Assembly: GCA_964401055.1 (NCBI GenBank)
Contig: CAYNWW010000002.1
Span: 39,935 to 103,934 of the forward strand
Origin: an uncultured Candidatus Saccharibacteria bacterium
GTDB lineage: Bacteria > Patescibacteriota > JAUYIX01 > CAYNWW01
Length of the DNA: 64,000 bases
Reading direction: 5' to 3'
Part shown: positions 1 to 64,000 of the stretch, piece after piece
Numbering within the stretch: the stretch's first letter is position 1
Layout of the letters: the number at the start of each line of letters is the position of its first letter
Program-made: the position numbers and the translations under genes
The notes under the pieces: model-generated
What the model saw: the letters and a program-made list of their open reading frames with translations, nothing else
The model's database searches: none
Told to the model about the DNA's origin: nothing

Positions 1-602
1 ATAAACCTCTTCCACGAAGTCCCGAGCGGCCAACAGGTCATCAGCACAAGCTCGGGACTTTTTTGCTGACTATCTTTGGCACCTAATGGCCGCATAAAAT
101 CAAATTGACTTATGTCCGTTGCCGCGATAACACTGCTCGTCGTGACGCGATACCTATAAACAGCGTTACCCCAAGACAACTCAATCTGATCAGCAGCGGC
201 AAGTTTTTCTAAGTTTGTAAACACTGTTTTCGCCGCTCGTGGCACAAGTGGCGAACCAGAACTATGTCCGGTGAGAAAAACCATTCCCGCTTCATCCGGC
301 AGAGCCGACCGTGGATCATGAGCAACGCCACGCATGAGATCTTGCTGCATGTCTTCATCAAGAGCACTCTCTGACCAGATGACAGGCGCGCGCACTCCGA
401 TTCGCGGAATAAACAAATGCCCCGGGTCGTCTGCGCCAGATGATGCGACAGCCACAACGCTCGCCGCTTGTGGCTGCGCAACCTGTGCAATCGAGTGCAT
501 GCGCACAAACAATGCGTCCCAATTAAGCACCAAAAAAAGAACAACCGCACACAACACACAACTTAGTCCGACTCGCACACTGAATAAAAAAACTTTTTTC
601 AT
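1..602 (-). CDS. Sortase-family transpeptidase, 3'-truncated by the window edge. Start ATG at 602..600; no stop in window.
   Basis: My own minus-strand translation from 602 reads MKKVFLFSVRVGLSCVLCAVVLFLVLNW...LFIPRIGVRAPVIW...GMVFLTGHSS...YRYRVT...ELVLMTCWPLG without a stop. It has an N-terminal signal-anchor helix, an LTGH catalytic His context and an LxTC Cys motif (LMTCWP), all typical of sortases. It is not in the ORF track because it has no stop in the window. Confidence 0.6.
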   Translation of the reverse strand, partial: MKKVFLFSVRVGLSCVLCAVVLFLVLNWDALFVRMHSIAQVAQPQAASVVAVASSGADDPGHLFIPRIGVRAPVIWSESALDEDMQQDLMRGVAHDPRSALPDEAGMVFLTGHSSGSPLVPRAAKTVFTNLEKLAAADQIELSWGNAVYRYRVTTSSVIAATDISQFDFMRPLGAKDSQQKSPELVLMTCWPLGTSWKRF

Positions 603-658
603 AAGCTCAGCATGCCACGCCGAGATAAAATTTTTCTAAATAATTGTTAAAAAAATTA

Positions 659-705
659 TAAAAAAAGACGGCTCCTGTGGAAAACCACGGAAACCGCCTT
701 TTTTT
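659..705. terminator. Bidirectional rho-independent terminator downstream of rplL: A-run, imperfect GC hairpin, then T-run.
   Basis: The sequence aaaaaaagacggctcctgtggaaaaccacggaaaccgccttttttt has an imperfect stem of about 14 bp flanked by A7 and T7. It lies between the rplL stop (742) and the sortase start (602). Confidence 0.55.
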
Positions 706-741
706 CGTGCGCCTTGTCGGCGCGTGACGCAAATTGAACGA

Positions 742-1155
742 TTATTTCAATTCAGCTGTTGCGCCTGCTTCTTCAAGTTTCTTCTTCAATTCTTGTGCTT
801 CTTTTGCTGGAACAGCCTCTTTCAACATTTTTGGAGCGCCGTCAACGAGGTCTTTCGCTTCTTTCAAGCCTTTGCCCGTGATTTCGCGAACGATCTTGAT
901 CACTGCGATTTTGTTGGCACCGGATGTCTTGAGCTCGACATTGAACTCAGACTTCTCTTCACCTGCAGGAGCTGCTGCGCCTGCTGCTGCCGGCATCATG
1001 CCGCCTGCCATTGCAACTGGAGCTGCTGACACGCCAAACTTCTCTTCGAGCACTTTCACGAGCTTTGAAAGCTCAAGAACGCTCATTTTTTCGATCTGCT
1101 CAACGATTGCTTTGAATTCTGCTGGAACCTCAACTGCCTTCATTTCTTCTGACAT
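742..1155 (-). CDS. rplL: 50S ribosomal protein L7/L12
   Basis: The 137-aa protein reads [42 protein letters not shown]...; it has an Ala/Gly/Pro-rich hinge and a C-terminal [17 protein letters not shown] segment characteristic of L7/L12. Confidence 0.95.
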
Positions 1156-1188
1156 GGATGTAATAGTTATAAAATTCGAAATAAATAC

Positions 1189-1722
1189 TTACGCTTTGGG
1201 GGCTTCTTTTGCGGTGGCGATTGCGTTCAATACGTGCACCACACTCGCAACTTCGGCGCGCAACACGCCCACGAAATTGGAAACCGGTGCGTTGATTGAG
1301 CCAAGCAAGCGGCCAAGCAACTGCTCTTTGGTCGGTAATGCAGCGAGTTCAAGCACTTCTGCCTTAGACATCGTGCGCGAACCGAGCATACCACTCAAAA
1401 TCTGAATTTGCGGATTTGTTTTCGCAAATTCTGCCAGAATGCGAGCGGGCGCAACTTCATCCTTGAAGCCGAGCACCACGGACACCTGACCTGACATTTC
1501 CTCCAACTGTGCATCCTTAAACTGTTCCTTGAAAGCTCGCGTCATCAACGAGTTTTTTACCACTCGAAACTCGGCGCCAACTTGATACAACTTCTTGCGA
1601 AGCTGCTCAGTCTCAGCAACCTTGATGCCTTTGTAGCTTGCAAAAACAGCCGAGCGCGATTGCCCAAACTCCTGTGCCAGAGCCTTGACAATTGCCTTCT
1701 TCTGCGATCGCGTTTTAGGCAT
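1189..1722 (-). CDS. rplJ: 50S ribosomal protein L10
   Basis: The 177-aa protein lies immediately upstream of rplL in the conserved rplJ-rplL order, with an N-terminus MPKTRSQKKAIVKALAQEF... typical of the L10 family. Confidence 0.9.
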   Translation of the reverse strand: MPKTRSQKKAIVKALAQEFGQSRSAVFASYKGIKVAETEQLRKKLYQVGAEFRVVKNSLMTRAFKEQFKDAQLEEMSGQVSVVLGFKDEVAPARILAEFAKTNPQIQILSGMLGSRTMSKAEVLELAALPTKEQLLGRLLGSINAPVSNFVGVLRAEVASVVHVLNAIATAKEAPKA

Positions 1723-1994
1723 AGCTTAAAAATAAAAAAATCTGCGGCGTTCCGCAGGAAATACAAACCGCACGTGTGCATGGTCTGTATCCTCGATAGG
1801 ATTTATTCTTCATCAGAAACCTATGGTCTGCGGATAGAGCTAGTATAAAGGATTGGCGGATATTGTCAAGAATAGTGCGAGAAATTTCCCGCGCCGGCTG
1901 ATTTTTCGAGTTATCCACAGAGTGGAGCAAATTTTAGCATTTTTTAATGATTTTTTCACAAAAATTTTATCTTCGCCTGCTAAGGTACTCGTAG

Positions 1995-2636
1995 TTGATC
2001 GAATGCATCGATCAATATTCAACGGAGGAACAAGCAATGAATGCACGAATGTGGTTCAGTGCTATTGTGCTGTTTTGCCTCGAACTCCCTACGACACATG
2101 CCGGAAACAATAATGGCGGTCTCACCAAGGAGGAGGCCGTAGAGATTTCGGATCAGGCGATCAAAGGAGATTATATTTCCTATGATGAGCTACAGCCAGA
2201 AGAGCAGCACCAAGTTATAGAGCAAATCAAAAAGTTCGTGCCCGCTTCGATTGGAAATCTTCCACCATGCGCTCCGGGGTACTGGGGTGCCTACGGGGTT
2301 GGTGAACCAATTGAACAAAGGAATAGCACTGCAGGGCTTAATTACCAAATTGGACCCAATTGCTACCGCTGGGCGTCGGATAATAGCTGCGGCACGGATA
2401 ATAACGATCTCATGCTCAGCTTCTACTTCGGGAATCATGCCGAAAGCCTTGAGGATCTTCGTTCAAAGATCAGATGGTCTTCGACAAATCCAGTGATCAA
2501 CGTAATACCAAAAGTTCTCAGCGGACTGATCTACGAAAGAGTTAGGGGTGGTGGACGGGATGATTACAACATTTACGCCTGCATCCCAACTCCGTGGATC
2601 TACTTTGCTGACTCCTTCCTAATGCGGAAATACTAA
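1995..2636 (+). CDS. Hypothetical secreted Cys-containing protein. The likely true start is the internal M at ~2037, which opens a signal peptide (MNARMWFSAIVLFCLELPTTHA).
   Basis: The ORF carries a hydrophobic signal-peptide-like segment; I recognise no domain. Confidence 0.35.
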   Translation: MIECIDQYSTEEQAMNARMWFSAIVLFCLELPTTHAGNNNGGLTKEEAVEISDQAIKGDYISYDELQPEEQHQVIEQIKKFVPASIGNLPPCAPGYWGAYGVGEPIEQRNSTAGLNYQIGPNCYRWASDNSCGTDNNDLMLSFYFGNHAESLEDLRSKIRWSSTNPVINVIPKVLSGLIYERVRGGGRDDYNIYACIPTPWIYFADSFLMRKY

Positions 2637-2684
2637 ATTTTCCGCCTGATTCCAAAGAGAATATGACAATGCATCACTTGATAT

Positions 2685-2942
2685 TTGTCATATTCTCTTC
2701 TTCTTTTTTTTGTTATACTAATTTCAAATAACAATAGACACATGACAAACGATCGCGTAATCAAAATCCTCGTTGGGCTATTCATCATAGTTAGCCTCGC
2801 CATACACGCCTATGAACTTTATTTTGTCACACTTTTTAAAGAATTTGATGATGATTCGATTGAAATGGTTGCGCAGGCACAAAACGAGAAAAATGCCTGC
2901 CTAGATAAGCTAAAGAAGGCAGAAGCGGCACTTGTAAAATAA
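2685..2942 (+). CDS. Small single-TM membrane protein, hypothetical (probable start at the internal Met, ~2742).
   Basis: It has one hydrophobic helix followed by a charged C-terminal segment. Its architecture resembles that of the adjacent small ORF. Confidence 0.3.
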   Translation: MSYSLLLFFVILISNNNRHMTNDRVIKILVGLFIIVSLAIHAYELYFVTLFKEFDDDSIEMVAQAQNEKNACLDKLKKAEAALVK

Positions 2943-2958
2943 TAGTTTTTTACCAAAA

Positions 2959-3162
2959 ATGAGACCGCTTCGCACAACCGAAATCGTTATGATCTGCATT
3001 ATCATCGTAAGCGCACTTTTTCACGTTTTTGAAATTTTTGCGTTATCGATGGCTCGAGAACAAGAAAATGACAGTGCATATCTTTGCACGAAGGCATACG
3101 ACGAAAAATATGCATACATGGAAGAGCTTTCAAAGCTACAAGAGAAAACCGGCCAGAAATAG
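2959..3162 (+). CDS. Small single-TM membrane protein, hypothetical; possibly a weak tandem paralog of 2685..2942.
   Basis: It has an N-terminal hydrophobic helix (IVMICIIIVSALFHVFEIF) and an acidic/basic tail. Confidence 0.3.
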   Translation: MRPLRTTEIVMICIIIVSALFHVFEIFALSMAREQENDSAYLCTKAYDEKYAYMEELSKLQEKTGQK

Positions 3163-3182
3163 AAGGATCAACGGCACCGGAT

Positions 3183-4343
3183 CTATCTCAAGTATTTCGC
3201 CACATTTTTCTGGTGCTCATCAAACGTCTTTGCATAGATGACTTCGCCTGTCTGCGGAACAGTCAGGAAAAAGAAATAATCTGTCTGTGCGGGATTAATC
3301 GCGGCCTGGATTGCATCCATGCCCGGATTTGCAATTGGTCCGGGAGGCAGGCCGTTAATTTGATACGTATTATACGGCGTATTTGTTTTAGTAAACGCAC
3401 TTGCGTTGAGAGTTGGGTTAAGTGAAATCCCGTACTGAATCGTCACATCAGACTCTAGTCGTTTGCCTACCCGAAGACGATTGGTAAATACTCCGGCGAC
3501 TATTTTTTTATCTTGAGGAGTCTGAACTTCCTTCTCCAAAATACTTGCAAGCGTAATCACATCAGTCGACTTTCGCCCATCAAGCAGCAACTTCGCACGC
3601 ATATCATGCGTGAATTTTTTACCGAAGTTGCTAAGCATTTTGCGAATCAATATATCTGCGGTAGTTTTTTCATCCACGCGATAGGTATCGGGAAACAAAT
3701 ATCCCTCAAGTGTCGCCTTTGCGGGCAGCTCATGCACAAAATCGTAATCGTCAAAATACGCATGCGGACTTGCCACGCGCTTGGCAAAATCATCTGCATC
3801 AATAGTGCTCTGCGCACGAACCTGTTCTGTCATCTGCTTTGCCGTCCAGCCCTCGACAAATGTCAGGCTTTGCTCTATAAGGGCCTGTTTTTGATGCGCC
3901 AAGACATGAGCAATATCCTGCATCGTCATTGATGCATTCAAGTGGTACGTACCTGGCTGAAAATATCCAGAGATTCCCTCTTTCAAAGTAAGCCACTGAA
4001 ACACATACGCATTGCTGATTAATTTTTTATCCTGAAGGCGCTTACTGATATCGGCTACACGATCGCCCTGAGAAATAATAAAATCAGACGAAGCGGCTTT
4101 TGCTGCATCGCGCGTCACGGGCTGGCGCATCAGTTGTTGTGCGTAGAAATACCCGCCCACGCCCACGCCGGCAAGTATTAAGAAAAGTCCCGCAATAATA
4201 CCACAACAATTCCAAAATCTTCCGGTTTTTTTTGCGCGCTTGTGAGCGAGCGCTTCAAGCTCTGGCATAGGAACTTGCGAAGCGGGAGCCACAACTGGTG
4301 AGGACGGAACCTGAAATTGCTGACGAGGCGGTTGGATTTCCAT
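3183..4343 (-). CDS. mltG: Endolytic murein transglycosylase MltG/YceG family
   Basis: The 386-aa protein has an N-terminal TM anchor and the segment LASILEKE..DKKIVAGVFTNRLRVGKRLESDVTIQYG typical of the YceG/MltG family. Confidence 0.7.
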   Translation of the reverse strand: MEIQPPRQQFQVPSSPVVAPASQVPMPELEALAHKRAKKTGRFWNCCGIIAGLFLILAGVGVGGYFYAQQLMRQPVTRDAAKAASSDFIISQGDRVADISKRLQDKKLISNAYVFQWLTLKEGISGYFQPGTYHLNASMTMQDIAHVLAHQKQALIEQSLTFVEGWTAKQMTEQVRAQSTIDADDFAKRVASPHAYFDDYDFVHELPAKATLEGYLFPDTYRVDEKTTADILIRKMLSNFGKKFTHDMRAKLLLDGRKSTDVITLASILEKEVQTPQDKKIVAGVFTNRLRVGKRLESDVTIQYGISLNPTLNASAFTKTNTPYNTYQINGLPPGPIANPGMDAIQAAINPAQTDYFFFLTVPQTGEVIYAKTFDEHQKNVAKYLR

Positions 4344-4346
4344 ATG

Positions 4347-5462
4347 CTAGAGATATTGAGTGAATTTTTGCTGCTCGAGCATCTCGACAATCTTTTTGAT
4401 TTCTTGTACGCGATCAAGCGGACACACCAGCACAGCTTTATCAGTCTCGATCACTGCCATATCACTAAGACCAACAGTCGCGATCATTTTTCCGCTTGTG
4501 CCGTAAATTACGCTTCGCTTCGTATCGATAGTGAGATGCTCAGCTTGTGTAAGATTTTGATCGCCGGTGACGAGCAGGTCACGTAGCGCAGCAAATGAAC
4601 CAATATCCGTCCATCCGATATCGGCTGCAATCACTGCCATGTGCGGCGCCTGCTCGATGATCGCATAATCAATGGCGATTTTTTCCATATCGTGGTACTC
4701 GGTCTTAAGCACTTCTTGCTCGCGCGGCGTACCGATTGCATCGTGAATTCGCATCAAGCGCGCATACATATCTGGACGAAATTGTTTGAACAGATCAAGG
4801 ATTGTCGATGCCTTCCAGACAAACATATTTGCATTCCACAAAAATGTTCCGGCTTTGACAAACTGCTCAGCGACGTCACGCGCAGGCTTTTCCTTAAACT
4901 GTTTTACTTTATACACTTGGTGCTCGCCCACCTTCTCCATTTCAACGCCCATCTCGATATAACCATAGCCTGTTTCGGCATAGCTTGGCTTGATGCCTAT
5001 CTCCACCAAATGATGCGGATGCTTTGCGACAAACTCAGCGCCCGCGCGAATTGCGCCCACAAACGTGTCTGAATACTTAATCACATGATCAGAGCCCAAG
5101 CTTGCAATAATTGCTTCCGGATCCGCATGATGCGCATACACAGCTTCCAGGCCGATTGCAGCCGCCGTATCTTTGCGCTCCGGCTCAACGATAAAAAGTG
5201 GCTGCACATGCTCAACGCCTTTCAACGTTTTGAGTGTCTGAGTGGCTTGCGCCTGGGCATGCGATAAAAATTGCGCATTCGTAGAAATGATAAGCTGGTG
5301 CTTTTGCTCTTGAAGCAAAACCGCAAGACGACGGATTGTAAGCTCAAACGTACTTTCATCCTTAATCATCGGATAAAATTGCTTGGGCATTTGTTGCGTA
5401 CTCAACGGCCATAATCGCGTCCCGGCTCCACCCGCACGAATCACAATGTGCATACAGGTCAC
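4347..5462 (-). CDS. manC: Mannose-1-phosphate guanylyltransferase (nucleotidyltransferase family)
   Basis: The N-terminus IVIRAGGAGTRLWPLS...PKQF is the sugar-nucleotidyltransferase G-x-G-T-R motif. The 371-aa size fits a GMP/ManC-type enzyme. Confidence 0.7.
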   Translation of the reverse strand: MTCMHIVIRAGGAGTRLWPLSTQQMPKQFYPMIKDESTFELTIRRLAVLLQEQKHQLIISTNAQFLSHAQAQATQTLKTLKGVEHVQPLFIVEPERKDTAAAIGLEAVYAHHADPEAIIASLGSDHVIKYSDTFVGAIRAGAEFVAKHPHHLVEIGIKPSYAETGYGYIEMGVEMEKVGEHQVYKVKQFKEKPARDVAEQFVKAGTFLWNANMFVWKASTILDLFKQFRPDMYARLMRIHDAIGTPREQEVLKTEYHDMEKIAIDYAIIEQAPHMAVIAADIGWTDIGSFAALRDLLVTGDQNLTQAEHLTIDTKRSVIYGTSGKMIATVGLSDMAVIETDKAVLVCPLDRVQEIKKIVEMLEQQKFTQYL

Positions 5463-5516
5463 TTAGATATTATGCTCACAGCATAGCACAAAACCGACCG
5501 TCTGGTCACGCCACAA

Positions 5517-6221
5517 TCAGGAGCCAAAATTGCGCTTGCGTGCACGAAAATCCTGAAGCGCGGCGTCAAATTCGGCTTCTGTAAAATCGGGCCAAAGCGT
5601 ATTGGTAAAATAAAGTTCGCTGTAAGACGACTGCCACAACAAAAAATTGCTGAGTCGTTGCTGACCGCCCGTACGAATAATCAGCTCGGGATCTTTTTGC
5701 GATGTCGTATACAGATGTTGCTGAATCAGTTCTTCAGAAATCTGGTCCGGCGCCGTGCCCGCGACAACAAGCTCGCGCACTGCGTGAACGATCTCGCCGC
5801 GACCTCCATAACTCAATGCAATGTTAAGAGTAAGCTGCTGGGAATTGTTTTCAGCCAAATAGCGCGTTGTTTTTTCAAGCGCCTCGCGAACATATTGCGG
5901 AAAATCAGCAATCTCACCGATTGCGCGGAGATGAATCCCGTTTGCAAACAATTCCGCGCGCTTCTTGCGCAAAAATCTCACAATCAACCGAAGCAAGTAC
6001 GTGATTTCCTGCTTTGTACGGCGCCAATTTTCAGTCGAAAAAGCATACACAGTGAGCGTTTTGACACCTCTGCGAATGCAGGCCTTCATGATATTTTCCA
6101 AAGCCTCAACACCTTTTTCGTGTCCCTTGATGCTCGGAAATCCGCGCGTCGTTGCCCATCGTCGATTACCATCCATAATAATAGCAACGTGCTCTGGGAC
6201 AATTTGTGGCGAGTGAGTCAT
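5517..6221 (-). CDS. uppS: Undecaprenyl-diphosphate synthase (cis-prenyltransferase)
   Basis: The sequence HVAIIMDGNRRWATTRG...TVYAFSTENWRR...SYGGR is the conserved signature of the UPP synthase family. Confidence 0.9.
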   Translation of the reverse strand: MTHSPQIVPEHVAIIMDGNRRWATTRGFPSIKGHEKGVEALENIMKACIRRGVKTLTVYAFSTENWRRTKQEITYLLRLIVRFLRKKRAELFANGIHLRAIGEIADFPQYVREALEKTTRYLAENNSQQLTLNIALSYGGRGEIVHAVRELVVAGTAPDQISEELIQQHLYTTSQKDPELIIRTGGQQRLSNFLLWQSSYSELYFTNTLWPDFTEAEFDAALQDFRARKRNFGS

Positions 6222-7384
6222 TAGGATGATCGATCAACCATATAATCAAGAATTCCTTCCAGAAAATCAGAAGTTTCTTGCGTAAAATGAATGCGTTCCA
6301 GCTCGGACAAGGCTTGCTCTTTGTGCATATTCATCTGCTGCATACAATATTCTTCCGCACCGATCGTGCGCAGAATTTCTTGGGTTCGCGCGACATCCGC
6401 GGCGGTCAAATTTTTATTCCCAAGCGCATGATTCAAAGCCGAAAGCTGATCTCGATCAGCATGCGCACGCGCAAAATGCACCAGAATAGTTTCCTTACCT
6501 TCTTTGATGTCTGATCCAACCGGCTTGCCGATTTTTTCTTCCGTTCCAAACATGCCAATCACATCGTCGCGTATTTGATAGATCAATCCCACGTGATACG
6601 AGAACCGCGCCAGCGCCTTGAGCGTATTTCGATCCTCAACGCCGGCCAGCCTCGCCGCCATCATGAGCGGCCCCTGCATGGTGTATTGAGCAGTTTTCAA
6701 ATCATAAATTTGCAAAATATCCGACTCGTGAATATCGCCAAAAAGACTTTTCCAGACATCGATAAGCTCGCCGTAGCCGGCTTTTTGCGTCATGACGTTG
6801 AGCTCCCGCATGATAGAAATTTTCATCGCCGAGTCAATCTCGAGAGCGAGTAATAAATCTTGCGCAAATGTTTGCAAAATATCTCCGGCAACAATCGCCA
6901 TAGACTCACCCACATGACGCGTGCGCGGTGTGATCTCATGCGCATCAAGACCAACAGAACGACTGTACAGGCCGCGATACAATTCGTGCATAGCCGGACC
7001 GCCACGACGCAGGCGATCTTCATCGATAATGTCATCGTGCACGAGCAAGTAGGCATGAATAAGTTCAGCCGCAACGCCACAGGTCAACGCAGACTGTTCA
7101 TCCTTACCGCCAAATCCTTTGTACGCCATATACAGGAGAGCAGGACGAAAACGCTTGCCCGGCCTGAGCAAAAAATCTTTGATATAAAAAAGAAGCTGAT
7201 CGATTTCGCGCAAACCTCCCCCCTCCGAATCTGCGAACTCAAGGCGCAATTCACGCGCTTTTTGATCTATCGTTGCAGCAAGAAGCGGATCTATATGTTG
7301 TCGTTGAAGAGATTTGAGAGTGCTAATAGCTGAATTTTTGAGCGCTTCCGAGGTGATCTCGGAGGTAACAGTTGAAGAAGGCAT
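6221..7384 (-). CDS. trans-Polyprenyl diphosphate synthase (FPP/GGPP synthase family); chain length cannot be determined from sequence.
   Basis: The first aspartate-rich motif is LLVHDDIIDED and the second is IRDDVIGMFG. At 387 aa it is longer than a typical IspA. It overlaps the uppS start by 1 nt. Confidence 0.85.
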   Translation of the reverse strand: MPSSTVTSEITSEALKNSAISTLKSLQRQHIDPLLAATIDQKARELRLEFADSEGGGLREIDQLLFYIKDFLLRPGKRFRPALLYMAYKGFGGKDEQSALTCGVAAELIHAYLLVHDDIIDEDRLRRGGPAMHELYRGLYSRSVGLDAHEITPRTRHVGESMAIVAGDILQTFAQDLLLALEIDSAMKISIMRELNVMTQKAGYGELIDVWKSLFGDIHESDILQIYDLKTAQYTMQGPLMMAARLAGVEDRNTLKALARFSYHVGLIYQIRDDVIGMFGTEEKIGKPVGSDIKEGKETILVHFARAHADRDQLSALNHALGNKNLTAADVARTQEILRTIGAEEYCMQQMNMHKEQALSELERIHFTQETSDFLEGILDYMVDRSS

Positions 7385-7420
7385 GAGTGTTGAGGTATAA
7401 GTTCCTGAATTGGCTTTTTA

Positions 7421-9349
7421 TTATACCAAAGGAACTCGGACAAAAAAAGTGCTTCCCCGACCTTCGCCTGCGCTCTCTACCCACACGTCTGCATTTTGAA
7501 CTTTGAGAAGATTTTTCACAACGTAGAGACCAATACCCGATCCGCTGGTGTTGATCTTGTTGCTATTTTTGCCGCGGGAAAATTTCTGGAACAATTGGGT
7601 AATTTCTTCCGGGCTAATACCCACGCCAGTGTCACGAATTTTGATAATGAGATCCGGGCGCTTGATTTCCGTGCTAATTTCCACATAGCCTTGGGGCGTG
7701 TATTTGATCGCGTTGTCGATCAGGTTTGAGAATACTTCGGTCATTTTTGTCGGATCCGCTTTCACGAGGGGCCAGACGCTTGACGGAGTAACGATCAGGC
7801 GAATGTGCTTTGGCTCAGCGATCGGTTCGAGCTCTTTGACGATGTTGGTGACGATGTCTTTCAGTTTTACCTTGAGAATCTCCACTTTCAGGCGGCCCCC
7901 TTCGATGCGCGACACGTTGAGGAAATCGCTCACGAGCTGGATGAGCCGGTTGGTGTTTTCATAGACAATGTCCACCACTTCATCTTGCTGCTTGGGGATT
8001 GGGCCGAAATCACCTGCTTTGAGCATGGAGAGATAGCCTTTGATGCCGGAGAGCGGCGTGCGGAGTTGGTGCGAGGCGATGGAGAGGAATTCGGATTTGA
8101 TGTTGTCGATGCGCACGAGCTCTTGGTTCACTTCGTTAAGTTTTGCGGCGCGCTCTTTTTCCGTCACATAGAGACGGGCATTTTCCATACCGACACCGAC
8201 TTGCGAGGCAAATGAATTCATGAGCTCTTTGTCGCGATCAGTAATTTCAGCAATGGACTTGTCGAGAAGAAAAATAAGCGAGCCGAGAATTTTCTCTCTC
8301 ACAATAATCGGCACAGCCGCACCCGCTTTCATGCCCACAAGAGACTGCATCGCATTTGCAGTTACTTTTGGCAAAGCGCTTTGCGAAACCAAATCTGAAA
8401 AATCACTCGTGACAATGAGTCGACGCTCTCTGATTGATCTGCTTGATGCGCTTTCAGAAATGTCCACTTGCGCTTCGTGCTCCAAAAAAGGCTTCTCGAG
8501 CATGCGCTGCGCCTGAGAAATGAGAGGAATGTTGGTCACCGCAAACGCCTTGTTCATGCGCGTCTCCCAATTCATAATCGTCAGGATGCCACCAATAAAT
8601 CCGAGGTGTTTCAGGTTGGAAGGAATGCTGTCGACCACCTGCTGCCCCACTGTCCCGAAGTCGAGTGTCTCAGTGGTTGTCTTAACTATTTCAAAGAGTG
8701 CGCGCAGGTCTTTTGCTTGAGCGTCGTAGGCTTTGATTTGTCCTTGGAGCTTGTCGAAGAGTTGGGCGTTGTAGAGCGCGATGGAGATTTGGTTGGCAAA
8801 TATTTGAATTAAATCAAGGTCGTGCTTACTTATTACTTGTTGATCAAATGCCACGGCCATAGCACCAATCGCCTCCTCTTTTACCATTAGCGGAATAGCA
8901 AGCATTGTCTTGAGTCGTAAAACACCCTGAACATATCCAGATGCGTCTTTTGAAAGCAATGGATAAGTAAAGCTACTCAACTTATCAGATTTTTCTATTT
9001 TTTTATTTTTTACTGCTTGAACCAAAATATTTTCTTTTTCTTCCATTGAATAGCCCAAATCATGAACCGATCTATTCATTGCCTTTTCGGCAAAATTCAC
9101 TAGAATTTTTGGGAAGCGAAAATCTCTCAATAGTAGCTTTTTCCCTTCGCCATTCAAAACATACAAACTCGGAAGTTTTAACTGCAGGAGCTTTACGAGC
9201 CTATCTAAAATTAATCTAATAACTGCACCAGAATCAACAAAACCCGTAATAGCACCCGTAATTTCTTTTAGCAGCAGAATCTCTTCCCTGTTGACATACA
9301 ACTCTTTTTCCTGATCGGGCGCTTTTTTCCTAAGAATTCCTAGAAACAT
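7421..9349 (-). CDS. Cytoplasmic sensor histidine kinase with GAF domains, HisKA and HATPase_c. The ORF extends to 9424, but the Met at ~9349 is the likelier start, which keeps the overlap with the upstream gene small.
   Basis: The H-box reads SIASHQLRTPLSGIKGYLSML; N/G1/G2 boxes occur at the C-terminus (DTGVGISPEE..GSGIGLYVV); there is no TM segment. Confidence 0.8.
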   Translation of the reverse strand: MFLGILRKKAPDQEKELYVNREEILLLKEITGAITGFVDSGAVIRLILDRLVKLLQLKLPSLYVLNGEGKKLLLRDFRFPKILVNFAEKAMNRSVHDLGYSMEEKENILVQAVKNKKIEKSDKLSSFTYPLLSKDASGYVQGVLRLKTMLAIPLMVKEEAIGAMAVAFDQQVISKHDLDLIQIFANQISIALYNAQLFDKLQGQIKAYDAQAKDLRALFEIVKTTTETLDFGTVGQQVVDSIPSNLKHLGFIGGILTIMNWETRMNKAFAVTNIPLISQAQRMLEKPFLEHEAQVDISESASSRSIRERRLIVTSDFSDLVSQSALPKVTANAMQSLVGMKAGAAVPIIVREKILGSLIFLLDKSIAEITDRDKELMNSFASQVGVGMENARLYVTEKERAAKLNEVNQELVRIDNIKSEFLSIASHQLRTPLSGIKGYLSMLKAGDFGPIPKQQDEVVDIVYENTNRLIQLVSDFLNVSRIEGGRLKVEILKVKLKDIVTNIVKELEPIAEPKHIRLIVTPSSVWPLVKADPTKMTEVFSNLIDNAIKYTPQGYVEISTEIKRPDLIIKIRDTGVGISPEEITQLFQKFSRGKNSNKINTSGSGIGLYVVKNLLKVQNADVWVESAGEGRGSTFFVRVPLV

Positions 9350-10232
9350 GGTTTTTTTCGTTTTTGAATATACTCGTGTCAATTTTATCACTAAAATCCC
9401 ATTTTTTGTAAAATGCGAAGGCAAGGCTGGCTACGTTCAAACAAAAATCTTTCAGATCAGAATTATCATGTTTGCGCAGGTCGTTAGAAAGTAATTCTAT
9501 ATCCTTCTGCGCTGTAGCAAATATTAATTCTTTTGCCTCTTTAACTTTTAAATTCTTCCGCTCTAATAAGAACGATACCGCATTCACTTTCCCTTCTTCT
9601 TGCTCTTTTTCAAATGACCTAACATCATTCGCTAGCCTCGTAACAAGAAACAATCTATCGGCGCTTCTAAGAAATTTTTCCAACTCCTTGGCTGACTTAT
9701 GAGCCACTCGCTCATTAGAGAGAATAAAACATGACAAGAATAATGGCGTACCTATACTATACTTACCCTGCTCGATATATTCGCCCTCATCTACTTTAGC
9801 ATGTAATATTCTATTTGTATTTTCAAAAATCATTGCGTCAAGAGTTTTTGATAATGTTTGCTTCCAATAGTCTAGCAAAAATTTTCTTTTCACTTTGCCG
9901 CATAAAGAGTCAGTTATCTCTGAAATAATGCTTTGATAGTCAGCAAAAGCATCAATTTGCTGCTTTTTAAGTCCTGCAGCAAATAGGTCTTTAAATTTTC
10001 TTACATCTGACAGGCTAGCATTTGTATCAAGGTAATCGTCAATAGCAAATAGCCAAAGAACAACCTTGCTTAGAATAAGCTTGCTTTCAATATCAACCTG
10101 AAGCTTTTTCGTTGTATAATCCACAAAAAAACAGCTATTCTCGATACGAGAGCTCCTAACTACTGTGTGCGAATTCGCCCATTGACTAATATCACGTACG
10201 AGCACATCGTATGTACCACTACTATCTTTCAT
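9330..10232 (-). CDS. Class I terpene synthase (small bacterial terpene cyclase fold)
   Basis: A DDxxD metal-binding motif occurs in LWLFAIDDYLD. An NSE/DTE triad, LANDVRSFEKE, lies about 140 residues downstream. The spacing and the 300-aa size fit bacterial class I terpene synthases. Confidence 0.6.
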   Translation of the reverse strand: MKDSSGTYDVLVRDISQWANSHTVVRSSRIENSCFFVDYTTKKLQVDIESKLILSKVVLWLFAIDDYLDTNASLSDVRKFKDLFAAGLKKQQIDAFADYQSIISEITDSLCGKVKRKFLLDYWKQTLSKTLDAMIFENTNRILHAKVDEGEYIEQGKYSIGTPLFLSCFILSNERVAHKSAKELEKFLRSADRLFLVTRLANDVRSFEKEQEEGKVNAVSFLLERKNLKVKEAKELIFATAQKDIELLSNDLRKHDNSDLKDFCLNVASLAFAFYKKWDFSDKIDTSIFKNEKNHVSRNS

Positions 10233-10241
10233 ACACTTAAA

Positions 10242-11621
10242 TTAATAATGACTAAAAAGACTACTTGTTGCATAAAGGCATTTATCAATCCAACAATAGG
10301 TGTTTTTCATAATCCTGGGATTAAAAATCTGCTCAACAAAAGATTTATCTACTAACACTTTATTAAGCAAAATTCTTTCAATATTTATCCAAAACGGATC
10401 ATATTTTAACATTGGCCGATTTAGAACTTTATTCTCTCCAAAGACCTTCAAAATTAACATTGCCGGATAATAAGGAGAGACATGCCACTTATCGTGAAAC
10501 AGTTTGCCCTCTTCTTGAAATTTTAATAACCGCCTGAAAATTTTTTCTTCGACCTCTTTGTCGTTATAACCAACCTCTTGTATAGCCTCTAGCAAATGCG
10601 CAATATGTGATGGACTAGACTCCATTTCTCCCCGAAAACAATAAATCCTATCACCATCAATAAATTTTCTTATAACTTCATGATTTACATCGACATTATT
10701 TTTTGAAAAAATTTTTATCGCGACAGCTGTATCATCCAAATCAGGAATATTTACAAATTTTGACCAACCGATTCCTCTATCATTATTCCAGTATTTTTTT
10801 AAATATTGGACGGCCTCATCTATATCATTCTGTAGATATTTTTCTATTTTAAGGTAATATATCTCACTCAAAACCCACAATCTAGCGAATATATCAATCG
10901 GGTAGTTCACGGGTAGAGCATTTTTAAATTTTTTTAGTGTACCTTTTATATAAGCAAGTGCAGCCTGATTCTTTGTCTTTAGAAACATAAAGGCAGTAGA
11001 CGAAGGGGAATTCAGAAATGATCCGTTCTCTGATTGTTGAACAAGGATCTTCTTATAATCCAGCAGACCCTCCAAGCCCTCCAAAGAATGAAGCAGCGTT
11101 GTCTGGCCGCTATATATATAAGCGACAGGAATCATTTTTAATTTTAGCTCCCTAGCCATTTCGATTTCTTGAATGATCAGACTATCGTACCTAAGCTTAA
11201 TTCCTAAAAACCGCGCAGTTTTTAATAGTGCGGGAAAGATTATCTCAAACCCCACAGTAGCTCGTGCGTCATTCCTTAAATTTTCTAGGTTGGCCGAGAT
11301 ATACTCCTCTCCCCTTTTGATCCTTCTAGGAGAGACGTTCCAGGTTTTTAAAGCAATTATAGAGCTTAATGTGCAGATAATTCTGTCATGATAATATTCT
11401 ATCCCCTTAGCCCCCCACGAGCCGTCAGCAATCTGATGAACCTGTAGCCAGCGAAGACACTCTGGAAACATTGGGCGACTAGGATCTTCTTCGGAGGGAA
11501 TACGCGCAACCCAAGCGGTATCATATGCAGAAGGCGAGATATAGCCTTCATCAATATTGCGGAGCAGTCTTTTTGCCTTTCCAACAAGAGCTCTTTTGAA
11601 TTTTTCCTCTTTTATAAGCAC
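10242..11621 (-). CDS. Class II diterpene cyclase (copalyl/halimadienyl-diphosphate synthase-like, DxDD type)
   Basis: The catalytic DxDD motif occurs as NIPDLDDTAVAI. The N-terminal SAYDTAWVA motif is characteristic of CPS-type class II cyclases. A QW-like QVHQIADGSWG motif is also present. The protein is 459 aa. Confidence 0.65.
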   Translation of the reverse strand: MLIKEEKFKRALVGKAKRLLRNIDEGYISPSAYDTAWVARIPSEEDPSRPMFPECLRWLQVHQIADGSWGAKGIEYYHDRIICTLSSIIALKTWNVSPRRIKRGEEYISANLENLRNDARATVGFEIIFPALLKTARFLGIKLRYDSLIIQEIEMARELKLKMIPVAYIYSGQTTLLHSLEGLEGLLDYKKILVQQSENGSFLNSPSSTAFMFLKTKNQAALAYIKGTLKKFKNALPVNYPIDIFARLWVLSEIYYLKIEKYLQNDIDEAVQYLKKYWNNDRGIGWSKFVNIPDLDDTAVAIKIFSKNNVDVNHEVIRKFIDGDRIYCFRGEMESSPSHIAHLLEAIQEVGYNDKEVEEKIFRRLLKFQEEGKLFHDKWHVSPYYPAMLILKVFGENKVLNRPMLKYDPFWINIERILLNKVLVDKSFVEQIFNPRIMKNTYCWIDKCLYATSSLFSHY

Positions 11622-11692
11622 GGTATTTACAATAAGCCTAAATTATATAAATTATAACACGACAACCTAATTTTCGATATTGTTGAACTTAA

Positions 11693-12973
11693 TCATAGGG
11701 AGTACAATTTCTCATCTTCATATATCGGAAATTTCAAAACGAATTCACTGCCAATTCCTCTTTTGCTCTGTACGGTAATTTCTCCCTTGTGCGCGTCCAT
11801 GATCTGTTTTGCTACAAATAGTCCAATGCCATCGCCCTCTTCTCGTTGCACAACATCTTGATGCGATCTATAAAACTTTTGAAATATACGATCAAGATCT
11901 GACGCGTCAATTCCAACACCGGTGTCTTGCACCGATACGCAGCTCATATGCGCATCATCAAACGCAACAACACGCACAGCCCCTCGCTGCGGTGTGTATT
12001 TAATCGCATTTATCAGCACATTATCAATCACTTCAACGACTCGCATTTGATCACAAAAAATTCTTTTCTTTGCTTTCAGATCAGACACCACGCTTAGATG
12101 CTTTTGCACAAAAAGCGGACGCAGCGAGTCAAGCTCTTTTGCAACCAAAAAATTCAAATCAACGACAGTTTTCTCTCCTGACTCAACATTGTGACCTGAC
12201 AATGTTCTCTGCCCAAATCGCCGAATAACCGCATGCAGGTTGTCGGCGGAATTCATTATCGATCGAATATTTACATCGTTCTTCTGATTTTTATCCGTCA
12301 TCTGCAACAACTCAGCATTTCCCTTAATCGCGGTGAGAGGATTTTTCAATTCGTGCGAAGCTTCAGCAAAAAATTGAGACTGCAACTCCGCATGCATACG
12401 CGCAGAATAAATTGCTCCGCCAACTGCATTTGCAACCGCCTCCAAAACATCAACGTCACGATCAAACATAAATTCATCATTGGCAACAAGTGCCAAGCCG
12501 CCTATCACTTTCTTGCCAAGCTTGATCGGTAAGGCAATAAACAATTTATATCGAAACATCGCCTGCAGCACGTCACAATTACGCTTAGAAACAATAGGAA
12601 ATAAAATATCAGATAGTCGCGTCGTAGTAAACAATTTTCCTTCCCGCAATGCACGCGCCGATAGTAACGTTGGGTGATTCACATCTAGTACGAGGCCGGC
12701 CAGCGCTTTTTGTGAAAATTTTTCCAAGAAATTTTGAAATTTATATGGCATTTGCACTCGTACGACACGAAATGTTTTTTCGTCCTTGCTCATAAGCGTA
12801 ATGCCAGAAACGCGATATCCAAGTTGAACCAAGAGCTCCTTGAGTGCAATGCGACAAATATCGTCTACATCAAAGTTTCCCGATATTTTTGCAGATACAC
12901 TTTTAATTAAGCTCAGCTGAGCCTTATATGTTGCAATTATCTCATCTTCAGTCGGATAAAGTCTCTTTGTCAT
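11693..12973 (-). CDS. Cytoplasmic sensor histidine kinase (GAF + HisKA + HATPase_c). It probably starts at the Met of AMTKRL, giving an ATGA overlap with the upstream HK stop.
   Basis: The H-box is ASHELKNPLTAIKGNAELLQ; the C-terminal ATPase boxes are DTGVGIDASDL..GDGIGLFVAKQ. I checked the ATGA overlap directly in the sequence (cat at 12971-12973, tca at 12970-12972). Confidence 0.8.
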   Translation of the reverse strand: MTKRLYPTEDEIIATYKAQLSLIKSVSAKISGNFDVDDICRIALKELLVQLGYRVSGITLMSKDEKTFRVVRVQMPYKFQNFLEKFSQKALAGLVLDVNHPTLLSARALREGKLFTTTRLSDILFPIVSKRNCDVLQAMFRYKLFIALPIKLGKKVIGGLALVANDEFMFDRDVDVLEAVANAVGGAIYSARMHAELQSQFFAEASHELKNPLTAIKGNAELLQMTDKNQKNDVNIRSIMNSADNLHAVIRRFGQRTLSGHNVESGEKTVVDLNFLVAKELDSLRPLFVQKHLSVVSDLKAKKRIFCDQMRVVEVIDNVLINAIKYTPQRGAVRVVAFDDAHMSCVSVQDTGVGIDASDLDRIFQKFYRSHQDVVQREEGDGIGLFVAKQIMDAHKGEITVQSKRGIGSEFVLKFPIYEDEKLYSL

Positions 12974-14898
12974 AGCGGTATTTGCACAACAAACTCCGCA
13001 CCCTTCCCTATCTCGCTCTTCACGCTTATCGTCCCACCATGCGTCTCCACGATTGACTTGCAAATCGCAAGCCCGAGGCCGGTGCCACCAAGTGCCTGAT
13101 CGCGCTCCTTGTCGACTCGGAAAAATCGCTGAAAAAGAAGTGGAATTTTATCAGCCGGAATCCCGGGACCAAAATCACGTACGGTAAAATGACACATATT
13201 CTGCTTCTTGTACGCGTTGATCAAAATACGCTCGTTGCTCGGGCTGTATTTAATAGCATTGCTTATCAAATTCGAAACAACCTGAGCCATTCCATCCCCA
13301 TCGAAAAACCCGATCAGCGGCGACTGCACGCTCGTCTCAAATCGGACACGTTTTGTGTTTGCCAAAGGCCTCAAAGCCTCGAGCTCGCGAAAAAAAATAT
13401 CAGCAATATCCACATTTTCACGGTGCAATTCGCGCGAACCACTTTCTTGTTGAGACAACAAAAGCAACTGACTGACCGCTCGCGTCATGCGATTGGCAGA
13501 CTGAATAATGTGATGCAACGCATCGCGCGACTTATCACCCGCAACAGGATTCAACAAGGAAACCATTTCCGCATTTCCTTTAATTGAGGCGAGTGGATTT
13601 TTCAACTCGTGCGACGTATTTGCCAAAAATAAAACCTGAGCTTCGTTCAATTTCTGCAGCTCTTTGACGTGAGCGCGCAAATCCTGAGAAAGCTGTGCGT
13701 GCTCGATTGAGCTCGCGATATGATGCGCAAATGTTTGCAGGAGATCGAGCTCCGATTCCGTTGTTCCGTCGGTAAATTTCGAAACAGAAAGCACTCCGAT
13801 GGCATGGTCGCCCACGATCAAAGGTATGGCCACAACTGTTTTGACGCCAACAGCTTTTTGCACAAGCTGAGCTGCTGCGTTGTTAATGAGTGGATGTGCA
13901 GCTTCGCCATAATCATTCGTCACAAAAACTTTTTTATCACAAAACGCACGCACAAATATATTTTTCTTATCTTCAAGAGAAAATTCAACCTGCGAGAGCG
14001 CCGTGTTGATCGCAAAACCGAATATATGCTTCTGAGTTTCGGTCGCGGCTAACTTCTCGAGGACCAACTTATTTTGTCTCTGGATAAATAATCCCGAAAT
14101 ATCATATCCAAATTGTTTACGTAAGCTCGCAGTAATTGCATCAAATACCTCTTTCACATCAAGCGACTGATTAATCAATGCCGTGGACTCAAGTATGGAC
14201 TTGAGCTGGTCTGATTGTTTTTTTACAAAAGCAATTTGCTTCTGATTTTCCTCAAACTTTTGCGCATTGGAGAGCGCGACTGCGATTTGATTTGCAAATG
14301 TCTGATAGAGCTGCGTATCGGTTTCGCTTATTCGCGCATCCTCAAATCCCATCGTAATCACGCCGATGGACTTTTGTTGCACAAGCAGCGGGATGGCTAT
14401 CGCACTTTTTGATCCCGCCAATCGCTGAAACCCACGGCCCACATACGCAGGAGCAACTCCGCGCACAAAGTCAGCAAAATCTTCAGAATACAACATGCGC
14501 TGCTCAACAAAAGAGCGAACAACAATATTTTCCCTCTGTTCAAGTAGAAAATAGAGACTATTAATTTTCTGCTTCATAGCCTTCTCTACAAAGCGGACTG
14601 CGCGGGTACTGTTATTTGTTCCCTTGCACACTAAGCGCTGCGCCAGCTCATCCCACAAAAATAGCGTTGGCGTTTTTATACCCACGATTCCCGACACCCG
14701 GAATAAAATATGATCAATAAGTTTATTTGTATTATTGATACTGGATATTTCTTGAAGTATGGATTGAAAAATTGTCAGGATGTGCGCGGCCGATTTTACC
14801 TCATTCGACACCTGCTGCAGCCCAATCAACTGATCAACAAAACGCCGCTCCGCGCCCGTCGCCTGTTCTTGTTTTTGCTCAGTATTGATCAGCGTCAT
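12970..14898 (-). CDS. Cytoplasmic sensor histidine kinase with tandem GAF domains, HisKA and HATPase_c
   Basis: The H-box is NTSHELKNPLASIKGNAEMV; it has two GAF-like regions, ATPase boxes at the C-terminus, and no TM segment. Confidence 0.8.
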   Translation of the reverse strand: MTLINTEQKQEQATGAERRFVDQLIGLQQVSNEVKSAAHILTIFQSILQEISSINNTNKLIDHILFRVSGIVGIKTPTLFLWDELAQRLVCKGTNNSTRAVRFVEKAMKQKINSLYFLLEQRENIVVRSFVEQRMLYSEDFADFVRGVAPAYVGRGFQRLAGSKSAIAIPLLVQQKSIGVITMGFEDARISETDTQLYQTFANQIAVALSNAQKFEENQKQIAFVKKQSDQLKSILESTALINQSLDVKEVFDAITASLRKQFGYDISGLFIQRQNKLVLEKLAATETQKHIFGFAINTALSQVEFSLEDKKNIFVRAFCDKKVFVTNDYGEAAHPLINNAAAQLVQKAVGVKTVVAIPLIVGDHAIGVLSVSKFTDGTTESELDLLQTFAHHIASSIEHAQLSQDLRAHVKELQKLNEAQVLFLANTSHELKNPLASIKGNAEMVSLLNPVAGDKSRDALHHIIQSANRMTRAVSQLLLLSQQESGSRELHRENVDIADIFFRELEALRPLANTKRVRFETSVQSPLIGFFDGDGMAQVVSNLISNAIKYSPSNERILINAYKKQNMCHFTVRDFGPGIPADKIPLLFQRFFRVDKERDQALGGTGLGLAICKSIVETHGGTISVKSEIGKGAEFVVQIPL

Positions 14899-14906
14899 CG
14901 TATGTA

Positions 14907-15869
14907 TTAAGACTTTTTCTTCACCCGCGAGCGAGCGCGACGACTCACCCCGGCAGCCCCACGTTTTTTTGCAGCGACTGCATGCCGTTTCTTTGCCACA
15001 GCCCGAGCCGCAAACTCTGCAGCGGCCACCTTCGCGGCTCTATTCTTGTGATATGGACGCGGCGCCCCAGAATCAGACTCGGCACTAGCCCCGTCAGCCC
15101 CGCCCACTTTCACCAAAATCGGCCGCAACGCCGAAGGCCGCACATAATTTTGCGCATGTGCCCGCGCCGCAGCGCCTTTGAGTTTTTCCAGCTTATACCC
15201 CACACCATGCTGCGTATGAATGAGCTGATCAGCGCCCGCACACCCCAACGCCTTTCGCAAAAAACGAATATGCACGTCGATCGTATTTGTAAACGGATCC
15301 GTGTTCATGTCCCACACTTGCTCGAGCAGCATTGTGCGCGTCAACACCATCTCGGGATTGCGCAAAAAATATTCGAGCAGCGCAAATTCTTTTTTTCCAA
15401 GGGCCACCTCCCGACCGGCACGTTTCACAATTCGCTTTGGCAAATCCATTTCAATATCCTCATAAGTCAGCACTGAGCCACCCGCCTTCCCCGAAGAAAC
15501 AATCTCTCGCCGACTCAACGCACGAATCCGCGCAAGCAATTCTTCAAAAGAAAATGGCTTTGTTAAATAATCATCAGCACCCGAATCCAGCGCCGCCACT
15601 TTTGTTTGAGTGTCGTCCTTGGCAGTCAACAGCAAAATAGGTTTTGTTTTATTTTTCACTCCGTGCTCACGAAGCTGGCGGGTCAACTCCAGCCCGTCCA
15701 TCACCGGCATACTGATATCAAAAATAAATAAATCATACGGGTTTGTTTTTGCCAAATACAAACCCTCACCCCCGTCGTGCGCCACATCAACCACATGATG
15801 AAACGTGCGCAAGCCCTTACTCACAAAATTACTGATCGCCGGCTCATCCTCAACAAAAAGGATCTTCAT
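14907..15869 (-). CDS. OmpR-family response regulator (REC + winged-helix) with a ~90-aa Lys/Arg/Ala-rich C-terminal tail
   Basis: The N-terminus MKILFVEDEPAISNFVSKGL...DLFIFDISMPVMDGLEL is a receiver domain; a Trans_reg_C segment follows (LTRTMLLEQVWD..GVGYKL); the tail ...AKVAAAEFAARAVAKKRHAVAAKKRGAAGVSRRARSRVKKKS follows that. Confidence 0.85.
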   Translation of the reverse strand: MKILFVEDEPAISNFVSKGLRTFHHVVDVAHDGGEGLYLAKTNPYDLFIFDISMPVMDGLELTRQLREHGVKNKTKPILLLTAKDDTQTKVAALDSGADDYLTKPFSFEELLARIRALSRREIVSSGKAGGSVLTYEDIEMDLPKRIVKRAGREVALGKKEFALLEYFLRNPEMVLTRTMLLEQVWDMNTDPFTNTIDVHIRFLRKALGCAGADQLIHTQHGVGYKLEKLKGAAARAHAQNYVRPSALRPILVKVGGADGASAESDSGAPRPYHKNRAAKVAAAEFAARAVAKKRHAVAAKKRGAAGVSRRARSRVKKKS

Positions 15870-15911
15870 TGCAATACGTTAATAGTAGGATAAATCTATC
15901 CTAGCAGGCGA

Positions 15912-15930
15912 AGATTAAAAAAAGATTAAA
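15912..15930. promoter_or_regulatory. Direct repeat AGATTAAA-N3-AGATTAAA (11-bp periodicity) within a short palindrome, about 45-60 bp upstream of the response-regulator start; a candidate OmpR-type binding site or autoregulatory operator.
   Basis: Both repeat copies read exactly AGATTAAA, at 15912-15919 and 15923-15930. OmpR/PhoB-family regulators bind direct repeats spaced one helical turn apart. Confidence 0.3.
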
Positions 15931-16030
15931 TCTTCAAAAAAGTTATCCACAGGCCTATTTCAGCCCATTGTTGCAGGAAAATAGCCTCTACGCAAGGGCT
16001 GAGCAAATCTGGCTATCTGAGCCTAAAATC

Positions 16031-16063
16031 AAAAAAGACCGCAAACAAAGCGGGTCCTTTTCT
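16031..16063. terminator. Bidirectional intrinsic terminator candidate (A-run, gaccgc/gcgggtc stem, T-run)
   Basis: The sequence is aaaaaagaccgcaaacaaagcgggtcctttt. Confidence 0.4.
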
Positions 16064-16079
16064 ATCAACAGTGATCACG

Positions 16080-16131
16080 AAAAAAATGTTTGTGTCAACG
16101 AAGGATCTAGAATCCCTCGCTGACACAAACA
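16080..16131 (-). terminator. Rho-independent terminator of the 584-aa gene: an 11-bp perfect inverted repeat, followed on the minus strand by a U7 run.
   Basis: The arms tgtttgtgtca ... tgacacaaaca are perfect and plus-strand A7 sits at 16080-16086. The structure begins 22 nt after the stop at 16154. Confidence 0.6.
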
Positions 16132-16153
16132 CTGATCTGACCGCACGCCTCCT

Positions 16154-17908
16154 TTATTGAATCTCGCCTACATGGACCGCCTCGTGCCCATCGTCCAGAT
16201 ATTCACCGAACGACTCAAACACAAGGGTCTTGCCAGATACATGGTCTACAACCACGACATCCGCAAGTTGGTCCAAATTCACATCACGCACACAGACCGC
16301 ATAACGGCTCTCAGCGCCCGGCTGCACTGCTTGCACAACCAGGAACTGCGCATCATCTCGCGCGCCCTCAAACGAACCCTCAAGAGAAAGCGCCACATGA
16401 ATCGCGCCAGCCGTAGAATCAAGCGATACCAAATCAGCAAAACCATCCCCATCCACATCGCCTAGTGCAGACAATCCGCCGTTTGCAACAACACCGGCTC
16501 GCGCACCATAGATGACTTCAGCCCACGTCTCATGCCCCACAATCCGGCCGCGCTGAAAAAATTGCGTGCCGGTTTTGTCAGACTGATCAGACGTCGGGGC
16601 TCCCAGTGTCACAATTCCGTTTGCTGCCCGAAATGCATTCCAATACACACTGTGCACCAGGCGCACACGACCGTCAGATGAGTTGCGAATCATGGCGCCA
16701 GTGCCATAATAATCGCCTCCCTGAAAATCCTGAACCTGATACCCGTTCCAGTCGTGTACCGCCGCTGACGATGCGCCATTGGCGTACGGCACGCCCGGAC
16801 TGCGACGATCAGAACCATTCCAGATCATGCGGTTATAGCAATCGATAAAATCCTGCGTCGCATTCCAGGAGCCTTGCCCCGGAGATACGCCGCCATTGTA
16901 TGCGTATTGCACAAACCCACCATTGACCCAGCCATAATACGCACCATTGCCCATTTGGCGAGCCGAGCCCGAACGCAATGTAAACTCGTTCGTAATCGGC
17001 ACTCCAAACAAAGATGCGGGACCGCCCTGCGCAAACCAATTGGTCGCAAATCCACCGCGCACAACCCGAGCATCGTGTGCTCGCCCATTGGCATCGTCGA
17101 CAATAATACTTCGACCAAATACACCACCCTGGTAATCTTTTGCAAGCACCAAGTTGATGTTGTTGTTGTACCAGTGCAGATCGGAGGTAAGCGAACCAAA
17201 GTTCGCCACACCGCCATTCCTGTTGTACGCCGCATTTATTGCCTGATTTGCCAAAAACGCCTGCGGCTCGCGCCACTTGGCGAGTGTCGCCGAGTTGTTG
17301 CTATCGTATCCGGCCACATAATCACTATCGTGTCCAGGCGTATATGCGCCGATGCGTACACCCGTATGCAGATGGTGCCAATTCTCACCTGCACACGTGT
17401 AATAGTCTGCGACTTGCGCCACATACTGCCCCACACGCACGTTCATGCCAACTGAAGCAATACCGGCTTGCGCATTCTCGTTGTACACACCACCTTGCAG
17501 ATGGCCAAGCAATACCGTAATCGCTTGCCCGTCAGGAACTGTAGACTCGACGACCAATACATAGCCCTGGCCATAGCGTCCCCCGCTCCCACACGGTCCA
17601 ATCCAATTACCGTACCCATTAACCAACATACTCAAACGAACCACGCCGTTGACCGGTGAAAACACCTTGGTTCCAGTCGGAGTCCGCGACACAACCGAAT
17701 CTTGCCCCAAGTGATGACCACTCGAGCTAAATCCGCTGCTGCCATTGATCTCACCGAAATCCAACGCCTGGTTGCCCACCTTCAACGGACCGCCATCCAC
17801 CTTGTACCCCCACTGATCCAGCGGAAACGCAACTTGCGCCTGCGCCACACCAAGGAAAGCAAAGGCATTTACACACCAAAGAGCTCCCAAAACACATGAG
17901 CGATGCAT
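16154..17908 (-). CDS. Secreted protein with an M23-like peptidase region and C-terminal FG-GAP/VCBS-type repeat; GC-rich and Trp/Gly/Asn/Tyr-rich.
   Basis: It has a signal peptide; HLQGG...VGQYVAQV...WHHLHTGV resembles the M23 HxH region; GDVDGDGFADLV is an FG-GAP-like repeat. Codon composition differs from its neighbours. Confidence 0.4.
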   Translation of the reverse strand: MHRSCVLGALWCVNAFAFLGVAQAQVAFPLDQWGYKVDGGPLKVGNQALDFGEINGSSGFSSSGHHLGQDSVVSRTPTGTKVFSPVNGVVRLSMLVNGYGNWIGPCGSGGRYGQGYVLVVESTVPDGQAITVLLGHLQGGVYNENAQAGIASVGMNVRVGQYVAQVADYYTCAGENWHHLHTGVRIGAYTPGHDSDYVAGYDSNNSATLAKWREPQAFLANQAINAAYNRNGGVANFGSLTSDLHWYNNNINLVLAKDYQGGVFGRSIIVDDANGRAHDARVVRGGFATNWFAQGGPASLFGVPITNEFTLRSGSARQMGNGAYYGWVNGGFVQYAYNGGVSPGQGSWNATQDFIDCYNRMIWNGSDRRSPGVPYANGASSAAVHDWNGYQVQDFQGGDYYGTGAMIRNSSDGRVRLVHSVYWNAFRAANGIVTLGAPTSDQSDKTGTQFFQRGRIVGHETWAEVIYGARAGVVANGGLSALGDVDGDGFADLVSLDSTAGAIHVALSLEGSFEGARDDAQFLVVQAVQPGAESRYAVCVRDVNLDQLADVVVVDHVSGKTLVFESFGEYLDDGHEAVHVGEIQ

Positions 17909-18003
17909 AGCACACCTCCTTGCAAAACGCTCTGTTGATTCAGTTCACTACACACCTGCGAATTTGTAACGAACGATCCGTTCACACAATCGCCAAAAGT
18001 AAA

Positions 18004-19158
18004 TTAGAGTATCCGGAATGACTGGAGTATCTTGTCAAACTGGCCATCGAGAAATTGTTCCGGACTCTGGAAAGATTTTGCCTGAAGTACTACATACTTA
18101 CCTGCCGCCTGCTGCACAATCGCCGCCGCCCGCGTCCCAAACCCATCACTTATCGCAGTTGCATAAGGGCGAATCACCAACCCATCCTTACCATCAATCT
18201 TCTGTTTTGAAATCGGCAGCTGGGCAATATCCGCAAATTCAGCTCCGGGCGCAGTATATGTCTGTAAAATTTGATCAATTGTTTTGTCAGACTTCACAAT
18301 CGAAACCGTCAAAAAGCTAGTGTCTTCGGCATGACCATTTTGCACAAACGTGCCATCCGGGTCCGCTGCACGAAATACCGCAGAACCCAATTCAGTCGTA
18401 CGAGTCCATTCTTGCGGCACGCTCACCTGAAAACCGGATTTGTCATCGCGATACACCTGAACCGCATGATCATCAACAAAGAAATGTGCAAACAAATCAA
18501 GCCACTGGCTTTCCGTCTGAGCAAAGTCGCCGATCAATACGTCATGAGGACTAAGTGAATTACGACGAGCTTCGTCATACTGATCAAGCTCTTGGACCGC
18601 GAGCATATTCCATTTTTTTGCTTGGTCAACATGAGGCAATGCGTATGAAATGGCAAATTTCTTTGTGCCGTCAAATTCGCGTACTTCTGTAAACTCAACA
18701 AAACGTCGCGTCGAAGTTATACCTCGTTGAACCCGAAGCGCGTCAAATCCTTGAGCACGCAACTTATCCGCAATCACGTCTTCAGGTTGCGCCAAGTCAA
18801 GATCGGCTCCAAACGACTGCTTCGGCTTGCTTGCGTCAGTCCGAGCGCTTTCATCGGTAAAAATGAATATGTGCGCACCGGGATGTTCAGAAAAGCTCAG
18901 GTCAAAAGTGCCAGAAGAAGAGTGAGTTTCGGCGATCCCGCCCCACGCACTCGCATATTCAAACGACAAGCCAATAACATCATTCTTATATAATGTGGTC
19001 CCAATCGTTTTTGCAGGAGCGACCGTGCTCGTGGATACAGAAGGTCGCAACGATTCTAGATTGCAGCTGGCGCCAACCAGCGTCAGAACAGATGCAAGCG
19101 CGGCGAAAGAAATTGCAGAGCGGGCTTTGAGTGGCATGTGATCAAACTTATTTTTCAA
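18004..19158 (-). CDS. Hypothetical secreted protein or lipoprotein (384 aa)
   Basis: It has an N-terminal signal with a Cys-containing lipobox-like LVGASC; I recognise no domain. Confidence 0.4.
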   Translation of the reverse strand: MKNKFDHMPLKARSAISFAALASVLTLVGASCNLESLRPSVSTSTVAPAKTIGTTLYKNDVIGLSFEYASAWGGIAETHSSSGTFDLSFSEHPGAHIFIFTDESARTDASKPKQSFGADLDLAQPEDVIADKLRAQGFDALRVQRGITSTRRFVEFTEVREFDGTKKFAISYALPHVDQAKKWNMLAVQELDQYDEARRNSLSPHDVLIGDFAQTESQWLDLFAHFFVDDHAVQVYRDDKSGFQVSVPQEWTRTTELGSAVFRAADPDGTFVQNGHAEDTSFLTVSIVKSDKTIDQILQTYTAPGAEFADIAQLPISKQKIDGKDGLVIRPYATAISDGFGTRAAAIVQQAAGKYVVLQAKSFQSPEQFLDGQFDKILQSFRIL

Positions 19159-19273
19159 TACTTCAACGATATCACACGAAGTTAAAATTTTGTTAAAAAA
19201 ATGTTAAAAAAATCATTAAATTTTCACCGTCCTGTGCACAAACAAAAAACCGCCCTAAAAAGCGGATTTTTTC

Positions 19274-19348
19274 TGGCAGGCGCGATAGGACTTGAACCTA
19301 CAACCTACGGTTTTGGAGACCGGTGCTCTACCAATTGAGCTACGCGCC
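19274..19348 (-). tRNA. tRNA-Trp (anticodon CCA)
   Basis: The revcomp reads GGCGCGTAGCTCAATTGGTAGAGCACCGGTCTCCAAAACCGTAGGTTGTAGGTTCAAGTCCTATCGCGCCTGCCA: a cloverleaf with anticodon loop CUCCAAA and an encoded CCA. Confidence 0.85.
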
Positions 19349-19360
19349 TAGACCTCAAGC

Positions 19361-19723
19361 TTATCTTTTCACATTGACTCCACTGGGCAGACGGTACGTC
19401 AGTCCCAATTCAGTCATCAGCTCAGGATGTCGGGTAATAATATACACATATCTATCAGCCGTCTCGCCCGTTTTTTCGTCAAACAAAGGACTTCCACCGG
19501 CATAGACTGTCTCTTTTGGATCACCAAATTGATTCAGTCCCTGCTCTGCCAACCAGGCATCTATTCTTCTTTTATCTTCAGCATTCACCCGCGGCGCATT
19601 CAAGACAGTCTCCTGCGTAGTCGAGTCGGTCGCAAACCAAGAACACTGCGCGCCGGTCAGCACCAGCAACGCGATCGCCACAACCAAGCCAAATTGTCTG
19701 TTCATTTTTTGTTGAGGACTCAT
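19361..19723 (-). CDS. Hypothetical small secreted protein (120 aa)
   Basis: It has an N-terminal signal peptide. It is not SecE-like, since it lacks a C-terminal TM segment. Confidence 0.35.
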   Translation of the reverse strand: MSPQQKMNRQFGLVVAIALLVLTGAQCSWFATDSTTQETVLNAPRVNAEDKRRIDAWLAEQGLNQFGDPKETVYAGGSPLFDEKTGETADRYVYIITRHPELMTELGLTYRLPSGVNVKR

Positions 19724-19740
19724 GCGAAACTACTCAAAAA

Positions 19741-19896
19741 CTATTTTGTCTCTTTGTGGAGGGTGCGCTTTTTGCAGGTATTACAAAACTTTTGCAATTG
19801 CAGACGCTCTTTGCTGAGCTTCTTGTTTTTGCGCGAGTGATAATTAATCTCGTTGCATTCGGTGCATTCAAGTTTAATCAGGTTGTCCTGGGACAT
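19741..19896 (-). CDS. rpmG: 50S ribosomal protein L33 (51 aa); absent from the ORF track because it is shorter than 60 aa.
   Basis: My translation reads [51 protein letters not shown]. The Cys pairs and the Y.S.KNK...KL.L.KF....K.H..HKE.K pattern match L33. Confidence 0.8.
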
Positions 19897-19928
19897 GGGC
19901 GGATATTAAATAAAAAATACGTTCTCTC

Positions 19929-20003
19929 TGGAGCTGAAGGCGAGAATCGGACTCGCGACCCCTTGCTTACCATGCAAGTGCTCTACCACTGAGCTACTCC
20001 AGC
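19929..20003 (-). tRNA. tRNA-Thr (anticodon GGT)
   Basis: The revcomp reads GCTGGAGTAGCTCAGTGGTAGAGCACTTGCATGGTAAGCAAGGGGTCGCGAGTCCGATTCTCGCCTTCAGCTCCA, with anticodon loop AUGGUAA. Confidence 0.8.
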
Positions 20004-20042
20004 GCACTATATCGCAACTTACCCGTTAAATCAAGGCTTGCC

Positions 20043-20129
20043 TGGTGGGGAGAGAGGGAATCGAACCCCCGAAGCCGTGAGGCGTCAGATTTACAGTCTG
20101 ATGCAATTGACCGCTCTGCCATCTCCCCA
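20043..20129 (-). tRNA. tRNA-Tyr (anticodon GTA) with a long variable arm
   Basis: The revcomp reads GGGGAGATGGCAGAGCGGTCAATTGCATCAGACTGTAAATCTGACGCCTCACGGCTTCGGGGGTTCGATTCCCTCTCTCCCCACCA, with anticodon loop CUGUAAA. Confidence 0.8.
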
Positions 20130-20179
20130 GACCTACTACTTATAACAAAAACTAACGCGAACAGCAACTAAAGAGCCTC

Positions 20180-20254
20180 TGGAGCCGGGAACAGGAATCG
20201 AACCTGCGACCAATAGTTTACAAAACTACTGCTCTACCGCTGAGCTATCCCGGC
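20180..20254 (-). tRNA. tRNA-Thr (anticodon TGT)
   Basis: The revcomp reads GCCGGGATAGCTCAGCGGTAGAGCAGTAGTTTTGTAAACTATTGGTCGCAGGTTCGATTCCTGTTCCCGGCTCCA, with anticodon loop UUUGUAA. Confidence 0.75.
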
Positions 20255-20346
20255 AAAATCAACGCTTTTCCAGGTCTGTCAAAACTTCCTGTTCCGGAGC
20301 AAAGAAATTTTGACAGACGCAGAAAAGCACCAAGAGAAATCCACAC

Positions 20347-21567
20347 CTACATCGTTGTTACGTCAATCTTGCGCTCGCTTTTTGAAGAATTCGCAGACAC
20401 ACTCTCATCTAAAGTCCCCGCCTCAGAAACGAGATTTTTTGCCCCAACAATGCGGGCTTTTTCTTGCTTCGCATGAGCAGCTTTCAACTTATCATCAATT
20501 TTGCGGGCCTGCTCCTCCTGACCAAGCTTCTTATACGACTTGACCAACTCAGTCATGACGCGCTGCTCTTGCGCTGAGCCTTTGGGCGCCAGCTGAGATG
20601 CTTGCAAAAAACTCGCAAGAGCTTGCTCTTCGTCATTAAGCTCGCGATGCAGCAACCCCATGTCATACCATTTTTCCGGATCTTTCTGATCATAGGAAAG
20701 CGCCTGAGTAAATGGGTTCAGCGCGCGACGGTAGACTTTTTGATTATACATGATCTTGCCAACATAGTAATAGGCATCAGCACAGCCCGATTCCCACAAA
20801 ATCGCCTGATCAAGTGCCGACTTGGCATCTTTGAGATTGCCTTGATCAAAATACAGTTTGCCCAAACCGAGATATGCGCGAGCATTTTTTGGATCACGGG
20901 CAATGAGCTCGATATAGACTTCTTCGGCCACTTGAAAATCCTTTTCCTCACGCAGACGAGAGCCGAGCTCGATTAACTCAGCAGCGGATTTTGATTTCAC
21001 ATTAATCACCTCGCGCTTCTGCTCTTTTTCTTTTTTCGCAGCACCAATGCCCGAAAACAACGCTAAGCGAGATTTTTGAATCTCTTTTTCCTTCTCGCGT
21101 GAAGATGGTTGCACAACGCCGCTCGACGCATCTGCAGCAGGCACGGGAGGAATATCGTCAACTTCGAGAGCACGAAACGAAGTCATGCGCTGAACAGCCG
21201 GAGACACGCGCGGCTGGCTCGAAGATTTCTTTTTTTGCGCCGAGCCCGCAAGCGAACTAAGCCCTTTGACTGCGCGAGCCGGCAATTGAGAAATAAACCG
21301 AACGGTGCCTTGAACCACAGGAGCAACTCGAGTGGAAGCCTTTTTTGCCAACGGCGCCAAAGGACGCGCAAGCACAGCCAAGCGACTGCCAAGCCGAGCC
21401 ACAGCCGGACGACTATCCTTCGAAGCCAAAGGCGCTATTCCCTGTTTTTTCTGTTGCTCCTGCGTGTCAGCATAGCTTGATGCATCTGGCAACTTGCGAA
21501 AAAGCAGCACCAAAATGCTGACAAAGCTTACAACGATAGCAACAATGGGAATAATATTGAACAACAT
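20347..21567 (-). CDS. Membrane-anchored TPR-repeat protein
   Basis: It has an N-terminal TM helix (IIPIVAIVVSFVSILVLLF), a basic low-complexity linker, and C-terminal TPR repeats (AYLGLGKLYFDQGNLKDAKSALDQAI...). Confidence 0.6.
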   Translation of the reverse strand: MLFNIIPIVAIVVSFVSILVLLFRKLPDASSYADTQEQQKKQGIAPLASKDSRPAVARLGSRLAVLARPLAPLAKKASTRVAPVVQGTVRFISQLPARAVKGLSSLAGSAQKKKSSSQPRVSPAVQRMTSFRALEVDDIPPVPAADASSGVVQPSSREKEKEIQKSRLALFSGIGAAKKEKEQKREVINVKSKSAAELIELGSRLREEKDFQVAEEVYIELIARDPKNARAYLGLGKLYFDQGNLKDAKSALDQAILWESGCADAYYYVGKIMYNQKVYRRALNPFTQALSYDQKDPEKWYDMGLLHRELNDEEQALASFLQASQLAPKGSAQEQRVMTELVKSYKKLGQEEQARKIDDKLKAAHAKQEKARIVGAKNLVSEAGTLDESVSANSSKSERKIDVTTM

Positions 21568-21612
21568 AAAAATTTCATCTAAATCAGATCCGGCACCTGT
21601 ATTTCCTGCGAA

Positions 21613-22338
21613 TTACTCCACTCCTACTCGCGTCCCGCACGCCTCGCCCGTCACCACTCGTAACAGATTACCGGCAACATGGATGTTAAAAACGATCATC
21701 GGCAGCTTGTTTTCTCGACAGAGCGTAAAAGCAGTCGCATCCATCACTGCAAGCTTTTGATCAAGCGCCTCATCCATCGTGAGTGTATCATACTTGCGCG
21801 CATCAGGAAATTTGCGCGGATCGCGATCGTACACACCGTCCACTTGGGTTCCTTTGAGCACTACATCACAATGAGTTTCAAGCGCGCGCAACACGGCCGC
21901 AGTGTCCGTAGTAAAAAACGGATTCCCTGTACCGCCGGCACAAATCACAATCGTGCCCAGATCAAGCAACTGACGCGCAAGATCGGCGGAATATGGCTTG
22001 GCAATGTTACCAAGCGGCACACTGGTCAACACTTCCGCCGCCACGCTCATCGAGCGCAATATATCGCGCAGCGCCATCGCATTGATCGCGGTGGCAAGCA
22101 TACCCATCTGATGAGCTGTGGTGTCTTCGAGCGTGTTGGTGTTGGCGTCCTTACCGCGAAAAATGTTGCCGCCACCAACAACACAGGCAAGTTGCACCCC
22201 GCGCTCGTGGACAGTTTTGATTTGGGATGCGACTTCAGCAAGCTGAGACTGACTGATTCCGGTTCCACCGCGACTTTCTTCACCGAAAAATTCACCGCTT
22301 ATTTTGAGCAACGCGCGTTTTATTTTTTGCATCTGCAT
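21613..22338 (-). CDS. pyrH: UMP kinase (the ORF extends to 22359; I prefer a start at the MQMQKIK Met to avoid overlap with tsf)
   Basis: Signature segments are KRALLKISGEFFG...VVGGGNIFRG...ICAGGTGNPFFTTDTAA. It sits in the conserved rpsB-tsf-pyrH order. Confidence 0.9.
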   Translation of the reverse strand: MQMQKIKRALLKISGEFFGEESRGGTGISQSQLAEVASQIKTVHERGVQLACVVGGGNIFRGKDANTNTLEDTTAHQMGMLATAINAMALRDILRSMSVAAEVLTSVPLGNIAKPYSADLARQLLDLGTIVICAGGTGNPFFTTDTAAVLRALETHCDVVLKGTQVDGVYDRDPRKFPDARKYDTLTMDEALDQKLAVMDATAFTLCRENKLPMIVFNIHVAGNLLRVVTGEACGTRVGVE

Positions 22339-22343
22339 CGCGA

Positions 22344-22961
22344 TTATTTTGCGCGACACGTGGTGACAGAGCCACCAATCTCAAACCGAGAAAATCCACG
22401 CACTTCGATCTTTTCGCCAAGCTTGCCCACAGTTTCTTCAATCAACGCTTTGACCGTCTTTTTGTCATCGCGCACAAACAACTGGTTGAGCAGACAAATT
22501 TCATCAGTAAATTTTTTCACTTTGCCGATGAGAATCTTCTCCATAATCTCAGCCGGTTTGTTCTCTTTTGCCAATTGGCCACGGAAAATTTCTTTCTCTT
22601 TTTCCAATTCTTCTGCCGGCACTTGTTCAGGAGAAATATATCGAGGGGATGAAGCTGCGATGTGCAGTGCGATTTCGCGTGCAAGCGCTTGAAACTCTTG
22701 ATTGCGCGCCACAAAATCCGTCTCGCACGCAAGATCCACCAACACGCCAATCTTCTGATTGGAATGGATATAGGACGCGATCACGCCTTCGCCTGCCTGG
22801 CGATCAGCCTTTTTCAATGCAGTTGCAGCGCCTTTTTTGCGAATCACTTCAATCGCCTTGTCAAAATTGCCGTCAGTTTCTACGAGCGCTTTTTTTGCAT
22901 CCATAAAACCAGCACCAGTCATGTCACGGAGTTTTTTGACGTCCTGAGGAGTAATAGTCAT
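22344..22961 (-). CDS. tsf: Elongation factor Ts (short form)
   Basis: The N-terminus MTITPQDVKKLRDMTGAGFMDAKKALVETDGNFDKAIEVIRKKG is the EF-Ts N-terminal UBA-like signature. Confidence 0.9.
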   Translation of the reverse strand: MTITPQDVKKLRDMTGAGFMDAKKALVETDGNFDKAIEVIRKKGAATALKKADRQAGEGVIASYIHSNQKIGVLVDLACETDFVARNQEFQALAREIALHIAASSPRYISPEQVPAEELEKEKEIFRGQLAKENKPAEIMEKILIGKVKKFTDEICLLNQLFVRDDKKTVKALIEETVGKLGEKIEVRGFSRFEIGGSVTTCRAK

Positions 22962-22980
22962 AAATTTCCTTTCGTTTGAA

Positions 22981-23751
22981 TTATTTTTTTGCTGCTGCCG
23001 GAGCCGCGTCGCGGCCCAATTTTACCTGAGCAAGCGCTTGTTGCTGCACTTCCTGTGGAGCAACTTTGATTTGCGACTTACCTTCGTTGATCGCGTCAGC
23101 AATCGCGCCGGCCACGAGTTCGATGCCTTTGATCGCGTCGTCATTGCCTGGGATCGCGTAATCCACGCGGCGCGGATCGGTATTGGTGTCCGTGATTGCG
23201 ATTACCGGAATTTTGCTCTTTTTTGATTCAGCGATCGAAATACCTTCCATATTAATGTCTACCACAAAAATCGCATCAGGAAGCTTATTCAATGTGCGCA
23301 AGCCGCCAAAGTTTTTTTGGAGGTTTTCAATCTCACGAGCAAATTTGAGCTGTTCTTTCTTGGTGTATTTTTCCAATTGGCCGCTCGCCTTTTTCGCTTC
23401 GAGATCCTGCATGCGGCGCGACTGAGCAATAATCACAGAAAAGTTGGTAAATGTACCGCCGAGCCAACGACCGTTGACATATGGCATACCACAGGCATTT
23501 GCAGCTTGTTCAAGGGCTTTTTTCGCCTGGCGCTTGGTGCCGACAAACAAAATCATCCCGCCGCGAGCCGCCACCGTACGAGCAAATTCTTGCGCGCGAT
23601 CCAGCATGGCCTGCGTTTTTTCGAGATTTACCAGATGAACGCCATTGCGCTCACCAAAAATATATTCACGCATTGCCGGGTGCCATTTTGCCGTCTTGTG
23701 GCCAAAATGCAGACCCGCGTGCATCATATCCGCGACACTGACTTGCTTCAT
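22981..23751 (-). CDS. rpsB: 30S ribosomal protein S2
   Basis: The sequence MKQVSVADMMHAGLHFGHKTAKWHPAMREYIFGERNGVHLVNLEKT matches the S2 N-terminal consensus. Confidence 0.95.
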   Translation of the reverse strand: MKQVSVADMMHAGLHFGHKTAKWHPAMREYIFGERNGVHLVNLEKTQAMLDRAQEFARTVAARGGMILFVGTKRQAKKALEQAANACGMPYVNGRWLGGTFTNFSVIIAQSRRMQDLEAKKASGQLEKYTKKEQLKFAREIENLQKNFGGLRTLNKLPDAIFVVDINMEGISIAESKKSKIPVIAITDTNTDPRRVDYAIPGNDDAIKGIELVAGAIADAINEGKSQIKVAPQEVQQQALAQVKLGRDAAPAAAKK

Positions 23752-24092
23752 ATGTTTTCCTTATGCTTCTGACAACCGCCTCTCAAAAAGAGACTTCTCT
23801 CGCGCAGCTCGGAGGCTTCGCAAGAGTCACCGTAAAACCGTTGATCGTAAAATCAGCGGCAGGAAACGGCTGAGTTGCCATGTATTAGATAATTACTGGC
23901 AAAATCATAGCTGAAAAGAAAAAAATGCGCAAGGGTTAAAGCACGCCCTTCTTCACGCCCAAAAATCAAACCGCCTGCCTCTTTTTGCTCCCCTTGCTAA
24001 TGGCTGTTTATTGTGCTAATACTTCTCTCAGCCTAAGTCTATCTAGGCTTTTTAAATCGCACGTTTACAATCAATAGAAATGGAGGAATACC

Positions 24093-25814
24093 ATGAGCCC
24101 CTATGCTTCGAATTTCTCTCCTAGCAGCTATATTACCGACCATGTTCTTAAAGCTGGGCGTATAACTGCACCAGATGAATCGCCACCTCAAATGATTGAA
24201 AGGGTTGTGCGAGCACTCTATCATGCTGAATCAACGTTTTCCGGAAGTGCTCATGCAAAGAAATTCTCTGAGTCAATCGGAGCCCTAATGGACGATCGGA
24301 AAGTTGTCTTCAGCACTCCAATTATGACAAATGCAGGGAGAACGGAATTCAATCGTCCTCTTTCGGCCTGTACTGTACCACCCATATCTTTACGAGGTGA
24401 CTTTAAAAAAGTTCGAAAAATCGTGAACAGCTATCATCAAGAGGCAATGGGTACAGGCTTCAACTTCGATGAAGTTGAAGATCCAGTATCGACCCTTCTC
24501 TTCCTAAATGACTTAGCCGTACAAGGATCTTCATCTGGCAAAGAAGATCGCCCTGTTGGCAATATGGGTATCTGTAGCATTGACCATCCACGAATCGTCG
24601 AGTTTATTACCTGCAAACAAACTCGACGCGACTTACTTTGGAAATTCAACATTTCCATTAATACTCCTGAAGCTTTCTGGCATGCTGTGCAAAATGACTC
24701 GCTCTGGAGGTTAGCTAATGGATATGAGCTGTATGCGAATGAGCTGCTCAGTTTAATAGTGCAGTCAGCACATGCTTGCGCTGATCCGGGCCTTGTCTTC
24801 ATGGACAGAGTCAACCGAGACAATCCGGTCCCTGCAAGTGGCAATTATCATAGTATTGCTCCATGCGGTGAAGTTGGATTGATCCCTGGTGAAACTTGTC
24901 AGTTCGGGTACATAAATCTAGCCGCCTTCTGCTCAAAAACGAAGATGGATTTAGATGGTATAAAAAGTGCAACAGAGACAATGATTCGAGCGCTTGACAA
25001 CTGTCTCGAACTTAGTACAAAGGCATTTTCAATTGAAACAAGCGCCTTCGTTTCCAAGCAAAGGCGGAAAGTTGGTATAGGCATATGTGGACTTGCAGAT
25101 GCTTTAATCAGCATGGGAATCCCATATGCATCAGACCAAGCGCGTCACTATGCGAGAGACGTGGTTGCATTCATAAATTATCACTCAAAAATTGCCTCTC
25201 ATGAACTTGCGCATGAGCGTGGTTCATTTGGGGCGATGAATGCCTTGTTTGGATGCAAATACACTGAGCATTTGGATTTCTTGAGCACAAAATATGGCCA
25301 CATTGAAACAAGGTGGGTTTCAGGAACGCAGTGGAAAAAGCTGGGGGCTTGTATTAAATCTTCCAGAATGCTCAGAAACAGCTCCACAATAGCACTTCCT
25401 CCAACCGGCAGGAGTGCATTGGTAATTAATGCATCGACTGGAGTAGAGCCGGTTTTCTCGCTCATTGGTGTCGATGGAGCAGTCGAGCAAGTTGTTAGGC
25501 AAGCACTTGGAGCGCATTTGAATCATGAGCGCGAGCAGGAAATTCTCGCTGGCAATGGTCTTGGCCCTTGGTGCAATCCAGAAGTGCGAATGTTACTCCA
25601 AACAAGCAGAGAGATTGGTGCAGATGATCATCTCAAGATGGTTGCATCTTTGCAGCAAATTGTCGATGAGTCGATCTCGAAAACTATTAATCTCCCAAAC
25701 AATGCTACGATTGCCGAAGTGAGGGATATATACATGCAGGCATATACCCTCAATCTCAAAGGCATTACGATGTACCGAGATGGTGCTTCCCGGTTTCAGC
25801 CTCGTAAATTATAG
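24093..25814 (+). CDS. Ribonucleotide reductase catalytic subunit, short form (573 aa); likely a class II (cobalamin-dependent) RNR.
   Basis: VFSTPIMTNAG matches the RNR substrate-site region; the C-terminal TINLPNNATIAEVRDIYMQAYTLNLKGITMYRDGAS matches the conserved RNR C-terminal region. I could not find an upstream B12 riboswitch. Confidence 0.55.
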   Translation: MSPYASNFSPSSYITDHVLKAGRITAPDESPPQMIERVVRALYHAESTFSGSAHAKKFSESIGALMDDRKVVFSTPIMTNAGRTEFNRPLSACTVPPISLRGDFKKVRKIVNSYHQEAMGTGFNFDEVEDPVSTLLFLNDLAVQGSSSGKEDRPVGNMGICSIDHPRIVEFITCKQTRRDLLWKFNISINTPEAFWHAVQNDSLWRLANGYELYANELLSLIVQSAHACADPGLVFMDRVNRDNPVPASGNYHSIAPCGEVGLIPGETCQFGYINLAAFCSKTKMDLDGIKSATETMIRALDNCLELSTKAFSIETSAFVSKQRRKVGIGICGLADALISMGIPYASDQARHYARDVVAFINYHSKIASHELAHERGSFGAMNALFGCKYTEHLDFLSTKYGHIETRWVSGTQWKKLGACIKSSRMLRNSSTIALPPTGRSALVINASTGVEPVFSLIGVDGAVEQVVRQALGAHLNHEREQEILAGNGLGPWCNPEVRMLLQTSREIGADDHLKMVASLQQIVDESISKTINLPNNATIAEVRDIYMQAYTLNLKGITMYRDGASRFQPRKL

Positions 25815-25849
25815 CGCACCCTCGCCTAGAAATCTTAGGTGAGGATTTT

Positions 25850-26461
25850 TTATACCTGTATATTTTGTTTGAAAGCGCGCTCTTTCATTATTATATTTGT
25901 TATGCTCTTCGGAACAATACTTTTCTCATCAAGACTGCATTGCCTCAAAAATTCTTTGATTTTTTCTTTAGCCTGATTCTCATCTCCTTTTGCGCACATA
26001 ATTTCAACTTCTACTGCCCCACCAAAATCTACAATGTCCTCGACGCACACGTCCATTTCCCCCAGGCGGTATGAGTATCGAGTTTTTTCAAGTTCAAAAA
26101 AAGGCTTGAAGCCAATTATTTTCATCATTTTTGCTACTTCAGTAAAATTTTCTACCTCAACCTCATGCTCCTCCCATGCATTATGATCGCCCTGAGTGGT
26201 GATTGTTTTTGTATTAAGCGTCACGATATCTTTTTCTTCGTTCTTTCTTGTTGTGCGCAAGCGAAGGCTATATGAGCCGACTGCATCCATCTCAACATCT
26301 TCAACTTTTGTTGCGGAGCTGTCGCAAAAATAGATGTCATGAATAAACGTCGAAACGGTAAAAATAGCGCCATGACTCTTTAAAATACCCTTAAATGAAT
26401 CGGCATCACTAAGACGAGCGCGAATTTCAACTTCGATATTTTTTACCTTGTCATTATTCAT
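25850..26461 (-). CDS. CYTH-domain protein (class IV adenylyl cyclase / triphosphatase tunnel-metalloenzyme family)
   Basis: The N-terminal IEVEIRARL (ExExK-like) and the C-terminal acidic cluster GGAVEVEIM match the CYTH signature; the protein is 203 aa. Confidence 0.45.
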   Translation of the reverse strand: MNNDKVKNIEVEIRARLSDADSFKGILKSHGAIFTVSTFIHDIYFCDSSATKVEDVEMDAVGSYSLRLRTTRKNEEKDIVTLNTKTITTQGDHNAWEEHEVEVENFTEVAKMMKIIGFKPFFELEKTRYSYRLGEMDVCVEDIVDFGGAVEVEIMCAKGDENQAKEKIKEFLRQCSLDEKSIVPKSITNIIMKERAFKQNIQV

Positions 26462-26529
26462 AAATTCATTATATTAATTTTATCTTCAAAAATAAAGAGC
26501 GATTTTGTTGTGGATCGCTCTTTGTGCAA

Positions 26530-27084
26530 CTAGCAATTAATTGCAGTCACGGCAATATCAGCGCAATCATTTGGCGAAAAACGTTGCGTATCAATTACAA
26601 TAAACGGAGTACTTAATTCTAACGCATTTTTGTAGAATAATGCGCCGATCTCTCTCTGCTTGTCCAGGACACGCCGATCCCCAATCGACATGCCCCTATT
26701 TAGCATTCTCTCAATCTGAACTTCATGATTCAGTGCCAGAATTATTGTTAGCATTGGCTGTACAATTGATGCAAAATCGCTCTTGGATACAGACACACCC
26801 ATTATCTGATGGTATGTGTATGTAGTAAGCCAGTATCGATCGGATACTATTTTGCATCCAGCTTTAAGCATAGCGTCAATTTCGTCAGAAGCCTCATAAA
26901 TTCCATCTCTATAGAACTCATAGTGCTTCTCATTTGATGCGTTCTTATCTACTCCTTCTCGCAATTGCGAAAATTTCTTGGGCGGGGTTGCATATGGCTT
27001 CGCACCCAAGCGTTCTGCCAGAATTCCACACAACGTTGTTTTTCCAGAGCCATCAGCACCTTCAAGAGCTACAAACATCGCCAT
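26530..27084 (-). CDS. Thymidylate kinase-like P-loop nucleotide kinase
   Basis: It has a P-loop FVALEGADGSGKTT and a DRY-type motif VSDRYWLTTYTY; the 184-aa size suits Tmk-like deoxynucleotide kinases. Confidence 0.5.
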   Translation of the reverse strand: MAMFVALEGADGSGKTTLCGILAERLGAKPYATPPKKFSQLREGVDKNASNEKHYEFYRDGIYEASDEIDAMLKAGCKIVSDRYWLTTYTYHQIMGVSVSKSDFASIVQPMLTIILALNHEVQIERMLNRGMSIGDRRVLDKQREIGALFYKNALELSTPFIVIDTQRFSPNDCADIAVTAINC

Positions 27085-27595
27085 CGCCTCCTTTTGCGAT
27101 ATCGATTATCTCTATTTCAACCTCTCTACCTGCAATTTTACCGATAATTACCTCACCCTTTCGCTTGCCCATAATTAAGGATGCTAAAGGCGTATTGTAG
27201 GCAATCATGTTCATTGTCGAATCAGACTCTCCAAATCCAACAATATTCCACTCTACTTCCATGCCATCACGGACTATCTTAACGCGAGTTCCAATAGAAA
27301 CTTGATCAAATCTTGTCGGTGGATCAACAATTATTGCTTGGTTTAGGCAATCGTGCGCATCATTCAGTCTCTTGTCTATCCCTCGAAGATCAATAACTAA
27401 GTGCTCATAGGAGGCATTGTCGTGCCACTGGTCACCGCCAACCTCTGCCACATACGCGCTTTGTGATTGCAGATCACGCAATTTTTTTTCAAGATTAGCG
27501 ATCTGCGTTCGCAATTTTTCCAATCCTTTCCTTGTAAAGTAGTACTTAGTACTCACCGCTTCCTCCTTGATTAACCGCGAGTTGTCAATGAACAA
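27062..27595 (-). CDS. greA: Transcription elongation factor GreA/GreB family
   Basis: The coiled-coil N-terminus (KGLEKLRTQIANLEKKLRDLQ..VAEVGGDQWHDNASYEH) and the FKBP-like C-terminus (VSIGTRVKIV..IVGFGESD..ISYNTPLASLIMGKRKGEVI) match Gre factors. Confidence 0.7.
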   Translation of the reverse strand: MFIDNSRLIKEEAVSTKYYFTRKGLEKLRTQIANLEKKLRDLQSQSAYVAEVGGDQWHDNASYEHLVIDLRGIDKRLNDAHDCLNQAIIVDPPTRFDQVSIGTRVKIVRDGMEVEWNIVGFGESDSTMNMIAYNTPLASLIMGKRKGEVIIGKIAGREVEIEIIDIAKGGDGDVCSS

Positions 27596-27841
27596 GCAAA
27601 TTCAGTTCGCTAAATTTGCCCTAGAAACAATAGCAAAAGAACAACTTTCGCGCAATAGCAACACACGACCAAAATGCTCTATGATTCAGTCGCGACAGCA
27701 ATCATCTATGAAGCGATTTCAGCAAAAGAATAAGCCGTAGCAACCGAGCCCCAAGCTCGGTTCTCTTTGACCGTCCCGTTACTCTTGATTTATTCGCGCG
27801 GGCATGATATCCTGTTTCTATTCAGCAAATTAACCTCGCTT

Positions 27842-28117
27842 ATGAAGCAAAAGATTCACCCAAAGTATTTTGACGCTGCAACTGTGACCTGCGCGTGCGG
27901 CAACACGTTTGTGACCGGTTCTACTGTGGAAAAAATCCAAGTTGAAATCTGCTCCAACTGCCACCCGTTCTACACCGGCAAACAAAAAATCATCGATACG
28001 CAAGGACGCGTTGATCGATTTCAGAAAATGCTTGCCAAGAAAAACGACGACAAAGCAAAAGTTGCCGCAGCTCGCAAAGCTCGTGCCGAAGCAAAAAAAG
28101 CCGGCGCAAGCAAATAG
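27842..28117 (+). CDS. rpmE: 50S ribosomal protein L31 with a Lys/Ala-rich C-terminal tail (the ORF begins at 27767; the start at MKQKIHPKY is preferred).
   Basis: The sequence [62 protein letters not shown] matches the L31 consensus, including the CxxC...CxxC zinc ribbon. Confidence 0.85.
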
Positions 28118-28133
28118 CGACACGCGTGAATTC

Positions 28134-28168
28134 CAAAAGAGGTTGATTTTCCCAACCTCTTTTGTTTT
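28134..28168 (+). terminator. Rho-independent terminator after rpmE
   Basis: The sequence aaagaggttg-attttccc-aacctcttt followed by tgtttt forms a 9-bp stem plus a T-run. Confidence 0.6.
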
Positions 28169-28187
28169 GGTACAATAATCGCATTAT

Positions 28188-29288
28188 ATGCGCGAACAAT
28201 TAGATCACATCGAAAAACAATTTCACGAAATCGAAGCTCAGCTTGCTGATCCGACTCTTGTCGCGAACCAAAAAAAGTTTCGTGAACTCTCACAAGAACA
28301 TGCGCGTCTCGCACTAATTGTCGAAAAATATGCGGCCATGAAAAAGGCTGAATCCGACCTGGAGGCCGCAAAAACCATGCTCCAGACCGAGACTGACGCC
28401 GAAATGCGCACCCTTGCCGAACTCGAAGTCGCCCAACTCACCACCGACACCGAGCGCCTCACGCGCGAACTCGAAGTCGCCCTCTTGCCCAAAGACCCCA
28501 ACGACATGCGCGACATCATCCTGGAAATTCGCGGCGGCGCGGGTGGCGATGAAGCGGCGCTTTTTGCGGCCGATTTGTTTCGGATGTATTACCGCACAGC
28601 CGAGCTGCACCGGTTCAAGCTCGACATCGTCAGCTCCAACAAAACCGGCATCGGCGGCTACAAAGAAGTGATTTGCGAAATCAGCGGCACCGGCGTATAC
28701 GAATTGCTCAAATACGAAAGCGGCGTGCACCGCGTCCAGCGCGTCCCGGACACAGAAAAAAGCGGACGCATCCACACCTCCACCGCGACCGTGTCAATCC
28801 TACCGTTGGCCGAAGAAGTGGATATTGAAATTCGCCAAGAAGACTTGCGCATCGACGTCTACCGCGCATCCGGTGCCGGCGGCCAACACGTCAACAAAAC
28901 CGAATCCGCCGTCCGCATCACTCACTTGCCCACCGGCCTCGTGGTCGCGTGTCAGGACGAGCGTTCCCAGCTGAAAAATCGCGAAAAAGGCATGAAAGTG
29001 TTGCGCGCGCGGCTCTTGGCGCATCGGCAAGAAACGGCTGATCGCGCGCGCGCCGACACACGCCGCAGTCAAGTTGGCACCGGCGACCGCAGCGAAAAAA
29101 TTCGCACCTACAATTTCCCCCAAGACCGCGTCACTGACCACCGTATCAAACTCAGCGTTTCAGGCATTCATGAATTCCTTGAGGCGGGTCCACGCTTTGA
29201 AGAAATGATCACCGCGCTCCATCGCGAAGACGAGCGCCGCATGCTTGCCGCCCGCACTAAATCCGTGCTCGCGCAGCCAACCGCATGA
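28188..29288 (+). CDS. prfA: Peptide chain release factor 1
   Basis: It has the GGQ motif ([19 protein letters not shown]) and the RF1-type PxT tripeptide ([14 protein letters not shown]). Confidence 0.9.
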
Positions 29289-30223
29289 CCATCGCCCAAG
29301 CGCTCGCCGAAGCCACCACTCGACTCACGCCCACTTCGGATTCACCTGCACTTGATGCGGAAATTCTTTTGGCATACGCGCTCAACTCCCACTCCACCAG
29401 CGACACCGCACCGCGCATCGACCGAGCGTTTTTGGCAGGGCATGCGCACGACGAGCTCACCCCGGCCGCACACACATATTTCACTACCCTCATCGAACGC
29501 CGCGCCGCGCACACGCCGGTGGCCTACCTCACCGGACACAAAGAATTTTACGGACTAGATCTCAAAGTCACGCAAGATACGCTCATTCCACGCCCCGAAA
29601 CCGAACTTTTGGTCGAACAAGCCCTTCATTATATTCAAGAACAAACAAACAAAAACCCCTCCGCTCATATCCATATTGCCGACGTCGGCACCGGCTCGGG
29701 CTGCATCGCCATCGCCATTGCCACACATCTTCCACGCACACAACAATCCACCGTCCACATCGACGCACTCGACCAATCTGCAGCCGCGCTCGCCGTAGCA
29801 CAGCTCAATATCACCGAGCATCGCCTCAACCATCTCATCACAACCGCGCAGAGCGATCTCTTGAGCGCACTCCCGTATCCGCAACTGCCCAATCTAATCT
29901 GCGCCAATCTTCCTTATGTTTCCTCACAAGAATACAATAAGCTTGCGCCCGATCTCACACACGAACCTCGCAGCGCCCTTGTTTCCGAAGGCGATCCCGA
30001 CGGTCTCGCACACTACGCGCGCCTTTTCGACCAAGTCACCTCACGACTCGCAAACGCCAATTCGCTCACCCAAGCCGTCATTATCTTGTGCGAAATCAGC
30101 CCGCAGCAACATACTGCCTCAATAACAAAAGCAAGCGCACGTTTTCCGCACGCTCGCATCGTTGCGCACACTGACCTCGCAGGTCTTCGACGCTGCCTTG
30201 AAATTACCCTACAACCGAAGTAG
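29285..30223 (+). CDS. prmC: Release-factor glutamine N5-methyltransferase (HemK/PrmC)
   Basis: The SAM-binding segment is [13 protein letters not shown] and the N/D-PPY-type substrate motif appears as NLPYVS. Its start overlaps the prfA stop by 4 nt, and its position immediately downstream of prfA is the conserved one. Confidence 0.8.
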
Positions 30224-30839
30224 ATGAAGGTGGGTTTGGCGCAAGGGCTCGATACACCAATACCTGCGCGATCGAAGTAACCGGCATGGCAACGAGTAAG
30301 CCAACGCCAAGCGCAAGTGCACCGACAAATGTAACCAGCAATACTACCAAACCGAATGCCAATAGCTGCCAAAGCACAGGGGCAGTTGCATTCCAGCTCG
30401 CCGTCAAAGAATCTGTCACGCTAAGATGACGATCAACGAGAAAATACGGCCAAAGCGACAACCTCAACGCCAGATATATACCCGGAATGATAAAAAAGAA
30501 AAACCCCGTTATCACCGCGATTCCAAATATCACCGAGCCAAATATATACGAAAATAACTCCTGAGATCCTTCAAGAAGAGTACCAATCGCAACTGGCTTT
30601 CCATCAACTGTAGCAAGAACAAGTTTTAAAAACCCAACCGCAATAAACGCACTGGCTACATATCCAAGCACACTCAAGCTTACACTCACAAAAAAGCCTT
30701 CGCTTCCTATAAGACTACTTCGCAACGCGCCACCAATTCCACTTGCAATAAAACTAATTACGGCCGCACCAACAAATACTCCAACATGTGCTGAGAATAA
30801 CTCCCATGCTCGACGAAAATAAACAGATGAGGATTCCAT
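30204..30839 (-). CDS. Hypothetical polytopic membrane protein (211 aa)
   Basis: It has five to six hydrophobic helices; I recognise no motif. Confidence 0.4.
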   Translation of the reverse strand: MESSSVYFRRAWELFSAHVGVFVGAAVISFIASGIGGALRSSLIGSEGFFVSVSLSVLGYVASAFIAVGFLKLVLATVDGKPVAIGTLLEGSQELFSYIFGSVIFGIAVITGFFFFIIPGIYLALRLSLWPYFLVDRHLSVTDSLTASWNATAPVLWQLLAFGLVVLLVTFVGALALGVGLLVAMPVTSIAQVLVYRALAPNPPSSTSVVG

Positions 30840-30840
30840 G

Positions 30841-32289
30841 TTAATACGTTATTTTTTTATCCGGCGGAATCACTTCCACCCAGGTCGCACCTCGAGTAAA
30901 CACAATCTCGGCACCATCTTTATTGTAAAACCTCATACGCTCTCCACGCACCGGTTTTTTCCAGGTCCCTTCTTCGACAATTCCGTCATGAAACAGTAAT
31001 GCCGTCCCGCCAAGGGCGGTATCAAGCACAAGGCGTTTTTCATCAAGCGGCTTTGCCTTCACCTTTGCAACTGCCACATTTTTTGCCGTCAATTGTTGCC
31101 CGGTTGCTCGATCAGTATGCGATTGACCGCCGTTAAAGCGCTTATACTCGTTTTTCGCTTGATCATATGACCATTTTACTGCATAGCCCGAGGTTGAAAA
31201 ATCCAATCCGATTTCAGTTGCCTGTCGAAACAGTTCGTCACTTTTTACACTATCCGCGGTTGCTACGGTGTCTGATTTCATCTTTCCAATCCAAGATCCG
31301 GTATCATCTTTAAACTTCCAGGAATCAAATTTTGCCACCGAACCCACGCCTTTGTCACGACGCGCAACGTTCAACAAATCAGTCTTTGTGTACAGATTAT
31401 GCGGTGCGCGATCCTGCTTGTCTCGCCAAAAATACTTCCCGTCCGAAGTCAACGCATTAATATCGGTAAAATCATAATTCTTAATGGCACTCAATGCTGT
31501 TGGGCTTCCGCCTGCATGAATATAAAGTCCATGGAATTCTTCTGCCCAGTCAAGATAATAATTACGAGCACTACGAACCGGACCAATTTGATCCAAGGTC
31601 TTGCCTTGGAAAATTGCCAAAAATCGAGTAATTCCTCCCTCGGCAAGCGCCTCAAATACCACACTTGCCTTACTCAAGCCGGTTTGCGGTCGAATCGTGG
31701 ACAAATTTTCAATCATCACTTCGTATGGCACAGCCTGCGCAGTATTCTCGGATTGCATAATACCATCAGCAAGACCAGCAACCAGCTTTTGCTCCGGCAC
31801 AGTCACTTCCTCTTTTTTTGTCTCGTCTGACGCAATAGGTGCTGCTGTTCCGCCGATGCTCAAACTCGTAAAATAGAAATATACCGCCACTCCAATACCA
31901 ATAAGCAGCATAACAACCAACGCGGAAATTTCCATTTTTTCTTTTTTCGAAAGACCGGTCTTAATCTTCTCATCATCACCACGATCATCATCCATGTCCA
32001 TATCATCATCCATATCGTCTTCCGAATCAACACTCGCCTCTTGCTCTTTCAAGTGAGATTTTTTCTTTGCTTCTTTTTCCTCAGCGCGCGTCACCTTAAC
32101 CCTAATAGACTTTCCCGAACCAGGCTCCGCCGGAGGCTCGTCAAAAAAAGAATTTGGATCATTGACATCGATTTTCGGAAGCTCATCGAATTCAGTCAAA
32201 TCCTTTGATTCGTCGATTGTATTTTTTTTATCTTCATGACGAAGATCAACTACTTTTCCTTTTTTCTGAGATTGCTTTTTTGGTTTCAC
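30841..32289 (-). CDS. DUF3048-like (YerB-type) exported protein with a disordered charged N-terminal region and a TM anchor
   Basis: It has an acidic/basic low-complexity N-terminus (DMDDDMDMDDD), then a TM helix, then RPQTGLSKASVVFEALAEGGITRFLAIFQ...IGPVRSARNYY, which resembles the DUF3048 core. Confidence 0.45.
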   Translation of the reverse strand: MKPKKQSQKKGKVVDLRHEDKKNTIDESKDLTEFDELPKIDVNDPNSFFDEPPAEPGSGKSIRVKVTRAEEKEAKKKSHLKEQEASVDSEDDMDDDMDMDDDRGDDEKIKTGLSKKEKMEISALVVMLLIGIGVAVYFYFTSLSIGGTAAPIASDETKKEEVTVPEQKLVAGLADGIMQSENTAQAVPYEVMIENLSTIRPQTGLSKASVVFEALAEGGITRFLAIFQGKTLDQIGPVRSARNYYLDWAEEFHGLYIHAGGSPTALSAIKNYDFTDINALTSDGKYFWRDKQDRAPHNLYTKTDLLNVARRDKGVGSVAKFDSWKFKDDTGSWIGKMKSDTVATADSVKSDELFRQATEIGLDFSTSGYAVKWSYDQAKNEYKRFNGGQSHTDRATGQQLTAKNVAVAKVKAKPLDEKRLVLDTALGGTALLFHDGIVEEGTWKKPVRGERMRFYNKDGAEIVFTRGATWVEVIPPDKKITY

Positions 32290-32332
32290 GCGTGTTACTT
32301 AAAAATAACAATTTTAGTATATCACATTTGCA

Positions 32333-33013
32333 TTATGAGCAGAATCCATCGCCCCCAATATCACTCCCCACCAAAAACGACTCAACTTCCACGCCCTGAA
32401 AAACTCCGTCCTGATTACCATCCACAGACACGCGATTCTGCTTGACCGATCCAATGCTGCATCCAGTTCGAAAAAATTTCTCATTCTGCACAAATTGCGC
32501 AACGCCTTTTTGAGACAGCACGGCAACATCACCAGCCTTCTTGCTTAACAAAAGAAAAACCGTATTTGAATCAACAAACGCATTTCCACTTGTCACTCCG
32601 CGCACAAAAAATGCAACGTCTGCACCGGAAATAAATCGAGGAATGCTAAACTCATTCACCTTTCCAGATCCCCTTGCTTCGATTGCATTGCTAAGCAGCT
32701 CGGAAGATTGGATAGTTGCCCGGTCAGGGCTGGTAATCATATACACATTAAAACGATGAATCTGATTTTTCAAACCAGTCGTGAGCGGCTCGGTAAACCG
32801 CAACACAAACACATCAGGCGTACTCGTCACCAGCTGCAGATCTGAAATCTGAGTGGAGCCACGATCAGTACTCTGATACAAATCAGGCAATACGACTGAC
32901 GGCAAAAAGACAGTGGTAGTTGCCTTTTGCAGCTGGAGATATCCAGTTGCTCCAGCAAAAACGATGACCAGCACACCAATCACAAGATAATTATGAATTC
33001 GTTTTTGTTTCAT
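32333..33013 (-). CDS. Hypothetical secreted or membrane-anchored protein (226 aa)
   Basis: It has an N-terminal TM/signal segment (LVIGVLVIVFAGATGYL); I recognise no domain. Confidence 0.35.
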   Translation of the reverse strand: MKQKRIHNYLVIGVLVIVFAGATGYLQLQKATTTVFLPSVVLPDLYQSTDRGSTQISDLQLVTSTPDVFVLRFTEPLTTGLKNQIHRFNVYMITSPDRATIQSSELLSNAIEARGSGKVNEFSIPRFISGADVAFFVRGVTSGNAFVDSNTVFLLLSKKAGDVAVLSQKGVAQFVQNEKFFRTGCSIGSVKQNRVSVDGNQDGVFQGVEVESFLVGSDIGGDGFCS

Positions 33014-33022
33014 GCTCGTAAG

Positions 33023-33928
33023 TTAATCAAGTGCATATCCACATTGTGCACAAAATTTTGCCTCAAGAATATTTTTATTATGACAGAGCGGACAAGTATA
33101 AAGCAACGTCTCCACTTTTTTGGACTTTTCCTTGCTCACCACAAAATCAGGCGCCGGTTTCACGTCCAACTTTTTACTTGCAGGATCGAGCACAAACGTC
33201 TCCTTCGCGCGTGGATCACCGATGATATACACGAGCGCCACCAGCGCTGCTGCCACCAAAAACACCGTATAAAAACCCGTCTGCGTCAGCAGGAAAAAAT
33301 CAAACAACCCATGCAGCGCCAACGGAATCACGAATGCCTTCACCAACTGCGCCCGCCGCTTGAGCGTGCCAAATTTATATTTGAATAAAAAGTATCCCAT
33401 AATCGAGCCATACATCGCATGCCCAACTGACGAAATCAAAAATCGCAAAATAAATATCGTGAATAGTTGGTTAAAGTCTTGATTGCTAAATGATTGAAAG
33501 AGGTAGATTCCATTCTCCAACCCTGCAAATCCCATGCCAAACAGCGCGCCATATCGCACGCCATCGATCAAGCGAGTGAATTTACCCGAACGCTTCACAA
33601 TCAACCACAAAAAGACATACTTAGCGCCCTCTTCGACCAGCGCCACCAGCGCAAACGAAAGCACAAACAGCCGCACCACGTTACCCGCAAGCAGATCACA
33701 TGTGGTGAAATAGCACGAGGTCAAATCCTGCGGCAGATACTTAAACGCCACGTATTCCAGTCCGCCGGCAGGCGCCACTGCAAGCGCTCCAAGCGCAATC
33801 AGTGAAACCATGAATGCAGGAGAAAATTTTTCCTGCTCTTTTTTATAGTACGAAAACCAGAGCCAAAAAATAATCGGTGTAAACGCAAGATAGAGAGTGA
33901 AAAAAAGTATGGATGATTGTTGGGTCAT
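33023..33928 (-). CDS. PrsW-family intramembrane metalloprotease with a C-terminal zinc ribbon
   Basis: It has a multi-TM core with the EExxK motif (LVEEGAKYVFLW), a FxxxH/HxxxxG-like segment (SSVGHAMYGSIMGYF) and LHGLFDF. The C-terminal CPLCHN...CAQCGY is a zinc ribbon. Confidence 0.55.
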   Translation of the reverse strand: MTQQSSILFFTLYLAFTPIIFWLWFSYYKKEQEKFSPAFMVSLIALGALAVAPAGGLEYVAFKYLPQDLTSCYFTTCDLLAGNVVRLFVLSFALVALVEEGAKYVFLWLIVKRSGKFTRLIDGVRYGALFGMGFAGLENGIYLFQSFSNQDFNQLFTIFILRFLISSVGHAMYGSIMGYFLFKYKFGTLKRRAQLVKAFVIPLALHGLFDFFLLTQTGFYTVFLVAAALVALVYIIGDPRAKETFVLDPASKKLDVKPAPDFVVSKEKSKKVETLLYTCPLCHNKNILEAKFCAQCGYALD

Positions 33929-35094
33929 TGGTGAAGAAATAGTCCTGTGGCAATTGAAGGCTGGGTGCGCGAATCGGCGCCCGGTAAAATTCCTGTATAT
34001 TTTTGCGTTCCTGCAGGTGAAAATATCTTAAGACGCGATCCTGCAACCGTGAGTATTTCCGCCTTCCCATCCGTATTCGTGTCTGCCAAAGCAACTGCAG
34101 GCGCTCGCCCATCAATTAGTTCATCGTGACTAAAAAGAGTGATTTTTTTAAGAAGCGCATGAGGCGCCGCAGCCGCAAAAATCTGAAGCGTTGCGTTTCC
34201 GGATGAAATAGATTGAGGCATAACTCCAATATCGGCCAAGCCATCACCGTCGACATCACCAGCAGCCATCGTGATTCCCGAGCGATCATTCTCTGAGCCC
34301 GCAAAAAACTGACCCGACTTCATGACGGCACCTTGTCCAGATGCAGTGACAGTTTTTGTGTTAATATCAAACACGCGAATTTGTGGCCCGCCGCCAACTC
34401 CGGCACCCGTGATCGCCTCTGCGCGTCCATCACCATCGGTGTCTGCAAGCGCGATCGTAGCGCCCACTCTCACCTCGTCAAATGCCTTCCAATACGCAAG
34501 AATTGGTTTTGAAGTGCTGTATTTGTAGATTTTACAAAACGACTGATCACCCTCAGACGCCTGACAAACACCAATTTCCGCTCGCCCATCCCCATCCGTG
34601 TCACCCACTGCAAGAGAAAGCACGCCGCGGTAATTGGGATGAAACGGCGCGAATTGGATCGATTTTTGCGTGCCGTCTTTTGAAAAAACCTTGATATTTG
34701 GCCCAAATCCTTTGCCGGCAGCCACCACAATATCTTGCTGTCCATCACCATCCACATCGCCGACTGCAATAACTGCTCCGCCGGCAAATTTTTTGTCATA
34801 GGCGAAAAAATGTGACTGTGGACTATCTTTTGCGCCCTGTGTAGTCCACGATTGCACCAGAGCAGCTGCACCTTGTGATGGCACCGTGAAGATTGTATTT
34901 GCGGCCTGAACGGCACCGCGAGGTCCTCGTTTTTCGGGCACACTTGGCTGTCCGCTCCCAAGACCTATGACGCTTGTTCGTACGGATGCACTATTGAGAT
35001 AGACAGCGACCGCAAAAATTCCCACCACCAATACAAAAAAAAGTCCGGTGACAAGTGCTGCATTGCGTTTCTGGTGTTTGATTTTTACTCCCAT
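33925..35094 (-). CDS. FG-GAP repeat (beta-propeller) protein with an N-terminal TM anchor
   Basis: It has four or more repeats of GDVDGDGxxDIxV / ADTDGDGRAE type; its start overlaps the PrsW-like gene by 4 nt. Confidence 0.6.
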   Translation of the reverse strand: MGVKIKHQKRNAALVTGLFFVLVVGIFAVAVYLNSASVRTSVIGLGSGQPSVPEKRGPRGAVQAANTIFTVPSQGAAALVQSWTTQGAKDSPQSHFFAYDKKFAGGAVIAVGDVDGDGQQDIVVAAGKGFGPNIKVFSKDGTQKSIQFAPFHPNYRGVLSLAVGDTDGDGRAEIGVCQASEGDQSFCKIYKYSTSKPILAYWKAFDEVRVGATIALADTDGDGRAEAITGAGVGGGPQIRVFDINTKTVTASGQGAVMKSGQFFAGSENDRSGITMAAGDVDGDGLADIGVMPQSISSGNATLQIFAAAAPHALLKKITLFSHDELIDGRAPAVALADTNTDGKAEILTVAGSRLKIFSPAGTQKYTGILPGADSRTQPSIATGLFLHQ

Positions 35095-35167
35095 TTCGAT
35101 TCGTACGGTGAGGTTTTATTTCGTGTTGATATGCACATTATAACATGCTAGTATTGGAGCGTCAATT

Positions 35168-35410
35168 ATGAATACGCGCGAAATTTCAATCTATGCATTT
35201 GCTCTCCAACTCGCCGCCCGCATTGTGGTGCCATTGTTGGTGGGCGTTGCGGGCGGGCTCTGGCTTGACACCCGTCTCCACACTCGCCCATGGGCGCTCC
35301 TCATTTGTCTAGGGGCTGCCTTTTTCCTGACCATGATCAGTCTGTATCGCCAAGCCAAGCAAGCAATTGCCAACCTCCCTCCAGAAATTCGTCATCCACA
35401 GAAAAAATGA
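35168..35410 (+). CDS. AtpZ/AtpI-like small membrane protein preceding the atp operon
   Basis: It is 80 aa with two TM helices and sits immediately upstream of atpB, as atpI/atpZ genes do. Confidence 0.45.
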   Translation: MNTREISIYAFALQLAARIVVPLLVGVAGGLWLDTRLHTRPWALLICLGAAFFLTMISLYRQAKQAIANLPPEIRHPQKK

Positions 35411-35490
35411 CAGTCGGTTGACTGATCCCCACTCCTCCCGTATAATGAATGCCTAAGGACACAAGATGTAATCTCATTAGCTTGCTATCA

Positions 35491-35551
35491 GGCAGTTTCT
35501 ACTTATCCGAACTGCCTTGCCCAGGGGCTGTGAGGATAAGTAGAAACTGCC
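35491..35551 (+). promoter_or_regulatory. Perfect 18-bp inverted repeat (GGCAGTTTCTACTTATCC / GGATAAGTAGAAACTGCC) with a 25-nt loop, ending 4 nt before the atpB ATG.
   Basis: The arms are at 35491-35508 and 35534-35551; a TATAAT hexamer lies upstream at ~35441. Confidence 0.5.
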
Positions 35552-35555
35552 ATTT

Positions 35556-36326
35556 ATGCATATTTCACTTGCCGCCGAAGAACTGTTCCGAATAGGAGCT
35601 TTCCCGGTAACCAATTCAATACTTACAACATGGATCGTAACGCTGGGGCTAATAATTTTGGCTTTTTTTGGCACGCGCACTCTTCAAATGGTTCCTCAGG
35701 GTCTTCAAAATATTCTAGAATACACTATTGAATCCCTGCTGAAACTTTTTGAAAATATCCTTGGGGACAAACAACAGGCTCGCCAATTTTTCCCTTTACT
35801 TGCTACGTTATTCTTGTTTATTCTAAGCGCAAATTGGTTCGGCCTCCTTCCCGGGGTAGGATCCATCAGCGTTCATTCTCACGAGGGAATGGCGCCCGTC
35901 TTTCGACCAGCAAACGCTGATCTAAACACAACCCTAGCACTTGCAATCGTCACAATCGCATCAATTCAATTATTTGGCATCGCGGCCATTGGCTTCGGAA
36001 AATACGCAGGCAAATACCTTAATTTCAGCAGCCCAATCGAATTTTTTGTCGGCATACTTGAACTGATAGGTGAAGTATCGCGAATGATCTCATTTTCTTT
36101 TCGCTTGTTCGGCAACATCTTTGCAGGGGAAGTCTTGCTTACGGTAATTGCATTTTTGTTACCAGTAATTGCTCCGCTCCCCTTTTCTTTCCTTGAAATC
36201 TTCGTTGGATTTGTCCAAGCATTGGTGTTTACATTGCTTGCGACCGTGTTTTTGAAGATTGCGGTCACCCCGCATGAACACGAAGAACACGCGGAGCATG
36301 CGCCGAAACTAGCGCAAGATCATTAA
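35556..36326 (+). CDS. atpB: ATP synthase Fo subunit a
   Basis: The sequence LSANWFGLLPG ... RLFGNIFAGE matches the conserved a-subunit region, including the Arg that faces the c-ring. Confidence 0.9.
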   Translation: MHISLAAEELFRIGAFPVTNSILTTWIVTLGLIILAFFGTRTLQMVPQGLQNILEYTIESLLKLFENILGDKQQARQFFPLLATLFLFILSANWFGLLPGVGSISVHSHEGMAPVFRPANADLNTTLALAIVTIASIQLFGIAAIGFGKYAGKYLNFSSPIEFFVGILELIGEVSRMISFSFRLFGNIFAGEVLLTVIAFLLPVIAPLPFSFLEIFVGFVQALVFTLLATVFLKIAVTPHEHEEHAEHAPKLAQDH

Positions 36327-36352
36327 TTTTGTCTAATTATTAAATTATTCGT

Positions 36353-36580
36353 ATGGACGCAGAATCCCTCAAACTGCTTGCTCCGGCACTTGTCATCATG
36401 ATTGGCGGCGTAGCGCCGGCAATTGCGATCGGCACAATCGGCAAAGCAGCGATGAATGCGATCGGCCGAAATCCAGAAGCTGCATCAAAGGTGCAGACCG
36501 CTCTGATTTTGTCCGTTGCATTTGCGGAAGCAATCGCCATCTACGCACTCGTGGTGGCTCTCGTGTTGAAATTTGTCTAA
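36353..36580 (+). CDS. atpE: ATP synthase Fo subunit c
   Basis: The 75-aa hairpin GRNPEAASKVQTALILSVAFAEAIAIYALVVA carries the conserved carboxylate. Confidence 0.9.
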   Translation: MDAESLKLLAPALVIMIGGVAPAIAIGTIGKAAMNAIGRNPEAASKVQTALILSVAFAEAIAIYALVVALVLKFV

Positions 36581-36683
36581 TATTGGACAATTTCGTCTGA
36601 ATGATCTGCCACACGCAGGTCTTCAGAAGGAAGTCATGTCGGCGCGAGTCGACCTGGTTTCCTCCTGAAACGTAATAATTTGT

Positions 36684-37181
36684 ATGGGCGAACTTATTGA
36701 AAAATTAGGCATCAATCCTCTTCTTCTCGGCGGACAGATCGTCAACTTCATTCTATTGTTGTTGATTTTACAACGATTTCTCTACAAGCCGTTGGTGACT
36801 TTACTCGACAAACGTTCGGCAAAAATCGCCGCAAGCCTCAAAAAAGCAGAGGAAATCGAACACAACGCCCAGCAAGCGCAAGCGGATTTCGATAAAAAAC
36901 TTGCAGCGGCACAGGCCGAAGGTGCCCAGCTGATTGCTGAAGCAAAGCAGGCTGCCGAACGACTCCATGCCGATCTCATGGCCAAAGCTGAGCAACAAGC
37001 GCGTGATATTATCGACAAAGGCGCGCAGTCCGTGGCTGCCGAGCGCGTTGCATTACGAGCTGAATTGCGCCAAGAAACGGCACGCTTGGTCATTGCCGCG
37101 ACCGAGCAAATTCTTGCCGAAGAGCTCACTCCCGAGAAGAAACAAGCCTACACCAATCGAGTGCTGGAGAAGATTTCATGA
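36684..37181 (+). CDS. atpF: ATP synthase Fo subunit b
   Basis: It has an N-terminal TM helix followed by a long Ala/Glu/Lys-rich helix, and sits in the conserved position. Confidence 0.8.
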   Translation: MGELIEKLGINPLLLGGQIVNFILLLLILQRFLYKPLVTLLDKRSAKIAASLKKAEEIEHNAQQAQADFDKKLAAAQAEGAQLIAEAKQAAERLHADLMAKAEQQARDIIDKGAQSVAAERVALRAELRQETARLVIAATEQILAEELTPEKKQAYTNRVLEKIS

Positions 37182-37705
37182 CCTACCAGGCCAAACAATA
37201 CGCCCATGCCTTGTTTGCCCTCCTGCCTGCAACGCAAAAGGATTTTGAAGCTGCGCTGAGCACCTTGAAAGCGTTTAAACGCGGATACGAAACCGATGCG
37301 GGCATTCGGTCGTTTTTCGATGACCCCAACCGCCCAATCAAGATCAAACAATCTGCGATTGAGGCTGCATTGCGCGATGCTCTAACTCCAGTACGCAACC
37401 TCCTCATCCTCATGACGGAAAATTTTGATTTGTTCAAGCTCAGCAAAACGATTTATATCTTGAAAAAAATTGGCGACGCTCAGTATGACATCCTCGAAAT
37501 CCGCGTCCGCACCGCAACTCCGCTCACCGACGCCCTGACTCAAAAACTACGCGAAAAATTCCAAGAGCACACTGACCAGACCGTCCTGATTCGGGAAAAA
37601 GTTGACGAAGCACTGATTGCCGGATTCTCCGTCCGAATTCGCGACCGATTGATTGACGCTCGCCTCTCCACTTCATTAGCACATTTATTACTACAAAAGT
37701 CATGA
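37178..37705 (+). CDS. atpH: ATP synthase F1 subunit delta (OSCP)
   Basis: The 175-aa protein has the OSCP-like C-terminus ...[26 protein letters not shown].. and overlaps atpF by 4 nt. Confidence 0.8.
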
Positions 37706-39198
37706 AAGATCACATTATCGAGTCCCTGCAAGAGCAAATCGCAACACTGGATCGCGCGCCTCGCGAAGAGCACGTCGGTGTGGTGACGCGCGCCAGCGAT
37801 GGTATTGCAAAAATCTACGGCCTGAGCGGCGTGAAATACAACGAAATGCTGACGTTTGAAAGCGGCGTTGCAGGCGTTGCACTCAACCTCGAGGAAGATA
37901 GCGCGGGCGCTGTTATTTTGGGTGATTTCCAATCGGTTCGCCAAGGCGAAACCGTCAAAGGAACTGGAAAAATCCTCAGTGTTCCTGTCGGCAACGGCAT
38001 GATTGGTCGTGTAGTCAACGCGCTCGGCGAGCCGATTGACGGCAAAGGACCGATTGTGGCAGATGCGATATATCCGATCGAACGCATTGCTTCCGGTGTG
38101 ATCACCCGTGATGCTGTCAAAACCCCATTACAAACCGGCATCAAAGCCATCGATGCCATGATTCCGGTCGGCCGCGGCCAGCGCGAACTCATCATCGGCG
38201 ACCGCCAAACCGGCAAGACCGCCATCGCCATCGACACGATCATCAACCAAACAGACGTCACTTGTATCTATGTCGCTATCGGACAAAAAGAATCCAAAGT
38301 GGCGAAAATCGTGGCCAAGCTGGAAGAATCCGGCGCCATGAAACACACCATTGTGGTGGTTGCCGGCGCATCAGAATCCGCCGCGCTCAGCTACATCGCC
38401 CCCTACACCGGCTGCGCAATGGGCGAATTTTTCATGGATAAAGGCAAAGACGCACTTATTGTCTACGATGATTTGTCCAAACACGCGTGGGGCTATCGCC
38501 AGATTTCACTCTTGCTCCGCCGTCCTCCAGGTCGCGACGCGTATCCGGGCGATGTGTTCTACCTCCATTCTCGCCTTCTTGAGCGTGCAGCAAAGTTGTC
38601 CAAGGAATTCGGCGGTGGCTCTCTGACCGCTCTTCCGATCATCGAAACCCAGGCCGGTGACGTGTCAGCCTACATCCCGACCAACGTAATTTCTATCACC
38701 GACGGCCAGATTTATCTCGAGCCTGATTTGTTTTACCAAGGCATCAAGCCAGCCATCAACGTCGGCCTCTCGGTCTCGCGCGTGGGATCGAGCGCACAGC
38801 TCAAAGCCATGAAAAAAGTGGCGTCCAAGCTGCGTCTCGATGCCGCACAATTCCGCGAACTTGCCGCTTTTGCCCAATTCGGATCCGACCTTGATGAAGA
38901 AACGAAAAAGCGCATCGAGCGTGGCAAGCGCGTACAAGAAATCCTCAAGCAAGGACAATACGCTCCGATGAACGTCGCCGACCAGATTATCATTATTTAC
39001 GCGGTCACGCGTGGATTTGCCGATGATGTGCCGGTAGAAAAAATGCGCACCTTCGAAGCAGGTCTGCTTGAATTTATCTCCAGTGGTCGCTACCGCGTCG
39101 TTCGCGAGGCAATTGAGAAGGAAAAAGAGCTCTCGGACAAAATCGACGCCGCGCTCACCAAAGTGATTACCGAATTTAAGAAAAATAGGACGTTTTAA
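37702..39198 (+). CDS. atpA: ATP synthase F1 subunit alpha
   Basis: It has the P-loop [18 protein letters not shown] and the sequence ...[28 protein letters not shown]. Confidence 0.95.
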
Positions 39199-40115
39199 TG
39201 CCCCAAGGAACTCGAGAACTCAAACGACGCATTCGCAGCGTCAAAAATACCCGCCAGATCACCAAAGCCATGGAAGCTGTGGCGGTTTCCAAGATGCGCA
39301 AAGCACAACACGCCGCGCTTGATGCGCGCGCGTATGCGCTCAAAGCTCTCGAGCTCCTGTCGCATGTCCAAGAAAAAGTTGGACGTGCCTCCCATCCCCT
39401 TCTTGCGTCCCGACCAGCGAAACGCGTCACCGTCATCGTGTTCACCACAGACAAAGGCCTGTGCGGCGCACTCAACACCAATGTGCTCAAAAAAGCAATC
39501 GAGGCGCTGGATGCTGAGAGCGGCACACAGACAACTCTTGTCACAGTGGGTAAAAAGGGTGCGGCATTTTTCAAAAAAACTCGCGCAGATATCACTGCCA
39601 CTTTTTCCAGCCTCGGCGATCGCACCGACATTGGTGATGTGGCCGCAATCTCGCGCGTTGCGCTAGATGACTTCCTCAATCATCGCACCGACAAAGTGAT
39701 CCTGGTCTACGCCAACTTTGTTTCGACCTTGCGCCAAGTGCCCCAAATTCGCCAGCTCCTCCCGCTTTCTCGCCAGCTCATTACAGAAATCTCTGAACTC
39801 TCTTCGCTCGAGCTGCGCGAAGAAGACACACGCGCAAAGTCATTTGACTTCGACTACTTGCTCGAGCCAAATGCAGACATGCTTCTCTCGGCTCTTTTAC
39901 CCAAACTGGTAGAAATGCAAATCTATCGCGCCCTTCTTGAAGCAAACGCGTCCGAACACTCCGCCCGTATGATTGCAATGAAAAATGCCACCGATAACGC
40001 GTCTGACATTCTTGAAGATCTCAACCTGACCTACAATCAATTGCGTCAATCAACAATTACGAAAGAAATTTCTGAAATTGTGGGTGGCGTTGAGGCACTC
40101 AAGGATCAAGAGTAG
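39198..40115 (+). CDS. atpG: ATP synthase F1 subunit gamma
   Basis: The N-terminus ELKRRIRSVKNTRQITKAMEAVAVSKMRKAQ and the C-terminus ..LTYNQLRQSTITKEISEIVGG match subunit gamma. Confidence 0.9.
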   Translation: MPQGTRELKRRIRSVKNTRQITKAMEAVAVSKMRKAQHAALDARAYALKALELLSHVQEKVGRASHPLLASRPAKRVTVIVFTTDKGLCGALNTNVLKKAIEALDAESGTQTTLVTVGKKGAAFFKKTRADITATFSSLGDRTDIGDVAAISRVALDDFLNHRTDKVILVYANFVSTLRQVPQIRQLLPLSRQLITEISELSSLELREEDTRAKSFDFDYLLEPNADMLLSALLPKLVEMQIYRALLEANASEHSARMIAMKNATDNASDILEDLNLTYNQLRQSTITKEISEIVGGVEALKDQE

Positions 40116-40151
40116 GCGTGCGCAACAAATTTATTTATGAATATTATTTGA

Positions 40152-41537
<1,386 letters not shown>

Positions 41538-41548
41538 TCTCTCCGCTT

Positions 41549-42004
41549 ATGGCTCAGCAGCTTCTCAATATTGAAATAGTCTCGATCAAGCGTACGGTGT
41601 ATACCGGCACCGCTCGTTCCTTGGTAGCGCACACAGTTGATGGCCAAATCACTATTTTGCCACACCACGAGCCGCTCATTACCCTCCTCGATCAAGGCGA
41701 GCTGGATATTCGCACCGAGTCAGGCGAAGAGTTATATTTTGCCCTCTCGAGTGGCTTTCTCGAAATTCGTCCAAACAAAATCATCATTCTTGTCGAAGAT
41801 GCTACGCGCGCCGAAGACATCGATGAAGCGAGTGCCCTCGCTGCGCGAAAACGCGCAGAAGAACTGATCCGCACACGCAACGAGAAAGACGACATGGAAT
41901 TTGCTGACGCCAAAGCGCTGCTTGCAAAATCCCTTCTCGAGCTCAAGGTTGTTGGCCGCAAAAAATCCCTTCGCACGCACACGCCACCGCTTCGGGAAGA
42001 ATAA
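41549..42004 (+). CDS. atpC: ATP synthase F1 subunit epsilon (extended C-terminus)
   Basis: It has an N-terminal beta-sandwich (LNIEIVSIKRTVYTGTARSLVAHTVDGQITILPHHEPL) followed by a helical tail. Confidence 0.85.
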   Translation: MAQQLLNIEIVSIKRTVYTGTARSLVAHTVDGQITILPHHEPLITLLDQGELDIRTESGEELYFALSSGFLEIRPNKIIILVEDATRAEDIDEASALAARKRAEELIRTRNEKDDMEFADAKALLAKSLLELKVVGRKKSLRTHTPPLREE

Positions 42005-42011
42005 AGCTATC

Positions 42012-42046
42012 AAAAAACCATCGGCTCCAGGCCGATGGTTTTTTAT
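42012..42046. terminator. Bidirectional rho-independent terminator between the convergent atpC and SulP genes
   Basis: A6-accatcggc-tccag-gccgatggt-T5: a perfect 9-bp stem. Confidence 0.75.
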
Positions 42047-42067
42047 ATAATCACCTACAAAAACCGT

Positions 42068-43702
42068 TTAACGAGGCTTAATACCAAGTGATTCAAGCGC
42101 AAACTGTGTCTTTTCAAAAATTAATTTCTCTTTTTCAAAACGATCGTACTTCTTCGAGCACTGCTTCAAGAGCGCCACAATAGCAGGATCAATGCTCGTC
42201 AAAAGGACCTTTTGTCCACGCTCCTCTGCAATACCAATGATTTCATCAAGCGCCTCAATGCCATCGAGATCAATAAAATACACTTCTCGCAACCGCAAAA
42301 CAATGTATTTATAGCTCGTAAGTCCCTCTTCGAATCGACTCACATGCGCACGACTATTCAAATAGCACAATTTTCCCCGAATTGAATAGAGTAAAATGTC
42401 AGCGTTTTCCTTAATCTCCTTAATGCTTTCGCCAGAAACAACACCTACAAGTCCTTCATCAAACTTATTGAGCTTCGCATCAAAATGTCCGTGTGAAATC
42501 TTGTTGGTAAAAATAAGAAGCGAGATCGACACGCCAACTAAAATACCAACAATTGGATCCTCAACGATTGTCACAGCCGCAACAAGCAATGCCACAAAAA
42601 AGCTTGAGCGCTCATATTGATAGAATCGAATAAAGTGCTTGCGTTCGATCATTTGTATCGCGACATACACGAGAATTGCCGCAATAACCGCCATCGGGAT
42701 ATAGCGGAAATAAATCAAGAACACCGAAGAAATAACTGCCACTAAAATCGCATTCACTATCGCTGACGTGCGGTGAGACGCGCCAGTTCTGATGTTTAAT
42801 GATGTACGTGCGAGTGCGGCGGTCGCAGGAATACCGCCCGCGAGTCCGGAGGCAATATTGGCAATGCCGAGGCTCAGCATCTCCTTGCGTCCATTGTGCT
42901 TAGTTCGCGTCATGCCATCCGCAATCTTCGCCGAAAGCATTGTTTCGAGAATTGCCACAAGTGCGATCACAAGCGCCGAAACCACCATATCGTGAGTAAA
43001 AGTCAGCGAAGGTGCGGAAAAAAATTGAAATGAAATAGAGCCAAACTTTCCGCCGAGCGTTTGAAGCTTAGACGATATAGCACCCGTTTCCCCCAAATAG
43101 CCCAACAAAATACCAACCGGTGCCAACACAATCGCACCCGGAATTTTTGGCAAAAACTTTTTGAACAAAAAGAGAGCCACGAGAAACAAAAAGAAGACTA
43201 CTACAGCAGCAAAGGAAAATCCGGATACATGTTTAAATGACTCAATCACATTATCAAAAAATTTTTCATGAACAGGTATATTTTTAAGTCCAAGCGCAGA
43301 GTTAAATTGGTTGAGACCGATAATAAATGCCACTCCCAAGGTAAATCCATGAATCACACTCGACGGAATCAAGATGAGATACCTCTCAAGCTTTAATGCA
43401 TATGCAATCAAAATCAGAATTCCTGCGAGCACCGCCAACACCGGAACGGTTGCCGCTCCATGAGCAATCGCATATGTTGCAATCACGCCCGACAACGCTC
43501 CTGTCGGACCAACAATGTTAAAGTTGCTGCCTGCAAAAACAGCCGCAAAAAAACCTGCCCACATAGCAGTCAGAATACCCATCAGCGGCGTAACGCCTGA
43601 GGCAACGGCAAGCGAAATCGAAAGTGGAATCGAGATAAGCGATACTGTCACGCCAGATTTCCAGTTTTTCTTGAGATGATCAAGGCCGGACTTGAGCTGC
43701 AT
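42068..43702 (-). CDS. SulP-family anion transporter with a C-terminal STAS domain
   Basis: It has 10-12 TM segments with the SulP signature (PTGALSGVIATYA...) and a STAS-like C-terminus (IVLRLREVYFIDLDGIEAL). Confidence 0.8.
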   Translation of the reverse strand: MQLKSGLDHLKKNWKSGVTVSLISIPLSISLAVASGVTPLMGILTAMWAGFFAAVFAGSNFNIVGPTGALSGVIATYAIAHGAATVPVLAVLAGILILIAYALKLERYLILIPSSVIHGFTLGVAFIIGLNQFNSALGLKNIPVHEKFFDNVIESFKHVSGFSFAAVVVFFLFLVALFLFKKFLPKIPGAIVLAPVGILLGYLGETGAISSKLQTLGGKFGSISFQFFSAPSLTFTHDMVVSALVIALVAILETMLSAKIADGMTRTKHNGRKEMLSLGIANIASGLAGGIPATAALARTSLNIRTGASHRTSAIVNAILVAVISSVFLIYFRYIPMAVIAAILVYVAIQMIERKHFIRFYQYERSSFFVALLVAAVTIVEDPIVGILVGVSISLLIFTNKISHGHFDAKLNKFDEGLVGVVSGESIKEIKENADILLYSIRGKLCYLNSRAHVSRFEEGLTSYKYIVLRLREVYFIDLDGIEALDEIIGIAEERGQKVLLTSIDPAIVALLKQCSKKYDRFEKEKLIFEKTQFALESLGIKPR

Positions 43703-43791
43703 ACGGGTACGAATAAAATATAAATAAATTAAAACAGAAAATGAGTATAACGCTCCGCTATCGGGTTGTCAAATACAAATTCGAGGAAATA

Positions 43792-43835
43792 AAAGTGCCG
43801 TATTCCACTTTGCTACAAGAGGAATACGGCACTTT
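43792..43835 (-). terminator. 15-bp perfect hairpin downstream of rplY (minus strand), followed by a U-rich tract; a probable intrinsic terminator.
   Basis: The arms are aaagtgccgtattcc / ggaatacggcacttt with a 14-nt loop; the structure lies in the rplY-SulP intergenic region. Confidence 0.5.
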
Positions 43836-43844
43836 CAATTGATA

Positions 43845-44564
43845 CTACTCAGCCTTCTTTTCTTTTTTCACTTCTTTGTTGCCATCTTTTTTGGCATCTT
43901 TGGTGCTGCCGGTTGCAGCAGGCGCATTTGGATCCACTTCCTTCTTCACGCCTTCCACTGACTGCACGTCTTCCACAACTTCAGCCTTCAACGACTCGAG
44001 CTCTGCTTCCGAGCGAGGAGGAGTGACTGAGGCCACCACTTCATCCATCTCAGTAATCATCTTGACCCCTTCCGGAAGCACGATATCACGAACCTTAATC
44101 ACGTCATCAAACGTAGCAAGTGAGGAAATCTGGGCAACCAAGTGATTTGGAATATTGGTCGGCAAGCATTCGATTTCGATTTCATCCATGGCCTTGACCA
44201 ACACGCCAGCCAGACTTTTAACCGCAGCAGAAACGCCTTCAAACGCCACCGGAACCTTGGTCTTGATCTTCTCTTTCAAGTTGACTTTGTACAAATCGGC
44301 ATGACGATACACGCCCGTCACCGGATCCTCATCCACACCATGAATCAGAACTTTTTCTTCTGTTGAGCCGATTTTTACGGTCACAAGAGCGCTTTCTTGT
44401 GCGCCTGCGTATACTTTTTTGAACTCAGCAAGAGCAACTTGCAACGACTGAGTTGGATAATTATGACCATACAATACAACCGGAATTTTACCGGCTCGGC
44501 GAAGTCCGCTCACGCTTTTGCCCAGCGCCACGCGTTTTTCAGCTGTTAATACAAATTCTTTCAT
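43845..44564 (-). CDS. rplY: 50S ribosomal protein L25 / general stress protein Ctc form with a Lys/Glu/Ala-rich C-terminal tail
   Basis: The N-terminus reads MKEFVLTAEKRVALGKSVSGLRRAGKIPVVLYGHNYPTQSLQV, and a beta-barrel second domain follows. Confidence 0.8.
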   Translation of the reverse strand: MKEFVLTAEKRVALGKSVSGLRRAGKIPVVLYGHNYPTQSLQVALAEFKKVYAGAQESALVTVKIGSTEEKVLIHGVDEDPVTGVYRHADLYKVNLKEKIKTKVPVAFEGVSAAVKSLAGVLVKAMDEIEIECLPTNIPNHLVAQISSLATFDDVIKVRDIVLPEGVKMITEMDEVVASVTPPRSEAELESLKAEVVEDVQSVEGVKKEVDPNAPAATGSTKDAKKDGNKEVKKEKKAE

Positions 44565-44590
44565 AGAGATACCTTACGAAATTATCAAAA

Positions 44591-44917
44591 TTAAAATCGG
44601 AACCCAGGCGCGCGGACTGCATGATGAACGTCGAGCACTTCATCGGCGATAACAGCCGGAACGGCGCGAAATTTCACCACATCTTCACTTGTCAAGTCCG
44701 TGATCAAACCCATCGAACTCACACCAATCTGGCCAGTAACCATCGCGGACACGATGGAACTCTTGCATTTGCCGCACTGGACATGGATCAAAAATGCGTT
44801 TTTGCGCTCTTCAATAATAGAAGCCGCATGCTTGCCATACTTCTCGCCGCAGAGCGGACAAGCAGAAAGCAAGCGCATATCCCCTCCCAAACTATACATC
44901 TTTCTCTTCATCTTCAT
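44591..44917 (-). CDS. Hypothetical zinc-ribbon protein (108 aa)
   Basis: It has a CPLCGEK...CGKCKSS four-Cys cluster. Confidence 0.35.
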   Translation of the reverse strand: MKMKRKMYSLGGDMRLLSACPLCGEKYGKHAASIIEERKNAFLIHVQCGKCKSSIVSAMVTGQIGVSSMGLITDLTSEDVVKFRAVPAVIADEVLDVHHAVRAPGFRF

Positions 44918-44974
44918 ATGACGGGTGATGAGAAATAAACTCTGCCCCTATTCTAGGCCGCAGAGGCGAAAAAG

Positions 44975-46084
44975 TCAAGAAGCGTGACCAGACAAACGCT
45001 GCGCACGACGAATCGCCACGCTTTCTACCAAACCAAGCGCAATCAGACTGGCAATCATCGAGCTTCCACCATAGCTCACCAGCGGAAGCGGAATGCCGGC
45101 CACAGGCATAATCCCCATATTCATGCCCACATTGATCAAAATCTGCGCCACGAGCATCACCAACACGCCTATGCCAATAAAAAAACCAAAATTGCTGCGC
45201 GCAAGCTGCGCCGAACGAGAAATCCGCCACAGCACAAAGCCAAACAAGCCCAGCAAAGCCGCCGCTCCCACAAATCCCAGCTCCTCAGCCAATACCGCAA
45301 ACACAAAATCCGTGTGCTGCTCGGGTAAAAAGTTGAGCTGACTTTGAGATCCATGACCAAGTCCCTTGCCGAACCACCCGCCTGAACCAACGGCAATAGT
45401 TGATTGAATTACATTGTATCCCTGCCCCAGCGGATCATCCTGAGGTCGCAAGAAGGTCATGATGCGATCTTTTTGATATGGCCGCAAAAACACCAGCCAG
45501 GCAATAGCCGCAAGTGCAAATCCGCTGGCCCCCAACACAGCCAGATGTGTTTTTTTAATGCCGGCAACCAGCAGCATGCCTCCCCAAATCGCCGCAATAA
45601 TGAGCGCTGAGCCCAGATCCGGCTGAATAACAACCAACGCAATCGGAATCAACGTCAACACTCCCGACACTACAATATGTCGAAACCGATACATCTCTTT
45701 TGCATACACCGAGAAGTACTGCGCCAACACGATAATAATGACCACTTTTGCAAATTCTGATGGCTGAAGGCTAAATCCGCCAATCTCAAACCAGCTTCGC
45801 GTCCCGCGCACCAATTTGCCAAAAAAAAGAACGGCAACAAGGACACTACAGATGGCCATGTAGAGCACCCACACCCAGCGCCGCAGGATTTCATAATTGA
45901 TCAGGCTCACCAGCAGGAGCAAAGGGATTCCTACGCCTGCAAACAACAATTGACGACCAGCATACGCAGGCCCACCTTCGTTGATGATTCCGGTGCTGTA
46001 AATAATCATCACACCAAGCAGCACAAGCGCGACCACCGCCCCAAAGAGCAACCAATCAAATTGGGTTAAGAGTTTTTTCCACAT
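44975..46084 (-). CDS. SEDS-family peptidoglycan glycosyltransferase (RodA/FtsW/SpoVE)
   Basis: It has ten TM segments and the conserved C-terminal region ...GMNMGIMPVAGIPLPLVSYGGSSMIASLIALGLV. Confidence 0.85.
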   Translation of the reverse strand: MWKKLLTQFDWLLFGAVVALVLLGVMIIYSTGIINEGGPAYAGRQLLFAGVGIPLLLLVSLINYEILRRWVWVLYMAICSVLVAVLFFGKLVRGTRSWFEIGGFSLQPSEFAKVVIIIVLAQYFSVYAKEMYRFRHIVVSGVLTLIPIALVVIQPDLGSALIIAAIWGGMLLVAGIKKTHLAVLGASGFALAAIAWLVFLRPYQKDRIMTFLRPQDDPLGQGYNVIQSTIAVGSGGWFGKGLGHGSQSQLNFLPEQHTDFVFAVLAEELGFVGAAALLGLFGFVLWRISRSAQLARSNFGFFIGIGVLVMLVAQILINVGMNMGIMPVAGIPLPLVSYGGSSMIASLIALGLVESVAIRRAQRLSGHAS

Positions 46085-46096
46085 GGGCGCGCGAAA

Positions 46097-47128
46097 TTAT
46101 TGTCCGTATTCGAGATAGCGACCGCCTTGAGCGCGGAATACGTTAATAAAATTGTCGGATTTATACACATTGACTCGCGTACTTGCGGCAATCTTGGCAA
46201 CCGAGGTGTACGCGTCGAGATTCCACACAATTCGGAAATCGCGCTGAGTGTTTGAATGAAATCCATTCAAGACCGTGCGCGTCACGCCCAATACCTTACC
46301 CGCCACATCTGTTGCGGTAAGAAAGATATCAACCTGGTCAAATGTGTAGGGAGTCTGATTTACCACCGTACCGCTCACCTGAAAGCGATCACCTGCGGCA
46401 ACCGGCTGAATCGGCTTCACATTGCGCGCCAATAGATCCAGCGAAGAAAACTGCTCCAGCTTCACATATTTTTGCGAAGTGATTTCAAATGTGGCGCTGG
46501 CCGCCGGTGCGCTCGTAGTAAGCCCCAACTCAACAAGCGGCGCAGTTTCAAGCGGTAACATATACGTCATTCCGGAGCTCGAGCCAACTTCCTGTTTGGC
46601 AACATCTAAAAGAGTGATTTTATAGCCAAGCTCCTTGACGCCCCATTCCTGAGACGCGTTGCGCAGCTGCACAAACACATCTACTGCACCGGATTTTTGA
46701 AACAGCTGAGGCTCGGTTGACTCAATCTTGAAATCCGCCGGCGGACGTTCGTCGCATCCATCCGGAATTCCATTGCGGTTTTCGTCCACATGATCATCAA
46801 ATCCAGGGCACGCATCCAAGCGATCCACCACCCCATCATTGTCGCTGTCGGTATGAAGAGATTTGTCAAAATAATTGCGGATTGCGCCCGCATTGGCAAA
46901 TGCAACCAACAAGATAATCAACAAAAAAAGTCCAAGCGCCATCAAGCCGAGGTATCGACGATTGCGCAAGAAAAATAACTTGAGCTTGAATTCGCTCTGA
47001 ATACGCAAATGCGTACCGAGGACAGGCTCCTCTTCTTTGGGGAGCTCTTCGGGCTGAATTGGCTTTGGCTGTTCTTGGGGTTGCTCTGGTGACATGCAGA
47101 CATCATACCACAACCGCTTTTTGCGCAA
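46097..47128 (-). CDS. Membrane-anchored extracellular protein with thrombospondin type-3 / Ca-binding Asp-rich repeats
   Basis: It has a Pro/Glu-rich N-terminus, a TM helix, DSDNDGVVDRLDACPGFDDHVDENRNGIPDGCDE, and then a beta-rich domain. It lies immediately downstream of the SEDS gene. Confidence 0.4.
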   Translation of the reverse strand: MRKKRLWYDVCMSPEQPQEQPKPIQPEELPKEEEPVLGTHLRIQSEFKLKLFFLRNRRYLGLMALGLFLLIILLVAFANAGAIRNYFDKSLHTDSDNDGVVDRLDACPGFDDHVDENRNGIPDGCDERPPADFKIESTEPQLFQKSGAVDVFVQLRNASQEWGVKELGYKITLLDVAKQEVGSSSGMTYMLPLETAPLVELGLTTSAPAASATFEITSQKYVKLEQFSSLDLLARNVKPIQPVAAGDRFQVSGTVVNQTPYTFDQVDIFLTATDVAGKVLGVTRTVLNGFHSNTQRDFRIVWNLDAYTSVAKIAASTRVNVYKSDNFINVFRAQGGRYLEYGQ

Positions 47129-47228
47129 AAGTCAAAATTGCGAGCACGTCGGATGTTTTGTACAATACACCCACGACAAAGATAAAATTTTCATTAAAAT
47201 GTAATGAAAAAATACTAAATTTACCGCT

Positions 47229-50200
47229 ATGGATATGACTCCCGCTGCAACGCCCGCAACCCCGCCCGACCCAACGAAAAAAAATTTCGTGCATTTGCAT
47301 ACGCACAGTCACTATTCCCTGCTCGATGGATTGGGAAAAATTGACGACCTCGTCAATCGCGCCAAAGAACTCGGCATGACCGCACTCGCGCTCACCGATC
47401 ACGGCGTGATGTATGGCGCGGTCGAATTTTACCAAAAATGCACCAAGGCCGGCATCAAGCCAATCATCGGCATGGAAGGCTACATCGCACAAGGCAGCAT
47501 GACCCAAAAGCGCGCCAACATTGACGACAAGCCCTATCACGTCACGTTTCTGTCGTACAACGAAGAGGGCTACAAAAATCTGATCAAAATCACGTCGGCC
47601 GGACATTTGGAAGGATTTTACTACCGGCCGCGCGTGGATTATGACTTTTTGCGCGCGCACTCGCGCGGATTGATCGTACTTTCAGGCTGCGTCAACAGTC
47701 ATATTTCGCGCGAAATTATTTCCGGCAACATGGACAAAGCGCGCGAGATCGCTCTCATGTACCAAGAGATTTTTGGCAAAGAAAATTATTATTTTGAAAT
47801 CCAAGACAACCCCAAACTCGACAAGCAGATTATCAGCAATAAAGCGCTCCTTGAGCTCTCAAAAGAACTTGGCGTGCCGGTAGTTGCGACCAACGACATT
47901 CACTATGTACGTAAAGAAGATGCTCAAGCGCAAGATTTGCTTCTGTGCATCCAAACCAACCGCACCGTCCAAGAAACCAACCGCATGAATTTGCTCGACT
48001 GTGACTTGTCGATGCGATCGCGCGAAGAGATGGAAGAATCGTTTCGCGACATGCCGGAAGTGCTCGACAATACGGTCAAAATCGCCGAGCGCGTGGATTT
48101 TAAAATGAAACTGGGCGAAATCCAACTGCCGAAATACGAACTGCCCGAAGGCGAAACCAACGAAAGTTATTTGGAAAAATTGTGCCTGGTCGGCATGAAG
48201 CGTGCGTATGGCGTCGATGTGGCCGACTTGACCGAAGCCACGGTGGCGGGACTTTCGCCGCGCGATCGCGGCTATGTAGATCGATTGATTTACGAATTGG
48301 GCGTGATCAAAAAAACCGGATTCTCGAGCTATTTCCTCATCGTGCAAGACTTCGTGAACTATGCCAAAGGCGCGGGAATTTTCGTGGGCCCCGGCCGCGG
48401 TTCGGCTGCGGGAAGCTTGGTGTCATACGTACTCAACATCACAAGCGTAGATCCGATCGAGTATGGGTTGCTGTTTGAACGATTCCTCAACCCGGAACGT
48501 ATCAGCATGCCTGATATCGACCTCGACTTTGCCGACGACCGCCGCGCCGAAGTGATCGCATATGTGGAAAAGAAATACGGAAAAGATCACGTGGCACAGA
48601 TCGCCACGTTTGGAACCATGGCCGCACGCGCGGCCGTGCGGGACGCCGGCCGCGCACTCGCGCTCCCCTACGCCTATTGCGACCAAGTTGCCAAGCTCAT
48701 TCCTCCGATGAAATCCAATCTCACCAAAGCGCTCGCCAACGTGCCGGAATTCAAAGAATTGTACGAAAAAGATCCGCAAGCAAAACTCCTCATCGACATG
48801 GCGAAAAAACTCGAAGGTGTGGCGCGCCATGCATCCGTGCATGCCTGCGGCATCCTAGTCACCCGCGAAGAGCTCAACGCCTACGCGCCCGTCCTCGCCA
48901 TGGAAAACAAAAACGCGCCAAAAGACGCACCGACCAGCGCCATCGTGTCTCAGTATTCGCTCCACCCAGTCGAAGATCTCGGCTTGCTCAAGATCGACTT
49001 TTTGGGCTTGAAAAACCTGACGATCATGCAAAACGCGCTCAAGCTTTTGAAAGAAGGCAAAAACATCGACATCGACCTCAACAAGCTTGATTATAAAGAC
49101 GCAAAAACCTATGAACTGTTCCAACGCGGCGAAACCGTAGGCGTGTTCCAGTTTGAATCTTCCGGCATGCGCCGCTACCTCAAGCAGCTCCGCCCCACCG
49201 AATTGCGCGACATCATCGCCATGGTGGCGCTCTATCGCCCGGGCCCGATGGATCTGATCCCGGATTACATTGGCGGCAAACACGGCACCAAGCAGATCAC
49301 CTATCTCCATCCCAAGCTCGAGCCCATTCTCAAGCCGACCTATGGCGTCGCGGTGTATCAGGAACAATTGATGCAGCTCGCCCAAGCGCTCGCCGGCTGG
49401 ACGCTCGGTCAGGCCGACTTGCTGCGTAAAGCAATCGGTAAAAAAATCGAAGCGCTGTTGAAAGAGCAAAAAGAAAAATTCACCCGCGACTGCGTGGCCA
49501 ACGGCATCGAACTCGAAACCGCCCAACAAGTGTTTGCGTTCATCGAACCATTTGCCGGCTACGGCTTCAACTTGTCGCACGCCACCTGCTACGCCGTGCT
49601 CGGATTTATGACCGCCTACCTCAAGGCACACCACCCGGCCGAATTCATGGCCGCGCTCATGACCTCGGACGAAGGCGACACTGACCGGCTCGCCATCGAA
49701 AGTGCCGAATGTAAAGCTATGGGCATCCCCGTGCTCTCCCCCGATGTCAACGAAAGCGGCGCCAGCTTCAGCGTCGTCCGCCACCCGGAAGATCCGACGC
49801 GCGATGCCATTCGCTTTGGCTTGGGCGCAGTGAAAAATGTGGGCGCCAACATCGTAGCCGTCATCGTGGCCGAGCGCCGCGCCAATGGACCATTTGCCTC
49901 GCTGGATGATTTTGTCACACGCGTACAATCCCGCGACCTCAACAAAAAATCACTGGAAAGCCTGGCGAAATGCGGTGCGCTCGATCGATTTGCCGAACGC
50001 GCATCCGTGATCGCCAACATGGACGACATCTTACGTCACGCCAAAGAAATTCAAAAAGCGCGCGCGTTTGGTCAAGAGTCGCTCTTCGCTTCCATCGCGC
50101 GCACCACGCCCGCCTTTCAAGCCCCCGCGCTCCAACTCAAGCCGGTGACTCCCGCCATTCGCGAAGAAAAATTGTCGTGGGAAAAAGAATTACTCGGTCT

Positions 50201-50996
50201 CTACGTGTCCGAACATCCGGTACATGCGTTCATGGACGTGCTCGGCAAAGTCTGCACGCCCAACAACAAACTCGCTCCGCTTGCCGAGCAAACCAACGTG
50301 CGCATCGGCGGCGTGATCACTAAAACGCAAAAGATTCTCACCAAGAAAAATCAAAACATGATGTTTGTGACCATCGAAGACGTCTCGACGTCGGTGGAAA
50401 TTTTAGTATTTTCAAAAACGCTGGAAAAATATGCAGCCATGCTTGAAGTCGGCAAAGTCGTGATTGCCGAAGGAAAAGTAAGTCACAAAGGCGAAGTACC
50501 GAAATTATTGTCCGATGTGTTTCATCTCTTGACCGACGCCACGCGCGAGGCAATGAGCACGCTCAAGCCGGTCGAACAACGCGCCGGCCGCGGGCGATTT
50601 GGCGGTGGTGCTAGTGGCGGCAACGGCGGATTTAACCGCGCGCCAGCCTGGACCCAACAGCAAGGAGCATCGTTTCGACCTTCATATCCGCAGACCCCAA
50701 CTCCAGCTCCGGCCTCGACGCCGGCCGCGATTCCGTCGCCCACAGCCTCAGGCGCCAAACTCCTCGCAGTAGACAAAGCGCAAAATGCCATCACCATCAC
50801 TCTCCCCGCGACCTACAAACCCGCCGACTTTGAATTGCTTAAAAAAATCCTCTCGAGCACGCCAGGATCGGTCAAGGTCAACCTCCAGCTCGCATCTCCT
50901 CAAGGTGGAGTTAAAAAAATCGAGACTTCTTTTGCCATCCAAGGCACCACCGAAGTATTTCAACAACTCAAAACACATTTCACGCCGTATTTATAA
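47229..50996 (+). CDS. dnaE: DNA polymerase III alpha subunit with a ~200-aa C-terminal extension
   Basis: It has a PHP domain at the N-terminus (HLHTHSHYSLLDG), a pol beta-like core, an OB fold, and then a Gly/Pro/Ala-rich linker followed by an extra globular segment. Confidence 0.95.
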   Translation: MDMTPAATPATPPDPTKKNFVHLHTHSHYSLLDGLGKIDDLVNRAKELGMTALALTDHGVMYGAVEFYQKCTKAGIKPIIGMEGYIAQGSMTQKRANIDDKPYHVTFLSYNEEGYKNLIKITSAGHLEGFYYRPRVDYDFLRAHSRGLIVLSGCVNSHISREIISGNMDKAREIALMYQEIFGKENYYFEIQDNPKLDKQIISNKALLELSKELGVPVVATNDIHYVRKEDAQAQDLLLCIQTNRTVQETNRMNLLDCDLSMRSREEMEESFRDMPEVLDNTVKIAERVDFKMKLGEIQLPKYELPEGETNESYLEKLCLVGMKRAYGVDVADLTEATVAGLSPRDRGYVDRLIYELGVIKKTGFSSYFLIVQDFVNYAKGAGIFVGPGRGSAAGSLVSYVLNITSVDPIEYGLLFERFLNPERISMPDIDLDFADDRRAEVIAYVEKKYGKDHVAQIATFGTMAARAAVRDAGRALALPYAYCDQVAKLIPPMKSNLTKALANVPEFKELYEKDPQAKLLIDMAKKLEGVARHASVHACGILVTREELNAYAPVLAMENKNAPKDAPTSAIVSQYSLHPVEDLGLLKIDFLGLKNLTIMQNALKLLKEGKNIDIDLNKLDYKDAKTYELFQRGETVGVFQFESSGMRRYLKQLRPTELRDIIAMVALYRPGPMDLIPDYIGGKHGTKQITYLHPKLEPILKPTYGVAVYQEQLMQLAQALAGWTLGQADLLRKAIGKKIEALLKEQKEKFTRDCVANGIELETAQQVFAFIEPFAGYGFNLSHATCYAVLGFMTAYLKAHHPAEFMAALMTSDEGDTDRLAIESAECKAMGIPVLSPDVNESGASFSVVRHPEDPTRDAIRFGLGAVKNVGANIVAVIVAERRANGPFASLDDFVTRVQSRDLNKKSLESLAKCGALDRFAERASVIANMDDILRHAKEIQKARAFGQESLFASIARTTPAFQAPALQLKPVTPAIREEKLSWEKELLGLYVSEHPVHAFMDVLGKVCTPNNKLAPLAEQTNVRIGGVITKTQKILTKKNQNMMFVTIEDVSTSVEILVFSKTLEKYAAMLEVGKVVIAEGKVSHKGEVPKLLSDVFHLLTDATREAMSTLKPVEQRAGRGRFGGGASGGNGGFNRAPAWTQQQGASFRPSYPQTPTPAPASTPAAIPSPTASGAKLLAVDKAQNAITITLPATYKPADFELLKKILSSTPGSVKVNLQLASPQGGVKKIETSFAIQGTTEVFQQLKTHFTPYL

Positions 50997-51143
50997 AAAA
51001 CCGTTCAGTATCAACACGATACAGAACGGCTAACCTTTTTATACGCTGCTAATTTTGCGTTCACTTCACGCCGAAGCGCCTCGCGATCCTTGCTCATCCG
51101 CACAACGCTTTTGCGCAGAACTTCTACCGCCAGGAAATATTCA

Positions 51144-51935
51144 TTACTCTGCCGATCGTACTCCATGCTCTTTTCCTCCCAACATAAACTCTGCACACCA
51201 CTCCTGCATCACCGGCGTCCAAAGCTGGTCAAATCCCGGAATCACCACAATCCAGGGCGCCAACCGCGGAAGCTGACGACCGAGCACATCACGCAAAATC
51301 CGCTTATTGCCAAAAATTGCATGTTGTTCGAGCGCGTACAGGATATAATCCAACGTCTCAAGAGCCGTGAACACGCGCGCCTCCCACAAACTCACCTCGC
51401 GAAGCGCACGAATAGTTATCATCGCCACTTCAGGAAAATATTCAGAAAGCTCCGCAAGTCGCCGCTCATCACACTCCTCATCTCCGGAGCATGGCACGTG
51501 CTGAAGTAAATAGGCACTTCGCGCCAATTCCCAAGCATGGCCTGAACGAAGTGCAAAAAAATCTTCATACGCGTCAAATTCTTCGCGATCATGCGCGACG
51601 CCTTTCCTCGCAAATTGCACATCGCGTCCACAGAGCCACTCGCCATGATCATGCTCGAGTGCAGCCGTGCGCAATGCCTCAATATCCAAGCGAATTCCGC
51701 GCTCAAAGCATGGGCCGAAAAAAATCTCGCACGCCACGCGCACCAATCGCTCCAGGGACAGCTTGTGCTCGGCTAAATTTTGCGGTCGTATGCGCTCTTC
51801 CGACGGCGTCTCAACGCCCGGCTGGGGTCCATATGCACTCCAGCGCACAATCGACGACGGCCCCACTTGCACCGCTCGCCAGCCTTCAATCAATCGCGAC
51901 AAAACCGGACATGGCAACTCAATGCTCGCTTTCAT
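51144..51935 (-). CDS. Hypothetical protein, possibly an HD-domain phosphohydrolase-like protein; GC-rich
   Basis: The sequence AALEHDHGEW resembles an HD motif; the assignment is weak. Confidence 0.25.
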   Translation of the reverse strand: MKASIELPCPVLSRLIEGWRAVQVGPSSIVRWSAYGPQPGVETPSEERIRPQNLAEHKLSLERLVRVACEIFFGPCFERGIRLDIEALRTAALEHDHGEWLCGRDVQFARKGVAHDREEFDAYEDFFALRSGHAWELARSAYLLQHVPCSGDEECDERRLAELSEYFPEVAMITIRALREVSLWEARVFTALETLDYILYALEQHAIFGNKRILRDVLGRQLPRLAPWIVVIPGFDQLWTPVMQEWCAEFMLGGKEHGVRSAE

Positions 51936-52016
51936 GACACACCTCCTGCGCCCATACTGAAGATAACTGCCTCAATTGTCAACAAACACACGCCGAAATA
52001 ATGCTATAATTCCCTT

Positions 52017-52442
52017 ATGCCACCTCTTCGCGCCAACGCACAAGTCGTCCGCACGGATTACACCCTCTTCCACCACCTTAGCCTGATTTGGCGCGAGCAT
52101 TTTTCCGATGTCGAACGCGTCAATCCGGTCGTGATCGAATTTGGCCGCGCCGCACGCACGCGCCTCGGCTCAATCACGCTCGACAAACCGTCGAACATTT
52201 CACGTATCACCATTAGTCATTTGCTTGCTTACGACCTCGTGCCGGACGTGGTGCTCAACGCAACCATCGCGCATGAACTTGTGCATTACACCCACGGATT
52301 TAGCTCACTGCGACCTCGCATCTTTCGCCATCCACATCAAGGCGGAATCATCTTGAAAGAATTTCGCGCACGCGGATTGTACCCGACACACCTGGAAGCG
52401 CGCCGCTGGCTGCGTGCGAATTGGCGCAAGATCGTGGTATAA
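52017..52442 (+). CDS. SprT-like/WLM-type zinc metallopeptidase domain protein (HExxH)
   Basis: The sequence NATIAHELVHYTHG contains HExxH; the 141-aa size suits SprT-like proteins. Confidence 0.4.
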   Translation: MPPLRANAQVVRTDYTLFHHLSLIWREHFSDVERVNPVVIEFGRAARTRLGSITLDKPSNISRITISHLLAYDLVPDVVLNATIAHELVHYTHGFSSLRPRIFRHPHQGGIILKEFRARGLYPTHLEARRWLRANWRKIVV

Positions 52443-52507
52443 ATAATTTATTGACACAGCATCCCGAAATTGCATTACAAATCAAAAGCAACAATTAATT
52501 TAAGGAT

Positions 52508-53653
52508 ATGCAGACCACACCTAGTAATCGTCTTTCACCCACATGGCGCGTAATAAGCATTGTTGCCATCACTCTCATATGCAACCTGTTACTTTTTTTC
52601 CTTATGCCTGGCGATACAATTGGCGCGCGGATAAACAGAGCTATGGCTGAACGTCTTTCCAACGCGCTGTTTGTCGAAACACTTGAACTCGGATTTGTTT
52701 CAGCATTTCTAGTCTTCCGCGCAGTCGGTTTTCGAGGTTCTTTTTGGAGCGCGTGGAGATATATTGCGTCCGGCATCTTTTTCGTTTCGGTCGCCGATGT
52801 TGCGCTATTGATTGCGTGGTTTCTATTCCCAACATTCAACGGAGGACTCATTTCGGCTGCCTTCAGCGTTATTTTTATGCCGCTCTTTATTATGTCCGGG
52901 CACAAACTTCTTCTCATGGCAGGAAAAAAGAATGGACTTCTTACGTTCGGTATTTACGCTGGATGTGTTGTAGCTAGCGTGCTTTCTGTCTACGGCATCG
53001 CGGTTGCCTATCCTCCAGCAGAAGGACTGCAATCAGTTATACCACAAACCGCATCAATCGGGCTTGTTATTGGCAGCGTCGTGCAACTATTTAGAGCCCG
53101 AAATGTTTTTACCGGAAGGATGCGACGCGTTCATATCCAGAGCGCTACCGCGTTCGCGCTTATAGTGCCTGGCTTGATGCAAGAAGTACTGCTTTCTTTC
53201 GTAGGACACGCAAGCGAATTTGCATACAACTGGAATATTCGCTGGCAGATTAGCCAACCAATTTGGCTATTGGCATATGTTTTTCTCGTGTATTCATCCG
53301 CGCGCATTCGCTTTGACTTTGCGGAAATTTACAAGCTCTCTCTTGCACCCAGCTCATACACAAATCCGTACGCACAGATTATTGACTTAACTGTCCGAAA
53401 GTTTGAACAGCTTATTGGAAAAGAAATTTCCATGCAGCGTCTTACGCATATCAGTGCTTTGCAAATCACTGATGCGGGCGGGATTCGCATTCCAAGTGAA
53501 GTTGAAGATTCGATTCTGATTGAAGCGTATCAAGAAACGATGAATATTTACCGCGATTTACTTGGTGACGTCGCTGACGATTTTGCAGCCGATGCGACGC
53601 GTTCGGTGCGAGCACAACATCCAGAGATCGCGTTTCAGAAAATTAACAATTAA
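52508..53653 (+). CDS. Paralog A of an uncharacterised multi-TM membrane protein family with a conserved C-terminal cytoplasmic domain
   Basis: Motifs shared with 53664..54686, 56583..57552 and 62311..63456 are [FL][KR]G[KS][FL]W..WR near TM2, MAGK[KR]N mid-protein, NPYAQ.I...V.KF..LIG.EI and Y.DLLGD.A.DFA.D.T.....HP at the C-terminus. Confidence 0.6.
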   Translation: MQTTPSNRLSPTWRVISIVAITLICNLLLFFLMPGDTIGARINRAMAERLSNALFVETLELGFVSAFLVFRAVGFRGSFWSAWRYIASGIFFVSVADVALLIAWFLFPTFNGGLISAAFSVIFMPLFIMSGHKLLLMAGKKNGLLTFGIYAGCVVASVLSVYGIAVAYPPAEGLQSVIPQTASIGLVIGSVVQLFRARNVFTGRMRRVHIQSATAFALIVPGLMQEVLLSFVGHASEFAYNWNIRWQISQPIWLLAYVFLVYSSARIRFDFAEIYKLSLAPSSYTNPYAQIIDLTVRKFEQLIGKEISMQRLTHISALQITDAGGIRIPSEVEDSILIEAYQETMNIYRDLLGDVADDFAADATRSVRAQHPEIAFQKINN

Positions 53654-53663
53654 ATGATTTCAT

Positions 53664-54686
53664 ATGTCTCTCACAACACCTGAAAAAATTGAATTCGTCG
53701 TCATGTTTCTCATGCCGATTGCCGGCTTGGTACTCGCGTTCATTCTTCTTGGAACACTCGGATTCAAAGGAAAACTATGGGCGCCTTGGCGATATCTTTC
53801 GTATTCATTGATCGCCGCCGGAATAGGCAGCATTGGCAATCCGCTTTTTCTTTTTGTTACCAGCAAAACCGCCATTGCAGTATTTGGAATTGCCGGCTCT
53901 TTCTTTCTGCTTACTCCTATTTTTATCATTCTGAGCGCACGCAAATTTGGCAAGCTCTTTCATATCAAGCTTTTTTTCACTTCATTCCTTGGTCTCTCCC
54001 TAATTGCGTGCGGACTATTTGTCGCAGAATTTCTTATTTCATTTGTTTACAAGCCCGTGGGATCCCTCCCGTATATTGTTATATCTACAATGGTCGCCGC
54101 CTGCGAAATTGCATCGGCACTCTCGCTCAACAAACTCGCTCCACATGTTCAAGGCGCAGTTGCCAAGCCGATCCGAACTTTTTCGCACGTGATGATCTTG
54201 ATTGCACTTTCATCTATTCAGGAACCAATTAGTGCCTATGTTGGCTGGTCCGAAAAAATAACACCGATCAACCCTCTCGCGACCTCCGTTTTGGTTGGAT
54301 GCTACCTCATTGGCTTCCTTGCACTTCTTCGCCCCGTTCTTCAACTTCGCTCTGCGTTGCGCACTTCTTATCAAACATACGAAGTCGAACTCTCGCAGCA
54401 ACCCTTTTTCCAAATGATCCAGCTCCTCATCCAAAAATATAGCGCCCTTATCGGACCCAGCCTTGTTGTAACCGCGGCACGCAAAATTCAAGGTCTTAAT
54501 GTAAATGAAGATGGTTCTTTGGTCCGAATCGAAGAAAGCGACGGACGCCTTGCACTCATTTCTCTTATAAGCTCACATCGCGAACTGCTTGGCGATGTGG
54601 CATATGACTTTGCACAAGATGCAACACGAGGAGTCCTTGCTCAACATAAAGATATTCAATTCCCAACACGTGAAGAAATTGCTTGA
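53664..54686 (+). CDS. Paralog B of the same membrane protein family (tandem to A)
   Basis: It shares the motifs FKGKLWAPWRYLS and ...HRELLGDVAYDFAQDATRGVLAQH. Confidence 0.6.
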   Translation: MSLTTPEKIEFVVMFLMPIAGLVLAFILLGTLGFKGKLWAPWRYLSYSLIAAGIGSIGNPLFLFVTSKTAIAVFGIAGSFFLLTPIFIILSARKFGKLFHIKLFFTSFLGLSLIACGLFVAEFLISFVYKPVGSLPYIVISTMVAACEIASALSLNKLAPHVQGAVAKPIRTFSHVMILIALSSIQEPISAYVGWSEKITPINPLATSVLVGCYLIGFLALLRPVLQLRSALRTSYQTYEVELSQQPFFQMIQLLIQKYSALIGPSLVVTAARKIQGLNVNEDGSLVRIEESDGRLALISLISSHRELLGDVAYDFAQDATRGVLAQHKDIQFPTREEIA

Positions 54687-54827
54687 TTCATCACGAGCTT
54701 ATTAACGAAGTCATTTATGTTTTGCAGAAAACGCAAGAAATAGGACAAGAAAATAGTAACATATTTTCTTGTCAACCACGGGCTAAAATGATACATTTAT
54801 CGTGTCACCTATTTTTAATGGTATTTT

Positions 54828-56588
54828 ATGCTCGAACCAAAAAAAGAGCTTACTTCACTTGAAAAAATGCGCCATTCGACTGCGCATACGCTGGCCATGG
54901 CTGTTTTGGAAATTTTCCCTGCTGCGAAATTGGGTATTGGCCCGGTTATTGAGGATGGATTTTATTATGACTTTGAGCTGCCGCGCGCGCTGACCGACAA
55001 AGAGCTGGTAGATATTGAAAAGCGCATGAAAAAAATTATTAAGCTTGGTCTGCCATTCGAACAAGTGTTTTTGTCACAGGATGAGGCGCGCGCGCAGTTG
55101 GCGGCGCAGCCCTACAAACTTGAGCTGCTTGCCGAAATTCTGGATGAGCGTGTGTCATTTTTCAAAAACGCAGACAAGTTTATGGATTTGTGCCGTGGGC
55201 CGCATGCGGCGTCGACCGGCGCGATCGGCGCATTCAAGATTTTGCATACGGCCGGCGCGTATTGGCGAGGTGATGAAAAAAATAAGATGCTGACACGCAT
55301 TTACGGCACCGCGTGGGAAACACAAGAAGAGCTCGACGCATACCTTGCGCGCGTGGAAGACGCCAAGCGCCGCGATCACAAAAAACTCGGCAAAGATTTG
55401 GATTTATTTTTCTTTGATGCGGAAGTTGGCAAGGGTTTGCCGATGTGGACACCCAAAGGCACGGCGATCAAATTTGAGTTGGAGAAATTTACGCGCGAGC
55501 TCGAGCGCCACTATGGCTACGAGCACGTCGAGACGCCGTATTTGGCGCAAGAGACGCTCTACAAAACCAGCGGCCATCTCGCCCACTATCGCGCAAACAT
55601 GTACAAGCCGATCGACATGGATGGCGACGAATTTTATTTGCGACCGATGGCATGTCCGCACCACATCAAAATGTTTATGCGCAAGCCGGTGAGCTACAAG
55701 CAGATGCCGGTGCGGTTTGCCGAGATTGCGGATTACAATCGGTTTGAAAAATCCGGCGAACTCATGGGCATGATTCGCGTGCGCAAATTTACGTTGACGG
55801 ACGGTCATTTGTTTGTGACTCCCGATGGGCTCAAAGACGAATTCAAGCGCGTCTGTCAAATGATTCAGGAAGGAATTCGCGGCCTGGGAATTGAAGAGAA
55901 AGTCTCCTATCGATTTTCCAAACACGACCCGGCGGATCAGGAAAAATATTATCCGGATGCGGAATTGTGGCGCAAATCAGAGACGACGATGAAAGAGGCG
56001 CTTGATGAATTGGGGTTAAAATATGTCGAGGCTACGGGTGAGGCTGCGTTTTACGGGCCGAAACTCGACGTCCAGTTTCGCAACGTGAATGGCAAAGAAG
56101 ATACCGCATTTACCGCGCAGATGGACTTTTTGCTGCCAGAAAAATTTGATATTTCCTACATTGGCGCGGATGGTTCGAAGATGCGGCCGGTAATGATTCA
56201 TCGCTCGACGATCGGCGCGCTGGAGCGCACGTTTGCGTTCTTAATTGAGCACTATGCCGGCGCGTTTCCATTGTGGATGTCGCCGTTTCATGTTGCGGTG
56301 CTGCCTGTGTCAGATGCATTCACGCCATTTGCCCGCGAATTTGCGGCCGAGATGGATGCCCTTGGTATTCGCGCGCAAGTCGCGGACGAAACCGAGAGCG
56401 TGGGCAAAAAAATCCGCGCTGCTGAAATGGAAAAGTTCCCCTACATCATCGTCGTGGGTGAAAAAGAAGTCGCGGGTGGCGATTTGATGGTGCGCGTGCG
56501 CGGTCAAAAAGATCAGCGCAGCATGACACGCGCGGCATTTTTGGAGATGGTTGTGGAACGACTCAAGGTGCGAGGGCTGGAACTATAG
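54828..56588 (+). CDS. thrS: Threonyl-tRNA synthetase, short form lacking the N-terminal TGS domain
   Basis: It has the editing-domain HSTAHTLAMAV, class II motifs (RDHKKLGKDLDLFFF; FRVRKFTLTDGHLF; ...GPKLDVQF) and a C-terminal anticodon-binding domain. Confidence 0.9.
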   Translation: MLEPKKELTSLEKMRHSTAHTLAMAVLEIFPAAKLGIGPVIEDGFYYDFELPRALTDKELVDIEKRMKKIIKLGLPFEQVFLSQDEARAQLAAQPYKLELLAEILDERVSFFKNADKFMDLCRGPHAASTGAIGAFKILHTAGAYWRGDEKNKMLTRIYGTAWETQEELDAYLARVEDAKRRDHKKLGKDLDLFFFDAEVGKGLPMWTPKGTAIKFELEKFTRELERHYGYEHVETPYLAQETLYKTSGHLAHYRANMYKPIDMDGDEFYLRPMACPHHIKMFMRKPVSYKQMPVRFAEIADYNRFEKSGELMGMIRVRKFTLTDGHLFVTPDGLKDEFKRVCQMIQEGIRGLGIEEKVSYRFSKHDPADQEKYYPDAELWRKSETTMKEALDELGLKYVEATGEAAFYGPKLDVQFRNVNGKEDTAFTAQMDFLLPEKFDISYIGADGSKMRPVMIHRSTIGALERTFAFLIEHYAGAFPLWMSPFHVAVLPVSDAFTPFAREFAAEMDALGIRAQVADETESVGKKIRAAEMEKFPYIIVVGEKEVAGGDLMVRVRGQKDQRSMTRAAFLEMVVERLKVRGLEL

Positions 56589-57552
56589 CTTTGTTTGCGG
56601 CAGCACCAGATCAGGATATTTCGTCTTGTACTGCTTTGACACATCTAGGATAAAATCTTGAGCGGAATCGCCCAACAAATCCGTGTATGCTGCTCCGATT
56701 TGTTCGATTGCGTGCACGCCAACCTCGGTACTTACCCCCTCTGCGATGACAAATTCACCGCCTTGTCGGGGCTCAACAATAGCAACTTCACTCAAACGCG
56801 CGAGCGCAATTTCTGCACCAATCAGACTGGAGAATTTTTTCACAATTGCCTCAATAAGCTGCGCATATGGATTTTCGTAAGATGAATAATGCTCAAGTGT
56901 TTCTGCGTAAGCGTCGGCAAGATCCTTGCGTAATTTGCCGGCCGTATAAACAATGAAGGATGAAACGACCAAATATGCAATTGCTCCAATATGATATTTT
57001 ATAATGATTTGAGCCACTACGCTGTCTAGGCTAAAAAACACTCCTCCAAATTCTTGAAGTGAGGCAATCGCAGTAAATAAAGTCACGAGGAACAGTCTAT
57101 GTTGCGACTTCTTGAGAGACCCAGTAATAAAGCTCTCACTTCGATACATCTCCTGGCCAAGAAAGCACGAATGAACGGCGACCAGCCATCTTAAAAAATC
57201 GCTTCACACCAAGAAACCCAAGAAAAGAAGATAAAACATAGAAAAGCGGGAAAAGCCCGGCGATTGGGCTTGACTGATATTCATAGCCAACAATAAAAAA
57301 CAGCGTGTAGCCGAGCACATTTGCGACGCCATACATCGTGAGCCCAGCGGCAAGCAATCGCCAAGCGACCCAAAACTTGCCTCTCAGTTTCTCAGCAGTC
57401 AACATGCGGAGACCGGCGTAAAATGCCAGCGAAGCAGTGAGGACGTAAAATAAGTTTTCAATTTTGCTTGTCGCGGTTACATTAGGTATTTTCCCAACCG
57501 TCTCTCCTGCAAAAAATAGTATCCACAGTAACAAAAAAGTAGTAACAGTCAA
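56583..57552 (-). pseudogene. Paralog C of the membrane protein family, split into two overlapping ORFs (57136..57552 and 56583..57149): either a frameshifted pseudogene or a naturally split gene.
   Basis: The N-terminal ORF carries LRGKFWVAWR and FKMAGRRSFVLSWPG; the C-terminal ORF carries NPYAQLIEAIVKKFSSLIGAEIA and YTDLLGDSAQDF. Paralogs A, B and D encode these regions as one polypeptide. The two ORFs overlap by 14 nt in different frames. Confidence 0.5.
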
Positions 57553-57614
57553 AATATTACCGTAAGCAGGAATGATGGTTTACCCCATACTTTTACATTA
57601 GGCATGTTGCTGTA

Positions 57615-59399
57615 TTAGTTTTGATCAAGCGGAATAAAACAATAAAAAGTACTCCCTAGTCCCTCTTCAGAGCTCACCCCAACAATCCCTCGATGCGCTT
57701 CAACAATTCCTTTCGCAATAGCAAGACCGAGACCCGTTCCCTTTTTTTCACTTTTTACCCTTCCGTTCACCTGCTTAAACTTGCTAAAAAGACTAGGTAT
57801 ATCACTTGGAGCAATGCCAACCCCACTATCCGTGACGGCAACAAATATACCGGGCGGCAATTTCTTGAGTCTTTCCTCGGAGTCCTTAATAAACCATTCA
57901 ATAGAGGCAGCTCCAGCCTCAGCTGCAATATCACCCGCATTTGCATGCATCAAGACGCTAATGGTGACTCGGCCGCCTTTTCCGGTAAATTTAAGCGAAT
58001 TAGATATAAAATTGTTCAAAACTTGACCGATTTTATTTGCGTCAAACAAAATCATCTCCGGTACGTGCTCGTCAATCACTGCATGTAGCTTGATTCCAGA
58101 ATCTTTTGCCAAGGGGCCAAATGCATGAACTTTCGCCTTAACCACATCTCGAATATTTGATGGTTCCACAAAAATTTGAAATTTTCCTGCTTCTATTTTT
58201 GCTTGATCAAGAAGATCATTTACTAGTTCAATCATGCTCTCCACATTACTACCCATGAGCGAAATCATTTCCTTATACTCTTTTTTTCCTGGCTTGAGAA
58301 TTCCCTCTTTAAGAAGCTGAATAGTTGAAGAAGTTCCCACAAGCGGCGTTCGCAGCTCATGCACCATCATAGATGTAAAATCTTCACGCAATCGCTCAAC
58401 TTCTTTTTCGTGAGTGATATCATGAAAAATTACTACACCGCCAAGTATTTCTTCTCCCGAAACTCCAGTTTTATTCTCGACAGGAGATACAAAAATTTGA
58501 TAAAACCTATCATGAACAAGAACATCATCTAGCGTGATTATCTTTTTCAATTTTACGCTTTCCTCAAGACGGCCTCTGATATCAAATGCACCGCCCAAGC
58601 CGTCTATAAGATCAAAAATTAAAACTTCAATTTTCTCTTCAATGCCGACGATTTTTTTTGCAGCGGGATTTATTGCCAAAATCCGATACTCCTTGTCAGT
58701 CATAACAATCCCCTCAACCATACTCTCTATCATAGAGTTGAGCTTCCGTTGTTCGTTTTCGACAACATCCTGAAGTCTACTTACGGCCTGTGATGCCTGC
58801 TTTGTAATTTTATACAAAATACTTGTTTCACTTTCGTTGTACTGACCTTCTTTTGTGTCAGCAACAGTCAATACACCAACTACCTTATTGCCAATCACCA
58901 GCGGTATATTGAAAAATGACCGAACAGGATCTTGAATTTCATCAACAGTAATTGCGCCAGAAATTACCGGTTCAACCTGACTTTTACTCAAATCTTTATC
59001 CAATAAAGCGGAGAGCGACTTAAGCATACGCCCTTTTATATCTTCGATAAACAGAGGCGAAACCGATCTCTCAAGATTTGCTTTAAAAATTATTTTCTCG
59101 GGCCCCAAAAGCATATAAGATACAACGCTATAATCCATAAAGGAGCGCAGTGATCCCGTAATCATGTCAGCAACATTCTGGACGTTGAGCGAATACCCAA
59201 CTCGCTCACCCAAATCCTTCAAAATCGCCAATTCATACAGACGATGACTAATTTCCTTTTCTTTCTTTTCGTTCTCTGTTTTGATTTTTTTCTCGAGCTC
59301 CTTTAGTCTGACGTCAACCCTCCTCCCTCTCAAAAATACAAACACAGTTGCACCAATAGACAGCACTAAAGCGGAAAAAAGTATGACGAGATCAGACAT
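57615..59399 (-). CDS. Membrane-anchored sensor histidine kinase (TM - GAF - PAS-like - HisKA - HATPase_c)
   Basis: It has an N-terminal TM (LVILFSALVLSIGATVFVFL), an H-box MVHELRTPLVGTSSTIQLL, and ATPase boxes (DSGVGIAPSD..GTGLGLAIAKG). Confidence 0.85.
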   Translation of the reverse strand: MSDLVILFSALVLSIGATVFVFLRGRRVDVRLKELEKKIKTENEKKEKEISHRLYELAILKDLGERVGYSLNVQNVADMITGSLRSFMDYSVVSYMLLGPEKIIFKANLERSVSPLFIEDIKGRMLKSLSALLDKDLSKSQVEPVISGAITVDEIQDPVRSFFNIPLVIGNKVVGVLTVADTKEGQYNESETSILYKITKQASQAVSRLQDVVENEQRKLNSMIESMVEGIVMTDKEYRILAINPAAKKIVGIEEKIEVLIFDLIDGLGGAFDIRGRLEESVKLKKIITLDDVLVHDRFYQIFVSPVENKTGVSGEEILGGVVIFHDITHEKEVERLREDFTSMMVHELRTPLVGTSSTIQLLKEGILKPGKKEYKEMISLMGSNVESMIELVNDLLDQAKIEAGKFQIFVEPSNIRDVVKAKVHAFGPLAKDSGIKLHAVIDEHVPEMILFDANKIGQVLNNFISNSLKFTGKGGRVTISVLMHANAGDIAAEAGAASIEWFIKDSEERLKKLPPGIFVAVTDSGVGIAPSDIPSLFSKFKQVNGRVKSEKKGTGLGLAIAKGIVEAHRGIVGVSSEEGLGSTFYCFIPLDQN

Positions 59400-59406
59400 G
59401 TCGTAT

Positions 59407-60129
59407 CTATTGAATAACTTTTTTAATCAAGCCGACCGACTTATAGAATCCGTAAGCAACAAAGAAATACGCCGGAAAAGTTATTAGTTGCTCAACCTTC
59501 TCAATAAAACTGGCGTCAAACATCAAAACCTTCCAGCTCTCCGTCAATAGCTCCCAGAAATGGGATATGCCGTAAAGCCCGAGAGCCACAACAAGCGGAG
59601 AAACAATAACGCGTATTGCAGGCAACAATCTTTCCTTTGCCATAAGCAGATAAAGTGCGGCACCGGTTCCGAGAACAAATGAGATAAAATGGACAAGTCC
59701 GGCTCGATCAATCAATCCCCCCTCAAAAGCTTGCAAAGAACCATCCAATGAAGGAAGTGCGATAATCCAGAGCATAGCAAAAACCAACGATCCAACGGCC
59801 GACATCTTTGCGACAAACCACGAAGGCTCCTTTTTCTTTTCAGCTTCGAATCCAAGAAGCATTTTGCCGGCTACGAGGTATGCGATAGTTGACAACCAAT
59901 GAAGCGCGTGCCAACCGAGTTGCATTGTGAACTCACCAACGCTGATAATTTCAGATTCATTCAGAAACAAAAAAATGCGAACTGTTCCAAGAAAAAATGT
60001 TCCAATCAAAAAGTAGACCACCGAAGTCCCAATCACAGACTTTCTATACAAATGCGTTAGCTGAAAAGCAAGAAAAAGCGACCACAAAACCAACAAAAAG
60101 CTGACAAAATCCATCATGATAAATCCCAT
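59407..60129 (-). CDS. Hypothetical polytopic membrane protein (240 aa, ~7 TM) between two histidine-kinase genes
   Basis: The hydrophobicity pattern shows about seven TM segments; I recognise no motif. Confidence 0.4.
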   Translation of the reverse strand: MGFIMMDFVSFLLVLWSLFLAFQLTHLYRKSVIGTSVVYFLIGTFFLGTVRIFLFLNESEIISVGEFTMQLGWHALHWLSTIAYLVAGKMLLGFEAEKKKEPSWFVAKMSAVGSLVFAMLWIIALPSLDGSLQAFEGGLIDRAGLVHFISFVLGTGAALYLLMAKERLLPAIRVIVSPLVVALGLYGISHFWELLTESWKVLMFDASFIEKVEQLITFPAYFFVAYGFYKSVGLIKKVIQ

Positions 60130-60156
60130 ATTATTTTGTAATTTTTTTTATTTACC

Positions 60157-60426
60157 CTAATCAATCTTTTTTACCGAAGGATACTTAACAAATACCGAGC
60201 TCAATGCGTTTTTCACGATCAGGCCAGAAAGCTCAACATATTGATCAATAAGCTTCTGCACAACCACTTGCGGATCACCGGTAATTTCCAAAACAACGCC
60301 TTTATCTGATATCACAAGCTCTTGTACTCGCTTGGCTCGCGCAATAGCCATCTGTGGACCAAGTATAATTGCCTGCTTTTGAATAACCTCTCCGATTAAC
60401 GACTTGTATTGTTCTTTTTCGTCCAT
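60157..60426 (-). CDS. Hypothetical small protein (89 aa)
   Basis: An ORF with a coding-like composition between the HK genes; no recognisable motif. Confidence 0.3.
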   Translation of the reverse strand: MDEKEQYKSLIGEVIQKQAIILGPQMAIARAKRVQELVISDKGVVLEITGDPQVVVQKLIDQYVELSGLIVKNALSSVFVKYPSVKKID

Positions 60427-60465
60427 AGAGTTTTAATAATTTTTCTAAATATTATTTTAATTATA

Positions 60466-62231
60466 TCACACAGGAAACTTAAACCAGAATGTACTTCCTC
60501 GCCCTTCCTCAGAAGTAAACCCGATAGACCCGCCTTGCTGCTCAATAAAATACCGCGCAACGGAAAGGCTTAAACCAGGAGCATCGGGAACGGCTAGTAT
60601 TGCGTTTTGAGAGCGAAAAAATCTTGAAAAGATCTTTTGCTTATCTACTTCTGGTATGCCAATTCCGGTATCCTTTACCTCAAAACGAACATATTTTTTT
60701 CCATTCGGATCGAAACGGTTACTGTGCCGCCAGAGCCGGTATACACAAATGAATTCCTCAGCAACTCAGCTATGATAAATCTGAGCTTTCTCGTATCAGC
60801 CAAAACCGTTACGGGCTTTTCTTTATTCGCTAAAAGCCGACAATCTATTCCTTTTGCATCATATTTTTTCTTCCAAAAAATAAGCTCAGACTTCACAAGA
60901 TCATTCAGCAAAAAACTTTCTTTGGTGAATTGAACGCGACCCTCTTCAATATCAATCGCAGTCAGAAGATCGTCTAGGCGGTTAATTATTTCGCCATCAG
61001 CGTTATATACAATTTGCAAAAAGTCTTTTTGATTTTTTTTCATCGCACCAAGCTCGCCGGCAAGCATCACTTCAAGGTTCCATCGTATTGATGTAAGCGG
61101 AGTTCTGAGCTGATGAGACATAACTCGAATAAATGCACTTTTCATCTGATCAAGCTTACTGACTTTTTCAAAGCTTTCCTCGATACTTTCGGCCATAGAA
61201 TTAATTCCGCGGCCTACTTCTGCGACCTCATCGCTTTGGTTGCTAGGAACATTTACGCGAGCTTTAAAGTTTCCGCGCTTTATTTGATCCAAAACAGTTT
61301 GCTTTTCCTTAATGCGCGAAGTAAACCTTTTGCCAAAAATAAATGCGATCATCAACACAAGTACATCTATGCCAAGCATCAATGCTCCCAACTCGATGGC
61401 ATGTTTACGCGCATCTTTATCAAGAATACCCTTATCGATTTCTACTACCGTAATCCAAGGGGTATTTTTCGAACAAAACACGGCGCCAAAAACTCGTTTC
61501 CCTTCGTAATTCAAATGCTCATCGATGATTTTTTTATCAGCATCAATACACTCGCCAATTTCTTTTGTTTCAGCCTTGTAAACAAGCGACTTATCAGGAT
61601 TGTCAAAAAATGATGCGCCGATAATAAGCTTATTCTGATCTACAAGATACGAAGCATATTCATCCCGAGGCGCGCTCGCAAGAATCTTGTTTAACTCCCG
61701 AATATCCACATGATTTATTATGACCCCAATCGTTTTTCCAGTACTCAAATCCACAATCGGCGCTGCCGCATGAAAAAATGGTATATCATGGTGGCCCGGT
61801 TCAATCTCAAGTAAAAAACCACCTGCGACGGGCTTGCCAAAATCACTTTCCAATCCTTTTAGGAACCCATATTCTCGGTCCAGATCTTCAAGGTCCTGCG
61901 TGTCATTGTAGTCAAGCCGGTCCAGTTCAGTTGAAACCATTATTCTACCCGAAACATCGCGAATATCGGTGAGTACGACATCGTCATCAAGAGACACATT
62001 CTTTGCCTTTATATAAGCTGACAATTCTTCAGCTTTTAATCGATCACGGGTCTTTAAAAGCGAGGCAAACTCTTTTCGTATATGCCCATCCAGCGACCAA
62101 TCAGCAACTCTTGCTTTGTTTATTTCAAAAAATTGAGGAATTTGATTTTCTATAATCTTTGCAGTTGCCTCAATACGAGCTTTGCGGTCTTCAAAGCTGG
62201 ACTTCATATCTTTTTGATACATATAATACAA
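60466..62231 (-). pseudogene. Sensor histidine kinase (periplasmic Cache-like sensor - TM - HAMP - HisKA - HATPase_c) with an apparent frameshift in a homopolymeric A7 tract (plus-strand T7 at 60694-60700) that truncates the ATPase domain. The track ORF 60675..62231 ends prematurely after the N-box.
   Basis: The track protein ends ...ELLRNSFVYTGSGGTVTVSIRMEKNMFVLR*. My translation of the adjacent frame continues ...YVRFEVKDTGIGIPEVDKQKIFSRFFRSQNAILAVPDAPGLSLSVARYFIEQQGGSIGFTSEEGRGSTFWFKFPV* (G1/G2 boxes), and one extra A would fuse the two frames. The annotated start is TTG, and an in-frame upstream segment encodes a TM1-like KLAIIFVFVSILPING with no ATG. Confidence 0.6.
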
Positions 62232-62310
62232 GCCGCCATTAATCGGGAGGATTGAAACAAAAACAAATATGATCGCGAGTTTTTGTTTTAAGTTTAGGCG
62301 TGGGATGTAT

Positions 62311-63456
62311 TTATTTAGAGTGTCGCGCGGTTGGCAATATCACTTCCGGATTTCTTGCGCGAATGCCGGCAGTCACATCAGCCGCAAATTCTAGCGCAGA
62401 ATCACCAAGCAAATCATGATATACATTCAGTACCTTTTCCATATTATACTGTCCCGATTCTTTTGATATGTTTTCAACAACACGAAAACCCAATTCATCT
62501 TTCGTCAATTCAACCACATCTATATTCGTAACTCTGGCAAGTGCAATTTCTTTTCCTACAAGATCGCAAATCTTGCGAATAATGGCCTCAAGCGCAGCCG
62601 AATGCGGATTCTTTAACGCAGAGACATGCTCGACTTGATTGGGAGATTGATAAATTGCCTTAATACTGCTCCACGCCCCCCGGTGAACAACATACCAAAA
62701 CACCCACAAAAACGCCCACAGGAATGGGGCCACAAAAGAACTGACTTCGGATGCTCCTTCCTTAAAAAGTGCCGCCAGTAACGGGAGGGCCAATGCGGCG
62801 CAAATGAAAACTCCCCGCGATAGACTCTTTTGCACCTTGTTCAATGAGCCCGTAACATATATCGAACTCCCCCGGAATCCAAAAGCAGCGCTTACTATAA
62901 GTGCAGCATTAAACCCAATAACTACCGAAAGCACTCCAACAAACGAATTAATCGGTTCAAAATTGGCATTTAATAAAAACACAAGCACCACAAACAAGGA
63001 AGGAATAATTAAGACACCAGGAAAACTGAGAAAAAAGTTTCTTTTGCCGGCCATTTTGTAAAATTTAAATGGGGCAATAAAAAGAAAGACGGCGCAAATT
63101 GTTTTTAGAAGAGTTGAGGCTAGAAAAGCGGTTCCCGTATTAAACAACGAATACACGCCACCCCATATGACCAACTCGCCCAAAATATAGAGAATGACTC
63201 CGCGGGCATACGATCGCCAGCCTGACCAAAATTTCCCTTTCAGCTGCGTAAATTTCCAAACTATTGGAAGTGTTGCGGCGCCTACGGTAACATTGAGGGT
63301 GTGAAATAGTGCATATAACCGCCTACCAAGTAGAGACTCCTGAGCAACGTGTTCAAAGTCCCTCGAAAAAACCCAAAAGAATTCCAACAAAAATACGATA
63401 ATCGCACAAACAATATATATCAGAATCTTCACTCTACCTGATTGTTGTTTTGTCAT
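62311..63456 (-). CDS. Paralog D of the membrane protein family, immediately upstream of the Cache/HAMP histidine kinase
   Basis: It shares the motifs LKGKFWSGWRSY, YKMAGKRNFFLSFPG, NPHSAALEAIIRKICDLVGKEIA and YHDLLGDSALEFAADVTAGIRARNPEV. Confidence 0.6.
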   Translation of the reverse strand: MTKQQSGRVKILIYIVCAIIVFLLEFFWVFSRDFEHVAQESLLGRRLYALFHTLNVTVGAATLPIVWKFTQLKGKFWSGWRSYARGVILYILGELVIWGGVYSLFNTGTAFLASTLLKTICAVFLFIAPFKFYKMAGKRNFFLSFPGVLIIPSLFVVLVFLLNANFEPINSFVGVLSVVIGFNAALIVSAAFGFRGSSIYVTGSLNKVQKSLSRGVFICAALALPLLAALFKEGASEVSSFVAPFLWAFLWVFWYVVHRGAWSSIKAIYQSPNQVEHVSALKNPHSAALEAIIRKICDLVGKEIALARVTNIDVVELTKDELGFRVVENISKESGQYNMEKVLNVYHDLLGDSALEFAADVTAGIRARNPEVILPTARHSK

Positions 63457-63506
63457 ATATAATTTTACTTTTGCGTTTATTATACAGCATTGCTATGATG
63501 TTAGCC

Positions 63507-64000
63507 ATGAATACGACCCACCAGAACGCTAAAACTTACCATATTTTGACCTATGGCTGCCAGATGAACGAGGCTGATTCCGAGCGGATCGCCGGCGTTT
63601 TTGAGTCGGTCGGAATGCGACGGGCGGCGCGTGAGCGTGACGCGGATTATATTGTCGTAAATACGTGCTCCGTGCGGCAAAAAGCCGAGGATCGCGTGTA
63701 TGGGAAAATGCTTGTGTATGAGGATATTAAGCGCGAGCGGCCGTCGACCAAGATTATTGTGACCGGCTGTATGATTGGGAAGGTGTCGCGGAATTATAAA
63801 AAAGACAACGCGGCTGCGATTTTGAAACGCTTGAAGCACAATTTGCCGATCGTGGATTATTTCATGGACATCAGCAATTTGGATCTGTTTCGCGAGCAGC
63901 TGCAACACGACAATGTGTCGGAAGAATTGCTCATGCAGTTGCGCAGCGAGACCAATTATCTCGAAGTGCAGCCTGTCTATGACAAGCGTTATAAGGCATA
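63507..64000 (+). CDS. Radical-SAM methylthiotransferase (MiaB/RimO family), 5' portion, truncated by the window end (an alternative in-frame start is at 63495).
   Basis: My translation reads MNTTHQNAKTYHILTYGCQMNEADSERIAGVFESVGMRRA...DYIVVNTCSVRQKAEDRVYG...IIVTGCM, which matches the MTTase N-terminal domain with its conserved Cys triad. It is not in the ORF track because no stop falls in the window. Confidence 0.7.
   Translation, partial: MNTTHQNAKTYHILTYGCQMNEADSERIAGVFESVGMRRAARERDADYIVVNTCSVRQKAEDRVYGKMLVYEDIKRERPSTKIIVTGCMIGKVSRNYKKDNAAAILKRLKHNLPIVDYFMDISNLDLFREQLQHDNVSEELLMQLRSETNYLEVQPVYDKRYKA

Follow-up and report, generated by a model that had tools for sequence, protein, structure and literature searches.

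A ten-gene string in the stretch of DNA analysed here (64 kb, referred to as the window) is probably a conserved CPR operon which couples a labdane-type diterpene pathway to a two-component system and to lipid-carrier and envelope genes, and in which GAF kinases monitor a lipid of the pathway. Beyond the initial annotation, the new elements are the plant-like affinity of the class II cyclase (DTC), the split-versus-fused relation of DTC and the class I synthase (TS) to tridomain cyclase-synthases, and the recurrent linkage of kinases to terpene genes.

Organisation and content of the gene string

The string occupies positions 3183-15869, with all genes in one direction and every ORF present in its place (Table 1). 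It reads, 5' to 3', RR, HK1, HK2, DTC, TS, HK3, PPS, UppS, ManC, MltG. The initial annotation had placed it within 5517-15869; this holds for eight of the genes, but ManC and MltG lie outside that range (3183-5462). Pfam agrees with its naming of an OmpR-type response regulator, three GAF histidine kinases, a prenyl diphosphate synthase, UppS, ManC and MltG.

Table 1. Features of the string and its flanks, with the basis of each assignment
Feature	Position	Strand	Basis
OmpR-type response regulator (RR), receiver and winged helix in residues 1-229	14907..15869	-	Pfam Response_reg 1e-27, Trans_reg_C 1e-24
HK1, two-GAF cytoplasmic histidine kinase	12970..14898	-	Pfam GAF x2, HisKA, HATPase_c
HK2, single-GAF cytoplasmic histidine kinase	11693..12973 (ORF to 13063)	-	Pfam GAF_2, HisKA, HATPase_c
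DTC, class II diterpene cyclase, gamma-beta didomain, 459 aa, GTG start	10242..11621	-	Pfam, PDB phmmer, AF2/Foldseek
TS, class I alpha-domain terpene synthase, 300 aa	9330..10232	-	Pfam, AF2, Foldseek, family profile
HK3, two-GAF cytoplasmic histidine kinase	7421..9349 (ORF to 9424)	-	Pfam GAF, HisKA, HATPase_c
PPS, short-chain trans-prenyl diphosphate synthase	6221..7384	-	Pfam polyprenyl_synt PF00348 2e-51
UppS, undecaprenyl diphosphate synthase	5517..6221	-	Pfam Prenyltransf 1e-81; TIGR00055 267 bits (cutoff 109.55)
ManC, mannose-1-phosphate guanylyltransferase	4347..5462	-	Pfam NTP_transferase, ManC_GMP_beta-helix
MltG/YceG, endolytic transglycosylase, last in string	3183..4343	-	Pfam YceG 6e-80, TIGR00247
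Strong terminator-like hairpin (20 pairs and T-run)	16086..16132	-	Pattern scan
Extended -10-like element TGTTATAAT	11651..11659	-	Sequence match only

Junction sequences bear out the earlier description of gaps of 0-71 nt or overlaps between the genes. RR and HK1 are 8 nt apart; HK1 and HK2 share the ATGA overlap that had been described, which puts the probable start of HK2 at 12973 (426 aa). An AT-rich spacer of 71 nt separates HK2 from DTC. DTC and TS are two ORFs with a stop codon between them and a gap of 9 nt, and TS overlaps HK3 by 20 nt, provided that HK3 starts at ATG 9349. Downstream there are 36 nt between HK3 and PPS, a TAATG overlap of PPS and UppS, 54 nt between UppS and ManC, and 3 nt between ManC and MltG. 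The terminator-like hairpin follows the upstream FG-GAP gene and is succeeded by a 284-nt intergenic region and then RR; it appears to mark the upstream boundary of the string. The genes of the string are presumably co-transcribed. The HK2-DTC spacer contains TGTTATAAT, a candidate internal promoter for DTC-TS-HK3 and the genes downstream; the same spacer in a related locus (L093) carries TGATATAAT.

The regulator is 320 aa long because of a basic Ala/Arg/Lys C-terminal tail of about 90 aa; its receiver motif is DISMP. H-boxes read SHQLRTPL in HK3 and SHELKNPL in HK2. All the parts of a two-component system are present (HisKA H-box, HATPase_c, receiver Asp and output domain), with three kinases to one response regulator. 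No N-terminal membrane segment was found in the sequences of HK1, HK2 or HK3. The genome is kinase-rich, with five kinases in 64 kb. The host is a Patescibacteria/CPR bacterium, and the guess that its genome is also streamlined is borne out by the DnaE encoded in the window, whose best named matches are all Patescibacteria/CPR proteins.

PPS is predicted to make a C20 product (GGPP) or a C15/C20 mixture. Its Asp-rich motifs are DDIID and DDVIG, the latter matching DDLLG of the GGPP synthase 3lk5, which is the top PDB match (6e-38); the best PDB matches comprise one GGPPS and one FPPS. The best NCBIfam matches are of the IdsA/GGPP_syn type, with every equivalog score below its curated cutoff. 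No insertion is seen around the FARM motif (IHAYLLVHDDIIDED), where Tyr occupies -5 and Leu -4, a pattern which we take to be that of archaeal-type GGPPS under the Ohnuma/Wang rules. The mevalonate pathway is present in many CPR lineages (PMC6107057).

The absence of P450s noted previously holds for all ORFs of at least 150 aa across the window. Antibiotic-type clusters typically hold class II and class I diterpene synthase genes side by side. Examples are cited in PMC11469919, and the adjoining pair in the window would fit a classical secondary-metabolite cluster of the kind which makes platensimycin or terpentecin. Such a cluster is nonetheless highly improbable here. Besides P450s, no methyltransferases, glycosyltransferases, transporters or resistance genes were found in the string or the window, the host has a reduced genome, and the string is joined to housekeeping envelope genes. 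The gibberellin operon of rhizobia and phytopathogens likewise has class II and class I genes (CPS-KS) that adjoin or overlap each other, together with a GGPP synthase (PMC11469919). However, its P450s, ferredoxin and SDR are all missing from the window, and it has no kinase linkage.

Properties of the cyclase and synthase

Pfam, sequence profiles and predicted folds uphold the labdane-type cassette (class II cyclase, class I synthase and nearby prenyl diphosphate synthase) proposed in the initial annotation. DTC matches Terpene_synth PF01397 (38.9 bits, cutoff 37.6) and, weakly, SQHop_cyclase_C. Both of the motifs reported for it are present, the CPS-type SAYDTAWVA at residues 31-39 and the DxDD motif within DLDDTA at 294-299. 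DLDD (294-297) aligns with DIDD in AtCPS and in abietadiene synthase (AgAS), and D294 and D296 are invariant in the family alignment; DLDD is the putative general acid, in the beta domain. PDB phmmer ranks abietadiene synthase (3s9v, 3e-83) and AtCPS (4e-82) ahead of Rv3377c (2e-40) and PtmT2 (5e-9), with 35-37% identity to the two plant enzymes over about 380 aligned residues. The AF2 model (pLDDT 82.9, with residues 402-459 below 50) finds AtCPS 4lix as best Foldseek match (E 2e-24, TM 0.75), with TM 0.73-0.75 across the plant enzymes; AgAS, SmMDS, Rv3377c, Tpn2 and PtmT2 are also matched. A gamma-beta double alpha-barrel is thus found by PDB phmmer, AF2 and Foldseek. Catalytic-base sites are mixed: His178 fits the LHS motif of ent-CPS, Asn239 aligns with the AgAS His and not with the AtCPS Asn, and the PNV Asn of ent-CPS is displaced by one position (PVNYP). 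DTC is predicted to cyclise GGPP to a bicyclic prenyl diphosphate.

TS matches Terpene_syn_C_2 (5e-20) and Terpene_synth_C (3e-16). Its metal-binding motifs of the DDxxD/NSE type are present as described: IDDYLD at residues 64-69 (DDYLD 65-69) and NDVRSFEKE at 202-210. In the AF2 model (pLDDT 91.5, pTM 0.90) they end helices 48-70 and 181-205, where such motifs are expected, and they match the invariant columns of the family (D65, D69, N202, D203 and E210 across 40 relatives). Pfam, AF2 and Foldseek agree on an all-helical alpha fold; the Foldseek matches are Sat1646, LrdC, Stt4548 and the AgAS alpha domain, with TM 0.70-0.78 to class I synthases. The family profile ranks tolypothrichol synthase (2e-36) and Stt4548/Sat1646 (4e-33) above sesquiterpene synthases, and BjKS (4w4r) is distant (3e-7). 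Relatives are few: 148 are detectable among 1.84 billion representative proteins. The best profile and fold matches, Sat1646/Stt4548 (7e4n, 7e4m), tolypothrichol synthase (9kgb) and LrdC (6oh6), act on bicyclic prenyl diphosphates supplied by a class II partner, though structural alignments give only 12-18% identity to labdane-related class I structures. Profile and model place TS in the labdane-related class I subtype, apparently nearest to enzymes which use copalyl-type diphosphates.

Relation to fused bacterial and plant enzymes

By sequence, DTC is far nearer to plant CPS and abietadiene synthase than to characterised bacterial cyclases. AtCPS (3pya/4lix, TPS-c) and abietadiene synthase (3s9v, TPS-d) are its best matches in both sequence and structure, and SAYDTAWVA, TTLLHSLEG, NGSFLxSPSSTA and DxDDTA are shared nearly verbatim with plant CPS and AgAS. 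DTC has the PF01397 signature of the plant TPS family, but it falls outside the land-plant clade, has neither a fused alpha domain nor a transit peptide, and is found in a bacterial host. The class II cyclase of the Mycobacterium tuberculosis tuberculosinol pathway, the halimadienyl diphosphate cyclase Rv3377c (6vpt), is a much remoter homolog than the plant enzymes. Rv3377c contributes to an untailored diterpene lipid which acts on the host cell; the fold of its partner, Rv3378c, is that of a cis-prenyltransferase and not of a class I alpha domain.

Closer relatives than any characterised enzyme are the uncharacterised fused Chloroflexota-type MAG enzymes (P0002-P0007, L002, L003). The best matches of DTC are their N-terminal halves (44-49% identity), and TS residues 4-280 align end to end with their C-terminal alpha domain (about 450-737); the pair is collinear with fused P0004, P0005 and P0007. 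DTC and TS thus appear to correspond, as separate genes, to the tridomain cyclase-synthases of bacteria. Bifunctional tridomain enzymes have been described from bacteria (ChjDCS, CseDCS and StrDCS; Chen et al. 2024, PMC11469919, correction PMC12302711); Chen et al. showed that the halves of such enzymes can work on their own when separated, and the published enzymes lack close unfused relatives (PMC11469919). They have the same two catalytic units as the window in identical N-to-C order, but in the window these are separate genes and not a single gamma-beta-alpha polypeptide. ChjDCS (L006) is 41% identical to the window cyclase, which lacks the 100-aa DKW-WIxK segment of ChjDCS and CseDCS. Identity to the plant gamma-beta region is 32.7% for DTC, 28.7% for ChjDCS and 21.6% for CseDCS.

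The trees are neighbour-joining only, with few plant sequences, no bryophytes and an assumed root. In these, plants form a single clade (bootstrap 100) that sits within the bacterial sequences, and DTC lies outside it. Plants and fused MAG enzymes group at 100, and adding the short unfused type, including the window, gives 97-98; support for DTC as immediate sister of fused and plant enzymes is just 47-54%. DTC would thus lie in an unfused sister group of the fused Chloroflexota-type tridomain synthases plus plant TPS. The spacer between DKW and WIxK measures 87-106 aa in ordinary bacterial cyclases, 67 in DTC, 44-47 in fused enzymes and 42-43 in plants, and DTC keeps the bacterial DKWH(V)SPYY motif which fused and plant enzymes have lost. 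This motif appears to be ancestral and the spacer of intermediate length; the indel series and retained motifs suggest the order ordinary bacterial, window type, fused, plant, so that evolution presumably ran from unfused to fused.

The reverse, in which a plant TPS gene moved into bacteria and was later split, would make the plant likeness secondary and uninformative on the origin of plant TPS. The assumed rooting and the strong likeness to plant enzymes would allow for this. It is very unlikely, however, given the nesting of monophyletic plants among bacterial sequences, the ancestral motif and intermediate spacer kept by DTC, and the location of the fused relatives in ordinary bacterial neighbourhoods on long Chloroflexota MAG contigs.

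Linkage of kinases to terpene genes

The linkage of terpene genes to GAF kinases recurs in at least seven diverged loci. HK3 orthologs (27-48% identity) lie directly 3' of terpene synthase genes in L090, L088, L089, L061, L059, L007 and L058, and HK3 therefore appears to be a conserved partner of such genes. The order DTC-TS-GAF kinase is seen in L088, L089, L090, L007 and L061; among the variants, L059 has UbiA-HK, and in L058 the HK accompanies a DUF2600 terpene synthase. Output domains vary too: L007 has GAF fused to HTH outputs in place of kinases, and L088, L089 and L058 encode GAF-only proteins. Fused cyclase-synthases in L091 and L092 are adjoined by GAF/PAS kinases. Near cyclase genes (within 4 kb) there are 15 histidine kinases in 388 kb, versus 3 in 380 kb beyond. 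The idea of a signal-regulated terpenoid is strengthened by this conservation, since the linkage is no accident of one genome.

The fullest synteny is with L090/L093, where the string reads RR-HK-DTC-TS-HK-PPS-UppS-(GH18)-ManC-MltG and orthologs are 31-64% identical to those of the window (UppS 64% and ManC 56% in L090). An HK1-like kinase stands at the matching position in L090 (28% identity, 243 bits); no counterpart of HK2 was found in the otherwise syntenic L090/L093. L093 is headed by an RR ortholog that has no tail and shares 62% identity over residues 132-228, and YceG is also the last gene there. A recently acquired low-GC island which landed by chance among kinases, making the neighbourhood meaningless, is largely refuted by this retained gene order (RR, HK, PPS, UppS, ManC and MltG included) and by the recurrence of the linkage, and we regard it as extremely unlikely. 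The GC content of DTC (0.37) and TS (0.36), against 0.45-0.52 in neighbouring genes and 0.47 in the window, would suit such an island, but terpene genes are low-GC in other loci too, which makes low GC a feature of the cassette and no sign of recent arrival. DTC is most similar to its counterparts in L059/L061 (44%), whereas HK3, PPS and UppS are closest to L090; this incongruence is also what an island would give, and lineages may have swapped the cyclase.

The pathway most likely leads from GGPP to an untailored labdane-type diterpene, a substrate and product class deduced from the enzymes present. PPS would make GGPP and probably supply the adjoining UppS with its allylic primer too. The DLDD acid of DTC would protonate GGPP, and closure of two rings would give a copalyl/labdadienyl-type diphosphate. 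TS would ionise this at the DDYLD/NDVRSFEKE Mg2+ site and complete the skeleton. As no tailoring enzymes are present, the product should be a plain diterpene hydrocarbon or alcohol, which would partition into membranes and be able to diffuse. The GAF pockets, above all those of HK3, most likely sense a lipid of the pathway itself, either the diterpene or its prenyl diphosphate precursors, and the kinases would tune the operon via the OmpR-type regulator, which may act at the candidate extended -10 promoter before DTC. We know of no GAF domain which binds a terpenoid, and none was found in a literature search; sensing of a pathway lipid by GAF is what we infer from the linkage. The abundance of kinases in this genome counts against it.

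The kinases could instead answer a signal that has nothing to do with the pathway, for example contact with the host, stress on the envelope or the nutrient state. In that case the diterpene would be an effector, either a molecule aimed at the host cell or a lipid that orders the membrane, standing in for hopanoids or sterols in a cell unable to make its own fatty acids. This is possible but doubtful. The string runs on into envelope genes (PPS, UppS, ManC, MltG) in both the window and L093, geranylgeranyl reductase and UbiA prenyltransferase genes occur in the corresponding neighbourhood of relatives, and the absence of tailoring enzymes fits an effector. Two-component control of isoprenoid flux also has a precedent, going by the title of bioRxiv 10.1101/2022.12.05.519242. 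On the other hand, GAF stays with terpene genes despite the changes of output (L007, L088, L089, L058) and of synthase family (DUF2600, L058), and the kinases, being soluble, are poorly placed for direct envelope sensing. Sensing of a pathway lipid is thus the reading preferred here.

A bolder combination, in which the pair is a surviving unfused CPS plus KS-like stage from before the plant-TPS fusion and the co-inherited GAF kinases are receptors for the diterpene made by their neighbours, is unlikely to hold in both parts. If true, it would amount to a bacterial diterpene 'hormone' circuit of synthase and receptor, with ultra-small episymbionts sensing their own or their host's state.

For the origin of plant TPS, the question is which bacterial genes fused, and where; here both halves have close unfused relatives, side by side. 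With the fused MAG enzymes, the pair bears on whether ent-CPP/ent-kaurene chemistry predates plants. CPR bacteria are metabolically minimal and host-dependent. In them, a conserved pathway to a specialised lipid is unexpected, and it offers a handle on symbiont-host chemistry. As the GAF-terpene linkage survives changes of output and of synthase family, it is a pointer to a new class of GAF ligand, and it hints at terpenoid-linked signalling in bacteria.

Gene string and host

The initial annotation described a string of ten co-directional genes, and both the string and its domain calls were confirmed by ORF, Pfam, NCBIfam and junction analysis. The ten ORFs occupy 3183-15869 of the window on the minus strand; genes were assigned using Pfam and NCBIfam (see table). 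None of the kinases of the string has an N-terminal membrane segment. Promoter and terminator consensus scans of the window gave background levels except for one terminator-like hairpin, and an extended -10-like sequence, TGTTATAAT, is found by sequence match inside the spacer between HK2 and the class II cyclase gene. An Rfam scan of the window returned four tRNAs only; no riboswitch or other RNA lies near the operon.

Features of the window, with the junctions of the gene string
Feature	Position	Strand	Assignment	Junction or remark
RR, OmpR-type response regulator	14907-15869	minus	Pfam	8 nt to HK1
HK1, GAF-sensor histidine kinase	12970-14898	minus	Pfam	ATGA overlap with HK2
HK2, GAF-sensor histidine kinase	11693-13063 (ORF)	minus	Pfam	71 nt (11622-11692), AT-rich, to DTC
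DTC, class II cyclase	10242-11621	minus	Pfam: plant-type Terpene_synth N-terminal domain, weak squalene-hopene cyclase match	9 nt to TS
TS, class I synthase	9330-10232	minus	Pfam: both terpene synthase metal-binding families	overlap with HK3
HK3, GAF-sensor histidine kinase	7421-9424 (ORF)	minus	Pfam	36 nt to PPS
PPS, polyprenyl synthase	6221-7384	minus	Pfam/NCBIfam	TAATG overlap with UppS
UppS		minus	Pfam/NCBIfam	54 nt to ManC
ManC		minus	Pfam/NCBIfam	3 nt to MltG
MltG		minus	Pfam/NCBIfam	last gene of string
Basic tail of RR (residues ~230-320)	14907-15182	minus
C-terminal 58 residues of DTC (402-459)	10242-10415
Terminator-like hairpin	16086-16132			20-bp stem; closes gene upstream of string
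Secreted FG-GAP-repeat protein	16154-17908			directly upstream of RR
PsbP_2-domain protein	18004-19158			directly upstream of RR
GAF-PAS-HK	57615-59399			low-GC stretch (~0.40)
Cache-HAMP-HisKA kinase	60469-62231			low-GC stretch (~0.40)
Its Cache-HAMP-HisKA ORF	60675-62231			without HATPase domain
Its HATPase	60469-60699			just downstream, other frame
ORFs of 188-381 aa (several)	within 46097-47128, 51144-54686, 56583-57149, 59407-60129, 62311-63456			no Pfam match at E <=1e-4

RR ends in a highly basic, Ala/Arg/Lys-rich tail of about 90 residues with a histone-H1-like composition; the orthologous RR of a related locus, L093, lacks it and stops right past the winged helix. The FG-GAP-repeat and PsbP_2 protein types found upstream of RR also follow an HK3-type kinase in a Patescibacteria locus (L058, 13635-16892), and may be part of the same conserved neighbourhood.

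The remainder of the window is housekeeping in character (ribosomal proteins, EF-Ts, pyrH, ribonucleotide reductase, RF1, ATP synthase, FtsW, DnaE, ThrRS and a tRNA cluster). All of the best named matches of DnaE, from which the host taxonomy was read exclusively, are to Patescibacteria, Parcubacteria, Kerfeldbacteria, Moranbacteria or Falkowbacteria (50-57% identity); the window thus comes from a CPR bacterium, in keeping with the earlier impression of a streamlined genome. An identical contig occurs in the Logan assembly of SRR12487045. No MEP or mevalonate genes are present within the window; a mevalonate pathway is known from many CPR lineages (PMC6107057). Two further histidine kinases are encoded elsewhere in the window, and the split of the Cache-HAMP-HisKA kinase may reflect a frameshift, a pseudogene or an assembly error. 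Three of the ORFs that lack a Pfam match are consecutive (51.1-54.7 kb).

The cyclase and synthase pair

All motifs quoted in the initial annotation are present in DTC and TS, and its interpretation of the two as a labdane-type pair is supported by domain, profile and predicted-fold evidence. In HMM, PDB and AlphaFold/structure matches, neither protein has a wrong fold or misplaced Asp motifs.

When solved structures were searched by sequence, DTC matched abietadiene synthase (3e-83) and Arabidopsis ent-CPS (AtCPS, 4e-82); matches to bacterial class II cyclases were far weaker (Rv3377c 2e-40, PtmT2 5e-9). The AlphaFold model of DTC (pLDDT 82.9, uncertain at residues 402-459) superposes best on AtCPS (E 2e-24, TM 0.75, 35% identity). 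The DxDD acid of the plant enzymes aligns with DLDD 294-297, and His178 lies within TTLLHSLEG, a motif shared with ent-CPS. The Asn is shifted (PVNYP versus PNV) to where abietadiene synthase has its His, so stereochemistry is not predictable from the catalytic-base residues. The C-terminal 58 residues have a pLDDT <50; they keep the terminal WIDKCLY motif but not the DGSWG...EETAY hairpin seen in ordinary bacterial cyclases, and similarly short C-termini are found in the database relatives P0017, P0019 and P0066.

TS is highly divergent. A word-indexed search recovered only the protein itself, and an exhaustive HMMER search of 1.84 billion representative proteins detected just 148 relatives. 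In the family alignment, which spans 40 relatives, the invariant columns hold the DDxxD and NSE residues. Among the class I synthases that its confident model (pLDDT 91.5, pTM 0.90) matches, the labdane-related Sat1646, LrdC and Stt4548 and the alpha domain of abietadiene synthase rank first. The TS-family profile likewise matches tolypothrichol synthase (2e-36) and Stt4548/Sat1646 (4e-33), followed by plant alpha domains (1e-20 to 1e-15), with bacterial sesquiterpene synthases behind. Among solved proteins, PPS is closest to the GGPP synthase 3lk5 (6e-38) and to an FPP synthase. The context of its first Asp-rich motif, IHAYLLVHDDIIDED, has Tyr at -5, Leu at -4 and no insertion, a pattern that by published chain-length rules presumably fits archaeal-type GGPP synthases; this product length is predicted only.

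Relation to fused and plant enzymes

The top database matches of DTC are unnamed metagenomic proteins of 738-788 aa with both Terpene_synth and Terpene_synth_C domains (44-49% identity). A second tier consists of stand-alone cyclases of ~500 aa, some from Ca. Pacebacteria and Ca. Dojkabacteria, and a third of hundreds of plant CPS/TPS (36-42%). In the fused matches of DTC, the C-terminal alpha domain (residues about 450-737) aligns with TS residues 4-280 (small-database E-values of 1e-16 to 1e-18), and the same fused proteins are within the top 13 TS matches of the exhaustive search. DTC and TS therefore match two halves of the same proteins, and the adjacent genes correspond, in the same order, to one fused gene elsewhere. 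Such a Rosetta-stone relationship is an independent argument that DTC and TS would act together.

The first bacterial fused enzymes of this type were reported in 2024 (ChjDCS, CseDCS and StrDCS; PMC11469919). At least eight uncharacterised fused gamma-beta-alpha diterpene cyclase/synthases are found in metagenomes and Chloroflexota MAGs (P0002-P0007, P0010, P0015), two of them carried by Anaerolineae/Chloroflexi MAG contigs (L002, L003). Over 484 aligned gamma-beta columns, mean identity to a panel of eleven plant sequences is 35-38% for these fused MAG and metagenome enzymes, which are nearer to plant TPS than the published bacterial DCSs are (ChjDCS 28.7%, CseDCS 21.6%); window DTC has 32.7%.

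Neighbour-joining bootstraps on two column sets, with few plant sequences and an assumed root, gave 100 for the plants, 100 for plants plus fused MAG enzymes, and 97-98 for both of these plus the short unfused cyclases (window, P0017, P0019, P0066, P0022). The window DTC as immediate sister of plants plus fused enzymes received just 47-54. An indel in the segment from DKW to WIxKxxY fits the tree, for the segment length is 87-106 aa, with a DGSWG...EETAY hairpin, in ordinary bacterial cyclases (ChjDCS and CseDCS among them), 67 aa in window DTC, 69-72 aa in P0017, P0019 and P0066, 44-47 aa (plant-length) in the fused MAG and metagenome enzymes, and 42-43 aa in plants. The bacterial DKWHVSPYY motif is kept in window DTC but lost in fused and plant enzymes. 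From the trees with their assumed root, the segment lengths and this motif we infer that the window-type cyclase probably branches before the fusion, and would not derive by fission from a fused gene of plant-like type. An apparent loss of WIxK shared by fused and plant enzymes was discarded: it arose from the MAFFT alignment, and every one of these enzymes has the motif.

GAF kinases beside terpene genes in other loci

Linkage was assessed in the gene neighbourhoods of the relatives. The closest counterpart, L090/L093, reads RR - HK - DTC - TS - HK - PPS - UppS - GH18/FG-GAP - ManC - MltG, which is the window order with one inserted gene and without HK2. Its RR is 62% identical to that of the window, and its TS (P0123) is the best match of window TS in the whole representative library; identities between window and L090 are 64% for UppS, 56% for ManC, 48% for HK3, 43% for PPS, 37% for DTC and 31% for TS.

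DTC and TS have a GC content of 0.37 and 0.36, versus 0.47 for the window. Recent horizontal transfer was dropped as the sole explanation because the terpene genes are also low in GC relative to their surroundings in the syntenic L090 and in L007, L058 and L061; low GC thus goes with the cassette itself and does not point to its recent arrival in this genome.

In L088 and L089 an opposite-strand GAF protein precedes overlapping DTC, TS and GAF kinase genes. L061 has DTC ... TS, a second TS-like gene and a GAF kinase. In L007 (Ca. Dojkabacteria) the order is PPS, three tandem HTH-GAF regulators, DTC, a 294-aa protein and a GAF kinase; the regulators are paralogous XRE-type one-component proteins encoded directly upstream of the cyclase gene (7654-9971). 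L059 (Ca. Pacebacteria) has a geranylgeranyl reductase, DTC ... UbiA and a GAF kinase ... PPS. The reductase lies upstream of the cyclase in such Pacebacteria-type loci (L059 8695-9834; L061 6968-8104), and the gene for the UbiA-family prenyltransferase (L059 14008-14865, GC 0.24) overlaps the kinase start; the two hint that additional prenyl-lipid reactions are encoded in this neighbourhood. In L058 (Patescibacteria; 9947-11451, identical in L062) the class II cyclase is represented by an 84-aa remnant, 51% identical over the SAYDTAWVARIP region. Directly downstream of it comes a DUF2600 gene, which shares 4 nt with the gene of an HK3-type kinase; a triple-GAF protein is encoded alongside. 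DUF2600 we take to be the Pfam family of the Bacillus terpene synthase YtpB, tetraprenyl-beta-curcumene synthase; one type of terpene synthase seems here to have been exchanged for another beside the same sensor. Loci with fused enzymes have kinases too: in L092 a GAF-PAS kinase lies 2 kb upstream, and in L091 (4750-13005), downstream of P0004, the closest fused relative of DTC, come a PAS-GAF kinase, four single-domain response regulators in a row and a cytochrome P450.

In every case the downstream kinase matches HK3 better than it matches HK1 or HK2 of the window, and HK3 orthologs align over their full length, including the sensor region. Counted over all the loci retrieved, kinase genes number 15 per 388 kb within 4 kb of the cyclase and 3 per 380 kb further out, a fivefold difference in density. 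Comparing the similarities of DTC and HK3 orthologs across loci gave a Pearson r of 0.81, driven by two close pairs, and a Spearman p of 0.29; the incongruence between loci suggests some exchange of synthase genes within a conserved frame. A metagenome scan with the HK3 sensor alignment re-found only the L058 contig and generic GAF kinases.

The GAF module stays when the output domain changes (kinase, HTH or none) and when the synthase family changes. This persistence favours a sensor that would read something from the isoprenoid pathway itself. To our knowledge there is no known terpenoid-binding GAF domain, and a literature search found none.

Because they are unfused, DTC and TS belong neither to the plant TPS family nor to the fused bacterial DCS class, whose members are single polypeptides, whereas the window pair is encoded by separate genes. 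The string is not a gibberellin-type operon since it lacks the P450s found in such operons. Literature searches on CPR diterpene synthases and on linkage of GAF kinases with terpene synthases returned nothing relevant, and no paper was found there on a CPR host, a fused- and plant-adjacent position or a conserved GAF-kinase partner of such a pair. The window pair is a variant of the bacterial class II plus class I diterpene synthase pair, set apart by its CPR host, its place next to the fused and plant clade and its conserved GAF-kinase partner.

Follow-up and report, generated by a model that had tools for sequence, protein, structure and literature searches.

An AT-rich block in the chromosome of a Patescibacteria bacterium, covering two predicted diterpene synthase genes and part of an adjacent histidine kinase, is best read as the hypervariable core of a diterpene synthase-sensor kinase module that is itself old and conserved. 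We give this reading a probability of roughly 0.6. The locus is a mosaic rather than a simple recent gene insertion. The window referred to below is the whole 64-kb stretch of DNA analysed, which has an overall GC content of 47.2%; its relevant features are as follows.

5517..6221, minus strand: undecaprenyl diphosphate synthase (UppS; PF01255), conserved downstream neighbour
6221..7384, minus strand: trans-prenyl diphosphate synthase (IDS; PF00348, FARM motif), host-like 48.1% GC
7421..9349, minus strand: HK1, soluble GAF-GAF-HisKA-HATPase histidine kinase, 642 aa (Pfam), with a GC3 step
8781..11780, no strand: AT-rich block, 36.1% GC against 47.0% in the flanks (maximum-likelihood segmentation)
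8900..9349, minus strand: first 150 codons of HK1, AT-rich and encoding the variable stretch of its first GAF domain (GC3 0.32, 0.42, 0.22)
8900..11020, no strand: sharply AT-rich core, 34.4% GC, running from the C-terminal half of TPS2 through the whole of TPS1 and codons 1-150 of HK1
9330..10232, minus strand: TPS1, predicted class I terpene synthase, alpha domain, 300 aa (PF19086, metal-binding motifs)
10233..10244, minus strand: TAA stop of TPS2 and three codons (FKC) before the TPS1 ATG, both ORFs in the same frame
10242..11621, minus strand: TPS2, predicted class II diterpene cyclase, gamma-beta didomain, 459 aa (PF01397, PDB matches, DxDD)
11622..11692, no strand: intergenic spacer 5' of TPS2, 23.9% GC
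11693..12973, minus strand: HK2, GAF-HisKA-HATPase kinase, 426 aa, mildly AT-rich (41.9% GC, GC3 0.39)
12970..14898, minus strand: HK3, GAF-GAF-HisKA-HATPase kinase, 642 aa, host-like composition
14907..15869, minus strand: OmpR-type response regulator with an Ala/Lys/Arg-rich C-terminal tail (Pfam)
16086..16132, minus strand: strong terminator-like hairpin before the regulator gene

Composition of the block and its genes

The limits of the block come from a two-boundary maximum-likelihood segmentation of 6-16 kb, with a log-likelihood gain of 51.5. The lowest 1-kb bins of the window are 9001-10000 (35.2% GC) and 10001-11000 (33.3%); outside the AT-rich region the lowest, at 58 kb, reaches 38.2%. 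When corrected for base composition, the tetranucleotides of the block correlate with those of the rest of the window at 0.44 (z = -5.7), the lowest value among 123 segments, against 0.83 +/- 0.07 for other 3-kb segments. Both GC and tetranucleotides mark the block as compositionally foreign, which confirms the AT-rich cyclase and kinase segment that the initial annotation had recognised by eye. The background of ~50-58% GC given there was too high, as we measured ~47%, and just 18 of the 64 1-kb bins reach 50%. The annotation had also placed much of HK2 in the low-GC block; this gene does lie below the mean of the 50 ORFs examined (47.4%, sd 4.8), but mildly so, by about one standard deviation.

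The proposal that HK1 is AT-rich in its 5' part and returns to background in its 3' part held up, with 37.4% GC for 8850..9349 and 48.8% for 7421..8849. GC3 is 0.45-0.72 from codon 200 onward, and the counts on either side of codon ~150 (48/150 versus 284/492) differ at Fisher p = 4.6e-8. HK1 has a real internal compositional junction at about this codon. At its other end, too, the sharply AT-rich core stops inside a gene, near codon 200 of TPS2, and not at a gene boundary. All three kinases carry GAF, HisKA and HATPase_c domains by Pfam. No convincing membrane segment was found in any of them, the maximum 19-residue hydropathy (1.5-1.85) falling inside GAF2. The start of HK2 and the stop of HK3 overlap by 4 nt, a promoter search of the spacer 5' of TPS2 gave no match above chance, and the hairpin before the regulator gene is probably the upstream limit of the transcription unit.

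By sequence, TPS2 (36.9% GC, GC3 0.34) is assigned as a plant-like class II diterpene cyclase and TPS1 (35.7% GC, GC3 0.33) as a class I synthase. TPS2 scores 38.9 bits against PF01397 (cut-off 37.6), and its best solved-structure matches are abietadiene synthase (3s9v, E = 2.8e-83) and land-plant ent-copalyl diphosphate synthase (CPS; 3pya, E = 3.9e-82), which cover residues 5-386; the best cyclase chain of didomain length (6vpt, 501 aa, E = 2e-40) is far poorer. The DxDD general-acid motif is DLDD at residues 294-297, and both D294 and D296 are invariant in an alignment of 23 homologues. The best class II matches are 44-49% identical and many plant CPS sequences 36-40%. Unlike plant CPS and abietadiene synthase, TPS2 is bacterial, lacks an alpha domain in its own chain and sits in an operon with kinases. 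TPS1 scores 72.5 bits against PF19086 and 60.1 bits against PF03936, and carries the metal-binding motifs DDYLD (DDxxD) and NDVRSFEKE ((N/D)Dxx(S/T/G)xxx(E/D), NSE). Going by the established mechanisms of these enzyme families, the adjacent prenyl diphosphate synthase, probably the precursor supplier, would provide GGPP, TPS2 would use its DxDD motif to protonate and cyclise this to a copalyl-diphosphate-type bicycle, and TPS1, through DDxxD and NSE, would ionise the bicyclic intermediate to yield the final diterpene.

The bacterial bifunctional diterpene cyclase/synthases (DCS) CseDCS, ChjDCS and StrDCS (Chen et al. 2024, PMC11469919) share the plant-like layout of gamma-beta and alpha domains, together with the DxDD, DDxxD and NSE motifs. 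Taken together, TPS2 (459 aa) and TPS1 (300 aa) are collinear with fused bacterial homologues 738-788 aa long, to which the gamma-beta part is 43-49% identical and the alpha part 24-29%. DCS is one polypeptide, whereas here the gamma-beta and alpha parts form two ORFs divided by a single in-frame TAA and three codons, with a linker ~20 residues shorter. CseDCS can be split in vitro into halves that are active independently (Chen et al. 2024, PMC11469919). Patescibacteria are not among the lineages named for the five DCS genes in that study, and neither linked kinases nor a hypervariable core are described there.

Gene order and GC dip in distant relatives

Two relatives, L166 and L167, carry the module. 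L166 has the same gene order as the window (RR-HK-cII-cI-HK-IDS-UppS-...-YceG-L10-L12) over 16.7 kb, and in both relatives the class II and class I enzymes are again two genes, but in different frames. These are distant relatives, with proteins 42-64% identical to those of the window. In L166 the orthologue of HK1 (P0245) is 48% identical and in the same position, the prenyl diphosphate synthase, also in the same position, is 43% identical, UppS 64% and the response regulator 62%, over an L166 fragment that stops at residue 228. The kinase in the position of HK3 is poorly conserved, at 28%. The GC dip is shared as well. It amounts to ~10 points in L166 (32-34% versus 42-45% in the flanks) and in L167 it runs at 38-40% against 47-53%, in each case ending at the same aligned kinase codon. 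GC3 is low in both kinase orthologues over the same aligned bins as in HK1, rising from 0.22-0.28 to 0.36-0.58 across the step in L166 (Fisher p = 2e-4; 9e-3 in L167). Between positions 15187 and 8914, the latter being HK1 codon 145, the window shows no nucleotide similarity to L166, whereas similarity is present on both sides of this gap.

These observations bear on the initial annotation's model, taken literally as a single recent transfer from a low-GC donor in which cyclases and sensor segments entered a cyclase-free two-component locus and a foreign sensor was fused to a resident kinase. The atypical GC and tetranucleotide signature, the sharp GC3 step within HK1 and the presence among the closest TPS2 homologues of low-GC Patescibacteria contigs (L081, 34%; L086, 30%) all speak for it, as does the occurrence of cyclases in L167 and their absence from its relative L168. 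However, L166 shares the order, the dip and the kinase boundary, and L167 the slot, the dip and the kinase boundary, which argues against recent insertion into a cyclase-free locus; at 42-64% protein identity any donor signature should have been erased. The annotation itself had held that close relatives with the same genes in the same place and of similar composition would count against horizontal acquisition, and L166 and L167 answer that description, though they are distant relatives. Nor is HK1 a foreign sensor fused to a resident paralogue, since every third of it is closest to cyclase-linked kinases of other genomes and not to HK2 or HK3. The prenyl synthase of L167, likewise missing from L168, has a host-like GC of 0.516. 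We therefore regard this model as improbable and largely refuted by L166.

A recently acquired genomic island was also considered and is not supported. Atypical GC, an atypical oligonucleotide signature and accessory biosynthetic content are shared with classical islands. Unlike these, the block has edges within genes and occupies the same site in distant relatives, the cyclases being present in L166 (nearest relatives, ~60% DnaE identity). No integrase, adjacent tRNA or flanking direct repeat was found near it; the tRNAs of the window are confined to 19.3-20.3 kb, and the genes neighbouring the block encode kinases and isoprenoid enzymes.

The source is a metagenome-assembled contig (107,366 bp) and the junctions lie in conserved kinase and cyclase sequence, so that a low-GC organism's fragment might have been joined into the contig via shared kinase sequence. 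Such an artefact would need two chimeric joins 2-3 kb apart. The reading frames run unbroken across both junctions, and the arrangement, dip and boundary recur in independent assemblies of other samples (L166 and L167 from JGI, L170 and L171 from Logan). We consider it extremely improbable.

Divergence of the module in closer genome pairs

Across the family, a kinase core lies on the same strand within 5 kb downstream of the class II gene at 19 of 33 distinct loci (17 of 31 leaving out L166 and L167, which were fetched through the kinase), against a distant-flank background of 0.24 per 5 kb. Genome pairs closer to each other have 77-96% identity in the kinase core and regulator. Identity drops to 24-50% in the N-terminal part of the kinase, in the class I synthase and in the second half of the class II enzyme. 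Between L120 and L105 the regulator is 93% identical, kinase residues 200 onward 76-96%, kinase residues 1-200 24-44% and the class I synthase 26%. For L170 and L171 the figures are 78-82% for the flanks, 77% for the kinase core, 36-40% for kinase residues 1-150 and 30% for the class I synthase. Steps in divergence fall at the same place in window/L166 (nucleotide), L170/L171, L106/L120/L140, L120/L105 and L111/L127, and the sharply AT-rich core coincides with this family-wide hypervariable core. Against this, in window/L166 and L167/L168 the N-terminal part of the kinase has not clearly diverged further than its second GAF domain.

For L170, both the N-terminal part of the kinase and the class I synthase find their best matches in L166 and the window, not in L171. 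A tree of kinase residues 201-642 places L170 and L171 together with 100% bootstrap, and in a tree of residues 1-150 they are not grouped; these are neighbour-joining trees on short alignments, in which the strongest conflicting split has just 37% support. L167 and L168 are sisters in the kinase N-terminal tree (99%). In the closer pairs the module's kinases are demonstrably mosaic at the junction. HK1 of the window is most probably mosaic too; as the window's nearest database matches are distant (DnaE 57-63%, prenyl synthase 35% identity), its mosaic origin leans on composition, the point at which nucleotide similarity to L166 begins and analogy with those pairs.

A purely vertical history would have the core under weak or diversifying selection, with substitutions several times faster than in the flanks and at AT-biased mutational equilibrium, the flanks being kept GC-richer by selection or biased gene conversion. 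Core GC3 stays at ~0.24-0.38 across five hosts whose background GC3 spans 0.25-0.55 (kinase 3' parts, 0.2-0.7), and the offset is similar in three genomes, at about -0.10 to -0.12. Furthermore, GC3 in the window is highest in housekeeping genes (prfA 0.65, dnaE 0.64, atpA 0.60) and lowest in accessory genes, it tends to track conservation against L166 (rho = 0.55, p = 0.07), and cII, cI, HK and IDS agree in their similarity ranks whether the window is compared with L166 or L167. These points agree with vertical descent. Gene-level selection, however, predicts no step within a gene, and HK3, poorly conserved yet host-like in GC, counts against equating AT-rich with fast-changing. The affinities of the L170 class I synthase and kinase N-terminus, despite 77% kinase core identity with L171, and the change in L120/L105 from ~70% identity upstream of the junction to 93% downstream, a recombination signature, also oppose purely vertical descent. 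On balance an exclusively vertical origin appears unlikely, albeit worth retaining. A point against the hypervariable-core reading itself is that the core lacks a GC3 dip in the low-GC hosts L170 and L171 and that the dip is small in the high-GC operons, so AT-richness and hypervariability are not tightly coupled.

Resemblance to specificity loci and proposed origin

In layout the module resembles the agr and comQXP specificity loci. The staphylococcal agr locus has a hypervariable agrB-agrD-agrC segment (PMC10482373), which takes in the genes that make the signal and the sensor portion of the neighbouring histidine kinase. The variable segment here takes in the synthase genes and a kinase sensor portion, and in both loci the kinase core and regulator stay conserved. 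The likeness is one of layout. The agr signal is a peptide and its sensor membrane-bound, whereas this module has terpene synthases and a soluble GAF domain. In Bacillus comQXPA, ComQ and the N-terminal sensor part of ComP are polymorphic, in contrast to the conserved ComA and cytoplasmic kinase domain (PMC4008528). An isoprenoid-handling enzyme and a kinase sensor part are thus variable in both systems. ComQ, however, prenylates a peptide pheromone, while the enzymes here belong to other families, and no peptide gene was seen at the module. A hypervariable synthase and sensor segment beside a conserved core and regulator is found in L120/L105, L170/L171, L106/L120/L140 and, at the nucleotide level, window/L166.

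In the hypervariable-core reading, the class II enzyme would be divided: its N-terminal half would belong to the conserved frame, along with the kinase transmitter core, the regulator and the neighbouring housekeeping genes, and its C-terminal half to the variable part. The variable part would also hold the complete class I enzyme, the first 150-200 residues of the kinase downstream and the sensor gene upstream. It would either evolve very fast in place or be swapped between lineages by recombination, with one breakpoint at the conserved motif where variability in the first GAF domain of the kinase ends. The core keeps a near-constant AT-rich composition in every host examined while the rest of the kinase tracks its host, which would make it conspicuous in a 47% GC genome. 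The initial proposal of horizontal acquisition with a chimeric kinase thus survives in part: the foreign composition, the HK1 junction and the mosaic kinases of closer pairs stand, whereas recent insertion into a cyclase-free locus and fusion with a resident paralogue do not. Very fast divergence in place may account for the variable core, and horizontal exchange, in which the core would be one allele of an old module, is consistent with the data.

Gene content of the cyclase locus and its host

From position 15869 down to 3183 every gene is on the minus strand, neighbouring genes being barely apart or slightly overlapping, and a strong terminator-like hairpin is found ahead of the regulator gene. 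Reading from 15869, the order is an OmpR-type response regulator, the histidine kinases HK3 and HK2, the terpene cyclase genes TPS2 and TPS1, the kinase HK1, a trans-prenyl diphosphate synthase, the undecaprenyl diphosphate synthase UppS, a nucleotidyl transferase and YceG. The genes discussed most often below are as follows.

Genes of the cyclase locus
12970..14898, minus strand: HK3, domains GAF-GAF-HisKA-HATPase
11693..12973, minus strand: HK2, domains GAF-HisKA-HATPase
10242..11621, minus strand: TPS2, predicted class II diterpene cyclase, 36.9% GC, GC3 0.34
9330..10232, minus strand: TPS1, predicted class I terpene synthase, 35.7% GC, GC3 0.33
7421..9349, minus strand: HK1, domains GAF-GAF-HisKA-HATPase

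The best solved-structure matches of TPS2 are abietadiene synthase (E ~1e-83) and Arabidopsis ent-CPS (E 4e-82), and a DLDD motif is located at residues 294-297; on these features it is assigned as a plant-like class II diterpene cyclase. TPS1 carries the motifs DDYLD and NDVRSFEKE, by which it is classified as a class I synthase. The two genes share one frame, separated by TAA and three codons (10233-10244, minus strand), and the pair is collinear with metagenomic gamma-beta-alpha fusion proteins of 738-788 aa. A single substitution at 10233-10244 would restore a fused gamma-beta-alpha enzyme, as seen in another contig carrying a related locus (L086, 3200-5497). In the distant cyclase-bearing relatives L166 and L167, class II and class I are separate genes whose frames differ. 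The fused gamma-beta-alpha class in bacteria was described by Chen et al. 2024 (PMC11469919); TPS2/TPS1 differs from these enzymes in not being a single polypeptide. By sequence, the pair adds new members to the bacterial class of plant-like diterpene synthases. Support around the window sequence in a neighbour-joining tree of class II proteins was 34-50%, too low to choose between vertical descent and replacement; this weakly supported tree places the sequences of the window, L086 and L166 as a grade immediately beneath the clade of fused bacterial and land-plant terpene synthases. The prenyl synthase contains the FARM motif, from which chain length is not assignable.

The remainder of the window encodes chromosomal housekeeping functions (prfA, prmC, atpA, atpD, dnaE, thrS). 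The best named relatives of its DnaE are Patescibacteria at only 50-63% identity. Searches for close relatives returned no match above 35% identity for the prenyl synthase against genome contigs, a best match of 46% for the class II alignment against metagenome contigs, and none for exact-protein look-ups with the window's own proteins. This makes the host a deep-branching member of the Patescibacteria, with no close match in the databases searched. A literature search turned up no diterpene synthase reported from Patescibacteria or CPR.

An AT-rich core with a boundary inside a kinase gene

The initial annotation had described an AT-rich island at 8850-12950 covering the cyclase genes and adjacent kinase segments, and quantitative analysis bears out both its position and its description. 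The lowest 1-kb bins in the window are 9001-10000 (35.2% GC) and 10001-11000 (33.3%), with the next-lowest 1-kb stretch elsewhere at 38.2%. Two-boundary likelihood segmentation of 6-16 kb delimited a block at 8781..11780 with 36.1% GC vs 47.0% in the flanks (log-likelihood gain 51.5). Its base-composition-normalised tetranucleotide signature correlates with the rest of the window at r 0.44, vs 0.83 +/- 0.07 for other 3-kb segments; the resulting z of -5.7 is the most extreme of 123 segments. The background of 50-58% GC given there is too high, the window as a whole being 47.2%.

The edges of the dip fall within genes. Onset is inside TPS2, where codons 1-200 have 41-45% GC and codons 201-459 have 28-36%. 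At the other end, GC3 of HK1 is 0.32, 0.42 and 0.22 across codons 1-150 and 0.45-0.72 from codon 200 onward (Fisher p = 4.6e-8). HK2 is only mildly low, at 41.9%. The AT-rich core, at 8900-11020, consists of the C-terminal half of TPS2, TPS1 and HK1 codons 1-150.

GC3 ranges over 0.33-0.65 in the window, with the top values in housekeeping genes. Moderately low GC is also seen in a 203-aa ORF at 25850-26461 (38.2%) and in two ORFs at ~40% within 57615-62231, one of which (57615..59399) matches histidine-kinase families. The C-terminal ~90 aa of the response regulator (14907-15180, minus strand) form an Ala/Lys/Arg-rich, histone-H1-like tail, encoded by a local GC peak of 58-61% near the AT-rich block; the regulator fragment of L166 ends at the equivalent of residue 228, without the tail.

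The module and its dip in distant relatives

The closest homologue of HK1 (P0245, 48% identity) is encoded on the JGI contig L166, in the order regulator, kinase, class II, class I, HK1 orthologue, prenyl synthase, UppS, one extra gene, nucleotidyl transferase, YceG, L10, L12 and sortase, which corresponds to window 1-15869. The upstream kinase, class II and class I genes of L166 have 32-34% GC, with 42-45% downstream, and the dip stops at the same aligned kinase codon as in the window (GC3 0.26, 0.28 and 0.22, rising to 0.36-0.58; p = 2e-4). L167, ordered prenyl synthase, GAF protein, class II, class I and kinase, has a dip of 38-40% vs 47-53% GC with its boundary again as in the window (p = 9e-3). 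A tetranucleotide signature is common to the flanks of all three (r = 0.75-0.85), and in each the core is a tetranucleotide outlier within its own genome.

Protein identity between the window and L166
UppS 64%; regulator 62%; nucleotidyl transferase 55%; HK1 48%
Prenyl synthase 43%; YceG 42%; class II 37%; class I 31%

The initial annotation had read the island as a horizontal acquisition of the cyclases and sensor modules by a resident two-component locus, with one chimeric kinase. Part of this reading stands: the core is compositionally foreign, and HK1 is most probably a mosaic. Under the standard amelioration argument a donor's composition signature fades over time, and as synonymous sites are saturated at the divergence of the window, L166 and L167, any such signature should have been erased. 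On this argument the window's dip, which L166 and L167 share, is no scar left by a recent insertion into its lineage. Recent entry of the cyclases into a cyclase-free two-component locus is contradicted by the module and dip shared with distant relatives, and the synteny comparison suggested in the initial annotation turned out against it, L166 carrying the cyclases in the same order with the same dip. The event would be at most an allele replacement within a conserved, old module. An origin of HK1 by fusion to a resident paralogue was likewise rejected: each third of the protein is closer to cyclase-linked kinases of other genomes than to HK2 or HK3.

Of three tests for a classical genomic island, the locus passes one, atypical composition, and fails those for mobility signatures and for absence from the same site in related genomes. 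A repeat search for mobility signals returned only kinase paralogy and chance matches, and Rfam only tRNAs, which lie 7 kb from the AT-rich block. A promoter scan gave no excess over chance (14 found vs 15.9 expected). The tRNA cluster (19274-20254, minus strand; Trp, Thr, Tyr, Thr) lies 3.4 kb past the regulator and does not adjoin the block.

L168, a relative of L167, keeps the GAF protein and kinase and is missing the cyclases: the prenyl synthase and both cyclases at L167 5771-10050 are absent from L168 9298-10038, where flanking proteins are 60-65% identical. The extra prenyl synthase of L167 is host-like in GC (0.516), its cyclases being at 0.38-0.40. Positions 1-2100 of L168 have ~60% GC vs 35% for the remainder, and another contig of its assembly, L017, is titled Gammaproteobacteria in the genome collection; L168 may be a chimeric contig or come from a mislabelled bin. 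Among unrelated, higher-GC contigs, the class II gene is 8-11 GC points under its flanks in L103, L104, L121, L123, L124 and L085; many other contigs have no such offset.

A hypervariable core and a possible terpenoid signal

BLASTN between the window and L166 detected similarity in the regulator (15395-15187) and did not pick it up again before 8914 (HK1 codon 145); from there on, patchy matches cover the remainder of HK1 and every gene downstream. A similar step was seen in a closer pair, L170 and L171, laid out as GAF protein (divergent strand), class II, class I and kinase. Their nucleotide similarity ends at L170 8763, is patchy in class II, is absent at 11149-12685 and returns at kinase codon 174. 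In a high-GC lineage, in which class II, class I and kinase are followed by a REC-GAF-HD regulator, L120 and L105 diverge in the same manner; the L106/L120/L140 trio shows a like pattern, and in L111/L127 identity passes from 94% to 73% to unalignable at the cyclase.

Protein identity across the core in two pairs
L170 vs L171: flanking GatA, protease and PFK 78-82%; GAF protein N-terminal half (the end adjoining class II) 24-38%; class II 50%; class I 30%; kinase residues 1-150 36-40%, residues 200 onward 54-82%
L120 vs L105: upstream gene 70%; class II N-terminal half 60-78%, C-terminal half 38-50%; class I 26%; kinase residues 1-200 24-44%, residues 200 onward 76-96%; regulator 93%

The AT-rich core of the window (8900-11020) corresponds point for point to a family-wide variable core. 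Synthase genes and the kinase's sensor part make up the variable segment, with the kinase core and the regulator conserved. In plant enzyme structures, the C-terminal half of class II proteins is largely the beta domain with DxDD, and the class I enzyme sets the final skeleton, so the variable parts would be the product-determining parts together with the ligand-binding sensor part.

Two processes could underlie this pattern. The core may be exchanged among lineages by recombination, with crossover at a conserved GAF1 motif; in all comparisons, no N-terminal bin of the kinase is better conserved than residues 151-200. Alternatively, accelerated or diversifying evolution in place would leave the core near an AT-biased mutational equilibrium. 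Core GC3 is ~0.24-0.38 in hosts with background GC3 of 0.25-0.55, and the 3' part of the kinase gene tracks the host; either process can give a constant core GC3, and they are not mutually exclusive. Neighbour-joining of kinase residues 201-642 grouped L170+L171 (100% bootstrap), window+L166 (99%) and L167+L168 (100%), whereas with residues 1-150 the L170+L171 pair was lost and L167+L168 was retained at 99%. The class I protein and kinase N-terminus of L170 match L166 and the window better than L171. These affinities, together with the unequal divergence across the L120/L105 junction, favour some exchange, as read from the sequences of these other pairs, the window's nearest relative being too distant to give test power. 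Compared segment by segment with L166 and with fused homologues, TPS2/TPS1 gave a mixed signal in identity.

Kinase and cyclase are also linked by position. A same-strand kinase core lies within 5 kb downstream of the class II gene in 19 of 33 distinct loci with enough flank (17/31 when two loci fetched via the kinase are left out), compared with a background of 0.24 per 5 kb in distant flanks. The correlation between distance matrices of class I and the kinase N-terminus is only suggestive (rho = 0.67, p = 0.03, n = 10). The REC-GAF-HD regulator downstream of the kinase (L120 14379-15854; also L105, L106 and L140) is not an OmpR-type DNA binder, which points to another output, perhaps that of a phosphohydrolase, from a module of the same type. 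In L086, three tandem paralogous HTH(XRE)-GAF proteins of ~250-280 aa (795-3197) lie directly upstream of the fused cyclase/synthase, which is followed by an HK1-like kinase; another sensor type thus occupies the HK2/HK3 slot.

A variable synthase and a variable sensor beside a conserved kinase core and regulator suggest sensing of terpenoids by the GAF kinases. We tentatively propose, with a probability of about one in four, that the module is a terpenoid signal-and-receptor system in which the first GAF domain of HK1 would bind the TPS2/TPS1 diterpene as its ligand, and in which product-determining enzyme parts and ligand-binding kinase parts would co-diversify or be swapped together into specificity types, in Patescibacteria and at least one high-GC lineage. 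Such types would resemble the pherotypes of agr and comQXP; the proposed difference is a diterpene signal and a cytoplasmic GAF receptor.

Plant-like diterpene synthases are now placed in small-genome Patescibacteria. A single stop codon separates the TPS2/TPS1 pair from the fused gamma-beta-alpha form, from which plant terpene synthases have been suggested to descend. A drop in GC that is read as the mark of a fresh transfer can instead be a lasting trait of the locus: across genomes differing at about half of their protein residues, both the dip and its in-gene boundary have persisted, which simple amelioration does not predict. The main interest of the locus lies in this conserved step of composition and divergence within a gene, and in the coupling of terpene synthases to sensor kinases.

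Follow-up and report, generated by a model that had tools for sequence, protein, structure and literature searches.

What are the four related polytopic membrane proteins encoded around two histidine kinase genes at 52-64 kb of the window (the whole 64-kb stretch of DNA analysed here), and do they act together with these kinases? An earlier note had read the genes as paralogs of no known family, each tied to a signalling gene, and had considered both a functional link to the kinases and a transport accessory role.

A paralogous family with a common C-terminal domain

Paralogs A (381 aa, positions 52508 to 53653; an 8-TM domain followed by a C-terminal domain, here called X, at ~53354-53650) and B (340 aa, 53664 to 54686; N-terminus shorter, X at ~54390-54683) lie in tandem on the forward strand. 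Paralog D (381 aa, 62311 to 63456; X at ~62314-62604) and the split paralog C are encoded on the reverse strand. The N-terminal part of C, Cn (138 aa, 57136 to 57552), is a 4-TM unit (TM1-4) that ends right past its KMAGRR motif, and the C-terminal part, Cc (188 aa, 56583 to 57149), comprises two TM helices and domain X (~56586-56882). The two reading frames overlap by 14 nt (ATG...TGA), the start of Cc lying over the stop of Cn, and ~50 residues are missing where D has TM5-6. Pairwise BLASTP comparisons, with E values given for a nominal database size of 1e6, established the four as paralogs (E 1e-12 to 1e-22 for the main pairs: A-D 3e-21, A-B 1e-17, B-D 1e-12, A-Cc 1e-22), and both parts of the split copy were related to the intact ones (Cc-D 4e-20, Cn-D 1e-6, Cn-A 5e-7). 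Mutual identity of A, B and D is only 22-25%. When all 841 six-frame ORFs of the whole window were searched with the family profile, it matched only the pieces of A to D and one 89-aa ORF (E 1.8e-4); the next match had an E value of 1.4. The four paralogous genes of the earlier note, including the split one, stand at the positions it had given.

All four copies contain [FL][KR]G[KS][FL]W..WR, and each C-terminus carries both NPY..I...[VI].K...L[IV]G and Y.[DE]LLGD.A.[DE]F, as the note had proposed. Another of its motifs, K[MF]AG[KR][KR], occurs in A, Cn and D and is lacking in B. The AlphaFold2 (AF2) model of D has 8 TM helices with predicted cytoplasmic N- and C-termini. By the positive-inside rule, both ends of the protein and every conserved basic motif face the cytoplasm, with Lys/Arg counts of 3, 3, 4, 4 and 3 inside and 1, 0, 0 and 1 in the short outer loops.

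Paralogs A to D had no match in Pfam, NCBIfam, PADLOC or among PDB sequences. At E<=1, no Pfam model matched A, B, Cn or D, nor the membrane proteins T7, T3 and T4 discussed below, and Cc gave two chance-level matches only, to DUF2274 (E 0.11) and a holin model (E 0.18). In support of the earlier note, which could not assign them, the proteins are members of no family described so far. A defence-system or phage origin was rejected, as PADLOC models gave 0 matches among nine proteins of the region and no relative was found in viral contigs. Promoter and terminator scans of the region yielded nothing above chance.

The 89-aa ORF (X89, 60157 to 60426, reverse strand) is a free-standing copy of the C-terminal domain. 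The earlier note had seen this protein between the two kinases but not its relationship to the paralogs: hhalign joined X89 and the C-termini of A-D with 97.8% probability (E 1.1e-12, 84 columns), and the order of secondary-structure elements is identical in the AF2 models of D and X89, both confident (pLDDT 85 and 90). The predicted fold comprises ~90 residues arranged as alpha-alpha-beta-hairpin-alpha-alpha. In the superfamily alignment the only near-invariant columns are two glycines, G23 and G68, each following a long helix, and there is no conserved polar residue, no conserved His and no conserved Asp, so that the sequence alone gives no mechanism. X89 has, in addition, an invariant surface of its own, formed by K17, Q18, D61, Y63, S67, K72, N73, K81 and Y82. 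The domain is acidic, with a median pI of 5.4 for X89 and values of 4.6-5.6 for the four window copies.

X89 had neither a Pfam match at E<=1 nor a PDB sequence match, and a search for literature on, or a family assignment of, the 89-residue protein found none. Two candidate identities were discarded. Histidine phosphotransfer (HPt) domains are four-helix bundles with a conserved phospho-accepting His, which X lacks. H-NOX is a domain of ~185 residues whose heme pocket has a proximal His and a Y-x-S-x-R motif; the 89 residues of X cover just part of the 183-189-residue H-NOX chains (Pfam HNOB), no Pfam or PDB sequence match was obtained, and fold scores stayed under significance. In our best reading, the C-terminal ~90 residues constitute an undescribed, non-enzymatic, cytoplasmic domain.

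The X-kinase operon in the window and in other Patescibacteria

The genes D, HK2, X89, T7, HK1, Cn and Cc are clustered on the same strand, and the gaps between them measure 7-79 nt. HK1 (57615 to 59399) is a TM-GAF-PAS-HisKA-HATPase_c kinase located 62 nt upstream of C, and HK2 (60466 to 62231) is a dCache-HAMP-HisKA-HATPase_c kinase located 79 nt downstream of D, both as the earlier note had it. The frame change in HK2 had gone unseen: its ORF stops at 60675 and the remaining HATPase_c sequence continues in another frame to 60466. The site of this change is an A7 homopolymer (60694 to 60700, reverse strand), where A8 would restore a kinase of ~588 aa; this single-base shift could be an assembly error. 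T7, a 240-aa 7-TM protein (59407 to 60129, reverse strand), lies between X89 and HK1. Paralogs A and B have a SprT-like gene on one side and thrS on the other, and the nearest kinase is ~3 kb away on the opposite strand. The tandem and its position agree with the earlier description, although the SprT-like assignment of the preceding ORF is weak (Pfam E 0.006, under the curated cut-off), and these two copies contradict the claim of a signalling gene beside every paralog.

Beyond the window, free X occurs widely among Patescibacteria. Synteny was analysed in 68 genomes, providing 67 informative loci, and in all 67 an orthologous TM-GAF-PAS histidine kinase of ~585 aa, to which HK1 is 46-56% identical, is encoded downstream of X on the same strand. 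A stand-alone receiver follows the kinase at 56 of 62 loci, and five further metagenome contexts agree with this operon order. The kinase is membrane-anchored and has no extracytoplasmic sensor domain, and the receivers have no output domain. X is the best conserved gene of the operon, with a mean pairwise identity of 62%; the kinase reaches 52% and the receiver 42%. X89 and the 7-TM protein, which the earlier note had recorded only as wedged between the two kinases, belong together with the GAF-PAS kinase to a widely conserved operon of which X is the first gene. The functional link to histidine kinases that the note had suggested is supported by this synteny beyond the window.

In the window, HK1 follows X89 as elsewhere, but the receiver is missing and copy C occupies its usual place. 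The kinases had been described as orphans. This is true locally, with no response regulator at 52-64 kb and a single OmpR-type gene (14907-15869) in the 64-kb window, part of a 107-kb contig, but orthologous operons normally carry a receiver; an adjacent one is absent in 4 of 62 other genomes.

Membrane partners and the fused form

A multi-TM protein is encoded between X and the kinase at 44 loci, being T7 in 21, a protein termed T3 in 16 and other small TM proteins in 7. At the remaining 23 loci X abuts the kinase, and most of these have a 3-4-TM protein, T4, directly upstream of X. Altogether, a membrane partner adjoins X at a minimum of ~60 of the 68 X89 loci, and also in L081. Each half of the 8-TM domain of the fused proteins can be aligned collinearly with T4 (hhalign E 5.5e-4 and 2.9e-4), the halves align with each other (E 6e-4), and the gene order T4-X is the same as the domain order TM-X. 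In control alignments T3 and T7 reached E values of 0.04-0.4 against the fused halves. The 8-TM part resembles a duplicated, tandem version of the 4-TM protein found ahead of X at other loci, by a homology that is weak (hhalign probability 20-40%). The idea of one motif common to all membrane partners was dropped, as it holds weakly and for T4 alone; comparisons of the fused TM region with T7 or T3, and of T7 with T3, gave E 0.06-0.2, and T4 versus T7 gave E 0.008.

Microbial rhodopsins and heliorhodopsins have 7 TM helices and bind retinal through a Lys in the seventh. No match to the rhodopsin or heliorhodopsin Pfam models was obtained for T7 or the paralogs, and no conserved lysine was seen in their last TM helices; T7 was rejected as a heliorhodopsin also because the Lys conserved in it is not part of the seventh TM helix. 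Likewise, A, B, Cn, Cc, D, T7, T3 and T4 matched none of the Pfam models 7TMR-DISM_7TM, 5TMR-LYT, MASE and MHYT.

Proteins of the fused form, with 8 TM helices and X, are very rare, ~10 being found in 1.84 billion representatives. X is fused to a membrane protein in A, B, C and D as well as in P0005, P0007, P0008, P0009 and P0013; P0005 and P0009 share a 58.4-kb contig with P0010. Relatives were recovered only by exhaustive HMMER search and domain-only alignment. Word-indexed homolog searches (D; full-length alignment) returned almost none, and two metagenome scans, one of them with P0007, returned none. Two more distant X-like proteins belong to two-component operons that contain kinases of other types, P0013 in the order PAS kinase, fused TM+X, T7, PAS kinase and four receivers, and P0012 in the order HAMP-PAS kinase, 262-aa protein, X and receiver. 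The fused P0009 is flanked by SPFH-like and endonuclease III-like genes (recognised by eye only) with no kinase adjoining, and the free X-like P0014 lies behind two 5-TM proteins, the surrounding 5-7 kb being free of two-component genes. As A, B, P0009 and P0014 have no adjacent kinase, the universal partner of X is a membrane protein and not the kinase.

Possible roles of domain X

Judged by gene neighbourhood and fusion, X is probably an adaptor. That it links, in the cytoplasm, polytopic membrane proteins with the histidine kinase, the four paralogs being fused versions, is a reading to which we give an even chance. In this adaptor model, most Patescibacteria encode in one operon, as separate genes, a small multi-TM protein of one of several types, X, the TM-GAF-PAS kinase and a receiver. 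In the lineage of the window the 4-TM partner would have been duplicated in tandem and fused to X, giving rise to A, B, C and D, and the standard split module of X89, T7 and HK1 is present beside them. The fused paralogs may in that case serve HK1 and HK2 as alternative inputs from the membrane, or may modulate these kinases, touching the kinase through their conserved cytoplasmic-face motifs and the X domain. Gene fusion and adjacency suggest physical contact of X with its membrane partner, and the invariant adjacency suggests that X contacts and regulates the kinase. We infer that A and B act on the same kinases though they adjoin none. A more specific version, which we consider less likely than not, makes X a dedicated transducer that would plug interchangeable polytopic receptors (3-TM, 4-TM, 7-TM or a GPCR-like 8-TM bundle) into one of the few histidine kinases left in these reduced genomes, the four receptor-adaptor fusions having multiplied the inputs in the window lineage.

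The most serious rival, a possibility we rate at about one in four, is that the fused paralogs are independent of kinases: X would serve small polytopic membrane proteins in general, for instance a channel, scaffold or membrane-homeostasis factor, as a cytoplasmic domain for regulation or oligomerisation, and only the X89 subfamily would have been recruited to the kinase operon. It is in line with a membrane partner, fused or adjacent, in every context examined, with the four kinase-free contexts of A, B, P0009 and P0014, and with the fused X domains being far more divergent (22-40% identity) than X89. However, D lies 79 nt and C 62 nt from a kinase, and the presence of P0013 and P0012 in operons with other kinase types implies that the two-component link recurs beyond the X89 subfamily.

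It is rather unlikely that the 8-TM family consists of transporters or permeases in which the C-terminal domain is regulatory. Their polytopic build, possibly with a 4+4 internal repeat, is an architecture frequent in transporters, but they matched no curated transporter profile or transporter fold, and nothing points to transport, an option that the earlier note had raised. Still less probable is a decaying cluster in which the paralogs are non-functional duplication remnants. The split of C with the loss of two helices, the frameshift in HK2 and the absence of the usual receiver would fit such decay. Against this, the HK2 shift and the missing receiver have the parallels or explanations given above, and A, B and D are intact ORFs of 340-381 aa that, apart from K[MF]AG[KR][KR] in B, have kept all family motifs at their low mutual identity, which argues for long purifying selection. 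Finally, we consider it very improbable that X is a small DNA-binding, helix-hairpin-helix (HhH)-like output domain, making the fused proteins membrane-tethered transcription regulators that supply the output lacking in the single-domain receivers: its two helix-Gly-helix motifs only loosely recall HhH motifs, HhH proteins are absent from the significant fold matches, and DNA binding was rejected because X is acidic.

H-NOX sensor proteins paired with HnoK-type histidine kinases are among the closest known systems. LiaF-LiaS, BceAB-BceS and YycHI-WalK are intramembrane-sensing kinases with accessory membrane proteins; as proposed for the X operon, a kinase without extracytoplasmic sensor domain relies on membrane proteins from separate genes of the same operon, but the sequences are unrelated, and the X operon differs in its putative soluble adaptor, interchangeable membrane partners and single-domain receivers. 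7TMR-DISM, 5TMR-LYT, MASE and MHYT are likewise short-loop multi-TM bundles serving as signal input in bacterial signalling proteins, but they have Pfam models and are fused directly to kinase or GGDEF outputs, whereas the window proteins are fused to X and not to an output domain. Heliorhodopsins are genomically linked to histidine kinases in monoderms, Patescibacteria included (PMC8612252), and this linkage has no counterpart of the X adaptor.

Profiles and names for X, T3, T4 and T7 would cover at least four uncharacterised families now annotated as 'hypothetical'. The recognition of X, its alternative membrane partners and the fused forms also yields a concrete hypothesis open to in vitro kinase assays, though the organisms are mostly uncultured. 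No bacteria have a lower histidine-kinase content than CPR/Patescibacteria, with ~0.29 per 100 genes (PMC10805038), and since the X/kinase operon has been kept over many of their classes, it is probably one of their main sensory pathways. If the transducer reading is true, this pathway would follow a modular design of receptor, adaptor and kinase that has not been described in two-component systems.

The paralogous family and its C-terminal domain

All four paralogous multi-TM genes described in the earlier note were present in the ORF list: A (52508-53653, plus strand, 381 aa), B (53664-54686, plus strand, 340 aa), D (62311-63456, minus strand, 381 aa) and C, which was recovered as the two pieces Cn (57136-57552, minus strand, 138 aa) and Cc (56583-57149, minus strand, 188 aa). 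Pairwise BLASTP yielded E values of 1e-12 to 1e-22 for the long pairs; Cn matched A and D at about 1e-6. The motifs claimed for the family were found as stated, except that the KMAGK motif is absent from B. Among the 841 six-frame ORFs of the window, the family profile matched only the paralog pieces and an 89-aa ORF (X89, 60157-60426; E 1.8e-4, next ORF E 1.4), a free copy of the C-terminal domain of about 90 residues, here termed X.

AF2 modelled D (pLDDT 85.4, pTM 0.83) as eight long helices followed by an alpha-alpha-beta-beta-alpha-alpha region, and the elements of this C-terminal part recur in the same order in the model of X89 (pLDDT 90.5). Lysine plus arginine counts in D (inside 3,3,4,4,3; outside 1,0,0,1) fit the positive-inside rule with an N-in/C-in topology. 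Of the best-conserved positions, most (G74, F76, W77, W80, R81, K131, F132 and G203) face the cytoplasm; one Y-x-P motif sits in an outer loop.

The paralogs, X89 and the 7-TM protein of the window (T7) had no match in Pfam, NCBIfam, PADLOC or PDB sequences, placing the paralogs outside any described family, as previously proposed; relatives found outside the window were likewise without a Pfam match, and the searchable literature contained no description of the family or operon. When 1.84 billion representative proteins were searched exhaustively with HMMER, the family profile gave 41 matches. Besides the window's proteins, only P0005, P0007, P0008, P0009 and P0013 were full-length relatives; P0035 aligned to the membrane part only, P0010 comprises one TM helix and X, and nearly all others were proteins of about 90-130 residues with similarity confined to the C-terminal domain. 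The longest contig recorded for each of P0005, P0009 and P0010 is an NCBI contig of 58,408 bp; they therefore probably share one contig, which would then represent a second genome carrying several paralogs.

Searching with X only retrieved 168 proteins, nearly all of 88-95 aa; those with a named source are annotated as hypothetical and come from Yonathbacteria, Magasanikbacteria, Minisyncoccota or 'Patescibacteria group', which assigns the window to a Patescibacteria (CPR) genome. The consensus of X is PY..I..AII.K....LG..IA...A..V.GL.....G.V......LE.L...Y..LLG..A..F...A..PI....P.L.LP. X89 of the window falls in a subfamily with little sequence variation (mean column identity 68%), which matched the fused C-termini in profile-profile comparison with 97.8% probability (E 1.1e-12, 84 columns). 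X is a new domain family.

The X89 operon across Patescibacteria and in the window

X89 neighbourhoods were scanned with purpose-built profiles in 5 metagenome/MAG contexts and 68 species-representative genomes. An orthologous TM-GAF(-PAS)-HisKA-HATPase_c kinase of about 585 aa was located immediately 3' of X on the same strand at 67 of 67 informative loci, and a stand-alone receiver immediately 3' of the kinase at 56 of 62; three loci have the receiver just upstream of X instead, and four, as in the window, have no adjacent receiver. Between X and the kinase lies T7 (240 aa, 7 TM; 21 loci), T3 (about 110 aa, 3 TM; 16 loci) or another small TM protein (7 loci), and at 23 loci X abuts the kinase with a gap of <=60 nt, most of these carrying T4 (125-195 aa, 3-4 TM helices) immediately upstream of X. 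X is the operon's most conserved gene, with a mean pairwise identity of 62% (kinase 52%, receiver 42%); at T7-type loci the values are 81% for X, 65% for the kinase and 51% for T7. Several loci contain two receivers (e.g. L017, L044, L053 and L067). At L057 (6275-7171) the best T7-like ORF (299 aa) was called on the strand opposite X and kinase, which may reflect a local inversion or an artefact of ORF calling.

The window's own locus is of the T7 type, with T7 (59407-60129) 27 nt after X89 and the kinase HK1 (57615-59399) a further 7 nt on. HK1 is 46-56% identical to the orthologous kinases; T7 matched its counterpart at locus L001 with E 6e-22. D, HK2, X89, T7, HK1, Cn and Cc all read along the minus strand, spanning 63456 to 56583, and are spaced by gaps of 7-79 nt. 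HK2 (60466-62231, minus strand), a dCache-HAMP-HisKA kinase, reaches a stop at 60675 within HATPase_c, the remainder of which is intact in another frame to 60466. The one-base frame change maps to an A7 run (60694-60700, minus strand), where A8 would restore the protein, and may stem from misassembly or from a very recent inactivation, possibly prone to slippage.

No receiver was detected at 52-64 kb, and the sole response regulator of the 64-kb window is of OmpR type (14907-15869, minus strand; Response_reg plus Trans_reg_C, 320 aa), with a C-terminal extension of about 90 residues matching no domain. Composition within the contig is markedly heterogeneous, with about 40% G+C across X89-T7-HK1-HK2 (58001-62000) vs 53-56% at 48001-52000, the dnaE region. 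There, the DnaE-like ORF (47229-50996, plus strand, 1255 aa) contains a Pro/Ala/Gly-rich low-complexity segment and, as read from the translation, an additional C-terminal region past the usual polymerase core.

Membrane partners of X and the origin of the fused form

The fused P0013 is flanked by a HAMP protein and a PAS kinase on one side and by a T7 homolog, a second PAS kinase and four stand-alone receivers on the other, the receiver genes following this kinase in tandem (L001, 12125-13733). The free P0012 (95 aa) is preceded by a HAMP-PAS kinase and a 262-aa protein and followed by a receiver. The free P0014 follows, with 4-nt spacing, a pair of 5-TM paralogs (216 and 219 aa), and two-component genes were absent within 5-7 kb; the fused P0009 lies between an SPFH-like and an endonuclease III-like gene, both recognised by eye only. 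In the window, D is 79 nt upstream of HK2, C is 62 nt downstream of HK1, and A and B are located between a weak SprT-like ORF and thrS. Therefore, a membrane partner of X, fused or adjacent, is universal in the contexts examined. Members of the X89 subfamily always have a kinase as neighbour, and about half of the remaining contexts have one too.

Membrane partners of X often come as tandem duplicates, for example the two 5-TM genes beside P0014 (L081, 5687-6996) and, in L010 (6282-6951), two T3 genes that are 44% identical. Around the window paralogs, a 263-aa ORF (51144-51935, minus strand), for which Pfam, NCBIfam and PADLOC gave no match, runs divergently from the SprT-like gene, and a perfect palindrome with a 12-bp stem (54744-54773) between B and thrS may be a bidirectional terminator or operator. 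Divergent from D, with which it shares an upstream region of only about 40 nt, a gene starts at ~63497-64000 (plus strand; N-terminus …TYHILTYGCQMNEADSERIA…) and by eye looks like a MiaB/RimO-type methylthiotransferase.

In profile-profile comparisons, T4 aligned to the N-terminal half (E 5.5e-4, 117 columns) and to the C-terminal half (E 2.9e-4, 118 columns) of the 8-TM domain, and the halves aligned to each other (E 6e-4, 36 columns), compared to E 0.04-0.4 for the controls, T3 or T7 against the two halves. Every T4 alignment was collinear; because hhalign probabilities were only 20-40%, this kinship is suggestive, not proven. The alignments fit a history in which, starting from a gene pair T4 then X, the order of the operons with X directly beside the kinase, the 4-TM unit would have been duplicated and then fused to X.

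Copy C is no simple frameshift: Cn, exactly one 4-TM unit of this scheme, ends just past the KMAGRR motif and Cc begins 14 nt ahead of the Cn stop, and about 50 residues matching TM5-6 of D are gone. As the 14-nt overlap (57136-57149) has the ATG...TGA layout typical of translational coupling, C may yield two separate polypeptides, one with the 4-TM unit and one with two TM helices plus X, and is not necessarily a dead gene.

X as a candidate adaptor in two-component signalling

Fusion and adjacency support the view that X works with polytopic membrane proteins as their partner in the cytoplasm; for the X89 subfamily, invariant synteny and the highest conservation in the operon also support an obligate association of X with one kinase. 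The most economical mechanism would be that X acts as an adaptor linking inputs embedded in the membrane to a kinase that is anchored there by one helix and lacks an external sensor domain; the paralogs A to D would be receptor and adaptor in fused form. The earlier note had read the paralogs as a membrane sensor or transport accessory module that may act with the kinases; its observation is confirmed and its interpretation supported in part. We infer that the paralogs act on HK1 or HK2; for A and B, a membrane function independent of any kinase is equally possible.

With X and its operon, the accessory-protein theme of two-component signalling gains a new variant, to which heliorhodopsins linked to kinases in monoderms including Patescibacteria (PMC8612252) are the nearest published analogy. 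Since CPR genomes hold very few kinases (PMC10805038), the likely importance of the X89 operon is raised.

Follow-up and report, generated by a model that had tools for sequence, protein, structure and literature searches.

An orphan sensor histidine kinase gene of a Patescibacteria genome, frame-broken at an A7 tract and best read as a young or segregating pseudogene

In Bordetella pertussis, the sensor kinase gene bvgS carries a C6/C7 tract, and a one-base change in the length of this tract truncates the kinase (PMC1891110). In Campylobacter jejuni, A and T tracts within flgR shift the reading frame, and flgS is also phase-variable (PMC3930126). A/T tracts no longer than 7 nt have been regarded as relatively stable when genomes are screened for phase-variable genes (PMC1891110). 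The gene described here, a sensor histidine kinase gene encoded on the minus strand of the window (the whole 64-kb stretch of DNA analysed), resembles bvgS in that a single-base change in a coding homopolymer of modest length truncates the kinase, and flgR/flgS in that A/T homopolymers within two-component coding sequence shift the frame. For bvgS, however, both alleles have been observed and their interconversion shown, whereas the window presents one allele, at an A/T tract of background length, in an environmental MAG. Likewise, in Campylobacter both reversible ON/OFF switching and revertants were shown by experiment. One more described system, dnaX, shares with this gene an A-rich zero-frame heptamer of the type X_XXY_YYZ (A_AAA_AAG in dnaX), a stop codon a short way past it and possibly a stem downstream.

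The closest relatives by architecture are the HisKA-family HK853/PhoR/WalK-like kinases of Patescibacteria MAGs (P0003, P0004 and P0005), of which the domain order, TM1–dCache-like–TM2–HAMP–HisKA–HATPase_c, is identical to that of the window kinase, and with which the H, N, G1 and F boxes are common. In contrast to these relatives, the window kinase has a broken ATPase frame, ATC in place of ATG, GLSL in place of GLGL at the G2 box and no adjacent regulator. Based on the sequence, the translation, Pfam and gap-free alignment to P0003 and P0004, the whole disrupted gene extends over 60466..62306, from a putative start codon ATC to the natural stop codon TGA, and would comprise 613 codons if the tract were A8. 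Hydropathy peaks at residues 10-28 and 303-325 mark two transmembrane segments, which correspond to the coding segments of TM1 (LAIIFVFVSILPINGGLYY; 62223..62279, Kyte-Doolittle 1.6-1.9) and TM2 (61332..61400, up to 2.6). The extracytoplasmic dCache-like sensor domain between them (61440..62162) matched Pfam dCache_1 with E = 5.3e-8 and 33 bits, under the gathering cut-off of 45, and PF02743 matches are precomputed for both public versions of the protein (P0001 and P0121). Further downstream follow HAMP (61176..61334; E = 1.4e-6, 28.9 bits against a cut-off of 25), HisKA (DHp; 60942..61145; E = 5.6e-10) and the frameshift-split catalytic ATP-binding domain HATPase_c (60472..60797), the last assigned by Pfam, alignments and conserved columns. 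The H-box SHQLRTPL is intact, and all eight conserved columns of its region (F392, S397, H398, L400-L404) are matched. No NCBIfam equivalog reached its cut-off.

As assembled, the minus-strand ORF with the TTG start (60675..62231) terminates with FVYTGSGGTVTVSIRMEKNMFVLR at a premature TAA (60675..60677), six codons past the A7 tract (plus-strand T7, 60694..60700), which lies at codon 535 of 613, close to the 3' end of the gene. The DHp and ATPase domains are not encoded in a single continuous frame, and the frame is disrupted relative to that of intact homologs. The original prediction held that the ORF ends just after the N-box, that the missing G1 and G2 boxes lie in the adjacent frame up to a stop near 60466, and that one extra A in the tract would join the two frames; all three points stood. 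The N-box is in the upstream frame, while the −1 frame, YVRFEVKDTGIGIPEVDKQKIFSRFFRSQNAILAVPDAPGLSLSVARYFIEQQGGSIGFTSEEGRGSTFWFKFPV, carries the G1, F and G2 boxes and closes with the TGA (60466..60468) that naturally ends the full-length kinase frame. Addition of one A generates the junction IRMEKKYVRFEVKDTG and a full-length kinase ending at this TGA, in which Pfam recognizes HATPase_c as a single unbroken match (E = 7.8e-22, covering positions 2-108 of the 111 in the profile). Aligned to the homologs P0003, P0004, P0010, P0027 and P0054, the repaired protein shows no gaps, and its kinase core aligns to the HK853 structures (2c2a/3dge) in a single stretch spanning the break (E ~1e-29). Homology to relatives runs in frame 0 as far as SIRMEK and resumes in frame −1 at YVRFEV, so that the break site is bracketed by homology on both sides; because the A8 repair gives one-stretch, gap-free alignments, the lesion is confined to about 10 nt including the tract. 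A −2 repair (A5) restores the frame too, but leaves the protein one residue shorter than the already gap-free A8 repair. The tail frame contains no ATG, GTG or TTG that would give an ORF of at least 40 aa, and a kinase split into two separately translated parts is therefore unlikely.

Apart from the break and the ATC at the start, the gene shows almost no decay. Among 115 homologs, 29 columns reach a conservation of at least 85 %, and the window kinase matches 27 of them, equal to the median of the family (116 members), indicating no accumulation of substitutions beyond the family norm, and neither frame contains further stops. Once the frames are joined, N518, D546, G548, G550, F560, F563, G578 and L579 of the ATPase domain are all kept; at the G2 glycine column, the window has a rare Ser, found in two of 116 sequences, the window included, and this substitution speaks for loss of function. 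Downstream of the break, 14 of 15 highly conserved columns are kept, and the lesion is therefore either very recent, unreal or bypassed. So little decay fits only a very young pseudogene, and fits an intact or rescued gene equally well.

The reading that we prefer, and to which we attach about even confidence, is that of a real, very recent loss-of-function allele of an orphan transmembrane sensor histidine kinase in a deep-branching Patescibacteria/Paceibacterota MAG. An ancestral A8 tract (GAA AAA AAA TAT, encoding E-K-K-Y) would have contracted to A7 via replication slippage, shifting the ATP-binding boxes G1, F and G2 into another frame and bringing translation to a stop six codons on. The truncated product would retain the phospho-acceptor domain and lack the ATPase, and could then not support autophosphorylation. 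We infer that A8 and ATG were the ancestral states, that the present allele has reached fixation or is at least common among the population, and that the gene no longer works. A young or segregating pseudogene is the best reading of this orphan sensor kinase: ordinary young loss of function is most likely, a consensus error is less likely, and a special switch is not likely. If so, the locus adds one more recently inactivated, lineage-specific sensor gene to a reduced Patescibacteria genome, and matters little beyond that.

The first question to be considered is whether the A7 tract is real. If the tract reflects an error of sequencing or of the consensus, or an allele of the minority taken up by the assemblers, the true gene would be an intact A8 version with the ATC start as its sole true oddity. 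The out-of-frame tail, conserved and stop-free as described above, is what such an error would leave behind, and the lesion falls exactly in a homopolymer. The organism seems to be poorly covered in run SRR12487045: the Logan contig of this run (L008) measures just 4.2 kb, and Logan lacks the adjacent genes P0122, P0126 and P0127. Against these points, L008 is 100 % identical to window positions 60637-64000 (3364 nt) and reproduces both A7 and ATC, although both assemblies may derive from the same reads; recovery of A7 by a second assembler argues against a pure assembly artefact. Complete identity between assemblies over 3.4 kb would also suggest that the reads were accurate short reads. With such reads, consensus indel errors are rare at tracts of 7-8 nt. 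A systematic homopolymer error is also unlikely, since among the 60 A/T tracts of at least 7 nt inside ORFs of at least 100 aa only that at 60694-60700 interrupts a frame, the other 59, including nine A8/T8 tracts, being in frame. The window is 91 % coding, and no other gene broken at a homopolymer was found in the gene map and the inspected gaps; three other kinases, among them that at 11693-13147, and one response regulator are intact. Many adjacent-gene junctions were flagged as frameshifts by a mechanical census, and none of them was a broken gene after mapping and gap inspection. Finally, no protein with the A8 junction or with the tail at high identity was detected among 5.8 billion. Taken together, a consensus error appears unlikely.

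The same tract census bears on phase variation, in which slipped-strand mispairing would toggle the gene between A7 (OFF) and A8 (ON) and make it a contingency kinase. The frequency of indels is raised at any tract of 7-8 nt. Homopolymer switching in two-component genes has precedent, as noted above, and the present allele is what an OFF state would look like, carrying no other decay, so that reversion would restore function; the same holds for a young pseudogene or a sequencing error. The length of the A7 tract, however, is ordinary for this genome: in 64 kb there are 72 A/T tracts of at least 7 nt against about 83 expected from a third-order Markov model of the window, and none exceeds 8 nt. 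The tract is near the 3' end of the gene rather than its 5' end, and the same gene contains an in-frame A8 tract (GAMKKNQKD; 61033..61040). Only A7 was seen, in two identical assemblies that may share reads, and loss of the ATG would leave any ON state weak. Thus nothing marks this homopolymer as the phase-variation switch for which it had been taken as a candidate, and we consider such a switch quite improbable. The original prediction had left the choice between an unusual start, decay and phase variation; the frame break and the lack of a canonical start for TM1 proved real, while a dedicated switch found no support. A mixture of A7 and A8, or a junction peptide, would if found point to stochastic or recoded signalling control in an uncultivated episymbiont lineage. 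We know of no description of either form of control in this lineage.

Alternatively, the A7 allele might work as it is through recoding. In the zero frame the tract reads GA_A AAA AAU, and a −1 ribosomal frameshift on A_AAA_AAU, or slippage of RNA polymerase, would yield some full-length kinase next to an ATPase-less truncated protein, as tau and gamma are both made from dnaX; translation would begin at AUC, perhaps through coupling to the stop of the preceding gene, which lies 5 nt away. The register of the heptamer is correct, the −1 shift leading into the full-length frame as EK(N/K)YVRFEV and on through YVRFEVKDTG, and conservation of the tail is in agreement with its use. On the other hand, one third of A-runs are in heptamer register by chance, and, since the homologs are all in frame and lack an A-run at the position of the break, the shift is not conserved. 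An A7 tract is also short for efficient transcriptional slippage. In dnaX the short product comes from the shifted frame, which terminates early, whereas this gene would need the shift for its long product; the A-site codon is AAU rather than AAG, and no Shine-Dalgarno-like stimulator is present upstream of the tract.

Folding z-scores provided a weak lead to RNA structure downstream of the tract (60603..60687). A predicted 9-bp stem, CGUUUUGAG (60687-60679) with CUCAAAACG (60611-60603), starts 5 nt past the heptamer. Inside this stem lies an AU-rich hairpin, of which the palindrome AAAAGATCTTTT (60627-60638) is a part. The 94-nt fold has a z-score of about −2.2, compared with −0.75 to +0.97 in the equivalent regions of five intact kinases, but 7 of 200 shuffles fold as well as the long-range structure, and the proximal 54 nt are unstable (z = −0.6). 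Recoding at this tract is judged to be highly unlikely. Equally remote is its complete form, in which the gene would be alive via AUC initiation just after the upstream ORFan combined with a −1 frameshift or transcriptional slip, setting a fixed, low ratio of full-length to DHp-only protein. If true, no recoded two-component sensor would, to our knowledge, have been described before, nor any case of recoding in the candidate phyla radiation; a milder version would be true contingency switching between A7 and A8 in a symbiont of the Patescibacteria.

The truncated product might instead be functional in itself, as a DHp-only phosphatase, an anti-kinase or a heterodimer partner of the kinase encoded at 57615-59399. 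Integrity of the H-box and DHp domain would permit such a role, and this second kinase gene lies in the same orientation, three genes downstream. The cut, however, falls within the HATPase_c fold past the N-box and not at a domain boundary, the preserved tail would have no reason to persist, and no homolog with such an architecture was found. A function of this kind is barely credible.

The start region contains the other anomaly of the gene. As predicted originally, the first canonical start candidates are TTG (62229..62231), located inside TM1, and, three codons downstream, the ATG at 62222. Upstream of this TTG, the frame is open back to the TGA at 62342-62340 and encodes NKYIPRLNLKQKLAIIFVFVSILPINGG, with no in-frame ATG, GTG or TTG in between. 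The TM1 segment sits upstream of TTG 62231 and ATG 62222, overlapping both in part. Judging from hydropathy and alignment to the TM1 of homologs, with which it shares the motif [S/T]-x-[I/L/V]-P-[I/L/F], this hydrophobic segment is a genuine TM1. It had been pointed out that orthologs lacking such a segment would speak against this assignment; every full-length homolog has TM1. The claim that no start precedes TM1 was correct for ATG and GTG, but an in-frame ATC (62304..62306) had been overlooked. This is the only in-frame codon upstream of TM1 that differs from ATG by one base, and it lies one codon upstream of the aligned Met of homologs, within ATC-CCA-CGC-CTA-AAC-TTA-AAA (I-P-R-L-N-L-K), beginning 5 nt past the TAA stop of the upstream gene (62313-62311). 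In all nine homologs, the N-terminal Met is placed 4-7 residues ahead of the alignable TM1 (for example, MSIKWKF, MSIRIKLM, MKINLKLAL and MRINLRNKVL).

ATC is a permitted but weak initiator under table 11. In E. coli, initiation from AUC reaches about 0.02-3 % of that from AUG (bioRxiv 10.1101/063800). The start context is uninformative in this case, because most genes here lack a Shine-Dalgarno sequence. Under the preferred reading of a young loss-of-function allele, the ATC in the region of the initiator Met of relatives could be a further lesion, from ATG to ATC, or else a non-canonical start of low efficiency. Products begun at TTG 62231, ATG 62222 or ATG 62207 would lack TM1, and such products of the first canonical codons could not place the sensor domain outside the cell. 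The public gene calls, of 510 aa from ATG 62207 (P0001) and of 515 aa from 62222 (P0121), mask the lost TM1 and the lost ATPase domain alike. Fusion of TM1 to the upstream 381-aa membrane ORF, after the example of the 1055-aa homolog P0010, was rejected because this ORF gave no BLASTP match to P0010 and has no homolog, a +1 shift would be needed, and nine homologs start here. The 89-aa ORF that lies downstream and the C-terminal end of the upstream ORF look alike by eye, but a domain common to both was likewise rejected, as the two gave no BLASTP match.

Relatives of the gene are all distant. The best full-length homolog is 37 % identical (37-38 % for the repaired protein with P0003 and P0004); the protein search returned the window's own sequence and homologs of 45 % identity or less, the scan of genome contigs only distant kinases and no close ortholog, and that of metagenome contigs no related locus. 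The threonyl-tRNA synthetase of the window (ThrRS) is 63 % identical to its best match, and no close relatives were found. An alternative genetic code was also considered and set aside, the tRNA-Trp having the anticodon CCA with no sign of UGA reassignment. Scanning of 59300-63700 for promoters and terminators gave no more matches than in shuffled sequences. No response regulator is located near the kinase, the neighbours being either without Pfam or NCBIfam match or another kinase; the only response regulator of the window is encoded at 14907-15869, 45 kb away, beside other kinases.

Re-reading of the minus strand between 60300 and 62600, together with a listing of its ORFs, bore out in all details the original prediction that a frameshift cuts the ATPase domain off the sensor kinase. 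The truncated kinase ORF (60675..62231, minus strand, 518 aa) begins at a TTG and ends with ...FVYTGSGGTVTVSIRMEKNMFVLR* at a TAA at 60677-60675. The sequence reading places an A7 tract at 60694-60700 on the minus strand, and the adjacent frame from 60693 encodes YVRFEVKDTGIGIPEVDKQKIFSRFFRSQNAILAVPDAPGLSLSVARYFIEQQGGSIGFTSEEGRGSTFWFKFPV*, with its stop, TGA, at 60468-60466. Insertion of one A gives ...IRMEKKYVRFEVKDTG... across the break; removal of two As also restores the frame, with a protein one residue shorter. In the repaired protein, Pfam HATPase_c is matched in one stretch spanning the break (profile positions 2-108 of 111, E = 7.8e-22), HAMP and HisKA are also matched, and dCache_1 reaches 33 bits, under its cut-off of 45. 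The kinase core aligned in a single stretch with the solved HK853 (2c2a/3dge; E ~1e-29), and the A8 version, carrying the added A, aligned gap-free with five homologs around the break. Homology in frame 0 extends to SIRMEK and that in the −1 frame begins at YVRFEV, indicating that the lesion is confined to the tract. In the kinase-core alignment with 115 homologs, 29 columns were conserved at 85 % or more; the kinase matches 27 of these, which is the family median, and keeps 14 of the 15 located downstream of the break. Only one deviation is rare: the G2 box has Ser in place of its second Gly (GLSL vs GLGL), a residue found in 2 of 116 sequences. The broken-off tail is not decayed.

The frame upstream of the TTG at 62231 is open back to a TGA at 62342-62340, encodes NKYIPRLNLKQKLAIIFVFVSILPINGG and contains no in-frame ATG, GTG or TTG within this interval. 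The hydrophobic segment encoded there is the real TM1, as originally proposed. All full-length homologs start with Met, followed by 4-7 mostly basic residues and a TM1 that can be aligned and has a conserved Pro, as in P0004 (MSIKWKFILIFGLITFVPIF), P0005 (MKFTTKLIAIFILISIVPIL), P0040 (MKINLKLALIILELTLIPFF), P0054 (MRINLRNKVLILLAAVSLIPL) and P0029 (MKITQKFILLMLSIGLVPTL); the refuting case named originally, orthologs also lacking the segment, did not hold. The homolog P0003 had been called too short; its DNA gives the true start ATG AGC ATC AGG ATC AAA TTG ATG..., encoding MSIRIKLMLVFFIVSLIPIF. The N-terminal reading of the kinase in the window is I-P-R-L-N-L-K-Q-K-L-A-I-I-F-V-F-V-S-I-L-P-I, and hydropathy gave exactly two transmembrane peaks, residues 10-28 and 303-325 when numbered from the ATC. 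This ATC (ATC-CCA at 62306-62301) lies one codon upstream of the aligned homolog Met, and begins 5 nt past the TAA of the upstream gene; no other in-frame codon before TM1 is a single base away from ATG. The absence of a canonical codon before TM1 had thus been correctly noted, but the ATC candidate start had been overlooked. The codon may have arisen from ATG by mutation or may itself act as a weak start. The efficiency of AUC as a start in E. coli is about 1-2 % of that of AUG, with construct-dependent values of 0.02-3 % (bioRxiv 10.1101/063800). Starts at TTG 62231, at ATG 62222 (Logan call, P0121) or at ATG 62207 (NCBI call, P0001) all exclude TM1, and would therefore give the wrong membrane topology. 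Most genes of the window have only AT-rich leaders and no Shine-Dalgarno sequence, so that its absence at the ATC is uninformative. A GGAGG-like sequence precedes only about 5 of the 43 confidently called genes, most of the leaders being AT-rich, which suggests that initiation in this organism is largely independent of Shine-Dalgarno pairing. Several leaders finish with ..ATAC(N) right before the start, as does that of the ATC candidate (TAAATAC-ATC).

The pristine tail and the position of the lesion at a homopolymer would both fit an error in the consensus, but two assemblies are concordant and the other 59 coding tracts are in frame. Exact-sequence look-up of the truncated protein identified a second record, P0121 (515 aa), in the Logan assembly of run SRR12487045. 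A contig of that assembly, L008, is 100 % identical to window positions 60637-64000 over 3364 nt, including the A7 and ATC region; a different assembler thus yields the same allele, from reads that may be the same. L008 terminates at 60637, not at the A7 tract but inside a perfect 12-nt palindrome, AAAAGATCTTTT (60627-60638), which lies within the kinase tail, has a single copy in the window (0.04 expected) and probably explains the contig break. By a greedy gene map, 91 % of the window is coding, and inspection of every gap of more than 250 nt revealed no other broken gene. The window contains 72 A/T tracts of at least 7 nt (61 of 7 nt, 11 of 8 nt and none longer), close to the roughly 83 expected from a third-order Markov model of the whole window. 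Sixty are within ORFs of at least 100 aa, including nine A8/T8 tracts, one of which (61033-61040) is in the kinase gene itself, and the frame is interrupted only at 60694-60700. The three other kinases and the OmpR-type regulator are intact, and there is no sign of systematic homopolymer error.

The original interpretation held in part: of the three options that it offered (an unusual start codon, decay or phase variation), decay is the best reading and phase variation is not supported. Switching at homopolymers has clear precedent in two-component genes, such as the C6/C7 tract of Bordetella bvgS (PMC1891110) and the A/T tracts of Campylobacter flgR and flgS (PMC3930126), but the tract examined here is of background length, is located at codon 535 of 613 and showed no polymorphism between the two assemblies; in the Bordetella study, A/T tracts up to 7 nt long were regarded as relatively stable (PMC1891110). 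Recoding is a low-probability lead. The zero-frame tract, A_AAA_AAU, is a canonical X_XXY_YYZ heptamer on which a −1 slip would yield precisely the full-length frame, and a predicted 9-bp stem (CGUUUUGAG/CUCAAAACG) begins 5 nt downstream. The 94-nt fold downstream of the tract gave z = −2.2 (7 of 200 shuffles fold as well), and equivalent regions of three intact kinases of the same genome and the two nearest homologs ranged from −0.75 to +0.97. The proximal 54 nt, however, are not stable (z = −0.6), the heptamer register has a one-in-three prior, and the homologs all lack an A-run at this site. A functional DHp-only protein is unlikely, as the truncation point is internal to the ATPase fold and the tail has been preserved, and a split kinase is also unlikely because the ORF listing contains no start codon belonging to the tail frame.

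The most economical reading is that replication slippage contracted an A8 tract to A7, with ATC standing in place of ATG in the same gene. The zero-frame product retains the DHp domain with its His but lacks the ATP-binding half, which makes autophosphorylation impossible. Relaxed selection is suggested by the co-occurrence of two anomalies in one gene with a rare substitution in the G2 box; since other decay is nearly absent, the inactivation would be very recent or still segregating.

No response regulator is located near the kinase gene, its neighbours being ORFans or another kinase, and this orphan gene is thus plausibly dispensable. The ORF directly upstream (62311-63456, minus strand) encodes a multi-pass membrane protein of 381 aa with no Pfam or NCBIfam match and no homolog beyond its own record among 5.8 billion proteins. 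No family matches were found for the co-oriented ORFs 60157-60426, 59407-60129, 57136-57552 and 56583-57149, placing the kinase within a block of lineage-specific genes. The closest full-length kinase homologs are 37-38 % identical (partial matches, at most 48 %), no NCBIfam equivalog reached its cut-off for the kinase, and scans of species-representative genomes and JGI metagenomes detected no related locus. The best ThrRS match, 63 % identical, is from Buchananbacteria, and all named ThrRS matches are Patescibacteria (Buchananbacteria, Pacebacteria and Paceibacterota). The kinase protein is an ordinary member of the HisKA-family HK853/PhoR/WalK-like sensors. The lesion type, a coding homopolymer altered by one base, is textbook; the kinase is a divergent new protein of a known sensor type, carrying a known kind of defect, and no result obtained here places it in a new category.

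The three intact kinases of the window are cytoplasmic GAF or GAF-PAS histidine kinases of 424, 642 and 594 aa (11693-14898 and 57615-59399, minus strand). Only one response regulator is present in the 64 kb, so that kinases outnumber regulators to a high degree for a small genome. This OmpR-type protein (14907-15869, minus strand; Response_reg, residues 3-116; Trans_reg_C, 152-227) has a putative Ala-, Arg- and Lys-rich tail of about 90 additional aa (…AAKVAAAEFAARAVAKKRHAVAAKKRGAAGVSRRARSRVKKKS). This tail, either real or a read-through artefact, overlaps the frame that lies open upstream of the next kinase gene (12970-14898). Two terpene synthase genes lie side by side at 9330-11621 (minus strand): a class II-type cyclase of 459 aa (Pfam Terpene_synth N-terminal domain, weak SQHop_cyclase_C, DLDD motif; TAA at 10244-10242) and, in the same frame from an ATG at 10232, a class I synthase of about 300 aa (Terpene_syn_C_2, E = 5e-20; DDYLD motif). 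A capacity for diterpene-type biosynthesis seems unusual in a reduced Patescibacteria genome.
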